From a virus (taxonomy: Duplodnaviria; Caudoviricetes): DNA of 44,862 nucleotides. A program made the position numbers and the translations under genes. This document shows, piece after piece, positions 1 to 44,862 of this stretch. Within the stretch, counting starts at the first letter, position 1; each line of letters starts with the position of its first letter. The notes under the pieces are model-generated. The model worked only from the letters and a program-made list of their open reading frames with translations, made no database searches and was not told the DNA's origin. Location of the stretch: positions 1 to 44,862 of IMG/VR virus record IMGVR_UViG_3300049142_000086. One strand, written 5' to 3'.

Positions 1-1
1 T

Positions 2-115
2 CCTTGCTGGGTGCGGGGCGGCGGCACACCCCGCCCCGCACCCAGCAAGGACGACGCCAAGGCCAGGGCCCACGCCCTGGCCGTGAAGATGGGCTACGCC
101 AAGCCCGCCGCCTGA
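2..115 (+). CDS. C-terminal end of probable capsid scaffolding protein (partial)
   Basis: Frame 2 is open from the window edge to TGA at 113-115 (...PSKDDAKARAHALAVKMGYAKPAA*). It lies immediately upstream of the decoration/capsid genes. Confidence 0.55.
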   Translation, partial: PCWVRGGGTPRPAPSKDDAKARAHALAVKMGYAKPAA

Positions 116-222
116 CCACAGGCGCCCGAAGACCGAGGGACCACGCCTCTCCTCCCGTGGACGACACCCACCCGGTGTCCGCCCCCCAGTAGTACATCCC
201 CATTCCACGGGAGGAGACCGGC

Positions 223-642
223 ATGGACATCCAGCCGCTCACCACGCAGGAAACCGTCACCGCGGACCGCCGCTGGCTGATGTCGACGTACGGCACCGAG
301 ACCAACAAGACCATCACCCTCGACACCAGCACCTTCACCGAGCACACCCACTGGCTGCCGACCAACCGGCACGTCAACCAGCGCGTCCTGAAGTCCGGCC
401 TGCCCCTCGGCCGGATCACCGCCTCCGGGCTGTACGGCATCTACGACTCCGCCGCCACCGACGGCCGCGAGGTCTTCGCTGGCCTCCTCGAGACGGAGAC
501 GGCCTACAACCCCACCTCGACGAAGGTCGGCGCCGCGCTGCGCATCATCGGCGACATCGACGCCTCCAAGCTCCCCGTCGCGTTCACGCCGCCCGCCGCC
601 GCGAACCGCACCGACTCCCTCCACTTCTCCAACGTGGCCTGA
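223..642 (+). CDS. Head decoration / capsid cement protein
   Basis: 139 aa with SD GGAGGAG. The LKSGLPLGRITASGLYGIYD...DGREVFAGLL motif is typical of actinophage head decoration proteins, and the gene directly precedes the capsid gene. Confidence 0.8.
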   Translation: MDIQPLTTQETVTADRRWLMSTYGTETNKTITLDTSTFTEHTHWLPTNRHVNQRVLKSGLPLGRITASGLYGIYDSAATDGREVFAGLLETETAYNPTSTKVGAALRIIGDIDASKLPVAFTPPAAANRTDSLHFSNVA

Positions 643-659
643 GAAGGGACTGACAGACC

Positions 660-1712
660 ATGATGCTCGAAGCCCTGCTCAGGGACATCACCCCGACCGA
701 GATCATCGCGTTCGCCCGCGCCGTGCAGACGCCCGCGGACTACGCCCTCACCCTGAACGTCATGCCGGAACGGCAGATCCAGGGCGTGAAGTTCCGCACC
801 CGCCGCACGTCCCGCCGGGTCAACGCCGCGAAGTACCGCGCGTACGACGCGCAGACCCCCGTCGCGTCCCGCGAGGTCAAGCGCATCGAGACCGAGGGCA
901 TGCTGCCCCCGCTCGGCCAGAAGTACCTCGTCGGCGAACTCGAGACGATCCTCCTCGCGGCCCGCCGCGGCGCCGACGCCTCCGAACTCGTCGAGGCGCT
1001 CTACGACGACGTGGCCGCCCACGTCCTGTCCATCCGGTCCCGCCTGGAGCTGGCCGCCGGCGACCTCCTGACCGACGGCAAGTTCACCCTGGCCAACGAG
1101 AACGGCCTCACCGTCGAGTACGACGCCCAGGTCCCCGCGGCCAACATGCCGACCGCCGCCGTGCCGTGGACGGACCCGACCGCGGACGCCATCGCCGACG
1201 AACTCGCCTGGCTGGAGACGCTGCGCGCCTCCGGTGCACCGATGCCGGAGAAGGTCGTCACCTCCTACAAGGCCCGCGCGCTCCTCGCCGCGAACAACGC
1301 CTACCGCGCCGCCTACTACGGGTCGGTGAACCCCTCCAACACGCCGACCGCCACGCTGGCCCCCAACGAGGTCGACACCGTCCGCGCCCGCTACAACCTG
1401 CCGCCCATCGAGATCTACGACGTGCAGATCCCCAAGGACGACGGCACCATGGCCCGCCCGATCCCCGAGGACCGGTGGGTGATGGTCCCGCCGAACCGGC
1501 AGCAGTGGGGCGAAACCCAGTTCGGCATCACCGCCGAATCCATCGAGCTGACGACCGGCGACAACCCGGCCATCGAGCTCGCGGAAGCGCCCGGGATCAT
1601 CGTCACCCACGGCTGGAAGGACGACCCCGTCCAGGTCTACACCAAGGGTGCCGCCGTCGCGATGCCGGTCCTGTACGTACCGGACATCCACATCACCGCG
1701 AAGGTGTTCTGA
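660..1712 (+). CDS. Major capsid protein (lambda gpE-like family)
   Basis: 350 aa with AKYRAYDAQTP, LPPLGQK and C-terminal AVAMPVL motifs; size and position fit. Confidence 0.9.
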   Translation: MMLEALLRDITPTEIIAFARAVQTPADYALTLNVMPERQIQGVKFRTRRTSRRVNAAKYRAYDAQTPVASREVKRIETEGMLPPLGQKYLVGELETILLAARRGADASELVEALYDDVAAHVLSIRSRLELAAGDLLTDGKFTLANENGLTVEYDAQVPAANMPTAAVPWTDPTADAIADELAWLETLRASGAPMPEKVVTSYKARALLAANNAYRAAYYGSVNPSNTPTATLAPNEVDTVRARYNLPPIEIYDVQIPKDDGTMARPIPEDRWVMVPPNRQQWGETQFGITAESIELTTGDNPAIELAEAPGIIVTHGWKDDPVQVYTKGAAVAMPVLYVPDIHITAKVF

Positions 1713-1714
1713 CC

Positions 1715-1987
1715 ATGGCCAAGCTCGCAGCCACCGTCCACGTGAAGGACCCGCGCACACACCAGATGGTGCAGCTCGACGCCGGCACCGAACCGGAGCC
1801 CGAGCTGGCCGCCCTGGTCACCAACCCCGACGCGTGGGAAGGCGGCAAGCTCCCCGCGGCCGCCACGAAGACCGCCTCCGACTCCACCACGGACGACGAC
1901 GCGGACACCAAGACGGCCGCCAAGCGCGCGGTCCGCAAGCCGGCACGGGGCCGGAGCGCCGCTGACGAGGGCAGCAGCGGCGACTAG
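1715..1987 (+). CDS. Small capsid-associated protein
   Basis: ATG 2 nt after the capsid stop; MAKLAATVHV...ALVTNPDAWEG, 90 aa with a low-complexity tail. Confidence 0.7.
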   Translation: MAKLAATVHVKDPRTHQMVQLDAGTEPEPELAALVTNPDAWEGGKLPAAATKTASDSTTDDDADTKTAAKRAVRKPARGRSAADEGSSGD

Positions 1988-1991
1988 CGGC

Positions 1992-2036
1992 GTGCGGGCC
2001 CGCCCCAGGTGGGGGCGCCACAAGGCGGGCCCGCAC
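1992..2036 (+). terminator. 13-bp stem-loop after the capsid genes
   Basis: Perfect inverted repeat GTGCGGGCCCGCC / GGCGGGCCCGCAC around a 19-nt loop. Confidence 0.6.
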
Positions 2037-2074
2037 CCGCACCCCTTCCCAACCGCACCAGCCAGGAGGACGCC

Positions 2075-2410
2075 ATGAACGAAGCCGTACGGGCATGGCT
2101 CCTCTCCGTGCTCGGCACCAACACCGACCTCGTCGACCTCGAGGCCCGCTACACCCGCCTCGGCTCCGCCCGCGCGGTTGCCCTCGAGGTCCTCCGCCAG
2201 CGCCTCGCCGACCTGCGCGCACAGCCCTCCACCATCAACGTCTCCACCGTCGTCGGCATCTCCTACGTCGAGAACATCAAGTCCTACGAGCGGCAGATCG
2301 AAGCACTCGAGAACGGCGAGAACCCGGCCCCCGACGACCCCACAAGCCCGGACGGCGACAGCCTGGGCGGGATCGGCCTGCTCTACCTGAGGGAAAGGCC
2401 CCGCCGATGA
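2075..2410 (+). CDS. Probable head-tail adaptor
   Basis: SD GGAGGA, 111 aa, helical; position after the capsid gene. Confidence 0.65.
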   Translation: MNEAVRAWLLSVLGTNTDLVDLEARYTRLGSARAVALEVLRQRLADLRAQPSTINVSTVVGISYVENIKSYERQIEALENGENPAPDDPTSPDGDSLGGIGLLYLRERPRR

Positions 2411-3252
2411 CCACTCCCGTCCGGCACCGCGGCCGCACCCTCCGCCAGCGCATCCTCGGCTACATCACCGACGCCGTCGACCGGCTCCGAGCAGCGTGGG
2501 CCATCCTCGGCATCGCCCAGACCCGCCTCCTCAACGCCCTCACCCGCATACGGCCAGGCCGTACCTCCGGCGGCGGACGCGCGCTCAGAGCGGCGATCGC
2601 CGCCTTCAACACCTCCCTCGGAGCGTTCGCCCGCGCAGCCGGCGCCTTCGCGGAACGCTGGGCCTCCTCCGACCTGCCCCTCATCTACCGGGAGGGCGCC
2701 TGGCAGATGCTGGAGAACGCCGACAGGCGCACCAGCCGGTTCCAGTGGACCGAACGGCACCGCGCCGCCGTCACCGCGGCGTCCGCGCAGTACTACGCCG
2801 ACCTCACCGCCCGCATCACCGAGGCCCTGCGCCGGGCCCGCGCCTTCCTTCGCGCCGTACAAGACGCCGCCCGCGACGCCCTCTCCGTCCGCATCGACAC
2901 CGCCGCGTTGCGCCGCGACCACCCGCTGGACACCGTGATCTACGCCAACAACTCCCGCCACCCGGTCGACGCCTGGGCCAGCGCCGCCATTACCTGGCAG
3001 GCCGTCACCACCGCCAACACGGCGGCCGCCCGCACCGCGCTGGACGAGCTGGGGACCGAGTGGGTGGAGGTCCGGGACGGGCCTGATTGCGGCTGGACTA
3101 GCCACGACGATCCCGACCGTGCCAACCGGACGCTGCGCACCGTGCAGGACGCCCTCGCCTACCCCTCAGCGCACCCCCACTGCCAACGGGAACTGCTGCC
3201 CCGCCTCGACCTCATCGGCCGAACCGAGATCCGCTCTGGAGCGCCCCTATGA
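2407..3252 (+). CDS. Minor capsid / MuF-like head morphogenesis protein
   Basis: ATGA overlap; C-terminal VEVRDGPDCGW...AHPHCQR metal-binding motif typical of MuF/minor capsid proteins. Confidence 0.7.
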   Translation: MTTPVRHRGRTLRQRILGYITDAVDRLRAAWAILGIAQTRLLNALTRIRPGRTSGGGRALRAAIAAFNTSLGAFARAAGAFAERWASSDLPLIYREGAWQMLENADRRTSRFQWTERHRAAVTAASAQYYADLTARITEALRRARAFLRAVQDAARDALSVRIDTAALRRDHPLDTVIYANNSRHPVDAWASAAITWQAVTTANTAAARTALDELGTEWVEVRDGPDCGWTSHDDPDRANRTLRTVQDALAYPSAHPHCQRELLPRLDLIGRTEIRSGAPL

Positions 3253-3452
3253 CTGCCGTACACCACCTCATTCCGGGGACCACTCTTGCCGACGTTGGGA
3301 ACGTCAGCCACCACGAGACCAGCGACGCCCCGTGTGCCTGCAAACCCACCGAATGCTTCGGACAAGACAAGGACGGGTCGCCCCTGCGGGTCATGGTCCA
3401 CAACTCGCTGGATATCGCTGGTAGCCACCAGAAGGATCAGGCGGAGCGGTGA
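3249..3452 (+). CDS. Small His/Cys protein of unknown function
   Basis: 67 aa with 4-nt overlaps at both ends; H...CxCxP...VHNSLD motif. Confidence 0.6.
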   Translation: MTAVHHLIPGTTLADVGNVSHHETSDAPCACKPTECFGQDKDGSPLRVMVHNSLDIAGSHQKDQAER

Positions 3453-3832
3453 CCGGCACCCCCATAGAGCCACAGGCGCACGGCGTCCGGATCGACGCCC
3501 AGCCCGGCCACGCCACCATCACCATCGACGGCACCCCCCTGCCCGCTGGAACCGTCACCGGCTACACGCTCCAGCACGACATCGTCGGGGGCCTCCCCCT
3601 CGTCGTCCTGCACACGCGACAGCCCGAGGCAGTCGCCTTCGAAGGGCTCGCGCGGGTCGCCGTGGGCGTCGCCGAGAGCCCCGCCGACATCGTGGCCGGC
3701 TTCCTCGCCCAGATCGACCCGGCCGAGCTGGAGAACGCCGCTCTGAACCGGGACGACCTCGGCACCGACCGCTACGACCTGACCCGGGCCATGCTCCGGC
3801 AGGCCACCGACTGGGCGCGAGGACAGCAGTAA
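3449..3832 (+). CDS. Hypothetical protein
   Basis: GTGA overlap, 127 aa, high GC3. Confidence 0.7.
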   Translation: MTGTPIEPQAHGVRIDAQPGHATITIDGTPLPAGTVTGYTLQHDIVGGLPLVVLHTRQPEAVAFEGLARVAVGVAESPADIVAGFLAQIDPAELENAALNRDDLGTDRYDLTRAMLRQATDWARGQQ

Positions 3833-4290
3833 TGGCCGGCCTCGACAACGCGCTCACCGGAGTCGTCACCTGGATCCAGACCAACCTCATGGTGGACACC
3901 GTCCGCATCGTCCGACCCGCCACCGGCGACCCAGTCCTCAACCCAGACACGGGCCGGCTCGAGTACCCCGAGCCCGCACTGGTCTACGAGGGGATCGGCG
4001 CCGTCATCGCTGCCGGTGCGCCAGGCGGAATCAGCTCCCTGCCGTCCGCCACCCTCCCCTGGGCGGAAGAGACGATGTCCCCTGCCCGCCTGCTCACCCC
4101 CCTCACAGCGCCCATCCCCGCCCGGGACGATCTGGTGACCGTCGTCGCCGTACACAACCCCGCCAATACGGCACTCATCGGACGGTCCTGGTTCTGCCAG
4201 GACCCCGGCCGGGCCTCCACCGTGGAAGTCGTCCGCATCACCCCCATGGACATGAAGCAGGCCCCCCGCACCCAGGGGAGTACACCGTGA
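3832..4290 (+). CDS. Head-tail stopper (DUF6093-like)
   Basis: TAATG overlap; MVDTVRIVR...PVLNPDTG...VYEG motif. Confidence 0.75.
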   Translation: MAGLDNALTGVVTWIQTNLMVDTVRIVRPATGDPVLNPDTGRLEYPEPALVYEGIGAVIAAGAPGGISSLPSATLPWAEETMSPARLLTPLTAPIPARDDLVTVVAVHNPANTALIGRSWFCQDPGRASTVEVVRITPMDMKQAPRTQGSTP

Positions 4291-4676
4291 ACCTGGACGA
4301 CCTCGCCAGCCGACTCGAGCGCGCCGCCGACCAGATCGGCCCGGTCACGGAGCGCCGGATCCGGGCCGTGGGCGCCGCCGGCGTCGCCCGGATCCGGCAG
4401 AACGCGTCCGGCCGGCCCGGCCCGAACGTCATCACCGGCCAGTACCGCGCCTCGTGGCGAGCCGTCACCGAGCGGATCCCTCACGGCGCCGAGTGCACCA
4501 TCGGCACGACCGCACCGCAGGGACGGCGCCTCGAGTTCGGCTTCTGGGACATGACCGACAGCATCGGCCGGCACTTCTTCCAGCCTCCCTTCCCGCACGT
4601 CCAGCCAGCCCTCGGCTTCATCGAGGACACGCTGCACGAGCAAATGCGCGCCGCCGTGAGGGAGCTGTTCGAATGA
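4287..4676 (+). CDS. HK97 gp10-like neck/tail-completion protein
   Basis: TGQYRASW...RLEFG...PPFPHVQPA motifs. Confidence 0.8.
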   Translation: MNLDDLASRLERAADQIGPVTERRIRAVGAAGVARIRQNASGRPGPNVITGQYRASWRAVTERIPHGAECTIGTTAPQGRRLEFGFWDMTDSIGRHFFQPPFPHVQPALGFIEDTLHEQMRAAVRELFE

Positions 4677-5137
4677 TCCAGAAACGACTGGTCACGAACT
4701 GGGTGAAGGCCACCCTCAGCGCCGCCTCCGGCATGCCGGTGGGGGAAAGCCGCGCGCCCACGTCGGGAGCCGCGCCGCCCTACTACCTGCTGTACTCCGT
4801 CGACACGCGAGTGTCCGGCGCTCCTTTTTCCGACCTCAGCGAGGACGGCTCGTTCGTCTACCAGATCACGTCCGTGTCCGGCCCGGACCCGAACGTGCCA
4901 CAATCCACCGCCGACCTCGACCAACTCGAATGGATGGCCGACAAGGCCCGCTCCACACTCCTCGGCCGTAACCCGGCCACCGGCTTGTGGCTGTACCCGT
5001 TCACCGTGCCCGGACTGTCGTGCATGACCCGCTCCCTCGACGTGGAGTGGGGCGGACAGCCTGGGGGAACGTCCGAACAGGAAGCTGCAATCATGACTTA
5101 TGTGCAGCGGTTCAGGTTCAACCTGACCCCTGCCTGA
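4673..5137 (+). CDS. Tail terminator protein
   Basis: ATGA overlap, 154 aa, PPYYLLY and YQITSV strands; precedes the major tail gene. Confidence 0.7.
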   Translation: MIQKRLVTNWVKATLSAASGMPVGESRAPTSGAAPPYYLLYSVDTRVSGAPFSDLSEDGSFVYQITSVSGPDPNVPQSTADLDQLEWMADKARSTLLGRNPATGLWLYPFTVPGLSCMTRSLDVEWGGQPGGTSEQEAAIMTYVQRFRFNLTPA

Positions 5138-5262
5138 GCCCCCTGCGAGGGCTCGTGCACAACCGCACCGCGGCGGGCCCCGCGGACGCCACCACCAGGT
5201 GGCCGCCACACCAAACCGTGTAGCAGGGGCCCCCTCTTGGCCCCTATCCGCGAGGGGCCACC

Positions 5263-5733
5263 ATGAGGTTCAACCGCAAGGGCACCACCCGTATCTACTA
5301 CGTTCCGACGATCGCCGCGACCACGCTGATCCCCACCGCAGCGGAGATCGACGCCGGCACGGACTACACCGCGCAGATCAACGCGATCGACGGCTGGTCG
5401 CTGGAGAACACCCCGATCGAGACCCCGGACATGGCGTCCACCTTCGTGAGCAAGATCGGCGGTGACGACTCCGCAGCCGACTCCAGCCTCACCTTCTACG
5501 AGGACTCCACCACCGACACCATCGAGACTGACCTCGCCAAGGGCACGTCCGGCTACATCGTCATCTTCTCCAAGGGGAAGACGGCCGGCGCGAAGGGCAT
5601 GGACGTCTATCCGGTCACCGTGGTCAGCAACTCGAAGGCATACACCACGGACAACGAGGCCGCGAAGATCACCGTCCAGTTCACGATCACGCAGCGCCCG
5701 GTCTTCAACCAGACCGTGCCCACCGCCGCGTAA
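5263..5733 (+). CDS. Major tail tube protein
   Basis: 156 aa, Thr-rich beta protein (PTAAEIDAGTD, IETPDMASTF). Confidence 0.85.
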   Translation: MRFNRKGTTRIYYVPTIAATTLIPTAAEIDAGTDYTAQINAIDGWSLENTPIETPDMASTFVSKIGGDDSAADSSLTFYEDSTTDTIETDLAKGTSGYIVIFSKGKTAGAKGMDVYPVTVVSNSKAYTTDNEAAKITVQFTITQRPVFNQTVPTAA

Positions 5734-5822
5734 CCCTTCCCCACCAGCCCCCGGCCGGGCCCGTGACGTACACGGGAAGGGCGCCACGACGCCCGGCCGG
5801 GCCTTCCCGAAGGACACCCGCC

Positions 5823-6344
5823 ATGACCACCTGGGACGCCCTCGCCAAGCGCCTCGACCGCGTGAAGAAGCCCGTCCGGACCTTCTCACTGTGCGACGAC
5901 CCCGACATCCGCGACCGCTACCTCGCCGCCAAGCGCGAAGCCGAGCGAGCCGACACCTACCTGCAATCCCTCTCCCCGGACGCCGACCCCCAGGCCCGCG
6001 CCCTGGTGGAGAAGCAGGCCAAGGACGCCCACACCGCACTCGCCGAGGCGAAGAAGGACTACGACGCCCACACCGTCACCCTGCGCTTCCAGGCCCTGGA
6101 ACAGCAGCAACTCGAGACCCTCCTCGCCGAGCACCCGCCGACCGAGCAGGACGAAGCCGACGGCGCCGAGTTCGACAGCGGCACCTTCATGCCCGCCCTG
6201 ATCGCCGCCGCGTCCCTGGACGGTATGCCCGTCGAGGCCGCGGCCCGCTACCTGAAGACGTGGACGCCGGCCGACGCCCGCGCTCTGTGGAACGCGGCCT
6301 GGTCCGTGCAGCACACGCAGCGGACCGACCTGGGAAAAGGCTGA
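5823..6344 (+). CDS. Tail assembly chaperone (gpG-like)
   Basis: Lies between the major tail and tape measure genes and ends ...DLGKG* over a slippery site. Confidence 0.85.
   Translation: MTTWDALAKRLDRVKKPVRTFSLCDDPDIRDRYLAAKREAERADTYLQSLSPDADPQARALVEKQAKDAHTALAEAKKDYDAHTVTLRFQALEQQQLETLLAEHPPTEQDEADGAEFDSGTFMPALIAAASLDGMPVEAAARYLKTWTPADARALWNAAWSVQHTQRTDLGKG
6332..6338 (+). other. Programmed -1 ribosomal frameshift site G GGA AAA
   Basis: X XXY YYZ heptamer in the correct frame just before the TGA at 6342-6344; the -1 frame is open to 6706. Confidence 0.85.
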
Positions 6345-6706
6345 TCGAGGATGCCGTCTTCCGAGCCGAGATGGAGCTGTGCCACAAGTGGGGCATCCCC
6401 CACTCGCAGTTCCGCGGGCACGGCGACGGCACCTGGACCAGCCTCGACCGCCGCAAGGCCCTCGCCTACGCCCACTACCTCAAGCAGGTCTGCCCCTCCT
6501 GCGGCACCCGCGCCGAGGAATGGGACGAGGCACTCGGGGGCGACGAGGACGCCTACCGCGCCATCACCCACCGCTGCATCGGCTGCCAGCTCATCGCCGA
6601 CAAGCAGAAAACCGTCCCCGACGGCGACGAAGGGCACGGCGTGAAAGTCCTGCTGATCCCGACCAGCGTCCACGCCGCACTGCAACTCCAGCACACCCAC
6701 CCCTGA
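6338..6706 (+). CDS. Frameshift extension of the tail chaperone (gpT-like)
   Basis: The -1 frame reads RLIEDAVFRAEMELCHKWG...CPSCG...CIGC. Confidence 0.8.
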   Translation, partial: RLIEDAVFRAEMELCHKWGIPHSQFRGHGDGTWTSLDRRKALAYAHYLKQVCPSCGTRAEEWDEALGGDEDAYRAITHRCIGCQLIADKQKTVPDGDEGHGVKVLLIPTSVHAALQLQHTHP

Positions 6707-6722
6707 AGGAAGGAGCCCGCCG

Positions 6723-9700
6723 ATGAGCCAGTGGAACCTCTCCGTGCGCCTCACCGGACAGGGCTCCGGCCTCACTCGCACCCTGCGCACCCTGGCCCGG
6801 GAGGCCCGGGACGCCTCCCGCGACGTCAACGCGCTCCGCCGCGACATCGACCACCTGCGCACGGAAGCCAGCCAAGGCATCCGCCTCAGCCTGCGACTCG
6901 ACGACCCCATGCAGCTCCGCCGCGACGTGGCCGCGGCAGTGCGATGGGCGTCGATGAACCAGAACATCACCGTCCGCGTGAACGCGGACACCAGCGCACT
7001 GACCGGACTCACCCAGTCCCTCGGCGGCCTGGGGGGAGGATCCCGCAGTTCCCGCGGCATCCTGCAAGGGCTGCTCATGCTCGCCCCGTCGGCGATCCCG
7101 CTCGTGGCCGGCCTGTCCACGGGCGTCGCGGCCCTCGCCGGGCAGTTCGCTCTCGGTGGCGCCGCCGCGACCGCGTTCGGTGTCGCCCTGGCCGGGCAGA
7201 TCGAGCCCCTCACGGAAGCCGCGGACGCGGAGAAGAAGTACCAGGACGCCGTACGGGAGCACGGCCGGTCCTCCGCCGAGGCGATGCAGGCCCAGCTCAA
7301 GTACCAGCAGATCATCGCCAGCCTGCCGCCCGAGGCGCAGCAGGCCGCAATCGCGCTGTCCAGCCTCAAGCAGGAGTTCCAAGGCTGGTCGGACGACATG
7401 GCCGTCTTCACCATGGCCCCGGTTACCAAGGGCTTCACGCTCCTCGAGCAGCTCATCCCCCGGATGACGCCGCACGTGGAGTCGTTCTCCCGCGAGCTGG
7501 ACCGGCTGATGAACGTTGCCGGCGGAGCTATCACCACGCCCGGCTTCGACGCACTGGCTGACAAGGTCGCCACCCTCACCGACCAGCAGTTGGACGAGTT
7601 CACCGACGACGTCATCCACCTCCTCCGCGTCGTCTCCGAAGGCGACGCCGACAGTGGGGCCCTCGGCCAGTTCCTCGACTACGCCCGGGAGAACGGGCCG
7701 GAAGCGCGGGCGGCGATCCAGGCGATCGGGCAGGCGGTCATGGTCCTCGCCGAGGGCGCATCCGAAGCGGGCCCGACCATCCTCACCCTTGTCACCGCGG
7801 CGGCCCGCTTGGTGGCGGCGCTGCCGCCCGAGCTGGTCGGCATCATCATCCAGGTCGCCACCGCCCTGAAGCTGCTCCAGCTCTCCGGGGCGGGCATGGC
7901 CGTGCTCGCGGCCGGTCTGGGGCGGGTTCGTACGCAGATCGCTGCGGTGGGCGCGACGTCTGCCGCCGCCGGGGGCGGTATCGCCGGGCTGCGGGCCGCG
8001 TTCCTCGCCCTCGGTACCGCCGCGAAGGCATCCGTCGTGCTCGCCGGGATCGGCACCCTGGTCTATGCGCTCTCGGAACTGTCCGATCTTGGGCAGGAAG
8101 CCCCACCGAACGTCGACAAGCTCACCACATCCCTGGGCAAGCTGGGGAAGTCCGGGAAGGTTACCGGCGAGCTGGCCCGGGTCTTCGGTAAGGACCTTGA
8201 CGACCTCTACGACAAGGTCCGCAACATCACCGACCCGTCTACCGTCGACAACATCCAGAACGGACTGGTCAAGGTCTTCAGCCTGGGCATGGCAGACTCC
8301 ACCCCATCCAAGGCCGCTCGTGAATCCCTCGACGCCATCGACGAGAGCCTGACCAACCTCGTACGGGGCGGGAAGGCGGACATCGCCGCCGCTGCTCTTG
8401 AGCGGATGAAGGCCGCCTATGGCAAGGGCGGGAAGGACGTTTCTGAGTTCACCGACCAGATGGACGGGTACAACGCGGCCGTCGAAGACATGCGCTTCGA
8501 GCAGGAACTGGCGGCGGCGAGCATGGGCCTGTTTGGCCGGGCAGCCATGGACACCCAGGCGAAGCTGGAGGCGCAGAAGAAGAGCGCCGACGGGCTGCGG
8601 CAGTCGATTCTCGCGTTGAACGAGGTCAACCGGGCCGCCGGCTCCGCTATGTCGGCGTTCGAGCAGTCTCTGGACGACGTCACGAAGGCGACCCAGAACC
8701 ATGCCGGTGCGCTGAAGATGCGGGACGGGGAGCTGGACCTCGGCTCGCAGAAGGCCCGGGACGCCGAGAAGGTGCTGTCCGAGCTGGCCGCGAACACCGA
8801 TGCGGCGGCGGCTGCCGCACGGGAGCAGGGCAAGTCGTGGGAGCACGTCAACGGCATCTTCACGGAGGGCCGCGACGCGTTCATCGCGGCCGCCGACAGC
8901 ATGGGCCTCACCCGGCAGCAGGCGGAGGCGCTCGCCGACTCCTACCTGAAGATCCCGGACAAGAAGTCCATGACGCTGGAGATGCGGACCGAGGACGCGG
9001 TCGCCAGCCTGGACTCCGTCATCGCGGCCATCCAGCGGACCCCGGACGCCAAGAGCGTCACGGTGAGCGCGCTGACCGACGATGCGGTCATCATGCTCGA
9101 GGCGCTCGGCTACAAGGTCACCGAGCTCAAGGACGGCCGTTTCACGGTCACCGCGGAGACCGGGACCGCCAGCACGAATCTGGACCAGGTCCGGCAGAAG
9201 CGTGACGGGCTGCAAGACAAGACCATCGTGATCAATTCGTCCGTTGCCAGCACCATCGCCGACCTGCAAGCGGTCCAGCAGAAGGTCGCCTCCACCAACG
9301 GCAAGACGATCACGATGAAGGCGCCGACCGCGGAGGCCCGGCACCAGCTCGAGCTGCTCGGATTCAAGATCCGCGACACCAAGGGCAAGAACGTCGTCAT
9401 TACCGTCCCCACCGGCACCCAGCGCGCCAACGTGGGTGCGCTCGGCTCCGCGATAGCCGGGCTGAGGGACAAGACGGTCACCATCACCACCAGGCACGTC
9501 AGCATCCACGAGACGGTCCGGAAGAGCACGCAGACAACCGCTGACCTCATCAGTCAGCAGGCCGAGCGGTTCGCCCAGGCGGACGGCGGAACCATCGACT
9601 TCTACGCCCGCGGCGGCATCCGCAGCTTTGCCAACGGCTCTCCGGGCCGCCGTGAAAACCACGTTGCACAGATCGCCCCGGCAGGCTCATGGCGGGTATG

Positions 9701-10976
9701 GGGTGAGCCCGAGACTTTTGGCGAGGCATACGTGCCTTTTGCCAGGTCAAAGCGGGTTCGGTCCCGTGCCATCACTGAGGAAGTCGTACGGCGTCTCGGC
9801 GGCGACCCCGCCAGCATCCAGTGGAACGCCAACGGCAACATCACCGACTGGCGCTACGACCCCGTCTCCGGATCCCTCTACTCAGCCTCCGACGCCGGGC
9901 AGGCCGGCCACAAGACCAAGAAAGTCAAGGTCAAAGTCAAGGGCAAGTGGCAGACCAAGGAGGTCGAGTACTTCGACATCACCGCGGTCGAGAAGAAGCT
10001 GAAGGCCGCGGCGAAAGCCACCACCGTCTGGAACAAGAACCTCGAGAAGGTCGCGGACCGGGTCGGCGGCGACGTCGCCGAGGCGCTCGCCTCGATGGGC
10101 GAGGACGGCATGAAACTGGCCGAGAAGATGGCCAAGGGCTCCACGAAGTACATCAACGAGATGGCGAAGGCCCTCCGCGATCTCCAGAAGACCGCCAAGG
10201 CGTCGCTGACGGACTACACGCGGCAGATGAGCGCGGCAAACAAGGTCAACAGCGAGTTCTCCCGGGACCTCGCGCAGCTCGCGGCGCAGGGCTACGGCGA
10301 CCTTGCCTCGCAGCTCGCCGCGCAGGGCGATGAGGCCGCAATGCAGCTCGCGGACGCCGCGGCGAAGGACAAGGGCAAGGCGAAGGCCGCGAACGAGCAG
10401 GCGAAGCGGGCGAACAGCCAGCTCACCGGTGAGGAGCAGGCCGACCTCATCCAGATCATCGCCGCGATCAAGAACAAGAACACCGGCATCCACGCGGTCG
10501 CGGATGCGACCGGTCTGGGCGAGGACGTCATCATCGACATCGGCAACAAAGCCAAAGTGCAAATCATGCAGTTCCTCGGCGGCCGCGCCCAACGGTTCCT
10601 CGCCGACCTGTTCAAGGCGAACAAGGGCATGGCCTACGAGAACGGCGGCATCCGGGCCGGCCTGTACGCCAACCGCGGCGGGATCATCCGGTTCGCGGAG
10701 CCGTCCACGCGGGGCGAGGCGTACATCCCGCTCGGCGAGAACAAGCGCCGCTCGGCGACCGCGGTGCTGTCCAACGTCGCCGGCCGGTTCGGGCTCGGTC
10801 TGACCGACGGGCAGGGGCAGCGGGTCGTCATCATCCGCGAGCAGGGCCCGCTGGTCGGCGAGTCCCACTTCCACATCGGCGCCCGTGGCTCCGACCAGGA
10901 TCTGGCCCGCGCCGTGGAGGCCCGGCAGGCATACCAACTGAGGCGCCTGGCGCGCGGGGGAGTGGGTGCCCGATGA
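6723..10976 (+). CDS. Tape measure protein
   Basis: 1417 aa, Ala/Leu-rich helical with hydrophobic stretches; two copies of the (W/F)(G/A)EPxTxGEAY(V/I)P motif near the C-terminus. Confidence 0.92.
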   Translation: MSQWNLSVRLTGQGSGLTRTLRTLAREARDASRDVNALRRDIDHLRTEASQGIRLSLRLDDPMQLRRDVAAAVRWASMNQNITVRVNADTSALTGLTQSLGGLGGGSRSSRGILQGLLMLAPSAIPLVAGLSTGVAALAGQFALGGAAATAFGVALAGQIEPLTEAADAEKKYQDAVREHGRSSAEAMQAQLKYQQIIASLPPEAQQAAIALSSLKQEFQGWSDDMAVFTMAPVTKGFTLLEQLIPRMTPHVESFSRELDRLMNVAGGAITTPGFDALADKVATLTDQQLDEFTDDVIHLLRVVSEGDADSGALGQFLDYARENGPEARAAIQAIGQAVMVLAEGASEAGPTILTLVTAAARLVAALPPELVGIIIQVATALKLLQLSGAGMAVLAAGLGRVRTQIAAVGATSAAAGGGIAGLRAAFLALGTAAKASVVLAGIGTLVYALSELSDLGQEAPPNVDKLTTSLGKLGKSGKVTGELARVFGKDLDDLYDKVRNITDPSTVDNIQNGLVKVFSLGMADSTPSKAARESLDAIDESLTNLVRGGKADIAAAALERMKAAYGKGGKDVSEFTDQMDGYNAAVEDMRFEQELAAASMGLFGRAAMDTQAKLEAQKKSADGLRQSILALNEVNRAAGSAMSAFEQSLDDVTKATQNHAGALKMRDGELDLGSQKARDAEKVLSELAANTDAAAAAAREQGKSWEHVNGIFTEGRDAFIAAADSMGLTRQQAEALADSYLKIPDKKSMTLEMRTEDAVASLDSVIAAIQRTPDAKSVTVSALTDDAVIMLEALGYKVTELKDGRFTVTAETGTASTNLDQVRQKRDGLQDKTIVINSSVASTIADLQAVQQKVASTNGKTITMKAPTAEARHQLELLGFKIRDTKGKNVVITVPTGTQRANVGALGSAIAGLRDKTVTITTRHVSIHETVRKSTQTTADLISQQAERFAQADGGTIDFYARGGIRSFANGSPGRRENHVAQIAPAGSWRVWGEPETFGEAYVPFARSKRVRSRAITEEVVRRLGGDPASIQWNANGNITDWRYDPVSGSLYSASDAGQAGHKTKKVKVKVKGKWQTKEVEYFDITAVEKKLKAAAKATTVWNKNLEKVADRVGGDVAEALASMGEDGMKLAEKMAKGSTKYINEMAKALRDLQKTAKASLTDYTRQMSAANKVNSEFSRDLAQLAAQGYGDLASQLAAQGDEAAMQLADAAAKDKGKAKAANEQAKRANSQLTGEEQADLIQIIAAIKNKNTGIHAVADATGLGEDVIIDIGNKAKVQIMQFLGGRAQRFLADLFKANKGMAYENGGIRAGLYANRGGIIRFAEPSTRGEAYIPLGENKRRSATAVLSNVAGRFGLGLTDGQGQRVVIIREQGPLVGESHFHIGARGSDQDLARAVEARQAYQLRRLARGGVGAR

Positions 10977-11869
10977 CCACACCTGTAGAGCTGATTGACG
11001 GTCAGCACGACCTGGCGGGGGTCCTCATCGGCAAGGACACCCCCGTCGTCATCGCTACGATCGAGGGCCTGGGACGGGCGCCGGTGCGGACCTCCGACAC
11101 GGAGCCGCCCGGCGCGGACGGGCTGTGGCTCGGGCAGGATCTGTTCGCGGGCCGTGAGATCCGCATCGATGCCGGTATCAAGGTGCCGGGCGATGAGGCC
11201 GGTGCTCTGGCGGTGCACGAGGCTTTGCAGAACGCGGCCGACGACGAGACCGTTCGTCTGGCCGGCGGCGCCACCACCACTCTGCGGCTCAAGTTCCCCG
11301 GCCGCCCGGTCCGTGCGGTGCGGGGCCGGATCCGGAAGCTGGATGCGGACTTGTCGCAGGCTAAGCACGGCTGGATCCCCCTCGACATCGAGTTCACCGG
11401 ACAGGACGCTCTGTTCTACGCGGACAGTCCCGATACGACGTCGATGCCGCTCGGTTCCGTGGCCCGCGGCGGGCTGACGTTCCCCCTGTTGTTCCCGTTC
11501 ACGATCGAGCTCACCGCGGGCGCCATCGGCCGGCCCGGGTTCCTCGACGTGGCGGGCACCGCCCCCACATGGCCCGTGCTGCGCGTGACCGGGCCCTGCG
11601 CCAACCCGAAGATCACCCACGTGGAGACCGGCCGGTCCCTGACCGTGCAGGGCTCCCTCGCGGCGGGGGAGTGGGTGGAAATCGACACCCGGCCCGGCTG
11701 GCGCACCGTGCTCCGCAACAACGGCGGCGGCATGCCGCTGACCCCGCAGTCCCGCATCGACCTGTTCCGCCTGCTGCCCGGCATGAACGAAATCCACTGG
11801 ACCGCGACCGACCCCACTTTGACCAGCACTCTGGCCGTCACCTGGTGGCCGGCCTACAAGGCGCTCTGA
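10973..11869 (+). CDS. Distal tail protein (Dit-like)
   Basis: Follows the TMP; GLTFPLLFPF, GTAPTWP and LLPGMNEI motifs. Confidence 0.8.
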   Translation: MTTPVELIDGQHDLAGVLIGKDTPVVIATIEGLGRAPVRTSDTEPPGADGLWLGQDLFAGREIRIDAGIKVPGDEAGALAVHEALQNAADDETVRLAGGATTTLRLKFPGRPVRAVRGRIRKLDADLSQAKHGWIPLDIEFTGQDALFYADSPDTTSMPLGSVARGGLTFPLLFPFTIELTAGAIGRPGFLDVAGTAPTWPVLRVTGPCANPKITHVETGRSLTVQGSLAAGEWVEIDTRPGWRTVLRNNGGGMPLTPQSRIDLFRLLPGMNEIHWTATDPTLTSTLAVTWWPAYKAL

Positions 11870-11880
11870 GGAGACCACCG

Positions 11881-12831
11881 ATGGCACTCGTACCGGTCCC
11901 GATCGCGACGATGGGCGCCGAACACTCCGCGCAGCAGTTCCGCATGATGATCAAGGATTTGGCGCGGGACAACCAGGGCGTCACCACCGGCAGCGACCTC
12001 AAGGTGACCGCCCTGGCGACGCCGGGCGCCGCCGTGCAGATCGGCGACGGATCAGCGGTCATCGCCGGGAAGGTGTCCCCGGTCCAGGGCTACTACAACG
12101 CCTACAACATCGGCTCCGACACCGTGGACATCGCCGCCACCGGCAGCACGTCCCGCTCCGACATGCTCGTGCTGCGCGTCGAGGACCCGGAGTACGAGGG
12201 CAACCGCGACCCCGCTGTTGATCCGATCGTGTTCTTCGAGGTCATCCCCAACGTGTCCTCCACCGCCACGACGGTGCCGGTCGGGTACTCGGCGATCCCG
12301 CTGGCTCGGATCGACATACCGGCGTCCACCGCCACGATCACCAACGCGATGATCAAGGATTTGCGGCAGATCGCGAACCCGCGGCGGGAACGGATCCTCA
12401 CCCCCTACTATTTCCCGGGCCCGTTGCAGGAGATCTCCGGGACGTCCACGACGTGGAAGACCCACCCGAACGTGACCATGGCGACGCTGGCCATCCCATC
12501 GTGGGCGGCCACCGCGAAGGTCGTGTTCTCGGCGACGAACCTTCGGCTCGCCGAGGGCGCGGTTTTCGCCGGGTTCCGGTTCATGCTCGGCAGCACCGAA
12601 GCAGTGCAGGAAGTCCGCATCGACGACAACCAGGGCACCTCGGCCCGCCGTATCTACGTGGAGATCGTGGAGACGATCGACCTGACCACCACGGCCGGGG
12701 CGGCGATGCGTGGCACCAACCAGCCGTTCCGCGCTCGGATGCGCACCGACGCCTTCAACGACGGGAAGATCGGCGCCGACTCCCTGACCAGCTACAAGAT
12801 CGACGTTGAGTTCCTTGAGGGCCGCCTGTGA
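11881..12831 (+). CDS. Minor tail / baseplate protein
   Basis: SD GAGGAG, 316 aa, RSDMLVLRVEDP and IPLARI motifs. Confidence 0.75.
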   Translation: MALVPVPIATMGAEHSAQQFRMMIKDLARDNQGVTTGSDLKVTALATPGAAVQIGDGSAVIAGKVSPVQGYYNAYNIGSDTVDIAATGSTSRSDMLVLRVEDPEYEGNRDPAVDPIVFFEVIPNVSSTATTVPVGYSAIPLARIDIPASTATITNAMIKDLRQIANPRRERILTPYYFPGPLQEISGTSTTWKTHPNVTMATLAIPSWAATAKVVFSATNLRLAEGAVFAGFRFMLGSTEAVQEVRIDDNQGTSARRIYVEIVETIDLTTTAGAAMRGTNQPFRARMRTDAFNDGKIGADSLTSYKIDVEFLEGRL

Positions 12832-13928
12832 CCGGCCGCTGGCGGTACTGGACCCAGCACGCCCTGACCGGGGTGATGCTGCACCCCGCGCTGCCGCTGA
12901 CCGACGTCGAGTTCGGCAACGAACTCAATGGCCCCGGCGAGCTCCGCGGCACTCTCACGCCCCGCTTCGTACGAGCGAACGCGTCGTCGCTGCTGCCGGG
13001 CAAGGCCCTCATCTACGCGGAAGCCGACGGGCTCCTCCGCTGGGGCGGCCTCATCTGGGACGTCACCGTCGAAGACGGCGAATACCGCCTCGAGGCGGCG
13101 TCCTGGTCGTCGTACCTGAACGCCCGGCACGACTTTCATGGCGAGCTGGCCGGCCGCGGCCCCTACGTGAACACCGACCCCTGCAAAATCATCCGCGACA
13201 TCTGGGCGTACGCGCAGGCCCAGCCCGACGGCAACCTCGGCGTCGTCGTCGATACGACGACCTCGAGCATGAAGGTCGGTTCACCCTCGGAGCCGTGGCA
13301 CTCCTACTGGTACGAGACCCCCGACCTTGGTGACCAGGTCGACGATCTCGTCTCCGAGGACGGCGCCCCCCAGTACACCAACACCTGCCGCTACCTGAGC
13401 AACGGCACCGTGGAGAAGCGCATCCGGTTGGGCTACCCGCGGCTCGGCGCCCGCCGTACCGACATCACCTTCCGCACCGGCGTGAACATCGTCGACTCCC
13501 CGCCCGTGGCGTTCTCCGGTGACGACTACGCCAACGTCATCCTCGCCACCGGCTCCGGTGAGGGAACCGCCACCCGCCGCGCGGAGGTGCCATCTCGGGA
13601 CGGCGGGCTGCGCATGGAACACGTTCTGTCCCTGCCGACCGTCAACGGCAACGACATCCTCGCCAAGCGCGCCGCGGCGGAGCTGAAGCGCCGCAAGGTC
13701 ATGGGCCAGGTCGAAACGATCACCGTCCGGGACCATCCCAACGCTCCCCTCGGGTCGTGGCAGATCGGTGACGACGTACAGGTCACGGTCAACAACCAGT
13801 GGGTGTCGTGGTCCGGCTGGGCCCGGGTCATCGCGGACTCCTACCGGCCGGACAGGGCGCCCGACCAGGCCGTCCTCACCCTCAAGCGCGCCGACTCCTA
13901 CCACTACGGCCCCCCGGAGGCAGTCTGA
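12828..13928 (+). CDS. Baseplate hub / minor tail protein
   Basis: 366 aa with ELNGPG, WGG, LGYPRLG and GSGEG motifs typical of actinophage hub proteins. Confidence 0.78.
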   Translation: MTGRWRYWTQHALTGVMLHPALPLTDVEFGNELNGPGELRGTLTPRFVRANASSLLPGKALIYAEADGLLRWGGLIWDVTVEDGEYRLEAASWSSYLNARHDFHGELAGRGPYVNTDPCKIIRDIWAYAQAQPDGNLGVVVDTTTSSMKVGSPSEPWHSYWYETPDLGDQVDDLVSEDGAPQYTNTCRYLSNGTVEKRIRLGYPRLGARRTDITFRTGVNIVDSPPVAFSGDDYANVILATGSGEGTATRRAEVPSRDGGLRMEHVLSLPTVNGNDILAKRAAAELKRRKVMGQVETITVRDHPNAPLGSWQIGDDVQVTVNNQWVSWSGWARVIADSYRPDRAPDQAVLTLKRADSYHYGPPEAV

Positions 13929-15619
13929 TGGCCCGCAGCATCGCCCAAGAGCTCGCCCGCCTCGCCCGCGAGCTCAAGGAGATCAAGAGAGGGCAGCGGT
14001 ACGCCCACGGCGGCAGCGTCGAGGACGCTGCCCTCGAGTTCCGCGATGGAGAAGGCACCATCCGCGCCGTGATCGGCATGCAACCCGATGGGACCGTCGG
14101 GCTGATTGCTCAGAACGGCCCACCGCCAGGCGCTCCCTCCGCGCCTGTGATCACACCGTCCATCGGTGGCTTGCGTGTCGTCTGGGACGGCTCCCTAGCT
14201 GATGGCAGCCCATTGCCCGCGGACTTCGACCATGTAGCTGTCCACATCTCCACCACCAGCGGCTTCACACCGTCCGCAGCAACGTTCGTCGGCACTATCA
14301 CCCGCTCCGGAGAGGGCGGCACACTGCCGGTCACCCCGTTGCCGTACCAGCCGCACTATGTACTGCTGGCTGCCGTGAACACCTCGGGCATCGCGGGGCC
14401 CCCATCCGTAGAGACCGCCGCCACCCCGATCCAGGTAGCAGGCCCGGACCTGAAGGCTGGCTCTGTCGAAGCTGCCGCGATTGCGGCCGGTGCTGTCACG
14501 GCTGACAAGCTTGAAGCGATCCTTCAGCTAGTGACGCGGCTGGTGGCTGGTAACCCGGACGGCGCGCGCGTGGAACTCAATGAGAACGGGCTGCGCGTCT
14601 ACAACAACACGGGGCAACTGGTCATCCGCTTTGACGCCGCTGACGGATCTGCGACCTTCACCGGCGCCATCACCGGTAGCACCATGACCGGCTCCCTCAT
14701 CCAGACCGCGATCAGCGGGCCCCGGGTCACTGTCAACGAGGACAACCTCAGCAAGGTCCTCGTGTACAACGACGTCACCCCCACTGCGATCGGTGAGTTC
14801 TCGGATCGGGGCCTGCTGCTTCAGGGCACCAACGGCGCCGTCATGTGGCTCGACCCGGACAGCGCTTATCCGAACCTGCGGTTCACGAACGCGGGCCAGA
14901 CGAACAGCGCCTACGTCAACGTTTCCGAGACCTCGCCGGGCGCCGCCGACCTCGGCCTGACCTCCGGAATGTTCACCGGGTCCGGGTTCTCGGACATGAA
15001 GTGGCGCACGTTCATGGGTAACGATTTCGCGGTCATCGAGCGAATCAGGAACGCGGACGATCAGTACGCGGTGGGCGGGCGTTTCTTCCTCAGCGGCACC
15101 TCCGCCTCTCTCGGCTACCGCGACTCCGGCGGCACGTCCCAGAGCAGCACGCTCTTCGTGCAGGCTGGGCACGCTTTCGTCAGCGGCGGACGGTTCAGTG
15201 TCCAGCCCCCCGCATCGTCGTCCAGTGCTGTCCTCGTCAGCGTGGTCGCGGGGCACACAGGCAACCTGCTGAACCTCACCGTTGACGGCGCCACCAGGAT
15301 GAGTGTCGACAAGGACGGCAACACGGACATCAAGGGAATCATGACGGCCGGGAACATCGCGTCCGGCACCGTCACCGTCACCCCCTCCGCCGCCCATACC
15401 CCGACCAGCGCCAGCGTCAACTTCGGCCCGCTGAAAGGCACTACCTTCCGCGGCTACGCAACCGCCGTCACCACGGTGCCCGGCGTCCGCACCCCGGTCG
15501 GCGCCCAAGGCGTCACCGGCGTCTCCGTCTCCTCGGTAACCTCCAGCAGCATGCTGGTCTGGGTCAACCGAGAGAACACCACCGCAACCGTCATCAACTG
15601 GATGGTGATCGCATCATGA
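13928..15619 (+). CDS. Tail fibre / receptor-binding minor tail protein
   Basis: TGATG overlap, 563 aa; FN3-like segment, IAAGAVTADKL repeat and beta-rich C-terminus. Confidence 0.75.
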   Translation: MARSIAQELARLARELKEIKRGQRYAHGGSVEDAALEFRDGEGTIRAVIGMQPDGTVGLIAQNGPPPGAPSAPVITPSIGGLRVVWDGSLADGSPLPADFDHVAVHISTTSGFTPSAATFVGTITRSGEGGTLPVTPLPYQPHYVLLAAVNTSGIAGPPSVETAATPIQVAGPDLKAGSVEAAAIAAGAVTADKLEAILQLVTRLVAGNPDGARVELNENGLRVYNNTGQLVIRFDAADGSATFTGAITGSTMTGSLIQTAISGPRVTVNEDNLSKVLVYNDVTPTAIGEFSDRGLLLQGTNGAVMWLDPDSAYPNLRFTNAGQTNSAYVNVSETSPGAADLGLTSGMFTGSGFSDMKWRTFMGNDFAVIERIRNADDQYAVGGRFFLSGTSASLGYRDSGGTSQSSTLFVQAGHAFVSGGRFSVQPPASSSSAVLVSVVAGHTGNLLNLTVDGATRMSVDKDGNTDIKGIMTAGNIASGTVTVTPSAAHTPTSASVNFGPLKGTTFRGYATAVTTVPGVRTPVGAQGVTGVSVSSVTSSSMLVWVNRENTTATVINWMVIAS

Positions 15620-15957
15620 CCGAGTCCGAGCCCGAGTCGACACAGAGCACCGAGCCGCCCCAGCCCCCCGAAGGGGATCCGCCGCCCGAGCCGGTCGACC
15701 CCGAACCGGAGATCCCGGATCCGATACCCGACCCGGAGCCCATCACCTGGGAGCCGCAGACGTGGTACGCCGTCACCGCAGCGTGCCGCACCCCCGGATG
15801 CCGGCAGGAGAACATCATCGTCGATATCCCGATGTTCTACTCCAACAACGGCGACCCCAAGTACTGCCGTGTCGTGTGCGCCCAGGACGGCGCGTGCGGC
15901 AAGGACGCCACGATCCTCACCGCGACCAAGCTCGACCCGCAACCGCCGGAGGAATGA
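15616..15957 (+). CDS. Pro/Glu-rich, Cys-containing protein (possible fibre chaperone)
   Basis: ATGA overlap; PEP/PDP repeats followed by CRTPGC...CRVVC...CG. Confidence 0.65.
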   Translation: MTESEPESTQSTEPPQPPEGDPPPEPVDPEPEIPDPIPDPEPITWEPQTWYAVTAACRTPGCRQENIIVDIPMFYSNNGDPKYCRVVCAQDGACGKDATILTATKLDPQPPEE

Positions 15958-15967
15958 GCAGCCAGTA

Positions 15968-15989
15968 GGCGGGGGCAACAGCCCCCGCC
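15968..15989 (+). terminator. Stem-loop ending the tail operon
   Basis: GGCGGGGGC-AACA-GCCCCCGCC. Confidence 0.55.
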
Positions 15990-16112
15990 GCAGGCCCTAG
16001 CCTGATCACAAGGGGCGACCCTCCGCCCCGGGAACCACCCTTCGAGGGACGGCCGCGCAGCGGCCCGCCAGCACTGTTCACCTGGGCGCGGGGAGATCCA
16101 GGAGACCGGGCG

Positions 16113-16520
16113 ATGCCCGATCCCATCACTGAGCAGGACCAGCCGACGGCTGCCCGGAAGACGAAGACCGCCACCGCGACCTCGGCTGAGGAGGTTGCCC
16201 CGGCGCCCGCCAGCGAACCGACCCCCGACACCGACACCAGCGGGCCCCGGTACGAGCCGTACCCCGGCGCCGAGTTCTTCCACGGCGGCCGCCACTCCAT
16301 GATCTTCGTGGCGATGGCCGGCCGTCTCGAGGCCGAGGGCTGCACCGACGGCCGCTACCTCGGCCCGGACTGGACGAACGCACACCGCGACGCTTTCGCG
16401 GCCTGGCAGCGCACGCTGCGCCCCAAGGAGGGCGGCGACGTCTCCGGCATCCCCGACCAGGTGGCCTGGGACCGGCTCCGCGTCCCGCGCGTCAGCCCCA
16501 TGACCGGGGAGGCGTCCTGA
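16113..16520 (+). CDS. Stand-alone peptidoglycan-binding-domain protein
   Basis: YEPYPGAEFF...AFAAWQRTL...SGIPDQVAWDRL parallels the AYAAWQRKLG...DGIPGRTSLERL tail of the adjacent endolysin. Confidence 0.7.
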   Translation: MPDPITEQDQPTAARKTKTATATSAEEVAPAPASEPTPDTDTSGPRYEPYPGAEFFHGGRHSMIFVAMAGRLEAEGCTDGRYLGPDWTNAHRDAFAAWQRTLRPKEGGDVSGIPDQVAWDRLRVPRVSPMTGEAS

Positions 16521-17458
16521 TGGCCACACCACTGTCCGCTCGCGACTTCCTGGACTGCCTCCGCGACGAGGGCCTGAACGTCGTCGAGGTCGGCACCTGG
16601 GAAACCCACAACCGCAACACCAAGGGCCCATGGGGCCCCGTCCACGGCGTGATGATCCACCACACGGTCACCCGCGGCAGCCGCGCCACCGTCGAACTGT
16701 GCCGCAAGGGCCACAGTGCGCTGCCCGGGCCCTTGTGCCACGGCGTCATCACCAAGGACGGCACAGTGCACCTCGTCGGCTACGGCCGCGCCAACCACGC
16801 CGGCCTGGGCGACCCGGACGTTCTGGCCGCGGTCATCGCCGAGCGGCGGCCGCCCACCGACAACGAGGCGACGGTCGATGGCAACCGGCACTTCTACGGC
16901 TTCGAGTGCGAAAACCTCGGCGACGGGAAGGACCCGTGGCCCGACGAGCAGATCGAGGCGATCGTCCGCGTCATCACGGCGCTGGGCCGCCGCCACGACT
17001 GGACGGCCCGCTCCGCGCTCCGGCACCTCGACTGGCAGCCCGGCAAGATCGACCCGCGCGGCCCCCAGTTCGACTGGGAGGACATCCTCAACCGCGTGAC
17101 GAAGCGGCTCGCCGGGGCCACGCCCAGCACCCCGAAGCCGACCGCGCCCAGGCCGCTGCCCACGCCGAGTAAGCCGGTCGTCGACCTGTCCAAGCTGATC
17201 GCCGCCGCCCGGTCGAACCCCGCGGCGAAGGGCCAGCCCGTCACCTACTCCGGCGTGAGGACCGTCGAGGCCGCCCTGGTCGACGCCGGCCTGCTGAGCA
17301 AGCGGTACAGCGACGGCCACTGGGGCACCACCACGATCACCGCCTACGCCGCCTGGCAGCGCAAGCTCGGCTACCGCGGCAAGGACGCCGATGGCATCCC
17401 CGGCCGGACCTCCCTGGAACGCCTCGGCGACAAGTACGGATTCAAGGTCACGGCATGA
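16520..17458 (+). CDS. Endolysin: N-acetylmuramoyl-L-alanine amidase (Amidase_2) plus PG-binding domain
   Basis: VMIHHT, ANHAG, GFECEN and H...KIDP zinc-amidase motifs, a Pro linker and a C-terminal PG-binding domain. Confidence 0.92.
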   Translation: MATPLSARDFLDCLRDEGLNVVEVGTWETHNRNTKGPWGPVHGVMIHHTVTRGSRATVELCRKGHSALPGPLCHGVITKDGTVHLVGYGRANHAGLGDPDVLAAVIAERRPPTDNEATVDGNRHFYGFECENLGDGKDPWPDEQIEAIVRVITALGRRHDWTARSALRHLDWQPGKIDPRGPQFDWEDILNRVTKRLAGATPSTPKPTAPRPLPTPSKPVVDLSKLIAAARSNPAAKGQPVTYSGVRTVEAALVDAGLLSKRYSDGHWGTTTITAYAAWQRKLGYRGKDADGIPGRTSLERLGDKYGFKVTA

Positions 17459-17646
17459 GCGCCCGCCGGGCCGCGGTCGTCCACTACTGCCTGGCGGGCG
17501 TCTGGGCGCTGCTCGTGATCCCCACCCTGCTGTTCTGGAAGAACAGCGTCCTCTGGGTGGCCGCGATGTCGCTGTACGCGAACTTCGTCGGCCACCTCTC
17601 CGCGGCGAAAGCAAGCCGCGCCGAACAGGAAGCAGAAAAATCATGA
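17455..17646 (+). CDS. Small membrane protein
   Basis: 63 aa with two hydrophobic segments and overlaps on both sides. Confidence 0.65.
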   Translation: MSARRAAVVHYCLAGVWALLVIPTLLFWKNSVLWVAAMSLYANFVGHLSAAKASRAEQEAEKS

Positions 17647-18026
17647 AGATCCTCGGCCGAGAGCCCGCCCTGCTGCTGGGCCTCATCGCTGCCGCCGTGA
17701 AGCTCCTCGGATACGAGTTCGACGTGTCCGCCGGCGTCCAGACCGGCATCAACACCGTCGCCGCGGCCGTGGTCGGCCTCATCCTCGCGATCCTCGCCCG
17801 CAACGGGGCCTGGGCGGCCGCTCTCCTCCAGACCGCGCAGGCCGTCATGAGTTTGTTCGTCGGTCTCGGCCTGGACTGGTCCGCGGACCGGCAGGCGCTG
17901 TGGATGGGCGCGATCGCCGCGGGCGTAGCGGTCGTGGAGCGGTTCATGGTGACGCCGCCGCTGCCCACCACGCCGCTAGAGGAGTCCAGTCCCCTGACGA
18001 AGCCGCACGGCCCGCGGGCCGTCTAA
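17643..18026 (+). CDS. Holin
   Basis: MKILGREPA start, about 4 TM segments, located after the endolysin. Confidence 0.8.
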   Translation: MKILGREPALLLGLIAAAVKLLGYEFDVSAGVQTGINTVAAAVVGLILAILARNGAWAAALLQTAQAVMSLFVGLGLDWSADRQALWMGAIAAGVAVVERFMVTPPLPTTPLEESSPLTKPHGPRAV

Positions 18027-18047
18027 CCCCTGCACCCGGAGCACTCA

Positions 18048-18338
18048 GTGGCTGACGAGCCGACCCTGGGCGAAGTCCAGCGCCGCATGGAGCAGGGGTT
18101 CATCGACCTCAAAGACGACATGCGGGAACTCGGCGTGCGGCTCGACAGCAAGGTCGATCAGAAGGTCTACGACCTGCGTCATGAAGCCCTGGCCTCCAGG
18201 GTGACGACGCTGGAGACCCTCCGCGAAAAGGACGCCGAGAAGATCGTGGCGACCCGCCGATGGCTGGTGGGCGCCGTGATCGTACCGCTCATCGGGATTC
18301 TTCTACCGGTGATCATCATTCTGGTGCAGGGGTCTTGA
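18048..18338 (+). CDS. Coiled-coil membrane protein of the lysis cassette
   Basis: EPTLGEV...coiled coil plus a C-terminal TM helix. Confidence 0.75.
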
Positions 18339-19027
18339 TGTCAGGGACACGGGCACAAATACGAGCCGAGGAACGCCGCTGGCGCCGCGGGGACATCTTC
18401 GCGGTTGCCGTCGCAGTCTTCCTCGGCCTGGCCATGGCCTGGATCGTGCTGTCGGTCCAGCAGTTGCGCAACGACCTGAAGGTGTCGAACGAGGCCCGGG
18501 ACGCTCTGGCTCGGCAGGTGCTGGAGCTGGGGGAGAAGCCGGTGACCGGTGAGCCGGAAGGGCGCTCCGACCCGAGTAAGCCTGTGCCCGGCCCGAAGGG
18601 TGAACCAGGTTCGCCGGGACCTTCCGGTCCCGCCGGACCATCCGGCCCTGCCGGCCCTGCTGGCGCTGTGGGCCCGTCCGGGAGGCCCGGGGAGAACGGG
18701 CGGAACGGGGCGAGTGCAGCAGGCTTGCCGGGGCCGCCCGGCCAGGACGGGGCGCCTGGCCAGCCCGGCACCAACGGCCAGCCCGGCGCTGACGGTCCGC
18801 CGGGCCCGCCCGGACCGCAGGGAGAGCCGGGGCCCGCCGGACCACAAGGCCCTCCCGGGCAGGACGGCAAGGACGGTCAGACCTGCCCCGACGGGTACAG
18901 CCTCCAGGCCCCGGCAGATGACCCGGATGCTCTCGTATGCCGCAGAGATGGTGCCCCTCCACCGGATCCGGAGCCGTCTCCGCAACCGACCATCCTCGGT
19001 CTGGCTCACGAACGTCGGCGGGCTTAG
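18338..19027 (+). CDS. Membrane-anchored collagen-like protein
   Basis: N-terminal TM helix, coiled coil, about 30 Gly-X-Y triplets and a CPDGY...ALVC C-terminus. Confidence 0.8.
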
Positions 19028-19029
19028 CG

Positions 19030-19767
19030 TCACGGGGCGATGCGTCCGTTGGCGTTGAAGGCGGCGTACGTGAGGGGCATGAGCCTGGCCCACTCGGCCT
19101 CCATCTTCTCGCCGACCATCTCGATCTCCCGCTGCGGGAAGGACGGAACCTTCGCCAGCTCGTGCTGGGTGCGCAGGCCGAGGAAGTGCATCAGCGACCG
19201 CGCGTTGCAGGTGGCGTAGCACGACGAGTACAGCCCCACTGGGAGCACGGCACGGGCGACCTCGCGTGCGATCCCGTCCTCAAGCATCTTCTGGTAGGCC
19301 GTATACGCCAGGCGGTAGCCGGCTGCCATCCGTCGTTTCGCTGACCGATGGAGGGATTCGTCGCCCTGCTCGAACTGGTACCGGCCAGGCCTGCCAACCT
19401 GGACCAGCTTGCGGTCCGGACCCGGCACGTAGAACACCGGCTGGAGTTCGCGGTACCTCCCGGACTCCTCGTTGTACGACCACCCGACCCTGTGGCGCAT
19501 CATCTCCCGGAAGACGAAGATCGGGGCACTGATCAGGAACGTCATCGAGTTGTGCTCGAACGGGCTTCCGTGCCGGTCCCGCATCAGGTAGTTGATCAGT
19601 CCCTTGGAGCGTTCCGGGTCCTTGTTCAGCTCGTCGAGGGACTGTTCGCCGAGCGTGGAGACCCGGGCCGCGAAGAGGACATCGGCGTCGGACGCGCTGT
19701 GCTTCACCAGCTCGACGGTGACGTCACTGCGGAAGACGGGCTCGGGTGTGGGCGCCTGGTCGGGCAT
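19030..19767 (-). CDS. thyX: FAD-dependent thymidylate synthase
   Basis: HGSPFEH, the RHR(x6)ESGRY ThyX motif, REVARAVLP and NARSLMHFL. Confidence 0.96.
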   Translation of the reverse strand: MPDQAPTPEPVFRSDVTVELVKHSASDADVLFAARVSTLGEQSLDELNKDPERSKGLINYLMRDRHGSPFEHNSMTFLISAPIFVFREMMRHRVGWSYNEESGRYRELQPVFYVPGPDRKLVQVGRPGRYQFEQGDESLHRSAKRRMAAGYRLAYTAYQKMLEDGIAREVARAVLPVGLYSSCYATCNARSLMHFLGLRTQHELAKVPSFPQREIEMVGEKMEAEWARLMPLTYAAFNANGRIAP

Positions 19768-19859
19768 GGGAAGGGCTCCGATCGAGGGGAAGGGGCGGTA
19801 CCTCCAGTGTCCCGGCGCCGCGGCGCGGTGTTCCCTCCGCACAGTCGTACGATGACAGC

Positions 19860-20051
19860 GTGAGCACCATCTCTGACAGACCTGTCCCGCCGGCCCCGGA
19901 GTGCGCCCCGTCGTACGTGGGGCCGTGTACGAAGTGCCAGCATCCGACGCACCGGTACGGGCCGGGCGGAAACCCGCTGTGTGTCCTGTGCCAGCGGGAG
20001 CTGGAGGAGTGGCGGGCATCCCAGGGGAAGGCATCGTCGGGCCGCGTCTAG
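19860..20051 (+). CDS. Small zinc-finger protein
   Basis: CTKC...CVLC; stops 9 nt before dcd; start uncertain. Confidence 0.55.
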   Translation: MSTISDRPVPPAPECAPSYVGPCTKCQHPTHRYGPGGNPLCVLCQRELEEWRASQGKASSGRV

Positions 20052-20060
20052 GCTTCTGAC

Positions 20061-20642
20061 GTGCTCCTTTCCGATAGAGACCTTCACGCAGCGATATCCG
20101 GCGGCCGACTGGGTCTGACGCCGTTCGATGAGGCGATGCTTCAGCCGGCGTCGATCGATGTCCGTCTCGACCGCGATTTCCTGGTCTTCGAGAACCACCG
20201 GCATGACTGCATCGACCCCGCGGTGGAGCAGGACGACCTGACACGACTGGTGGAGGTCGACGACGGGGAGGCGTTCGTGCTGCACCCGGGGGAGTTCGTG
20301 CTGGCGTCCACGTATGAGCGGGTGTGGCTGCCGGACGACCTGGCGGCGCGGCTGGAGGGGAAGTCGTCGCTGGGCCGCCTGGGGCTCATCACGCATTCCA
20401 CGGCGGGGTTCATCGACCCGGGCTTTGAGGGGCACATCACGCTGGAGCTCAGCAACCTCGCGACCTTGCCGATCAAGCTGTGGCCGGGGATGAAGGTGGG
20501 ACAGCTGGCCGTGTTCCAGATGAGCTCCCCGGCGGAGTATCCGTACGGGAGCGCGGTGCGCGGGTCCCGGTATCAGGGGCAGCGCGGGCCGACCGCGTCC
20601 CGGTCCTGGCGGAACTTCTACCGGACCGCCCTGCCATCCTGA
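20061..20642 (+). CDS. dcd: dCTP deaminase
   Basis: [34 protein letters not shown] and YQGQRGPT motifs. Confidence 0.96.
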
Positions 20643-20644
20643 CG

Positions 20645-20679
20645 CAGGAGGCCCCCCACCAGCGGTGGGGGGCCTCCTG
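20645..20679. terminator. Bidirectional terminator hairpin
   Basis: 16-bp perfect stem CAGGAGGCCCCCCACC / GGTGGGGGGCCTCCTG between convergent genes. Confidence 0.8.
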
Positions 20680-20688
20680 GTCTGGCTG

Positions 20689-20880
20689 CTAGTGCCGGTT
20701 CTCCCACCAGAAGAGGAGCAGGCTGACGGCACCGCTCCCAACGCCGTACGAGGCGCCGCGGATGATCTGGTGCTTTACCGTGCGGCCGTGTCGTGCGACC
20801 TTCTTCGCAGCCCAATCACGCGGGCGGCGAAGGACACGCAACAGTTGTTGCGCTAAGGTGGGGCTGTCGTCATCACTCAT
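20689..20880 (-). CDS. Small basic membrane peptide
   Basis: 63 aa, SD GAAAGG, C-terminal hydrophobic helix. Confidence 0.6.
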   Translation of the reverse strand: MSDDDSPTLAQQLLRVLRRPRDWAAKKVARHGRTVKHQIIRGASYGVGSGAVSLLLFWWENRH

Positions 20881-21269
20881 GACGGTGCGCCTTTCTGTTG
20901 TAGGTGGGCGCGCGCAGAGAGCCCTCCGGCTGTGGCCTCGGAACCGGCGCCGGGAAGCAGGGCTCTCTTTGCGTTGTCTGGGACCTTACTGGATAAGCGC
21001 TGAAGGGGTGTACTCCCGCCAGGCTTGGGCCAGTTCGGTGGTGTGGATCTCGGCCACGGCAAGCGTTCGTGCAGGTCACGGGGTTCGAGTAGATGCGAGT
21101 TGACGAGACATCACGCAATGTCAGCGAGTCCCCTCTTGATCGATCTCATCTGGTCTCAGCCCCTCTCAACAGCCTGTTTGCTAGTTGGCCGGTTCTCGTC
21201 CAGGCCCTGCGGTGGCACACGTTGCAGCGGTGGATTCCGCGAGCAGCGCGCCAGGTAGCCTGCATGACA

Positions 21270-21300
21270 GTGCCCCGCCTGCTTACCTCAGGCGGGGCAC
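21270..21300 (-). terminator. Terminator of the leftward operon
   Basis: 12-bp stem GTGCCCCGCCTG / CAGGCGGGGCAC. Confidence 0.7.
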
Positions 21301-21316
21301 CGTGGCGTTCAGGGCC

Positions 21317-21610
21317 TCACTTCTCGGCGGTCAGTTCGGCGCAGTAGAACGCGAACTTGAGGATGTAGTCGGTGTGGCCGACTGCCTGCCGTTCGACGCG
21401 CACGATGTCGGTGAGCGGAACGGGTGGGAGGCCACGTTCGGCGCGGAGTTCGTTGACCTTTTCGTGCATGCGGGTGCGCTCGTAGGTGGCCCATGCGCGC
21501 TCGGGTCCGTCGGGACCGTCTACGAGGTCGGGCCGCTGCTCCCGCTCTTGTTGTGCAGAGGTCAGGGTGGCGCGGAGGCAGTCGGTGGCCGCCTTCAGGC
21601 TGATTGTCAT
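21317..21610 (-). CDS. Hypothetical protein
   Basis: 97 aa, SD AAGGA, high GC3. Confidence 0.7.
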   Translation of the reverse strand: MTISLKAATDCLRATLTSAQQEREQRPDLVDGPDGPERAWATYERTRMHEKVNELRAERGLPPVPLTDIVRVERQAVGHTDYILKFAFYCAELTAEK

Positions 21611-21620
21611 GGTCGGGTCC

Positions 21621-21878
21621 TTACTTCTCGGTGGCGCGGTCGGCGGGCAGGTGGATGCGGCCGGCGTCGGTCAGCAGCAGCGGCTTCCGCAGGCGCTCCT
21701 CCGGCCCCCACTTGGCCCAGCCGTGCCGTACTAGGGCGGCAGCGGTGGGTGCGGTGATGCGTCCTCCGGGCGCGTGGACGGTTTTGTCGGCGAAGGCTCG
21801 GGTGCTGCGGTAGGCGCCGCCGTTGGCGAGCAGGGCGAGCGCGTCGGCCTGCGCCTTCGTCGGCTTCGAAGCGGCCAT
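21621..21878 (-). CDS. Small winged-helix-like protein
   Basis: PTKAQADAL...TAAALVRHGWA...LLLTDAGR pattern. Confidence 0.65.
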   Translation of the reverse strand: MAASKPTKAQADALALLANGGAYRSTRAFADKTVHAPGGRITAPTAAALVRHGWAKWGPEERLRKPLLLTDAGRIHLPADRATEK

Positions 21879-21889
21879 GGTCGGTGTCC

Positions 21890-22198
21890 TCAGTTCTCGT
21901 CGCGTCGGTGATGGCGGTTGACGTGGTTGTTGATGCTCTCGCGGGCGCCTCGATAGCCGCAGCCGTACGGGCACTCCTGCCAGAGTCCTTTGTCCACGGC
22001 GGCCTTGGTGACGGACTTCTCCGCCTCGGGGCCGTAGCCGTGTGCGTGGAGCATCTGGGCGACGGTGCCGCCGTGGTGGATGGCGAGGAACGCGGCCTCA
22101 GCGGTCTTGTCGTGGCCGGCGGCGAAGAACCGGCCGTAGCCGATCTCCTTGCCGCAGCCGCAGTAGCAGCGGCCGGTGGGCTGGGCGATGTCGCTCAC
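21890..22198 (-). CDS. Zinc-binding hypothetical protein
   Basis: CYCGCG...FFAAGHD and a C-terminal CxxxC...H...H. Confidence 0.7.
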   Translation of the reverse strand: MSDIAQPTGRCYCGCGKEIGYGRFFAAGHDKTAEAAFLAIHHGGTVAQMLHAHGYGPEAEKSVTKAAVDKGLWQECPYGCGYRGARESINNHVNRHHRRDEN

Positions 22199-22335
22199 TT
22201 GTCCTCCGTGACCATCGTGACGGTGGCGTCGTACGGAGCTTCGGTCTCGATGTAGTTCTCGATGTCCGCCCTGATCTGCTCGCCGCTGATGCCGGTTTCG
22301 ACTTCGAGGCTGATCGTGATGGTCTTCTTCGGCAT
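22195..22335 (-). CDS. Small acidic protein, first gene of the leftward operon
   Basis: 46 aa, SD GAGGG, GTGA overlap with the next gene. Confidence 0.6.
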   Translation of the reverse strand: MPKKTITISLEVETGISGEQIRADIENYIETEAPYDATVTMVTEDK

Positions 22336-22366
22336 GGTCTTCCCTCTCTTTTTCTGGTGTGCCGTC

Positions 22367-22412
22367 AGCTTACATACCCTTGGGTGGGCTTGGCAACCCT
22401 TGGATTCCAAGG
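22367..22412 (-). promoter_or_regulatory. Housekeeping-sigma-type promoter with an adjacent palindrome
   Basis: Minus-strand TTGCCA-N18-TAAGCT; the CCTTGGATTCCAAGG palindrome lies just upstream of the -35. Confidence 0.6.
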
Positions 22413-22592
22413 AATCGCCTTGGAGGTTGGCCCGCAGAAAAGCCGCCAGGACGCCCGAACTCGAAGCCGCCGGTATGAGCGGACGTCCGCGCCGCTCACA
22501 GGCCGTCAGACGCCCGCACAGCCAATCCGGACCCACCAGCGGCCCGGACATGCGCGGGGAACACCCCTCGCAGCCCGTGGGACCGTGACCTC

Positions 22593-22817
22593 ATGACCAC
22601 ACCAGAGCCCCAAATCTTCGGCTGGTGCCAGATCGGCGACGGCATCATCTTCAACGGCCAGCGCCAGGACTGCCCCGACATCCCCGTAGCCCGGATCACC
22701 CACTCTCACGGCGGCACGACGACACTGTGCCAGCAGCACCTGGACGGCTGGCTCGACAACGCCGACGACGACCCCAGCATCGAGCCGGCCGGGCTGGAGC
22801 TCCTCACGACATCGTGA
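22593..22817 (+). CDS. Hypothetical protein
   Basis: 74 aa with C...C...CxxH residues, high GC3. Confidence 0.6.
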   Translation: MTTPEPQIFGWCQIGDGIIFNGQRQDCPDIPVARITHSHGGTTTLCQQHLDGWLDNADDDPSIEPAGLELLTTS

Positions 22818-22915
22818 GTTGGAAGGCAACGGGGCGCCTGGCTCTAGGTAATGTTCCTTCAGACGACCGAGCGGACAAGGGGAGCGCGGCCAGCGATCCG
22901 TGGGACGGTAGGGGT

Positions 22916-23248
22916 ATGAGTCCCCAGGAACCTGCAAGCAAGCCGATCCCTCTGGACCCGGCCGTGATGGCGCAGCTCCGTGGCGCCCTCCATGACGCAT
23001 TCCGGCGCCCCGGTCCGACCTTCCGCGCCCGCCAGTACGGCAACCAGAAGCCGCCGGCGTGTCCGCGATGTCGGCAGCGGCCTTCTGTGGTGATGGACCA
23101 GACGGAGCTGCACGCTCCACCGGTGGTGACATTCAAACCATGCGGCCATACCTTCACCGTCAGCCTGGAGCGTAGCGCCCCGGCCTCCCGCCCCGGTTCG
23201 GTCGTGCTGAAGCCCGGCGAAAGGCTGATCCCGCTACGCCGCCCATGA
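22916..23248 (+). CDS. Zinc-ribbon hypothetical protein
   Basis: CPRC...PCGHTF. Confidence 0.55.
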   Translation: MSPQEPASKPIPLDPAVMAQLRGALHDAFRRPGPTFRARQYGNQKPPACPRCRQRPSVVMDQTELHAPPVVTFKPCGHTFTVSLERSAPASRPGSVVLKPGERLIPLRRP

Positions 23249-23315
23249 CAGGGATCACCTCACATGGCGTCGGATAACCTCTCCTTATCCGATACCACAT
23301 GAGGAGACGCATCCG

Positions 23316-23645
23316 ATGATCGAAGAACTCGCAGCCTTCCTCCGCGCCCGGTACTCCGAAGCGCGCACCAACGGACAGGCACTGTTGGATGCCCAACCCG
23401 CCGGATCACCGCTGGCGTCGGTCCTACCGGACTTCTTCGACCTGGCAGCAGAGCAGCAGCGGGACAAAGTGCGAGCGATGGTCGACCAGCTCAACGCCGA
23501 CCTGAACTCCAAGCTCGGCATCGTCGCCCTATGCGAGACAGAAACTGAGGAGACCGGCGGGCGCACTCTGGCACTTCGCACGCTACTCCTTCTCGTCCAA
23601 CCGTTCTCACAGCACCCCGACTACCGCAGCGAGTGGCGGCCGTGA
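23316..23645 (+). CDS. DUF6221-like protein
   Basis: Characteristic termini ELAAFLRAR...HPDYRSEWRP; SD GAGGAG. Confidence 0.75.
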   Translation: MIEELAAFLRARYSEARTNGQALLDAQPAGSPLASVLPDFFDLAAEQQRDKVRAMVDQLNADLNSKLGIVALCETETEETGGRTLALRTLLLLVQPFSQHPDYRSEWRP

Positions 23646-24703
23646 CCGAGCAGCTCCCCGCCGTCCCGGCCGAGCGCGCCGCCCTCATCCAGAAGTGGGC
23701 GGCCCGGCACGGCATCGACACCGCCCACCGCCTCGCCCAAGCCGAAGACCTCGCCGACGCCGTCCGTCGCGAAATCGCCGCGGAGAACACCGAAGACACC
23801 TACGCCAAAGCCTGGCGCGTCTGGGAACGCTTCACCAGCACCCAGAAGTTTCCCCTGCTCGAGGGCTCCCGCGGCTCCCTCGTCGCCTACGTCGCCTGGA
23901 TGCTCCGCCAAGGCCGCACCGACGGCCACGGCTACGCCCCCAGCTCCGCGTCCACCATCCTCGCCGGAACCGTCGTCGAACTCCGCCGCCGCGGCGTCAC
24001 CGTCACCCGAGACGACCAAGCCGAAGCACGCCGCTCCCTCGACGGCCTCGCCGTCAAGCTGCTGAAGAACAAGGAACGCCGCGGCCGCGGCAAAGCAGCC
24101 GCCGCCCAAGTCCCCGACCTCTACCGCGTCGTCCGCGCCTGCCCCGACACCCTCGCCGGCCACCGGGACAAAGCCCTCATCCTCACCAGCTTCCACTACG
24201 CCGCCCGCGCCCAGGACCCCGCCGGCCTGCTCGCACAAGACGTCACCCTTCACCCGCGCGGCCTGATCATCTCCATCCTCACTGGCAAGACCAAGCACAG
24301 CGTCCGCGACGCCAAAATCCTCTACCAGAAGGACCCAGAGATCTGCCCTGTCGAGGCGTGGAAGGCGTACCGGGAACGCCTGGCCGCCGAGGCCGACCCC
24401 AAGTGGTCGCAGCCGGACGCGCCCGCGTTCGTCGGCATCAACCGCTGGGACGCTGTTACCGGGGGCATGGTCCCCGACTCCGTCACCCGCGCCATCAAGC
24501 GCATCAGCGTCCGCGCCGGAGTCAAACTCGCCTGGACCGGCCACAGCCTCCGCATCGGCCACGCATCCACCGCCCGCAAGCAGGGCAAGGACGCTATCGT
24601 CATCGCCGACCAGGGCGGCTGGGCACGCCACTCACGCTCAATGAACGGCTACTTCCAGATCGAAGACGGCTGGGACGACAACTCCACCGCCGACCTCACG
24701 TAG
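23642..24703 (+). CDS. Cre-like tyrosine recombinase
   Basis: SAM-like N-domain; complete catalytic set R (YAAR), K (GKTK), HSLR, W (GGW), Y (MNGY). Confidence 0.9.
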   Translation: MTEQLPAVPAERAALIQKWAARHGIDTAHRLAQAEDLADAVRREIAAENTEDTYAKAWRVWERFTSTQKFPLLEGSRGSLVAYVAWMLRQGRTDGHGYAPSSASTILAGTVVELRRRGVTVTRDDQAEARRSLDGLAVKLLKNKERRGRGKAAAAQVPDLYRVVRACPDTLAGHRDKALILTSFHYAARAQDPAGLLAQDVTLHPRGLIISILTGKTKHSVRDAKILYQKDPEICPVEAWKAYRERLAAEADPKWSQPDAPAFVGINRWDAVTGGMVPDSVTRAIKRISVRAGVKLAWTGHSLRIGHASTARKQGKDAIVIADQGGWARHSRSMNGYFQIEDGWDDNSTADLT

Positions 24704-24902
24704 CAGCGGGGGTCCGGGTTGGCGTCTGCCCCCACCGGATCTTCTCCGCGGCTTCTTCCTCGTCGACCAGCAGCCGGCCTTCTCCGCGGCAGTCGTCGCA
24801 GCGGACCCAGCTCGGCCCTTCGGCCTCCACGCCGGTGAACACGGACCCTTCCCCGTCGCATTCATCGCAGGTGAACTCGTACTCGCCGGGCACCAATTCC
24901 AT
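24696..24902 (-). CDS. Small DnaJ-type zinc-finger protein
   Basis: Two CxxCxGxG motifs (CDECDGEG, CDDCRGEG). Confidence 0.7.
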   Translation of the reverse strand: MELVPGEYEFTCDECDGEGSVFTGVEAEGPSWVRCDDCRGEGRLLVDEEEAAEKIRWGQTPTRTPAAT

Positions 24903-24940
24903 TGCGCTAATCCCTCTCAGTGAACGGAGTGTGATCCTAC

Positions 24941-25795
24941 TCAGCCCGCTGGTGTGTCCCAGAATCCGGTGTGGGCGACAGCGTCCGCGGTCACCGGGGG
25001 CTGCCGGTTCGCCAGCAGGGGCTCGGTGGAGCAAATCTGCTGGATCAGCTTGTTCGGGTAGTCGCTGCCGATGGGCCGGCCGCCCTGGCCGATGATGAGG
25101 GCGTGGACGCCGTCGGCGGGGCGGATCCGGCGTGGCAGGTACGCCTTGAGCGCGGCCACCGTGAGCGGCTCGAGGACGTGCTTCTTGCCGACGGCCTCGT
25201 ATGCGTAGTCGGGGGCGCGGATCTCCCAGGTGCCATTGCCAAGGTCGTAGAGGTGGCGGATGTCGACGCGGGTGACTTCGGCGGGGCGGAGGCCCTCGAG
25301 GAGGAGGAATGCCACGAGGCGGTCGCGGAGGTAATGGCGGGCGTGGTCGGGGCCCCACATGCCGATGCAGTACAGCAGGACGGAGCGTTCCTGGGGGGTG
25401 AGGCGGCGTGGGGGGCGGGCGTCGCGGTCGACTCCGGAGCGGAGCATGGTGAGGTCGGGGACGAGTCGGATGGCGCCGTGGTCCCGGGCGGCTTCGTAGT
25501 ACTGGGTGATGGCGGTGATGCGCCGGTCGTGGGTGAGGGCCGCGGCGGGGTGGTGCTGGGCGATGTGCGCGAGGGCGGCGGGCCCGTCGAAGGGCCGGCC
25601 GTCGAGGTGGTCAGTGAGGTAGGTGCCGGCCCAGGCGGCGATGTGCTCGATGCCGCAGTTGTAGGGGTCGACCGGGGGGTGCTGGCGGTCGCACCAGGTG
25701 AGCCAGCGGGTGACTTCGCGCTGGTACTCGATGCGGCTGGAGGATCGCAGGGGTGCGGTGTCGAGCCAGGTGTCGAGGAGTGCGCGCGGGTCCAT
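24941..25795 (-). CDS. Tyrosine-recombinase-fold protein lacking the catalytic C-terminus
   Basis: SAM-like N-domain and RDRL...GLRPAEV box I are present. The HxxRH position reads ADAVAH, and the protein stops 9 residues later with no Tyr. Confidence 0.75.
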   Translation of the reverse strand: MDPRALLDTWLDTAPLRSSSRIEYQREVTRWLTWCDRQHPPVDPYNCGIEHIAAWAGTYLTDHLDGRPFDGPAALAHIAQHHPAAALTHDRRITAITQYYEAARDHGAIRLVPDLTMLRSGVDRDARPPRRLTPQERSVLLYCIGMWGPDHARHYLRDRLVAFLLLEGLRPAEVTRVDIRHLYDLGNGTWEIRAPDYAYEAVGKKHVLEPLTVAALKAYLPRRIRPADGVHALIIGQGGRPIGSDYPNKLIQQICSTEPLLANRQPPVTADAVAHTGFWDTPAG

Positions 25796-25834
25796 GGCCC
25801 ATATTCTGCCTGCCCGGAATCCTGGTTCAAGATC

Positions 25835-25955
25835 TTCCGTAAAACCTCGGGACCCTCCCACTAAGGGGAGGTCGCGGGCGCGAGGGGCCGGGCTGGCTCC
25901 GCGCTCCGTACCACGACGGGCAACAGGGGCTGAGGTTCCCCGAGGTTTTACGGAA
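25835..25955. repeat. 17-bp perfect inverted repeat with an 87-bp spacer
   Basis: TTCCGTAAAACCTCGGG (25835-25851) and CCCGAGGTTTTACGGAA (25939-25955), each flanked outside by GATC. Confidence 0.9.
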
Positions 25956-26110
25956 AGATCAGGTTCGGGTGGGGAGTGGTTCAGGGGACCCTGTGGCGCT
26001 GCGCCGGAACCCACGCTACGGCCGGGGCGGGCCCGCGTTCCCCCTGCAACGCCGCCGGCGCACTCCGAGGGTGAGGAGGGCGCCGGCGGGCAGCCTGAAG
26101 CAGAGGACGG

Positions 26111-26452
26111 TCAGTAGTCGGTGCCAGGGACAGCCTCACCCAACTGCTCGTCGTCCTGGCCCAGCGTCACGCACACGACGCACTCGTGGTCGAACTCCGT
26201 TGCCTCGTGGCACCGGCGGATCTGCTCAGCGGTGAACTGACTGCCCTCAACAGTCGTCCCGTCGTACTCGGGGCAGTCGGTGCGGTGGTAGTCAGCTTCG
26301 CTGGGGCATGTGCAGGAAGGCTGCGGGGCTGTTACTGCGAGGGCCGCGCAGCCGGGTTCGTGAGCGGCGGCGGCGCAGCAACGCGAGCAGTCGCAAGCTC
26401 CAGTGCGGATGATGAACGGGGGACGACACCGGTGATGGACGGGAAGGGGCAC
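26111..26452 (-). CDS. Cys/His-rich hypothetical protein
   Basis: Repeated CxC...H...C motifs; start uncertain. Confidence 0.45.
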   Translation of the reverse strand: MPLPVHHRCRPPFIIRTGACDCSRCCAAAAHEPGCAALAVTAPQPSCTCPSEADYHRTDCPEYDGTTVEGSQFTAEQIRRCHEATEFDHECVVCVTLGQDDEQLGEAVPGTDY

Positions 26453-26506
26453 GAAGGACTCCCGGGTAGCAGTGAAAGGGTATGGGGCCGCGGTTAGGCG
26501 GGCGGT

Positions 26507-26818
26507 TCAGGCAGTGTGGGCGGCAACGGTGTGCGCGAAGGCGGTGTCGTCGATGCGGGTATAGAGGGCAGCGTCCAGGATCACCTTGCGGGCGATCTCC
26601 TCCAGGCTGCCGTCCGTGCCCTGCGCGAGGTAGGCGAGGGCCTCGTACAGCGGCCCGTCCACGGTCAGCGTGAGCACCCGCCCGCCGTCTTCCTCGCTGC
26701 CCTCGGTGTGCGGGATGCCGCGGTCGGGAAGAACGGGCTCCCACACGCGGGAGGGAGATGCCTCCTCCTCGGCGGCAAGAGCGGCCAGGCCGGCACGGAT
26801 CGCGTCGGTGGCGTTCAT
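26507..26818 (-). CDS. Hypothetical protein with a C-terminal RHH-like segment
   Basis: SD GAAAGGA; RVLTLTVDGPLYEALAYLA...SLEEIARKVI. Confidence 0.65.
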   Translation of the reverse strand: MNATDAIRAGLAALAAEEEASPSRVWEPVLPDRGIPHTEGSEEDGGRVLTLTVDGPLYEALAYLAQGTDGSLEEIARKVILDAALYTRIDDTAFAHTVAAHTA

Positions 26819-26850
26819 GGTGTGGGGTCCTTTCATCGGGTACCTGCCGG

Positions 26851-27042
26851 TCACAGGCCGGGGATGGGTTCCTGGTCGACATCGTGCCGCTCGTGGCCGA
26901 CCCGGGCGTCCGGATCGCATTCGGGGCCCAAGCGCCGGCTGCGAGAGACCGGGTCTTTCAGTTCGGCGCCGCACTCGCGGCACCACACGCGGGTGCGGGC
27001 GCCGGGGTCGATGAGCAGCGTCTTCTGTTGTCTGCTGTCCAT
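26851..27042 (-). CDS. DUF6011-like zinc-finger protein
   Basis: CRECGAELKDPVS...LGPEC signature; SD GGAGG. Confidence 0.75.
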   Translation of the reverse strand: MDSRQQKTLLIDPGARTRVWCRECGAELKDPVSRSRRLGPECDPDARVGHERHDVDQEPIPGL

Positions 27043-27190
27043 GGGGATAGCTTCTCCCTCCAGGATCTAGCTCTTTCCCCAAGGGCTAGCCTTATGACGG
27101 GCCAATCGGTTACGCTGCGCGTGCGCAATGCGTGTGACCTTGAGGCCACCGACCCCAGTTCGGGGACGGTGGCCTTCGTCGTGTCCGGGG

Positions 27191-27466
27191 TCATGCGGTG
27201 CGCGCTGCGGCGGCGGCTTGCCGAACCTGCTGCACCGTGGGGATAGGGCTGAGGAAGCCGTTCGGCACAACCGCCTTCGTCACCGCCTGGACCAGTTCGG
27301 GGTGTCCGCTCGCCTGCCAAGCGGTGTGCCCGGGGCCATCGACGACAGCGCTCATCATGTTCGCCAGGGCCATGTGTCCGAAAGGTCTGTTGTGCCGTTC
27401 CATCCGGTCCGCCAGGGCGTCCAGTGCGTCGGGCAGGGAGGCGGGCGTCGTGTGGTAGGTCATCAC
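27191..27466 (-). CDS. Hypothetical protein
   Basis: 91 aa, SD AGGAG. Confidence 0.65.
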   Translation of the reverse strand: MMTYHTTPASLPDALDALADRMERHNRPFGHMALANMMSAVVDGPGHTAWQASGHPELVQAVTKAVVPNGFLSPIPTVQQVRQAAAAARTA

Positions 27467-27475
27467 GTGGTTCTC

Positions 27476-27874
27476 CTAGGCGGCGAGGCGGGTGTCGGTG
27501 CGCGTGAGGGGGCGGGTGGGGAGGTAGTCGCGGCCGAGTTCGCGGGCGATGAGCTGGGCTGCGCTACGGACCACGATGCCGCGCCCGGCGGGGGTTGTTG
27601 CCTCCGGCCGGTCCAGGACGAAGCCGATGCGGTGGCAGGTGTAGCTGATGATCCTGTCGACGAAGAAGGCGCGGGCGTCGCCGCGGAGGCGGCACATGGC
27701 GCGGACCTGGATGCGGCCGGCCTTGGTGGTGCGGATCTCGTAGGGCTCGATGGTGCGGATGGTCTCGGTGCCGTCGGTGTCGAGGTAGGTGATGGTGACG
27801 GCGTGCTGGCGGTCGATGGCGCGGTAGAGGTCGGTGAGGGTGCGGGTGGTGGTCTGGCGTGCGGTGAGCTTCAT
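27476..27874 (-). CDS. Stand-alone WYL-domain protein
   Basis: AIDRQHAVTITY...RTIEPYEI...AMCRLRGDARAFFVDRI matches the WYL consensus; no HTH or WCX domain. Confidence 0.85.
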   Translation of the reverse strand: MKLTARQTTTRTLTDLYRAIDRQHAVTITYLDTDGTETIRTIEPYEIRTTKAGRIQVRAMCRLRGDARAFFVDRIISYTCHRIGFVLDRPEATTPAGRGIVVRSAAQLIARELGRDYLPTRPLTRTDTRLAA

Positions 27875-27905
27875 GGTGGTGTCCCCCTTGCCGTGAACTA
27901 ACTCC

Positions 27906-27953
27906 ACTGTACCGCTCAAAGCATTGCAACACAATGCTCGAAGCGGCTATGGT
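27906..27953. promoter_or_regulatory. Back-to-back promoters overlapping a symmetric operator
   Basis: Operator CCGCT-N3-AGCATTG-N5-CAATGCT-N3-AGCGG; rightward promoter TTGCAA-N18-TATGGT, leftward TTGTGT-N17-TACAGT. Confidence 0.8.
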
Positions 27954-28106
27954 TGTGGTTGTTGGGGCGACCGCGCCTCAATCGACCGTGCCGAAAGCGG
28001 CATGGCGTCTCACTGCTCATTGGAGGAAACTGGCGTGGTACATGCCCCCACGCGCCGCCCCCCGACCTACTCGGCACGGCGGCGCCCACCGAAAGGACCC
28101 CGCCCC

Positions 28107-28928
28107 ATGGCAGGCTCCATCCGCGCCCGCGCCGCCAGTGCCGTCGCCAAGCTGAAGCAGCACGGCGACCACGACGAGGCAGCAGCCATCGAGTCGTTGC
28201 TTGCCCCCCGTGGCTACCTGCTGCTGAAGCGCACCGAGGAAGGGGAGACCAGTCCTCTGTCCTTGACGGTGACGGCCGACCTGAAGAAGGCGCTGACCGA
28301 CGCGGCCGAGGAGTTCGATGTCGTGCTGGACAGCCTGGCCGAGGAGGCATACCGGCTGGTGCTGGCCGGTCAGTGGCTTCCGCCGGAGGCCGGCCGCAGC
28401 AAGGGCGGCCAGAAGGCGGTGTTGCAGGTGTCCGTCGACAGCCGGCTCCGCCAGGAGGTGCAGGCGAAGCTGTCGGGCCTGTCGCAGGAGGCCGGGTATC
28501 GGGTCGCGGAGTCGAACATCGTCCTGTCGCACATTTGCGAGGAGTTGGGCGTTGAGCGTCCGGGGTCGGTGAAGGCGGAGAGCCTGGAGATGCGGTTCCC
28601 GAAGTCGCTGGTGCAGCACTGGGAGCGGCAGGCTGAGGCTTGCGGCCAGTCGTTGCAGGAGATCGTCGAGGGCCGTATTCCGGCTCTGGTGGACGGGTCG
28701 TGGGTGCCGGAGCGGAACGCGTACCTGACGTCGTCGAAGCGCGGGCCGCGTGAGAAGAGTTGGTCGGAGTCGGAGCGGCAGCGGTTGTGGCTGCCGGTCG
28801 ACAAGGATTTGCTGGCGGACCTGCGGGCCAAGGCCGATGAGTTGTCGGCCGAGCTGGGTTACCTGGTGTATCCGGGTGCGGTGGTCCGCGCGATTCTGAC
28901 TGATCGGCTGGGTGAGCCGGCCGAGTAG
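28107..28928 (+). CDS. Tandem four-RHH DNA-binding protein (candidate repressor)
   Basis: SD GAAAGGA; four strand-helix-helix units (PLSLTV, VLQVSV, SLEMRF, RLWLPV) arranged as an internal duplication. Confidence 0.65.
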   Translation: MAGSIRARAASAVAKLKQHGDHDEAAAIESLLAPRGYLLLKRTEEGETSPLSLTVTADLKKALTDAAEEFDVVLDSLAEEAYRLVLAGQWLPPEAGRSKGGQKAVLQVSVDSRLRQEVQAKLSGLSQEAGYRVAESNIVLSHICEELGVERPGSVKAESLEMRFPKSLVQHWERQAEACGQSLQEIVEGRIPALVDGSWVPERNAYLTSSKRGPREKSWSESERQRLWLPVDKDLLADLRAKADELSAELGYLVYPGAVVRAILTDRLGEPAE

Positions 28929-29016
28929 CGGTTCCGGGCGGGCCGGCCTGGACGCCGACAACCAGTTCCCGGCCCTTTCGCCCATCAATCTCACTGAACA
29001 ACCTCAAGGAGACCTC

Positions 29017-29934
29017 ATGCCGCAGGGCATCGAGGCCCCCGCCAGCATCACGGCGGAGGGCCAGACCTCGCACACCCTTTTCCAGGCCGCCCGTCCGGCC
29101 AACACCTTCGGATACACCCGTGAGCAGCAGATCGAGGCGCTGCGCAAGCTGCGGGAGCCGTTCAAGCCTGAGGAGATCCGCTACCTGCCGCGGATTTGGT
29201 GCCGTGCGTGCAAGAGCGCTGGCTGGAGCGGCTGCCAGCAGCACCCGGTCAGCAAGTGCGGGAAGTGCAAGCAGAAAATGCCGCGGGATGGCCACATCGA
29301 CTTGGCGTACGTCGGGCATGCGGAGGCGACGAACCGGCTGCTGAACGTGGACCCGTTCTGGGACTGGGAGCCGCTGACCGTGGACGAGCGGGGTCTGCCG
29401 CAGGTCGACGGGTACCGCGGGTTGTGGATCCGGTTGACGGTGTGCGGGATGACCCGCCTCGGGTACGGGCACGCCGGCGACAAGACGGGTGGCGACGCGG
29501 TGAAGGAGGTCATCGGCGACGCGATCCGGAACGCGGGGATGCGGTTCGGGATGGCGCTGGATCTGTGGACGTCGTCGGACCTGGAGATCATCGAATCGGG
29601 CGGCGCGTCGCTGGACGACAGCACGTCGGGCGTACGGGCCGAGCCCTCTCGACAGGCCCCTGCCACGACCGCGTCCCGTAAGACGGCGGAGCCGACACAG
29701 GAGAAGGAGCGGCAGGAGTCGCGTGAGGAGGCGTTCGCGCGGCTGACGGAGCAGTACCGGAACTGCTGGGGCAACGCGCTGGCCCTGGCGCAGATCCGGC
29801 TGGAGGGGAAGAAGCTCGGGTTCTCCGGGGACCGGGTGCAGGGGCCGCCGCCGGAGTCGAAGTGGATGACGTTCGACGAGCTGCTTGAGTCCCGCATCAC
29901 CGAACTGTCCGGATCGGAGGGAAGGGCCGCATGA
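29017..29934 (+). CDS. Rad52/Sak-like single-strand annealing protein with a Cys/His insert
   Basis: LREPF...LAYVGHAEATNRLLNVDPFWDW...KEVIGDAIRNAGMRFGMALDLW. Confidence 0.8.
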   Translation: MPQGIEAPASITAEGQTSHTLFQAARPANTFGYTREQQIEALRKLREPFKPEEIRYLPRIWCRACKSAGWSGCQQHPVSKCGKCKQKMPRDGHIDLAYVGHAEATNRLLNVDPFWDWEPLTVDERGLPQVDGYRGLWIRLTVCGMTRLGYGHAGDKTGGDAVKEVIGDAIRNAGMRFGMALDLWTSSDLEIIESGGASLDDSTSGVRAEPSRQAPATTASRKTAEPTQEKERQESREEAFARLTEQYRNCWGNALALAQIRLEGKKLGFSGDRVQGPPPESKWMTFDELLESRITELSGSEGRAA

Positions 29935-31553
29935 TGTACCGCCACGACAATGACGCACTCACCGTCATGGATTGGTTCTGTGGTGCCGGCGGTTCGAGTC
30001 AGGGCATGCATGCCGTCCCCGGCGTTCGTGTGGAGAGGGCCGCGAACCACTGGGAGCGGGCCATCCAGTCCCACGAGGCGAACTTCCCCGACGCCTCCCA
30101 CTACCGCGGTGATATCCGCAAGGCGCCGGTGTGGGCGTGGCCGGTGACGGACCTGTTCTGGGCGTCGCCGGAGTGCACCAACTGGAGCATCGCGAAGGGT
30201 AAGCAGCGCAGCTTCGAGAAGGCCGTCCAGGGTGACCTGCTGGACCTGTACGCGGAGATGGAGGCGGCGAAGTTCAAGACGGTCGATGAGGAGGACGACG
30301 GCCCGAAGGCGTCGGAGGAGGAAGAGTCCCGGGCGCTGATGGAGGAGGTCCCGTTGTACCTGCGCGGCGTGATCGAGCGGGGCGGTCTCGTGAAGGCCGG
30401 TGTGGTCGAGAACGTGGTGGATGTGCGGGCGTGGGCGGAGTGGGACCGGTGGCTGGGCGAGATCCACAAGATGGGCTACCGGACCCGGGTTATCGCGCTG
30501 AACAGCATGCACGCGGATCCGCGGTCGGTGCACAAGGCGCCGCAGTCGCGGGACCGGCTGTACGTCGCCTACTGGCACCAGTCGCTGGGACGGTCTCCGG
30601 ACTGGGACAAGTGGCTGCGGCCGAGGGCCTGGTGCTCGTCCTGCGAGGAGTGGGTTCAGGCGGTGCAGTGGTTCAAGACGCCGGGCCGGGACATGGGCCG
30701 GTACCGCGCGCAGTACGTGTACCGGTGTCCGCGCATTTCGTGCCGGAATCAGGTGGTGGAGCCGGAGACGCTTCCGGCGGCGGTGGCGATCGACTGGTCG
30801 ATTCCGGGACAGCGGATCGGGGATCGGGCCCGGCCGTTGGCGGAGAAGACACTCCGCCGGATCAAGGCGGGTCTGGAGCGGTTCGCGCAGCCGATCGTGG
30901 TTCCGGCCGGCGGGACGTGGCGGGATGGTGCGACGGCGGTGGGGGATCCGATGCCGACGCGGACGACGCGGGAGAGCAACGGCCTGGCGATACCGCCTCT
31001 GCTGATTCCGGTGGAGGGCAGGGATGGGAAGGAGCCGCGGTCGGCGCATGAGCCGCTGCGGACTCAGACGGCGCGGAACGAGACCGGGCTGGCGTGGTTG
31101 CCGTTCATCGCCGAGCTGCGCGGTGGCGGATCGGTGGCACGGCCGGTGACGGAGTCCCTGGCTACGGTGACGGCGTCGGGGAACCACCACGGTCTGTGTC
31201 TGCCTGCGGGCGCGTCGGAGCACATGCTGACCCCGTACTACGGCACGGGCGTGGCCCGGTCGGTGCGGGAGTCGATCGGGGCGCTGACTACGCGGGACCG
31301 TTACGCGTTGGTGCGCGGCGAGGTCGACATCGACGACGTGATGTTCAGGATGTTGGAGCCTCGCGAGATCGGCAGGGCGATGTCGTTCGCCGATGAGTAC
31401 ATCGTGTTGGGGTCGAAGCGGGAGAAGGTCCGCCAGTACGGCAACGCGGTGACCCCGAACGCGGCGGAAGTCCTGGTGTGCGCGCTGGTGGAGTGCATCA
31501 CTGGCGAGGACATCGACCGCTACGCCGACGAGCAGTTCGCCGTCGCTGCTTGA
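29931..31553 (+). CDS. DNA (cytosine-5) methyltransferase
   Basis: Motifs I FCGAGG, IV SPEC, VI ENV, VIII PQSRDR and X GNAV. Confidence 0.92.
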   Translation: MMYRHDNDALTVMDWFCGAGGSSQGMHAVPGVRVERAANHWERAIQSHEANFPDASHYRGDIRKAPVWAWPVTDLFWASPECTNWSIAKGKQRSFEKAVQGDLLDLYAEMEAAKFKTVDEEDDGPKASEEEESRALMEEVPLYLRGVIERGGLVKAGVVENVVDVRAWAEWDRWLGEIHKMGYRTRVIALNSMHADPRSVHKAPQSRDRLYVAYWHQSLGRSPDWDKWLRPRAWCSSCEEWVQAVQWFKTPGRDMGRYRAQYVYRCPRISCRNQVVEPETLPAAVAIDWSIPGQRIGDRARPLAEKTLRRIKAGLERFAQPIVVPAGGTWRDGATAVGDPMPTRTTRESNGLAIPPLLIPVEGRDGKEPRSAHEPLRTQTARNETGLAWLPFIAELRGGGSVARPVTESLATVTASGNHHGLCLPAGASEHMLTPYYGTGVARSVRESIGALTTRDRYALVRGEVDIDDVMFRMLEPREIGRAMSFADEYIVLGSKREKVRQYGNAVTPNAAEVLVCALVECITGEDIDRYADEQFAVAA

Positions 31554-31682
31554 AGCCGGGCCCGCCACGCTGCGGGCCCGATCAGAGGCCGCCGCGAGTT
31601 GGCCGGGGCCGGACGGGCCCCCTGTACCGGTCCGGCCCCCTTGTTCGTTCCCTTCCCCTTGATGTTGGAGGTGAGTGCCGCT

Positions 31683-31970
31683 GTGGCGGTTCGAACCGTG
31701 ACGGCCGCCGTGGCATTCGCTGCGGCGGTCGTCGTTTGTGCTGTGGCTGTGCGCCGGTCTCGGCGGTTGCGTCGCCAGTTGGTGGCGGAGCGGTTGATGG
31801 CTGGCTGTGTGAGGCGGGACAACGCGGTGCTGCTGCGTGAGCTGGAGGCGTTCCGGCGGCGTCTGGACCCGCTGCTGGCCCCGGGCGTGGTCGTGCCGGC
31901 CGCGGGCCCGGCCCCTGACCCTGCCGTCCCTGATCCGTTGTTTCCGCCGTTGGAGGGAGGCCCCCGATGA
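31683..31970 (+). CDS. Small membrane-anchored protein
   Basis: SD GGAGGTG and a hydrophobic N-terminus; start uncertain. Confidence 0.55.
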   Translation: MAVRTVTAAVAFAAAVVVCAVAVRRSRRLRRQLVAERLMAGCVRRDNAVLLRELEAFRRRLDPLLAPGVVVPAAGPAPDPAVPDPLFPPLEGGPR

Positions 31971-32806
31971 CCACTACCGAGAGGCTGCGCCGCGCGTGGC
32001 TGGACCACCCGTATTTCCGCTATAGGGGTTGTGCGCCGGACCCGGACGATCCGATGCGGATGGCGGGTAACCCGGATCTGCATGTGGGTGCCCATCATGG
32101 GCCGGATGCGTTCGTGCCGGAGGGGCAGAGGGAGCGGCGGGCGCGGGAGGACGCTGCGATCGAGGTGTGCGTGTCGTGTCCGGTGATGGTGGCTTGTGAT
32201 GCGTACGCGTCGTCGGTGACGGCGGACGGCAGGTTGGCGGAGCCGGACGGGGTGTGGGGTGGCCGGCGGGCGTTGGACCGCCACAAGGCGCTCATCAAGG
32301 CGCGGCATGCTGCGGTTCCGGCGCCGGACCGGGTGTTCCAGACGGAGCAGAAGCGGGCGGTGTTGCGGGCGTTGGCGCGGTGTTGGGAGCCGTTCGAGGT
32401 GGCGGCCGCGGCGGGGGTGGATGTGCGGACGGCGAACTGGCAGCGGTCGTCGTTGGTGCGGCTGTTGGGGTTGCCGAAGGGTGCGTCGCGGATGCGGGCG
32501 TTGGCTGCGGCGCGGGAGCGGGGTCTGTTGGAGGGGGTGGAGCTGGTGCCGGATGACGGGTCGGTGCCGGCGGTGCCGCCGCCGACTCCGGTGAAGGCGC
32601 CCGCTGCTGCGCCGGTCGCGGGTTCCGTGGCCGGGGTGGTTTCGGTGTCGGCTCGCCGGGCGGCTGGGGTCGCGGTGCTGTCTGGGCGCCGGGCCCGCCG
32701 GCGGGTGCAGGTGATGCCTGGTCAGTTGTCGCTCGATGACGCTCTCGCAGCCCCGGCTGCTGCTGTCGCTCTGTTCCCTGCTCGCCGTCTGGAGGCTGCC
32801 GCATGA
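31967..32806 (+). CDS. WhiB-family Fe-S regulator fused to a LuxR-like HTH
   Basis: C...CVSCPVMVAC...GVWGG, then TEQKRAVLRALA...EVAAAAGVDVRTA...LVRLLG...ARERGLL. Confidence 0.85.
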   Translation: MTTTERLRRAWLDHPYFRYRGCAPDPDDPMRMAGNPDLHVGAHHGPDAFVPEGQRERRAREDAAIEVCVSCPVMVACDAYASSVTADGRLAEPDGVWGGRRALDRHKALIKARHAAVPAPDRVFQTEQKRAVLRALARCWEPFEVAAAAGVDVRTANWQRSSLVRLLGLPKGASRMRALAAARERGLLEGVELVPDDGSVPAVPPPTPVKAPAAAPVAGSVAGVVSVSARRAAGVAVLSGRRARRRVQVMPGQLSLDDALAAPAAAVALFPARRLEAAA

Positions 32807-33258
32807 CCGAGATCCCCACCACCAACCCGATCGTCGACGAGGGCGAGCCGGCCGTGTCCGCGCAGGAGCGGGCCGAGTTCGAGACGATGCGCGTGGATGC
32901 GGTGCTGACCGGGCGGGCGATGTCGTCGGGTGAGTTCCTCGCGGGTCTGATCGCGGAGGCCCTGGTGGAGACGGTGGGCCGTCCGGACAAGCTGGCCGCG
33001 GACTTGTTCCCTGACGTGGATCCGGTGGTGGTGCAGCGGGTGTGGGATCGGGCGTTGGCGGTGGGGTTGTGTGCGGGGCGCCGGTCGGTGTCGCCGCGCC
33101 TGTACCGGGACGAGATGGCCCGGATAGAAGGCGCGTTGGCGGAGGCCGGGTTTCATGCGATGGCGGGGTTGGTGGCCCGGTCGCGGCGGTTGGTGGCGCC
33201 GGAGGTGCCGCATCCGGCGGATGGTGAGGTGACGCGTGGGCGTGGTTCGGCGCTGTGA
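32803..33258 (+). CDS. Hypothetical protein
   Basis: ATGA overlap, SD GGAGG, 151 aa. Confidence 0.7.
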   Translation: MTEIPTTNPIVDEGEPAVSAQERAEFETMRVDAVLTGRAMSSGEFLAGLIAEALVETVGRPDKLAADLFPDVDPVVVQRVWDRALAVGLCAGRRSVSPRLYRDEMARIEGALAEAGFHAMAGLVARSRRLVAPEVPHPADGEVTRGRGSAL

Positions 33259-33611
33259 TCAGTACGACGAGCGACACGTGGGAAGGGGCGGGGACAGGTG
33301 ACGGCTCGAACCGGTAGGCTGAGCCTTGCGTCAGACGTGCAGTCAGTTGCGAGGCCGCACGGAGGGCGTTCAGAAAAGTCGGAAGCCCCCGCTGCCACCG
33401 TGGTGGCGGTCCCGGTTTGCGAGGCCGGGACGCGAGGGCTGTCGACACCACACCGTTGCTGGACGAATGAAGGTGCCGACGTGGCAAAGCGTACCCGGGG
33501 TACTTCCCCTCATGACAGGCCCACCCGAAGTTTCTGCGGATCCGGCGTGAAGATCACACCGCCGACGCAGCCGGGCCCTGTCCCTTCAACCCACACAGTC
33601 GCGTGACCGCC

Positions 33612-34445
33612 ATGCGGCCGCCCTTCCCCTACTACGGGGCAAAGGGCCGGCTTGCCGGTCAGATCGTCGACTTGATGCCGCGGCACCGCGTGTACGTGGA
33701 GCCGTTCGCTGGTTCCGCTGCGGTGCTGTTCGCCAAGCCGTCTGCTCCGGTGGAGGTCATCAACGACCTGGACCGCAACGTCACCACGTTCTTCCGGGTC
33801 CTTCGGGACACACCAAACGACCTGGTCCGGGCTCTGCGGTTCACGCCGTACGCCCGGGACGAGTTCGCGGCCGCAGACCTCGCCGAAGAAGGGATCAGTG
33901 ATCTGGAGCGGGCCCGTCGGTTCTTCGTTCGCACGACGCAGGGCCACAACGCCGCCGGGTCTGGTGGTCGTGCTGGCTGGTCGAACGGGATAAGGGCGCG
34001 GCACACCGACGCCACCGCTACTCGGAACCTGGTCGAGCGGCTGGACCAGGTCGCCGACCGGCTCCGTACGGTCGTGGTCGACAACCGGGACGCTGCCGAG
34101 GTCATCGCCGCGCACGACGCCGAGGATACGGTGTTCTACCTTGATCCGCCGTACCTGTCGGGGACGCGTACCTGCGGCCGCGACTACGCGCACGAGGCGG
34201 ACGGCGACGACTTCCACCGAGGCCTCGCCGCGGTGCTGCACGGCGTGCAAGGTACGGTTCTGCTGTCCGGGTATCCGTCGGCACTGTACGACGAGCTGTA
34301 CGCGGGCTGGGACCGGATCGAGGTCACCGTCCACCGCGCTGCCACGAACTCCCGCGGCCGCACTGCGGTGCCGCGGGGCATAGAGGTCGTCTGGTCGAAT
34401 CGGCCGTTGAGCCGTCAGGTCTCCCTGTTCGAGGGGGCATCATGA
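33612..34445 (+). CDS. DNA adenine methyltransferase (Dam/D12 class)
   Basis: [21 protein letters not shown] and YLDPPY motifs. Confidence 0.92.
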
Positions 34446-34834
34446 CCGCTCAGACCTCGCCGGCCCGCTGGCACCTGACCATCACGTGCCCCCGACCCCG
34501 CAACCGCGCTGTCGACGACTTCCACGTCCGGCCGGAACGCGTGGCGAACGTAGCCGCGATGTTTCTTGGTGCTCGCGCCGAGCTGGTCCTGACCGCGCGC
34601 ACGGTCCGGTTCAGCATCACCCGGGAGCATCCGATCACCGACGTCGGCTACTGGCAGAAGCAGTTGGCGTTCGCCCTGGACTGCCTCTACCTCGACGTTG
34701 AGCGCGACGGCCGCCGCGACTTCCGTCTGCCTCGTCCGGTCCGGGTCGAACTGCGTGAGACGGACGACCAGAACCTCCTCGCCGTCAAGGCGCAGGGGCA
34801 GGCCCAACCCATTGAGGGAGAGCGAGTGACTTAG
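34442..34834 (+). CDS. Hypothetical protein
   Basis: ATGA overlap, 130 aa. Confidence 0.65.
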
Positions 34835-34860
34835 CGAGTAGCTGAGGCGGGAGGTCCTGC

Positions 34861-35004
34861 CGCTCCCTTGCCGGGGAGCGCTTCCTCTACCGCCTGGGCC
34901 GTATCCCGGCTGGTGTTTGCCGACACCTTCCGAGCCTCACGGCCCTCGTACCACGGCCCGGATTGCCGTCCGAGCTAAGGCCCATCGGGTGCCACCCCGA
35001 GGGC
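34861..35004 (+). repeat. Array of hairpins with TTGCCG loops upstream of the replication gene
   Basis: CGCTCCC-TTGCCG-GGGAGCG, GGTGT-TTGCCG-ACACC and CGGA-TTGCCG-TCCG, plus TCGGG-TGCCAC-CCCGA. Confidence 0.8.
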
Positions 35005-35085
35005 GAGTGCTTCTTCCACCGAAGCGAACCACCCACCGAAGCGGGGGCCCTTTTGTGCTCCCGCGTTACCGGAAGCAGGTACATA

Positions 35086-36552
35086 GTGCCTCAGCGCACC
35101 CCGTCTTGTCAGCTTGGCAATCCCATGCCGGGCGATTCGCACCGTATGTCCCCCCTCCCGGGCGACACCCAGTGCCCCCAAACGCAACCCGACACGCCCA
35201 CCCACACCACCAAAACCGAACACGCAAACGAATCCGAGCACGGCACGCGGCTCCTGGTCACCACAGCCCACCAGTGGCTCCACACCACAACCGGCCGCAT
35301 CACCACCGACCCCCACTCCTGGATGACCGCCGTCCACTGGGTCACCGACCAGACCACCAAGGGCCACTACACGCCCACCCAGACCCACGGCCCGAAGTGG
35401 GGCCCCACCACCGTCGCCGTCGCCCAGGAGATCGCCGCGCTGAAGGAATGCCGGCCGTCCGTCGACTACCTCGCCCGCAAGTTGAAGATCAGCGCCCGCA
35501 CGGTGAAGTACCACCTCGCGATGCTCCGCGAGGTAGGGCTGCTGGTGTACCGGACCAAGGGCACCCGCCTCCGCGGCGAAGGCAACCGGGCATCCGTCTT
35601 CGAGCGGACCATCCCCGCCACGTTCGACGAAGCCATGGGAATCCGCACCATCGGCGAGGGTGCAACGCGCCGCCCCGTCGGCGCCGCACCGGAGTCCCGC
35701 AGCCTGCTCGGGAAGCTCGCGAAGAAGGCCGCCCGCAAGGCCCGCCGCCCCCGCCGCCGCACCCCCGCTCCCGACCAGCAGCGTTGCACCCTAATGCAGG
35801 GGGGTACTACTCGCACTTCTTCTGCGGCTGGTACTCACTTCCCCCCTGAGGCAGAGCTCGCAAGCGGGAAAGCCAAGTCCCCCACCCCCAAGTCGTCGAA
35901 GCGCAAGCCGCGGACCCTGAACAAGGTCGGCCGCCGCTACCAGCTCGCCGGCGAACTCATCGCCCGCGTTCCGTGGCTGAAGGGGGCCTCCCGATCCCGC
36001 ATCGCGTGGATCGTCCGCCACGTCGCCGACGCCGGCTGGACCACCCTCGAAGTCCAGGCCGCAGCCGAACGCATCGTCTCCGACAAGGAACCGCGCCGCC
36101 CGTCCGCCGTCCTCGCGTACCGGCTCGCGTCCTGCCACCTGCTGTACACCACCCCCGAGCGGCGCCGGGTCCTGGTGGAGGACTGGCAGGACTCCCGCCG
36201 CGCCCAGCAGACCCGCCACGCCAAGCACGCCTTCCAGTACCTCGGCACCGGCCCCCGCAGCATCGCCGCCCGCCGCGCCGTGGACGAGGCGTTCGCCGCC
36301 ATCCAGGCCCGCCTCGCCCCCGCCGTGGAGGAACCCGCCGACCAGGCGCCACTGATGCTCGAGGACCTCACCAAGGACGAGATCGTCGCCCTGCGCCTGG
36401 ACGCCATGAGGGACCCGGCGCTGATCCTGTCCGCGCTCGAGCTGCTCGGCGAACGCGACACCCGCCGCCTGTACACCAACCGCCTCGTCGACCAGACCCT
36501 CGCCCTCGAGACCATCCACGCCCGCCGCGACACCCTCGCCCCCGCCTTCTGA
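35086..36552 (+). CDS. Probable replication initiator (winged HTH)
   Basis: CRPSVDYLARKLKISARTVKYHLAMLREVGLL HTH typical of phage/plasmid initiators; start uncertain. Confidence 0.7.
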   Translation: MPQRTPSCQLGNPMPGDSHRMSPLPGDTQCPQTQPDTPTHTTKTEHANESEHGTRLLVTTAHQWLHTTTGRITTDPHSWMTAVHWVTDQTTKGHYTPTQTHGPKWGPTTVAVAQEIAALKECRPSVDYLARKLKISARTVKYHLAMLREVGLLVYRTKGTRLRGEGNRASVFERTIPATFDEAMGIRTIGEGATRRPVGAAPESRSLLGKLAKKAARKARRPRRRTPAPDQQRCTLMQGGTTRTSSAAGTHFPPEAELASGKAKSPTPKSSKRKPRTLNKVGRRYQLAGELIARVPWLKGASRSRIAWIVRHVADAGWTTLEVQAAAERIVSDKEPRRPSAVLAYRLASCHLLYTTPERRRVLVEDWQDSRRAQQTRHAKHAFQYLGTGPRSIAARRAVDEAFAAIQARLAPAVEEPADQAPLMLEDLTKDEIVALRLDAMRDPALILSALELLGERDTRRLYTNRLVDQTLALETIHARRDTLAPAF

Positions 36553-36562
36553 GGAGACCGCG

Positions 36563-36895
36563 ATGCCCGAAACCCCCGGCCACGTCGACTTCCACACCGT
36601 GCCGCTCGCCAACGGCGGCACCTGGACCCGCCTGTCCCGCCTGACCGACGGCCGCGTCATGTGCTGCCTCTGCTTCGAGTACGTCACCCGCGACCAGCTC
36701 AACCCCGTAGACGGCGGCGTGGAAGACGTCTGCACGACCTGCGCTCGCAAGGAAGCCGCAGTAGCAGAACTCCCCGCGAACGTCTGCCGAGTGACGCTGG
36801 ATCCCGGCTGGGGCGGCGACATACAGGTCTGCACGCGCCCCCGAGGCCATGCCGGATACCACCGGGACGACCGCGCGATGGGAGAGACGGCATGA
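36563..36895 (+). CDS. Zinc-finger hypothetical protein
   Basis: CCLC, CTTC and C...C...H...H; SD GAGGAG. Confidence 0.7.
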   Translation: MPETPGHVDFHTVPLANGGTWTRLSRLTDGRVMCCLCFEYVTRDQLNPVDGGVEDVCTTCARKEAAVAELPANVCRVTLDPGWGGDIQVCTRPRGHAGYHRDDRAMGETA

Positions 36896-37683
36896 CGGAC
36901 ACCCCGCAACGGTCCGGGAGGGACCTCGCCCGGCAGGCCCTCGCCGCCTACAAGGCCACCGCCCGCACCCAGCCCAGCACCCCCGCCAAACCGGCCCGCA
37001 AGCGGACCGTCCGCCGCGGCTCCGGCCGCGACCCCGTCACCCTCGCCACCGCCATCACCGCCCTCGGCGCCGACCTGCCCCTCGAAGCAGGCATCGCCGG
37101 CGGCAACATCCTCGACCAGTGGCCCACCCTCTGCCCCCAGTACGCCGACCGCGTCCAGCCCGTCGCCTACGACGAACAGCGGGGCCGCCTCGACCTCCGC
37201 CCCGGCAGCCACGCCTACGCCGCCCAGCTCCGCATCCTCGGCGGACAACTCGCCAAGCAGATCAACGACAAGATGGGCAAGCCGGTCGTCCGCAGCATCC
37301 GCGTCCTGCCCGTCGGCACCGTGCCCCAGCACGACGCGTATACCGCGGTATACGCCTCACCCGCCGAGACGGCCCAACCGGAGACGCCAGTGAAAACCCG
37401 GGAGACCGCCAGCCCCGGCTACCGGGCCGCCCTCGCCCACAAGCCGCCACGCGAACCGCAGAACCCCTACATCGCCGAAGCGATCCGCGCCCAGGACGCC
37501 GCCCTCCGCGCCAAGCGCCTGCCCGAGTCCGACGACCGCGACGCCTACTGGGCACAACGAGACGCCGCGGAGAAAGCCGGGCCCGAGCCCGGCAGCATCG
37601 ACGCGTCCATCGCCGCCGCGATCGCCCGCAAACGGCAAGAGCAGACCGGCAGCGAGCCCCGCCGACTCTTCGGCGCCGCCTAG
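36892..37683 (+). CDS. dciA: DciA/DUF721-family protein (helicase-loader-like)
   Basis: SGRDLARQAL, GRDPVTL, ILDQW and AYAAQLR...LAKQIN...VRSIRV match the actinobacterial DUF721 pattern. Confidence 0.78.
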   Translation: MTDTPQRSGRDLARQALAAYKATARTQPSTPAKPARKRTVRRGSGRDPVTLATAITALGADLPLEAGIAGGNILDQWPTLCPQYADRVQPVAYDEQRGRLDLRPGSHAYAAQLRILGGQLAKQINDKMGKPVVRSIRVLPVGTVPQHDAYTAVYASPAETAQPETPVKTRETASPGYRAALAHKPPREPQNPYIAEAIRAQDAALRAKRLPESDDRDAYWAQRDAAEKAGPEPGSIDASIAAAIARKRQEQTGSEPRRLFGAA

Positions 37684-37692
37684 GAGACCACC

Positions 37693-38124
37693 ATGGCCCT
37701 TGCCCTCATCGGCTTGACCGGTAGCCGTCGCTGGCCGGACGTGCCCCTACTCGAGGACACGCTGATGCTGGTCTGGCACGACGCCCTCCAAGACGGCTAC
37801 ACCGGCATCGAGCTCATGCACGGCTGCGCGGAAGGCGCCGACACCATCGGCGGCCAATGGGCCCGCCGCCACAGCATCCTCGTCCGGGAACGCCCCGCCG
37901 ACTGGCAAGGCCCCTGCGGGCCCGAGTGCCAGCCCGGCCACCGGCGCCGCAACCGCCGCGGCATCGACTACTGCCCGCTCGCCGGCCACCGACGCAACCA
38001 GCAAATGGTCGACGAACGACCTGACCTGTTCGTCGCGGCCTCGTACCGGAACAGCAGCGGCACCGCGGACTGTGTCCGCCGGGCCCGAACTGCTGGCATC
38101 CCCGTCCACCTGATCACCGCCTGA
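37693..38124 (+). CDS. SLOG-family (DUF2493-like) protein
   Basis: TGSRRW, HGCAEGADT, PADW, AGHRRNQQMV and SSGTADC...AGIPV. Confidence 0.85.
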   Translation: MALALIGLTGSRRWPDVPLLEDTLMLVWHDALQDGYTGIELMHGCAEGADTIGGQWARRHSILVRERPADWQGPCGPECQPGHRRRNRRGIDYCPLAGHRRNQQMVDERPDLFVAASYRNSSGTADCVRRARTAGIPVHLITA

Positions 38125-38192
38125 GCCAGGGGAACACCTGGGTCCATCGCAGGAGACGCTCAGAGCACCGTCCCTCTCGTCTCGGAGGTCCC

Positions 38193-38675
38193 ATGCCCAA
38201 GCCCTCAACCGAAGCTTGGAACGTCGAAGAACTCAACGAACTGCCATGGAGGCAGTTCGATGCAGTTGTGGCTCAGCACCTCGACTTCACCCGCGATCAC
38301 GTCCGGATCTGGCGGGCCCTCACACACATAGAGGTCATCGACCGCACCAAGAACACCCTCGAACGCCTACGCGCGGCCCTCGAGACAAGCGTCGCCAACG
38401 GCAAGCTCGCCGAGAACGAGGCAACCAACCGACAGCGCGACCTCCTGCACTGCCGCCAGGAAGAGATCCGGACAGCCCTGCGCTACCAATACAGGATCGA
38501 CGAAGCCCGAAGCCGCGCCAACAACTACAGCAGGGCCATCCGCGACCACCAGCAGGCCAGTCAGAACGCCACGCTGGTTCCCGAAGCGCACGATGAAGCC
38601 CTGTGGGCGACGCTCCCCAAGCGACTTCGCGTTCGCTCTCGCACGCCTTCTCACCCGGAAGTACCGGCGAACTAG
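38193..38675 (+). CDS. Hypothetical helical protein
   Basis: SD GGAGG, 160 aa, lower GC3 than its neighbours. Confidence 0.6.
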   Translation: MPKPSTEAWNVEELNELPWRQFDAVVAQHLDFTRDHVRIWRALTHIEVIDRTKNTLERLRAALETSVANGKLAENEATNRQRDLLHCRQEEIRTALRYQYRIDEARSRANNYSRAIRDHQQASQNATLVPEAHDEALWATLPKRLRVRSRTPSHPEVPAN

Positions 38676-38754
38676 CCCACGGAACGGCCGGGGGAACGTT
38701 CGCCGGGTTCTGGTGCACCGTGGTCGCGATCAGCCCGCACGAACGGAGCCGCCC

Positions 38755-38910
38755 ATGCCTCACACCCCCGACTGGCACGCCCTCGAGGAAACCCGCGAAC
38801 GCCTCTGGCTCGACCAGTGGGCCCGCGACATTATCAACCCCCACACCCTCCAGCCCACCGACGTCGACGCCGGTACCACTCGGCCGGCCGCACTCACCGG
38901 GAGAGCCTGA
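38755..38910 (+). CDS. Small hypothetical protein
   Basis: SD GGAG, 51 aa, TGATG coupling to the next ORF. Confidence 0.5.
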   Translation: MPHTPDWHALEETRERLWLDQWARDIINPHTLQPTDVDAGTTRPAALTGRA

Positions 38911-39086
38911 TGCCCGCCACCATCACTCTGCCGAAGACCGCCTACCCGCGACCGCCCCTGCTCCACCAGCGCGACGAGCTGTTCCTCGAGCCTCGCTACC
39001 GGGACGGTGAGCTGTACGCGGAAGCCGAGGACGCCGAGGATGAAGACGGGGAACGGGTAGGTGGTGACCATTGGTCACCACCTTAG
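38910..39086 (+). CDS. Small acidic hypothetical protein
   Basis: 58 aa, translationally coupled. Confidence 0.45.
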   Translation: MPATITLPKTAYPRPPLLHQRDELFLEPRYRDGELYAEAEDAEDEDGERVGGDHWSPP

Positions 39087-39134
39087 GGTCAGAACGACGA
39101 CAAGGTGGTGACCATTGGTCACCACCTTGTCGTC
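39059..39134. repeat. Twin perfect palindromes (candidate centromere/parS)
   Basis: AGGTGGTGACCA-T-TGGTCACCACCT at 39059-39083 and again within 39096-39134 (19-bp arms); centres 44 bp apart. Confidence 0.85.
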
Positions 39135-39148
39135 TGCCGTCGAGCTCC

Positions 39149-40078
39149 CTACTGGGCTGATGCCGCCAACTCCTTCATTAGCTGCTCCACCGCCCGCTGG
39201 AGATCCTCCGCCTCACGCCGAGCCCGCTCCGGATCCTTCTGCGCCAACTCGCGCAGCCTCGTAACCACCTGCACCGACTCACTGGACTGTGCCGCCGACC
39301 GCGTCGTCTCCAGCGCGGGCTTCACCGGCTCCTTCTCCAAGACAGGCGTGAGTTCCTTGGGAGGCGCATACCCGAGAAAGTTCGCCGCCTCCTTGAGAGA
39401 AGTGTCCGTGACGCTGCCGTGCCGGGCAGCCTCCAGCCACGTCGCCCGCACCGCTTCGGTGCCATGCGTATCCAGGATCGGAACCAGCACCCGCAGTGGG
39501 CGCTCCTTCAACTCCTGAGTGGTGATGTCCTCGAGGGCCTGGGCAACCCCCAGCACACGGATGATGTTGTTCGCCTGGTGCTTCTTGATGTTGAAGCGGG
39601 CCGCGGTCATCTCACCGAAGGTGTCGTAACCCGCCGTCTTGTGGAGCTCCTCTTTTTTGAGGGCCCTCAGCCGCAGACCGAGACCGATCAGCCGCTGCTG
39701 CTCCGCGCGCTCGTGGTTCGCGCGGGCCGCGTACTGCACTGCCATGATGCCGCGGGAGTAGAACTCCAGCCGCTCCTGCGGGTCGCTGCTTTCTGGCTCG
39801 GTGAACTCCGGCATGGGCAGGTAGCCCGACGGCCGGGCAGCGGGAGCAGCCGTCGCGGTGACAGCTCCGTTGGCCACTGCGGGTTCAGCCGTCGGCGCGG
39901 GTGCGGCAGGCGCAGCCGCTGCGGGAGCCGGCACAGCAGGCGCCGCGGCTGCCTGCCTTCGCTTCGCCTGCTCCTCCTCCCACTTCCGCATCTGTTCCTC
40001 ACGGCCCCCGCCCGCAGCGGCCCCAGCGCCAGCGACGACCGGGATGACGGGCGCCTCCTTCGGCTTGTACTTGCTCAC
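39149..40078 (-). CDS. ParA partner protein (non-canonical ParB-like)
   Basis: Coupled to parA by GTGA; basic N-tail, Ala/Pro linker, LHKTAGYDTFGEM...FNIKKHQANNII HTH-like core and a C-terminal coiled coil. Confidence 0.7.
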   Translation of the reverse strand: MSKYKPKEAPVIPVVAGAGAAAGGGREEQMRKWEEEQAKRRQAAAAPAVPAPAAAAPAAPAPTAEPAVANGAVTATAAPAARPSGYLPMPEFTEPESSDPQERLEFYSRGIMAVQYAARANHERAEQQRLIGLGLRLRALKKEELHKTAGYDTFGEMTAARFNIKKHQANNIIRVLGVAQALEDITTQELKERPLRVLVPILDTHGTEAVRATWLEAARHGSVTDTSLKEAANFLGYAPPKELTPVLEKEPVKPALETTRSAAQSSESVQVVTRLRELAQKDPERARREAEDLQRAVEQLMKELAASAQ

Positions 40079-41220
40079 GCCGTCAGCTCCTTTGCCAGCG
40101 TGCGCATGACCTCCGCCTGAGGCGAGTCAGGCGCGTAGTCCAGCAGCGGCACCTCGTAGTCGGACGCCTCCCGGCCCTCGATGGCGTCCTTCAACGTGGC
40201 CAGCGTGCCGGGCGTAGTGAGCTCGTTCCACCCGTCGTAGAAGGCCCGTGTCACAGTGCCCTTGCGGGAGTCGTAGGCGTTGACGACGAACCCCAGTTGG
40301 TCGACGACAACACCCGTACGCCGCTCCACGGCCTCGATCTGCCTGTTCAGCAAGTTGTAGGCATTGAAGCTGGCCTTGTCCGACCACACCGGGATGAGGA
40401 TCCCTGACCGCTCGATCAGCTCGCCCGGCCGGCGCTGCACGTAGTGGATGGCCAGATCCATGGCCAGGCCCAGGTTGGGCGGACCGTCCAGGACGATGAC
40501 GTCGTAGTCCTGCTCGATCGGGGCGAGGGCGTTGATGAGGGCGCGGTCGCGGCCGATCTGCATGACCGCAAGTTCCGCATCCATCAGGAAGGCGTCCTGG
40601 TCCGCGGGCAGCACGTGGAGCCGGCCACCGAACCGGTCGTGGGGAAGCGCGACGAGAGACCGGGCGATGTGGCGTTCGGCCTTGCCGGTCATGTGCCGCA
40701 GCAGGCTCTCCCCGCCTTCGGGAACGCCCTCGATCTTCAGTCGTGCTGAGAGGTGCCCCTGGGGGTCGTAGTCGACAAGGAGGACTCGCTTGCCGGACTC
40801 GGCGCAAGCCTGGGCCAGTCCGGAGGACACGAACGTCTTACCGACACCGCCTTTCTGGTTGCCGACCAGGATCCGCTGAACGGGCTGCTCGGTCAGCCGC
40901 TGCTCAGGGGAGGGGTAGGCGTCCAGCCACAGGGTGATGGCCTGGGCCATGCCCTGCACCTTGGTGATGCCGCGCTGCTCGCATGCATCAGTGAACCGTC
41001 CGGGCAGGCCGAGGGGGAGGTACACGCCCCACGACTTTGCCCTCTTGACGTCGACATCTGGGGCAGCGGGCGTCTCGAGCCACAGGTTGATCGCCGAGGC
41101 GGCGGCGTCCTGCATGTTCAGGCCGTGCTCTGCGGCACGGATCCGCAGGTCGCGCCGGAGGTCCGGCGTCAGATTGACGAGCAGTTTTTCGCGTGATGAA
41201 TCCGCGCTTGGGTGGGTCAT
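40075..41220 (-). CDS. parA: ParA-family ATPase with two N-terminal RHH-like units
   Basis: Deviant Walker A KGGVGKT, DYDPQG and DGPPNLG. Confidence 0.93.
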   Translation of the reverse strand: MTHPSADSSREKLLVNLTPDLRRDLRIRAAEHGLNMQDAAASAINLWLETPAAPDVDVKRAKSWGVYLPLGLPGRFTDACEQRGITKVQGMAQAITLWLDAYPSPEQRLTEQPVQRILVGNQKGGVGKTFVSSGLAQACAESGKRVLLVDYDPQGHLSARLKIEGVPEGGESLLRHMTGKAERHIARSLVALPHDRFGGRLHVLPADQDAFLMDAELAVMQIGRDRALINALAPIEQDYDVIVLDGPPNLGLAMDLAIHYVQRRPGELIERSGILIPVWSDKASFNAYNLLNRQIEAVERRTGVVVDQLGFVVNAYDSRKGTVTRAFYDGWNELTTPGTLATLKDAIEGREASDYEVPLLDYAPDSPQAEVMRTLAKELTA

Positions 41221-41406
41221 GGCGAGCAAATTACCAGTCGATCACTGTGTGGGAGCCCACCGGGCCGCCGACAAGGAGACGGTTCACGCGAAGAGAGCAG
41301 AGCCATGCCGGAACTGACCGAACCGACCAGGCCCTGGCTCTACCCCGTGACGAGTTCCGCGACTAGACTCGCGTCGTCTGACGAGCATGCACTCGTGAGG
41401 TCTCAA

Positions 41407-41466
41407 GCCCCCACATCAGGTCCCCGGGCGTTGTCGGCAACACCGCCCCGCCTTGATGCTGGGGGC
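41407..41466. other. Long hairpin with a TGTCGGCAACA apex (candidate regulatory RNA)
   Basis: GCCCCCA/TGGGGGC, CATCA/TGATG and GGGCG/CGCCC stems; TAGACT -10-like box at 41364-41369. Confidence 0.45.
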
Positions 41467-41711
41467 GTCCGCGTTCCCGGGGCATACCACCGCGGGTACC
41501 AGTGAGTAACGGATCGCGCCATCTCCGTCACGGAATCAGTCACGGGCTGGTGAAAAGTCGGCTCGGCGTTACCCACCTACGGAAAACGGTGCCACAGTAG
41601 GGCTTCCCCTCAATGTGGACTGGCAGCCACCCCAGGGGCGCAGACCCGTCACCCGACCACTGGCGGGCCCGCGGACCTTCCCACATCTGCCGGAGGAGCG
41701 GAGACGCCCCC

Positions 41712-42110
41712 ATGCCCGCAGCGGAGCCGGCCGACCCCACACCGCCCACGACCCCCATCAGCGTCGAGGGCGCGGCCGTGATCCCCATCCGTGCGCGCCG
41801 CGCAGGCCGCGGCGCCCCTCACAGGGGGTGGAACCCCATGGACACCCGACCCACCCCAGGCCCGGCCGGCCAGCCCGGCAGCCAGCCCGACGAGGTCCTG
41901 GCCCTGCTCGCCGACGACATGGAAAAGGCGTTCAATGCGATCGGGCGCAGCCTCACCAACGACGAGACCGCGGCCGTGTACGCACGGACCCTGGCCCTCG
42001 TGGAGCACACGCTGCGCGGCGCCGCCGCCACCGGCATCCTCACCGAGGAGCAGCGACAGGCCCTCGCCGAGCTGATCGACGGCATGGCGCAGGCACCGCG
42101 GTTCGTGTAA
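41712..42110 (+). CDS. Hypothetical protein
   Basis: SD GGAGGAG/GGAGA; helical C-domain; start uncertain. Confidence 0.6.
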   Translation: MPAAEPADPTPPTTPISVEGAAVIPIRARRAGRGAPHRGWNPMDTRPTPGPAGQPGSQPDEVLALLADDMEKAFNAIGRSLTNDETAAVYARTLALVEHTLRGAAATGILTEEQRQALAELIDGMAQAPRFV

Positions 42111-42362
42111 CCGCCGCACCTTCAGGGGGAGTTTGCGCATATGCCGGTGATTCGTGCCATCTGCCCGGCAAGCCTTGACACAGGTCCGCAACAGAGAGTT
42201 GATCGTTTCTGACGAAGCGTTCACCACTGAGCGCGCACATGCCATGATGAGGCGTCCGGAACACCCGGAGCACAACTTCGGCCTCCGGCGCGCGCCCCTG
42301 CACCTGCTGTACGGACGTCCCGCGCCCCCCTGGAGGCCGCACAGGGGACGGGGACAACGCCC

Positions 42363-42917
42363 ATGACGTATGGGGACAACACCAACACCGCACGGGACAC
42401 CGCAGCCAAACGACTGCGCCATCTGCACGAGTACTACCTCAAGCACCCGGTCACCGGCCCCACACCAAGGCGCCCCCCCACCAGCAGCGCCTCCGCGCCG
42501 CTGAACCTCGCCACCCTGAGCCACATCCAGGCATCCGTCCGCGAAGTCACGGAGCTCACGCGCGCCGCCAACCCCGACGCCGGCCCCGCACCGTCCCGCC
42601 CCGAAGCGGTCTACGACTGGTGCCGCCAGCAGACCGAGCACGCCGACGAGACCACCCAGCAACGGCTCGAGGCCATCGAGTACCGGCACTACCTCGAGCA
42701 CGCCATCCGCGCCGGCGACAAGAAAGTGGTCCGCAGACACCGCTGCCCCGAATGCCGCACCTGGGGCCTGATGTGGGACACGAGCAGCCAGCGAGTCCTG
42801 TGCACCAACAGCGAGTGCGTCGACCACGACGGCTTCTCCACGACCTTCACCCTCGGTCGCCTCGCGCACGAGCACGTGACGGCAAGGAAGGATCTTCGGC
42901 AGGCGCGTACAACCTGA
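42363..42917 (+). CDS. Zinc-ribbon protein (possible transcription regulator)
   Basis: CPEC...CTNSEC; 184 aa; TTGACA upstream at 42175-42180. Confidence 0.7.
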   Translation: MTYGDNTNTARDTAAKRLRHLHEYYLKHPVTGPTPRRPPTSSASAPLNLATLSHIQASVREVTELTRAANPDAGPAPSRPEAVYDWCRQQTEHADETTQQRLEAIEYRHYLEHAIRAGDKKVVRRHRCPECRTWGLMWDTSSQRVLCTNSECVDHDGFSTTFTLGRLAHEHVTARKDLRQARTT

Positions 42918-43045
42918 TCCGGGGTATCCGGGTCGTACCTGGCAACCCACAACTTCACACCACCACAAGAGGACTCGCGTAGTCCCCCGTATCGGCGCCG
43001 CCGGAGCTGCGAACGATGGCGCCGCCGAGTTTTCGGGAGGCCACC

Positions 43046-43276
43046 ATGGCCACAGCACTGATCAGCCCCTACGCCGGCGGTGACGAGATCAGCCTCGGCG
43101 ACGCTTCCGCGCTGCTCGCCGAAACGGGGCACCCCATCGCCCAGCGCACCCTGGAGCGGCAGAGCAGGGCGCGCGGCGTCAGGGTCGTGAAGTACGGCGG
43201 AGTGAACCACGCGTCGTGGACGGCTTTGCTGAAGGTGCACGCGGCGTGGGTCGACGCCCGCGAAGACGGCGCCTGA
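43046..43276 (+). CDS. Small HTH DNA-binding protein
   Basis: ISLGDASALL...IAQRTLERQ excisionase/MerR-like HTH; SD GGAGG. Confidence 0.65.
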   Translation: MATALISPYAGGDEISLGDASALLAETGHPIAQRTLERQSRARGVRVVKYGGVNHASWTALLKVHAAWVDAREDGA

Positions 43277-43286
43277 CCGCCGGCCT

Positions 43287-43325
43287 AAAGCCCCGGCTCC
43301 CAGCACCCCTGGGGGTCGGGGCTTT
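43287..43325 (+). terminator. Intrinsic terminator
   Basis: AAAGCCCCGGCTCCCAG / CTGGGGGTCGGGGCTTT stem. Confidence 0.75.
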
Positions 43326-43343
43326 CTCACGCCCGAACCCGAT

Positions 43344-43381
43344 TGAGCATTGCCACCCAATGCTCATAGCGGTACGGTGGA
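43344..43381 (+). promoter_or_regulatory. Second copy of the operator/promoter
   Basis: TGAGCATTG-N5-CAATGCTCA overlapping TTGCCA-N17-TACGGT. Confidence 0.8.
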
Positions 43382-43449
43382 ACCATCGATAAGGCAACAC
43401 CCGCCCCACCACGGGCCGTTCGCCCCTCCCTGCCTTCCCTGGAGCCACC

Positions 43450-43785
43450 GTGGCCGTGATGACGCACGCCTCCGCACGCCTCGAAACCGACTACAACACC
43501 CTCCCGGCCCCCATCCAGGACGCCTTCGACCAGCTCATGCAGCAGGCCGACACCGCCGGCACCCACCAGCACTACTTCGAGCTCATGGCCCGCGCCGCCA
43601 GCCTCATCGGCATGCCGCTCCCCGCCAGCGGCGACATCCGGCGCTGCGCCTGCTCCTGCGTCTGCGGCTGCATCTTCGACGCCGAGGACCCCGACGCGCA
43701 CGTCATCGAGTGGACCGGCGGCTACAACCTCGGCCGCATCCAGTGCCCCACCTGCTACGACCGCCACCCCGAAACGGAGTTCTGA
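43450..43785 (+). CDS. Cys-rich hypothetical protein
   Basis: CACSCVCGC...CPTC; first gene after the promoter. Confidence 0.7.
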   Translation: MAVMTHASARLETDYNTLPAPIQDAFDQLMQQADTAGTHQHYFELMARAASLIGMPLPASGDIRRCACSCVCGCIFDAEDPDAHVIEWTGGYNLGRIQCPTCYDRHPETEF

Positions 43786-44123
43786 TGCTGGACAAGAACG
43801 AGATCGCGGATGCCCTGGACCAGGCCGCCGCCCACATCGAGCGGGTCGGCTGGCTCCAGGAGGACTACTACGAGCCCGGTAAGTCGCCGACCGAATGCCG
43901 CGTCTGCGCCATGGGAGCCATCAACGTGGCCCTCTTCGGTCACCCGTTCCCGCCTAAGGACGACGGTGCCTACGCCAAGACGTGCGACATCGGCGACACG
44001 GTCCTGAACCACCTGGGCGTGCTCGGCCTGGACTTGGCGGCCTGGAACGACGAGCCGCACCGGACGAAGGACGACGTGACGACCGCGCTGCGAGAGACCG
44101 CCGCCGCGATCCGCGCCGACTGA
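43785..44123 (+). CDS. DUF6197-like protein
   Basis: LDQAAAHIERVGWLQ...CAMGAI...WNDEPHRTKDDV signature. Confidence 0.8.
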   Translation: MLDKNEIADALDQAAAHIERVGWLQEDYYEPGKSPTECRVCAMGAINVALFGHPFPPKDDGAYAKTCDIGDTVLNHLGVLGLDLAAWNDEPHRTKDDVTTALRETAAAIRAD

Positions 44124-44203
44124 CCCACCCCAAGTCCTGCCCGGCCGCGCGTGAAGCCGACACCGCGCGGCCGGGCGGCACAACCCCAGCAGGGAGCCAC
44201 CAC

Positions 44204-44626
44204 ATGAACACCACCGCCTACGACCTCCACGTGATGGCCGCCTACGTGAACCTGCACGGCCTCCACACCGGCAACCAGTTCGCCGCCCCCGACGACCAAC
44301 TGGACATCTGCGCCATCGCCTACGTCGTCGCCGAAGACTGCCCCGCTCCGCCCGAGTTCTACACCGACGAGATCGCCTCCCTCCGCCTCATCGAGTCCAG
44401 CGCCCGCGCCATGGCCGCCATCCGCGCCATCAGCGACGCCCTCGACACCGACCCCTGCGAAACCGAGATCGCCCCCGGCCACACCATCCCCGACTACATC
44501 GAGCACGTCTCCAACTGGGCCGCCACCCCGCCCATCGGCGCCACCAAGCCGCCGTCCACCAGCGAAGTCATCGGACGCATCCTCCGCGCCGCCCAGGCCC
44601 TCGACACCCAGACCACCGCCGCCTGA
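44204..44626 (+). CDS. Divergent DUF6197-like paralogue
   Basis: MAAYVNLHGLH...DICAIAY...VSNW...SEVIGRILRAA. Confidence 0.65.
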   Translation: MNTTAYDLHVMAAYVNLHGLHTGNQFAAPDDQLDICAIAYVVAEDCPAPPEFYTDEIASLRLIESSARAMAAIRAISDALDTDPCETEIAPGHTIPDYIEHVSNWAATPPIGATKPPSTSEVIGRILRAAQALDTQTTAA

Positions 44627-44637
44627 AAGGCCCCGCC

Positions 44638-44835
44638 ATGACCACGAACTCCTACGACGACGGCTACACCGACGGCGAACTCGCCGCCATCACCCACCTC
44701 CCCTCCCGCCGCGTCCACGCCCGCGCCGCCATGGCCGACCCCTACGACCCCCTCTACGCGCAGGGCCTCATCGACGGCTACCTCCACGCCACCGCCGTCA
44801 ACGCCGCCCTCACCAACAAGCAGCGAACCAACTGA
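44638..44835 (+). CDS. Small hypothetical protein
   Basis: 65 aa with YDDGYTDG / YAQGLIDGY repeats; SD GAAAGG. Confidence 0.65.
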   Translation: MTTNSYDDGYTDGELAAITHLPSRRVHARAAMADPYDPLYAQGLIDGYLHATAVNAALTNKQRTN

Positions 44836-44862
44836 ACCCACCACCCCACCCACCCCCCACAC

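Follow-up and report, generated by a model that had tools for sequence, protein, structure and literature searches.

Several described phage systems come close to the arrangement reported here. The immI region of phage P22 combines the RHH repressors Arc and Mnt with the antirepressor Ant. The repressors P1 C1, phiC31 Rep (which has in-frame isoforms) and L5 gp71 each act as a single repressor at many promoter-overlapping operators, without a self-cleavage domain. In Acidianus filamentous virus 6, AvtR is described as a tandem RHH protein, with its units in one chain, that acts at several genomic sites, as a repressor of its own gene and a regulator of a neighbouring one (PMC5569661). As for WYL proteins, the factors PafBC, DriD, SiwR, BrxR and CapW are described as having a WYL domain with conserved loop arginines (PMC10693628), and RspWYL1 is reported to join RHH and WYL in one chain (PMC6547453).

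The locus analysed here, in which a tandem RHH gene faces a stand-alone WYL gene, would by analogy be Arc/Mnt-like in fold, P1 C1-like in operator layout and AvtR-like in its joined RHH units. Its likeness to immI lies in a putative RHH repressor beside divergent overlapping promoters, in a half-site pair about one turn apart and in weak Arc-like matches. Unlike in immI, the units are fused in one chain, the operators are genome-wide, the RHH protein is apparently the main repressor, and the opposite gene encodes either a WYL or an Arg-rich protein, neither of which matches the Ant family. With P1 C1, phiC31 Rep and L5 gp71 it has the distributed-operator layout in common, while fold and operator differ; two starts may give isoforms here as in phiC31 Rep. 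The likeness to AvtR is one of architecture, with no sequence link seen; AvtR is archaeal and has two units, whereas two- and four-unit forms occur here in bacterial phage-plasmids. The lone WYL domain shares the loop arginines of the WYL transcription factors, but is without HTH, WCX and RHH, is replaceable and has a degron-like end; in contrast to RspWYL1, the RHH and WYL genes are separate and divergent in all loci. The module is real and probably represents a variant form of RHH-based phage repression whose regulon is distributed; it is undescribed in the open-access literature, in which no paper on it was found.

The window, i.e., the whole stretch of 44,862 nucleotides that was analysed, is half of a Streptomyces phage-plasmid of the pZL12/pSAM1 type. 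Pfam and PHROG matches identify head, tail and lysis genes, two tyrosine recombinases, a single-strand annealing protein, methylases, a WhiB-like protein and ParA, and it is the head, tail and lysis genes together with ParA, in the order seen in pZL12, that place the element in this type. Homologues are found on Streptomyces plasmids of 86-102 kb. pZL12 (genes pZL12.30c/pZL12.31), pSLE1 and pSAM1 share the gene order of the window and each have this divergent pair with its operators, the RHH genes being annotated as hypothetical; pSLE1 has been described as syntenic with pZL12 (PMC4487206). Other parts of the window include a convergent pair of tyrosine-recombinase-like genes (23633-26014), the second of which is highly diverged, a ParA-like gene (40075-41229) in which about 115 residues with no family match precede the ATPase domain, and two palindromes, GGTGGTGACCATTGGTCACCACC, 3' of the ParA operon (39054-39132), possibly a partition site.

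The divergent locus comprises the following features:

27476-27874, minus strand: stand-alone WYL protein (132 aa, ending in -LAA; Pfam PF13280), first gene of the leftward operon
27906-27934, minus strand: predicted leftward promoter TTGTGT-17-TACAGT (-35 at 27934-29, -10 at 27911-06), read by eye, with its layout found in 29 loci
27912-27946, no strand: operator O1, a 35-bp dyad with the core GCATTGC-AAC-ACAATGC at 27921-27937
27924-27953, plus strand: predicted rightward promoter TTGCAA-18-TATGGT (-35 at 27924-29, -10 at 27948-53), read by eye, conserved
27957-28004, plus strand: 5' leader of the RHH mRNA, predicted to form two hairpins (fold z -2.9), with similar arms in relatives
28000-28016, no strand: candidate operator O2, GCATGGC-GTC-TCACTGC (14.3 bits), just 5' of the ribosome-binding site, without a promoter
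28035-28928, plus strand: tandem four-RHH protein, likely repressor, of 297 aa from GTG 28035 or 273 aa from ATG 28107

The original prediction started from the dyad CCGCT-caa-AGCATTG-caaca-CAATGCT-cga-AGCGG, which is present at 27912-27946, and from the overlap of the -35 boxes of the two opposite promoters, which, read by eye, amounts to one shared base; a sigma-70 scan called neither promoter at its threshold. The significance of O1 rests on conservation, because its pairing (12 of 17 positions) is not striking alone: at least 12 paired positions are also reached at 26 places in the window. The layout of -10 box, heptamer, N3 or N4, heptamer and -10 box is kept in 29/29 loci compared, a set that omits L028, L029 and L032, which have WYL without a divergent RHH-type gene, and L004, identical to L002 in length and match. 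Together with the divergent pair in pZL12, pSLE1 and pSAM1, this bears out the conservation of operator and synteny that had been proposed as a check. The O1 heptamers are nearly palindromic (GCAWTGC), with centres 10-11 bp apart, a spacing that would fit two RHH2 modules, and within a locus the symmetry extends to the positions flanking the core (5.6/11 vs 4.0/11 for shuffled pairings).

Further operators were found with a site matrix, one of them in the window:

43347-43378, plus strand: operator O3, GCATTGC-CAC-CCAATGC, over the promoter TTGCCA-17-TACGGT
43450-43785, plus strand: first gene behind O3 (111 aa), with no family match

In most relatives, the same gene of about 110 aa is preceded by an operator. 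At a cut-off of 15 bits, below which the O2 of the window falls, the scan of 19 genomes gives 95 sites, with 2-9 in 18 of the 19 and none in W14, compared with 0-1.7 in each shuffled genome. A TAnnnT box at 16-19 bp, the spacing expected of a -10 box, accompanies 72 of the 95 sites (background 0.56%), which thus sit on promoters. More than half of the sites (55/95) are distal, and the matrix was built without them. They resemble the O1 of their own genome, with a mean rank of 3.2 of 17 (9 expected; the ranks are not kinship-independent), and carry its spacer in 46/54 cases; pZL12 and W09 have N4 at O1 and N3 at their distal sites. O2 could be parsed by pattern in 23/29 loci, with the spacer of O1 in 22 of these 23, and its status is weaker because its left half doubles as a hairpin arm. 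A host factor was considered as the dyad binder and is disfavoured, as the half-sites differ from phage to phage.

These sites bear on the simplest alternative, in which the dyad would be merely two back-to-back promoters of the same consensus and no operator. Such a reading could draw on the -35 boxes, which lie within both O1 heptamers, and on how common a 12/17 pairing is in the window; it is nevertheless very improbable, given that 57 sites keep both heptamers with a promoter on one side only, that O2 has no promoter and that the outer positions are symmetric within loci.

The right gene had been described as a 273-aa protein with four RHH-like units. The four units stand as a prediction, whereas the size needs correction, because translation likely starts at GTG 28035, preceded by GGAGG, which gives 297 aa. 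This upstream GTG is in frame in 23/23 loci where it was parsed, and a second start may lie at ATG 28107; as an inner AGGA-type word is found 5' of a second start in 24/29 loci, two RHH isoforms are possible. An AlphaFold model built on 64 homologues (pLDDT 86.7) predicts three N-terminal helices followed by four units of a beta-strand and two helices, at residues 48-86, 103-147, 160-195 and 224-268 of the 273-aa form. In Foldseek, the top matches are F-plasmid relaxosome chains of 104-118 aa, which we take to be the tandem-RHH protein TraY (prob 0.93-1.0, E 0.016-0.08), and no row reached E 0.001. At the sequence level, the protein has no Pfam or PHROG match at the usual limits. No Pfam RHH family exceeds its cut-off among the 64 homologues, with weak matches to CopG_antitoxin in 7/64, RHH_3 in three and RHH_1 in one. 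Other weak matches are to VapB26 (E 0.11) and to Arc-like proteins (PHROG E 0.011; Atlas 0.88), Atlas searches giving only leads below 0.9. As a single query against viral contigs and a phage collection it found nothing. The family is present in 19/19 genomes (with a profile built from these same genomes) in two forms, of two units (~150-195 aa) and four units (256-318 aa). In module trees, whose deep support is weak, the four-unit forms fall in two separate groups, which suggests two duplications. In W07 (79698-79914; L012), the match to the RHH gene is split over two frames, apparently through a frameshift or an error in sequencing, and all six operators are intact.

A conventional repressor was looked for as well. 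As originally noted, no recognisable XRE/cI-type repressor or S24 peptidase is found among the 64 ORFs of the window (Pfam), and the RHH protein likewise carries neither the XRE HTH nor the S24 peptidase of CI/LexA-type repressors, so that RecA-dependent self-cleavage is unlikely. Because the window is half of the element, a repressor elsewhere was sought in relatives. S24 occurs in one of 20 related records (W12) and in none of the other 19. HTH_3, tested in four phage-plasmid records, is matched twice in pSLE1 and weakly in G002, with no match in G001 or pZL12. In a Pfam scan of 69 of the ~120 called ORFs of G001, GntR, LuxR-type and WhiB regulators were found and XRE was not. In W12, the S24 gene and, on the same plasmid, three ATATTGC-GAC-GCAATAT repeats without promoters account for the stretches 17637-17975 and 86628-87044.

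The question of which phage protein binds the dyads was approached through trees and co-variation. On the RHH tree, the O1 spacer requires two changes (0/500 shuffles as low; 21 rows), compared with five on the WYL tree (28/500 shuffles as low; the same 21 rows), the trees not being kinship-independent. The RHH module co-varies with the distal operators (r 0.36-0.39, p 0.015-0.02, in a test that is not kinship-free), whereas its beta-strands, which are predicted to read the DNA, show no such co-variation (Mantel r 0.15, p 0.18). The RHH protein is the likely binder, although co-variation does not single it out. Another conserved phage protein might instead bind the dyads, leaving the RHH protein a Cro/Ner-like or purely self-regulating role. 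Two candidates come into question here: the product of 41712-42110 (132 aa; homologues in 19/19 genomes), which co-varies more strongly with the distal operators (r 0.64, p 0.001, n 12; the best of 15 genes tested), and the WhiB-like protein, favoured by parsimony, with two changes of the half-site label on its tree vs four on the RHH tree. This reading is unlikely, however. The former protein has no family or feature match pointing to DNA binding and is one of 15 genes tested, the WhiB-like gene of pSAM1 is hardly expressed and varies little (2-28 counts) in the published expression data (PMC11302927), and the start of the RHH gene itself is bracketed by O1 and O2. The WhiB-like protein is accordingly disfavoured as repressor, and the 41712-42110 protein is a candidate co-repressor or antirepressor.

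Expression data are available for pSAM1, where the homologue of the RHH gene is SAM23877_RS36555. In the published counts, this gene has 288-1483 reads in 37/37 libraries, compared with 2-71 for WYL, 2-43 for a bet fragment 3' of the RHH gene and 0-15 for the capsid (PMC11302927, supplementary file 18). In young MP5 culture, the RHH gene exceeds WYL ~40-fold and bet ~25-fold per kilobase. A highly expressed RHH gene with little transcript downstream is what a repressor active in lysogeny, with a terminator behind its gene, would show. Between MP24 and MP72, the three pSAM1 genes behind distal operators go from 53 to 8274, from 6 to 13648 and, for the homologue of the 43450-43785 gene, from 0 to 106 normalised counts, while WYL goes from 6 to 83 and RHH from 554 to 1248 (PMC11302927). 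The rise by 72 h is thus 100- to 2000-fold for the distal-operator genes, 14-fold for WYL and 2-fold for RHH. WYL tracks the distal-operator genes across 13 conditions (Spearman 0.83-0.96). In the same data set, co-regulation is not specific, because operator-free genes rise too: the transfer operon is up in HT medium, and the capsid gene correlates at 0.64-0.79, with low counts. Virions are reported to contain almost no pSAM1 DNA (PMC11302927), so that pSAM1 may be defective or only partly released.

The left gene had been called WYL-only, and WYL is indeed the sole Pfam family in it (E 1e-12, residues 12-78 of 132); an N-terminal HTH and a C-terminal WCX are absent, the domain beginning at residue 12. 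R62, R64, R68, A131 and A132 are invariant in 66/66 aligned proteins among 451 homologues. The predicted linkage to RHH genes is found in most homologous loci. In 18 loci picked by RHH, WYL comes first in 11 (in one as 26 residues only) and behind an HNH gene in one, i.e., 12/18, and an Arg-rich protein occupies the other six. Of 13 loci picked by WYL (12 of 44 plasmid matches plus pZL12), 10 have a divergent RHH-type gene. The HNH endonuclease gene is inserted at 2107-2550 of L001, in the order operator, HNH, WYL. L028, L029 and L032, in which the same lone WYL family stands without a divergent RHH-type gene, belong to larger linear plasmids and a Kitasatospora plasmid.

At the genome level, WYL is found in 14/19, and the five genomes without it are precisely those that have the Arg-rich family, with the operator intact. 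WYL as the operator binder is rejected, since the operators persist where it is absent. The swap between the two families takes five changes on the RHH tree, the same as in shuffles, and WYL proteins are 74-80% identical even though their partner RHH proteins sit on distant branches. The Arg-rich protein (112-119 aa, phrog_10890, 178 homologues) is unrelated to WYL; its model (pLDDT 93) has no Foldseek match and, in a wider structure search, resembles winged helices of the MerR/Xis type only weakly (Z 5.3, below 8; rmsd 2.7; 53 aligned). Both slot families end in an invariant AA, and 24 of the 27 complete left proteins end in LAA, which resembles the ssrA degron. AA ends are also present in several early proteins, namely the annealing protein, methylase, WhiB-like and DciA-like proteins (29017-37683, 44204-44626), suggesting wide Clp tagging, and in the tail tube protein. 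The slot thus always holds a protein that likely is unstable and binds nucleic acids, and its sequence does not follow the lineage of the repressor. This fits an effector acting on a conserved target better than a dedicated sensor.

This bears directly on the trigger that had been proposed, release of the RHH protein by a WYL sensor. On sensing single-stranded nucleic acid, WYL would inactivate the RHH protein, acting either as a split sensor or as an Ant-like antirepressor with positive feedback. The divergent pairing speaks for this, and so do a layout that recalls P22 immI, the invariant loop arginines, of the kind described as required for sensing in SiwR and PafBC (PMC10693628), and the fusion of RHH and WYL in RspWYL1 (PMC6547453). 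Against it stand the five genomes without WYL, the swaps no better than shuffles, the high identity of WYL proteins beside distant RHH partners, an operator geometry that follows the RHH tree, and the near silence of WYL in pSAM1 when the operator-led genes are off, which means that WYL could amplify induction but hardly start it, as judged from the published counts (PMC11302927). WYL release is therefore dropped as the main reading and given only a small chance; WYL is likely a repressed early gene and not the trigger. The fuller version, a RecA-free lysis switch in which the single-chain four-RHH protein would be the master repressor of the family, Clp-degraded WYL with single-stranded nucleic acid would strip it from its operators in trans and the Arg-rich protein would be an interchangeable antirepressor, is likewise doubtful.

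Downstream of the RHH gene, the recombination and methylation genes of the original description were confirmed as a single-strand annealing protein and a cytosine methylase:

28936-28983, plus strand: predicted stem-loop, likely terminator, 3' of the RHH stop, with the loop GGACGCCGACAACC (z -1.9)
29017-31553, plus strand: single-strand annealing protein and cytosine methylase, with which the recombination/replication genes begin

A stem-loop with z <= -2 follows the RHH stop in 20/28 loci. The loop GGAYGCCGAYAMCC (28950-28963 in the window) is conserved 3' of the RHH gene in 12/19 genomes, with extra copies in W04 (73531), W07 (45837), W08 (69140), W09 (39965), W12 (30368) and W15 (44230), and may be a protein-binding RNA site. 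It was considered as a WYL-specific site, which is rejected, as it shows no link to slot type. A further alternative is an N-like antiterminator in the left slot: WYL, which has an Sm-like fold, or the Arg-rich protein would let transcription past the stem-loop behind the RHH gene. The first-gene position of the slot, as that of lambda N, the degron-like ends, the stem-loop and the conserved loop with its further copy in six genomes are consistent with this. Yet the loop motif accompanies either type of slot protein and is lacking in several genomes of both types, the Arg-rich protein weakly resembles a DNA-binding winged helix, and in pSAM1 the reads of bet and methylase stay flat at MP72 while WYL is up 14-fold (PMC11302927), which together make antitermination distinctly unlikely.

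The reading preferred here is that the RHH protein is probably a plasmid-state repressor with distributed operators. The RHH-repressed plasmid-state switch of the original prediction is thus retained on the strength of the predicted fold, the genome-wide operator-promoters, the absence of S24 from 19/20 records and the expression of pSAM1, with binding itself putative. The RHH protein would bind paired heptamers over its own divergent promoter and about four distant promoters. Two RHH units would fold into one pseudo-dimer reading one near-palindromic heptamer. Heptamers 10-11 bp apart would be spanned by a pair of these modules, or by two copies of the two-unit protein, covering the -35 box. 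The RHH gene would limit itself via O1 and O2, and the stem-loop behind it would hold the recombination and methylation genes off. One symmetric operator alone does not account for the difference between an active right promoter and a silent left one. Once repression is lifted, the leftward and distant operons would switch on together, and the first leftward product, WYL or the Arg-rich winged-helix-like protein, would act after release as a short-lived nucleic-acid-binding effector on a conserved target.

Phage-plasmids of the pZL12 type are common in Streptomyces, with 44 plasmid records matched by the WYL gene alone, and the mechanism of their quiescence is undescribed in the open-access literature found. 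The either/or occupancy of the left slot is a natural experiment on the role of a lone WYL domain. If the preferred reading is true, it names the repressor and the operators of these phage-plasmids, adds a predicted tetramer-in-one-chain RHH design that seemingly arose twice, and would provide a tight promoter-repressor set for Streptomyces.

What the first reader, a model, noticed from the sequence alone, without database searches (positions are those of the whole stretch)
41360..41500. Candidate trans-acting antisense RNA complementary to the rep-leader loops
Seen: a hairpin of about 60 nt in the intergenic region upstream of parA has the apex GTTGTCGGCAACACC. TGTCGGCAA is the exact complement of TTGCCGACA in rep-leader hairpin 2, and CGGCAA complements all three loops. 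GTTGTCGGC exactly complements GCCGACAAC in the hairpin loop before the annealase gene (28954-28962), and a near match GCCGACACC sits in a loop at 44156-44164. A TAGACT box lies about 40 nt upstream. Known: phage-plasmids P1 (C4), N15 (CA) and P4 (CI) use small RNAs pairing through short loops for immunity. Inference: an analogous actinobacterial RNA circuit. Alternatively, this is just another target loop read on the minus strand in the parA leader.
Basis: partly seen in the sequence, partly recalled or inferred. Interest (0 to 1): 0.7.

Follow-up and report, generated by a model that had tools for sequence, protein, structure and literature searches.

The report
Two-seed small RNA targeting phage-plasmid annealase
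A family of Streptomyces phage-plasmids carries a conserved, unannotated gene for a small RNA of about 105 bases whose two short unpaired segments match two sites at the start of a recombination gene 12 kb away, and it likely keeps that early operon quiet while the phage lives as a plasmid; the replication-gene target first proposed is not conserved.

Summary
The sequence facts are correct, but the main target is different. The window is part of a pZL12/pSAM1/pSLE1-type Streptomyces phage-plasmid. The hairpin is the 3' arm of a conserved plus-strand unit: -10 box, 5' hairpin, seed a' (CGUGAGGUCUC), long stem with loop b' (GUUGUCGGC). Rep-leader TTGCCG loops occur in only 3 of 45 elements, while b' is near-invariant. 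Of 42 elements, 31 have both b' and b and 7 scattered lineages lack both (5 of 6 independent pairs agree, p=0.06); pZL12 also lacks both. Raw RNA reads on a pSAM1-identical locus step up and down at the predicted ends in one study, with as much opposite-strand RNA. Published pSAM1 counts fall about 27-fold downstream of the leader. It works like P1 C4 or P4 CI but is not a member. This scan noted the same RNA earlier on another genome, with another target. Pairing and repression are untested.

The parts
41364..41369 (+). -10 box TAGACT of the sRNA promoter; no canonical -35 box
   Evidence: TACAAT 29, TAGACT 13, TACACT 5 of 47 elements; the generic sigma-70 scan finds nothing here
41376..41475 (+). 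Predicted small RNA of about 100-105 nt (ends inferred from the pSAM1-identical homolog)
   Evidence: Alignments; profile hit E 5e-17 (the window is in the model); depth steps at the homologous ends in L141
41394..41404 (+). Seed a' CGTGAGGTCTC, its 3' part largely unpaired
   Evidence: GAGGTC invariant in 39 of 39 aligned; 11-bp match to GAGACCTCATG
41407..41466 (+). Long 3' stem-loop; closes with GGGGGC, followed by a U/C-rich tail in many relatives but not in the window
41430..41440 (+). Seed b' GTTGTCGGCAA at the apex
   Evidence: TTGTCGG invariant in 39 of 39 aligned, which were selected for TGTCGG; mean unpaired probability 0.78 in 35 elements
28954..28962 (+). Target site b, loop GCCGACAAC in the annealase leader hairpin
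   Evidence: mean unpaired probability 0.85
29009..29019 (+). Target site a, GAGACCTCATG from the Shine-Dalgarno 3' end through the start codon
   Evidence: Only exact plus-strand GAGACCTCA in the window
29017..29934 (+). Single-strand annealing protein gene, the predicted target; first of the downstream early genes (C5 methylase, WhiB-like, adenine methylase, then rep)
   Evidence: phrog_3290 E 4e-49
28107..28928 (+). Upstream gene, possible repressor (lead only)
   Evidence: Atlas features near Arc/RHH clusters at 0.86-0.88, below the 0.9 line; no Pfam family; model unusable, pLDDT 42.7
34862..34975 (+).
44156..44164 (+). b-like loop GCCGACACC before the ORF at 44204; lineage-restricted, no good a site

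Best explanation
This is a conserved small-RNA gene of Streptomyces phage-plasmids whose RNA likely pairs in trans with the annealase leader at two sites and would block translation there. Shown: the promoter box, both seeds and both sites are conserved, and are lost together in several lineages; a homolog gives RNA with steps at the predicted ends. Inferred: loop b' first kisses loop b, then a' forms 11 bp over the ribosome-binding site and start codon. The untranslated C-rich leader would then favour Rho termination or decay, silencing the annealase-methylase-WhiB early genes while the upstream gene stays on in the plasmid state. It is a modulator, not the essential immunity switch.
For: Unit conserved in position and strand although the parAB cassette upstream is swapped or inverted. 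Sites b then a on the mRNA are antiparallel to a' then b' on the RNA, and persist in front of genes annotated as Rad52-, Bet-, ERF- or ATPase-type. Best two-site score in the window after the RNA's own opposite strand: -35.4 vs next -32.4 kcal/mol. Of 42 protein-selected elements: 31 both, 2 b' only, 2 b only, 7 neither (Fisher p 4e-5, kinship not corrected). The 7 need 7 separate changes on the tree and keep neighbouring motifs 7 of 7. a'/a: 31 of 40 fully paired over 11 bp, including U-A to C-G in L090/L261, G.U to A-U in L258/L174 and G.U to G-C in L092/L097. Depth steps at both predicted ends on the predicted strand in X17, X18, X19. pSAM1 counts per base fall 5- to 103-fold (median 27) from the upstream gene to the methylase after bet in 37 of 37 libraries (PMC11302927 supplement file 18). 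The 22 nt before the SD hold 429 C vs 108 G over 47 leaders.
Against: No compensatory change in b'/b; variants lose rather than switch. Independent pairs give only p 0.0625 (5 agree, 0 oppose, 1 no difference). The one double change in a'/a is a single event in sister elements and also fits the internal hairpin. Site a is partly constrained as SD and start codon: 4 of 7 loss elements keep it. L262 keeps the RNA but not site b. Both strands fold alike (plus better in 21 of 39) and RNAalifold found no consensus long stem. The RNA signal comes from one study; no end passed the tool's pile-up threshold; three runs of a second study show only 2-11x; opposite-strand RNA is as deep or deeper in X18, X19, X22. 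The window's own copy lacks a U-tract. The bet row was not found, and the expression drop could come from the leader hairpin alone.
Confidence: 0.62

Rival explanations
1. The functional molecule is the opposite-strand RNA, which carries b then a in the same order as the annealase leader and acts as a decoy for a protein that binds that motif, or as a sponge for the plus-strand RNA.
For: Opposite-strand RNA over the locus: 58-70x vs 2-10x in X22, similar depth to the plus strand in X18 and X19, with a pile-up at the parB terminator. Both strands fold alike. Co-loss of the motifs is predicted equally.
Against: The conserved -10 box and the U/C-rich tail lie on the plus strand. Only the plus strand steps at the unit's ends. 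G.U/A-U/G-C variation at one a'/a position fits pairing better than protein reading.
Confidence: 0.13
3. One reading: the RNA controls replication by kissing the three rep-leader loops.
For: In the window b' matches all three loops, 9 nt at hairpin 2, and a partial a'-match (CCTCACG) follows; cofold gain -5.3 vs -7.3 kcal/mol for the annealase leader.
Against: TTGCCG loops in 3 of 45 rep leaders and GCCGACA in 1 of 45; most have TTGGC(G), CGCCAA or CTGCCA while b' is unchanged. pSLE1, 90% identical over the RNA region, has TTGGCG loops. A counter-promoter motif in 45 of 45 leaders points to a cis antisense RNA. Cross-talk in this one element is not excluded.
Confidence: 0.06
4. The RNA pairs with the annealase leader but activates or stabilises it.
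For: Binding at b could remodel the leader hairpin (inference).
Against: a' covers the SD 3' end and the start codon; downstream genes are low in all 37 pSAM1 libraries.
Confidence: 0.05
5. One reading: a target loop on the minus strand in the parA leader, or only a terminator.
For: In the window the minus strand reads TTGCCGACAAC upstream of parA.
Against: The unit stays when parAB is replaced or inverted (30 of 40). parB of the pSAM1-identical locus ends at its own hairpin about 380 nt earlier. A terminator would not need invariant seeds.
Confidence: 0.03

Closest known systems
C4 antisense RNA of phage-plasmids P1/P7 (Rfam RF01695; target motif c4-a1b1)
   Same: Phage-plasmid small RNA needed to repress an operon beyond what the protein repressor does (PMC8198154, passages). 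Two short seeds pairing with two mRNA sites to block translation with polarity (recalled).
   Different: No Rfam match. Listed for Proteobacteria and their phages (PMC2864571, table passage). C4 lies in the operon it controls (PMC8198154); here the target is 12.4 kb away and the RNA has its own promoter box. C4 is tRNA-like and RNase P-processed and sets P1/P7 specificity (recalled); here the seeds are invariant and the target is an annealase.
CI RNA of phage-plasmid P4 (and CA RNA of N15, recalled)
   Same: Small RNA pairing with two sites to stop expression of downstream early genes in the lysogen (PMC4825925, passage).
   Different: CI is cut from the transcript it controls and pairs with seqA and seqC on either side of itself (PMC4825925). 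No Rfam match. Here the RNA is dispensable in some lineages.
Plasmid-phage pZL12 and relatives pSLE1, pSAM1, pCQ3, pCQ4
   Same: Same gene order and proteins; pSLE1 is described as highly syntenic to pZL12 (PMC4487206, passage). pSLE1, pSAM1, pCQ3 and pCQ4 carry the RNA and both sites.
   Different: No RNA feature is listed at this place in the records fetched (the plasmid tables list no RNA genes at all). pZL12 keeps the promoter box and 5' hairpin but lacks a', b' and site b.
CopA/CopT (R1) and Inc RNA/repZ (IncI-alpha) loop-kissing systems (recalled)
   Same: Resemble the rep leader, with UUGGCG/CGCCAA loop words and a counter-promoter motif.
   Different: They are cis-encoded and concern the rep leader, not this RNA.

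Membership tests
C4 antisense RNA (RF01695) | Match to the family covariance model | tested here: not met
   one chance match (MIR168, E 0.46) in the whole window at E up to 1
C4 antisense RNA (RF01695) | Encoded within the operon it represses (c4-icd-ant) | tested here: not met
   Target at 28954-29019, RNA at 41376-41475, with parAB on the other strand between them; definition from PMC8198154 passages
C4 antisense RNA (RF01695) | Two separate unpaired seeds matching two mRNA sites in antiparallel order (recalled) | tested here: met
   (sequence match and predicted accessibility only)
C4 antisense RNA (RF01695) | tRNA-like fold, RNase P processing (recalled) | tested here: inconclusive
   Two-hairpin fold predicted; no ARAGORN hit; the 5' step lies just after the -10 box; processing not resolved
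C4 antisense RNA (RF01695) | Seed variation sets immunity groups (recalled) | tested here: not met
   Seeds near-invariant or lost; no switched pairs in 7 variants
C4 antisense RNA (RF01695) | Blocks translation and causes downstream termination | not testable with these tools
   Only a consistent expression drop in pSAM1
P4 CI RNA | Processed from the controlled transcript; target sites flank the RNA | tested here: not met
   No a or b site flanks it on the same transcript except a lone GCCGACA at 41267 upstream of the promoter; definition from PMC4825925 passage
N15 CA RNA | antA-locus RNA of a P4-like immunity region (recalled) | not tested
   No source read; no Rfam match
pZL12-like Streptomyces plasmid-phage (host element) | Capsid, tail and lysis genes plus rep and parAB in the family's gene order | tested here: met

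The most novel reading that the evidence does not exclude
An independently evolved actinobacterial counterpart of C4/CI: a stand-alone, two-seed trans RNA that cuts a repressor-first operon after its first gene, keeps the recombination and methylation genes off in the plasmid state, is itself gated by an opposite-strand sponge RNA, and, because its seeds are shared across the family, also acts on superinfecting relatives.
Probability: 0.3. Interest if true: 0.78.

Novelty: new variant of a known kind. Interest (0 to 1): 0.6.

Why it matters
How Streptomyces phage-plasmids of this family keep lytic and early genes off is not described in the papers I could search. This gives a named RNA, an exact two-site target and a ready test system: pSAM1 carries it and is transcribed in public data, while pZL12 is a natural minus control. 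It would show convergence on C4/CI logic outside Proteobacteria, and it offers a compact 11+9-nt RNA repressor and leader pair for Streptomyces engineering.

Tried and rejected
Rep-leader co-variation: rejected. Compensatory switching in the 7 variant elements: none; own pairing was no better than cross pairing in 6 of 7. The 35/0/0/7 table printed is wrong for L262, whose CCGAC lies outside the loop; corrected to 34/1/0/7. The first a'/a table mis-anchored on an upstream ACCTCA copy; redone. The first promoter regex missed 22 loci; replaced by a profile. Several locator proteins in my scripts were one base out of frame (annealase, upstream gene); they served only as rough markers, and targets were found from DNA profiles or annotated starts. 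RNAalifold on the MAFFT alignment gave no long stem, so the RNA model is sequence-only. Generic promoter/terminator scan: none. Rfam: none. ARAGORN: none. Single-sequence structure of the upstream protein: unusable; no detectable likeness to its pSAM1 counterpart. Viral search with the 42363 protein: nothing. Profile search outside the family: no strong hit in the other parA loci or in two non-phage plasmids with the same rep, L244 and L246; 8 of 100 further viral and 17 of 100 metagenome motif loci score above 40 bits; of the 23 strong hits inspected, 9 lie beside family proteins and the rest are mostly too short to tell. The G>A change at L141:10245 is best read as adapter mis-alignment. The pZL12 paper is not held. 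The bet row was not found in the supplement; other supplement searches were empty.

Full report
Observation. Alone, such words are weak in 69% GC DNA: GCCGACA occurs 20 times against 14 expected. Rfam has nothing here.

The element. The window is a 44.9-kb virus record with capsid, tail-fibre, amidase, integrase, annealase, methylase, WhiB-like, rep-like and ParA genes. Its closest relatives are 85-94 kb Streptomyces circles including pSLE1, pSAM1, pCQ3, pCQ4 and pZL12. I gathered relatives by protein searches (plus one plasmid taken through parA and the intergenic DNA search), fetching 22 plasmid records and pZL12, not all hits. Two of the 22 lack the phage genes around rep. Motif scans were kept out of the co-occurrence tables.

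What the feature is. Alignment of 26 intergenic regions and of 39 units selected for the loop shows one plus-strand unit: a -10 box (TACAAT 29, TAGACT 13, TACACT 5 of 47), a short 5' hairpin, near-invariant TGAGGTCTC (a'), and a long stem of variable sequence with invariant TTGTCGG (b') at its tip, closing in GGGGGC and often a U/C-rich tail. There is no canonical -35 box, and the generic scan finds neither promoter nor terminator in the window's copy. The unit stays in place when parAB is replaced or inverted: a divergent parA of the window's type precedes it in 10 of 40 elements. That removes the parA-leader alternative. RNAalifold did not recover the long stem from the sequence alignment, so its support is single-sequence folding only, and both strands fold alike.

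The rep leader is not the conserved target. Rep-leader loops differ by element and are uniform within one: TTGGC(G), CGCCAA, CTGCCA/GTGCCA, and TTGCCG in only 3 of 45, while b' does not change. pSLE1, 90.5% identical over the RNA region, has TTGGCG loops. A minus-strand motif CTGACAAG-N-GCACTATG, written from the alignment, is present in 45 of 45 rep leaders and suggests a separate cis antisense control. In the window itself hairpin 2 and a following CCTCACG could bind both seeds in part (cofold -5.3 vs -7.3 kcal/mol), so local cross-talk is not excluded.

The conserved target. The only exact plus-strand complement of a' in the window is GAGACCTCA at 29009-29017, ending on the A of the annealase start codon, 46 nt after loop b. 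The order b then a is antiparallel to a' then b'. This site ranks first among non-self sites in a two-seed scan, and 7+7 sites of this kind arise 0.047 times per simulated window. It persists before genes annotated as Rad52-, Bet-, ERF- or ATPase-type. Among 42 protein-selected elements with both loci, 31 have b' and b, 2 b' only, 2 b only and 7 neither (Fisher p 4e-5); by core words 34/1/0/7. Dropped before counting: L004, L006, L008, L082 (target outside the locus), L104, L105 (no promoter hit), the L251/L250 pair (found later, with both b' and b) and duplicates. Near-copies remain (33 after de-duplication). The 7 losses need 7 changes on the protein tree of 40 rows; independent pairs go the same way 5 times, never opposite, once no difference, p 0.0625. 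The loss elements keep the 5' hairpin and the downstream promoter and leader motifs 7 of 7, so the loss is specific. pZL12 also lacks a', b' and b. For a'/a, 31 of 40 pair over all 11 positions, with one double change in the sisters L090/L261 and single compatible changes in L258/L174 and L092/L097. No switched b'/b pair was found.

Expression. L141 is identical to pSAM1 over 1501 nt. 16 of 22 listed runs are indexed holders; I laid 6 raw-read runs from two studies. Strand was read from the flanking genes, which fall in the first-mate-plus column. In three short-insert runs of one study the predicted strand steps up just past the U-run (X17 0 to 8-10; X18 118 to 195-221; X19 139 to 201-229) and down in the bin after the -10 box (9 to 3.6; 131 to 62; 174 to 107), with 4 X17 reads ending at 9960. 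The decline in X18 and X19 is gradual, and no end passed the pile-up threshold. Three runs of the second study show 2-11x. Opposite-strand RNA is as deep in X18 and X19 and deeper in X22, without these steps. So a discrete RNA of about 105 nt is supported, not proven. In the supplement of PMC11302927 (file 18, rows seen), the gene upstream of the pSAM1 leader has 5- to 103-fold (median 27) more reads per base than the methylase after bet, and a median 68-fold more than the WhiB-like gene, in 37 libraries. The bet row was not found, so the drop is placed only between these genes. The paper reports almost no pSAM1 DNA in virions (passages).

Mechanism. Most likely b' kisses loop b (mean unpaired probability 0.78 and 0.85), then a' (0.52) zips over the SD end and start codon. 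The leader hairpin has no U-tract and is followed by a C-rich stretch (429 C vs 108 G), which would suit Rho once translation stops. The upstream gene may be the repressor: a palindrome lies before it and before the ORF at 43450, Atlas features are near Arc/RHH clusters but under 0.9, and an earlier scan note proposes a four-RHH repressor in this family; I could not confirm it. Pairing, repression and Rho are inferred. Since the seeds are shared or lost, the RNA cannot set immunity groups and is not essential in every lineage.

Known systems and print. It works like P1 C4 (PMC8198154, passages) and P4 CI (PMC4825925, passage) but fails membership on model match, location and specificity; details marked recalled come from no call. 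Searches for a description (listings only) showed none; PMC4487206 has no 'antisense' or 'small RNA' in its main text; PMC2864571 lists C4 for Proteobacteria (passages). The pZL12 paper is not held and subscription papers and unseen supplements may bear on novelty. The two-site annealase target, the co-loss and the RNA data were not in the notes I saw.

Verdict. Real, conserved, probably expressed trans RNA with a different main target than proposed; new variant of a known kind; interest 0.6.

Noticed in passing
window 34840-35112: Rep leader with several hairpins sharing one loop word that differs between elements, a terminator-like stem before rep, and a minus-strand promoter-like motif at 35082-35112 in 45 of 45 elements: likely a cis antisense copy-number or incompatibility system.
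   Followed up: partly
window 41593-41712: Second conserved promoter (CACAGT) and leader whose loop CTGGCAG matches CTGCCGG/CTGCCAG just before the SD: possible pseudoknot or translational switch. Active in the pSAM1-identical locus, with 5' ends piling inside the loop at L141:9810.
   Followed up: partly
L141:10154-10253: A second discrete RNA of 90-100 nt, more abundant than the finding's, just upstream of its promoter. Its motif TCGCAGCC lies at this place in 26 loci, some duplicates, but not in the window.
   Followed up: partly
L141:9860-10401: Opposite-strand RNA across the whole small-RNA locus with a pile-up at the parB terminator, strong in X22, X18, X19: possible sponge.
   Followed up: no
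window 27921-27937 and 43347-43363: Palindrome GCATTGC-N4-CAATGC over two promoter regions (6 matches vs 0.75 expected); similar words before the 43450 homologs in relatives: likely operators.
   Followed up: partly
upstream of the 43450 homolog in relatives (e.g. L085, L241): GCCGACA(AC) right after a -10 box in 21 of 34 elements with b'; absent in the window.
   Followed up: yes
L263 (pZL12), L247, L240, L003, L096: Elements without the seeds keep promoter and 5' hairpin followed by a C-rich CCCAC(A)CCC run; in pZL12 and L247 a short hairpin with a U-tract follows: a shorter RNA type with unknown target.
   Followed up: partly
window 39149-41229 and 29017-29934: The parAB cassette and the annealase gene are each swapped for unrelated types among relatives while the flanking control sequences and the annealase's first codons stay.
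   Followed up: partly
window 28995-29008: A second ACCTCA just before the SD in 16 of 47 leaders could give a' a second landing site.
   Followed up: no
window 27476-27874 (-): Stand-alone WYL-domain gene divergent from the putative repressor gene, common in the family.
   Followed up: no
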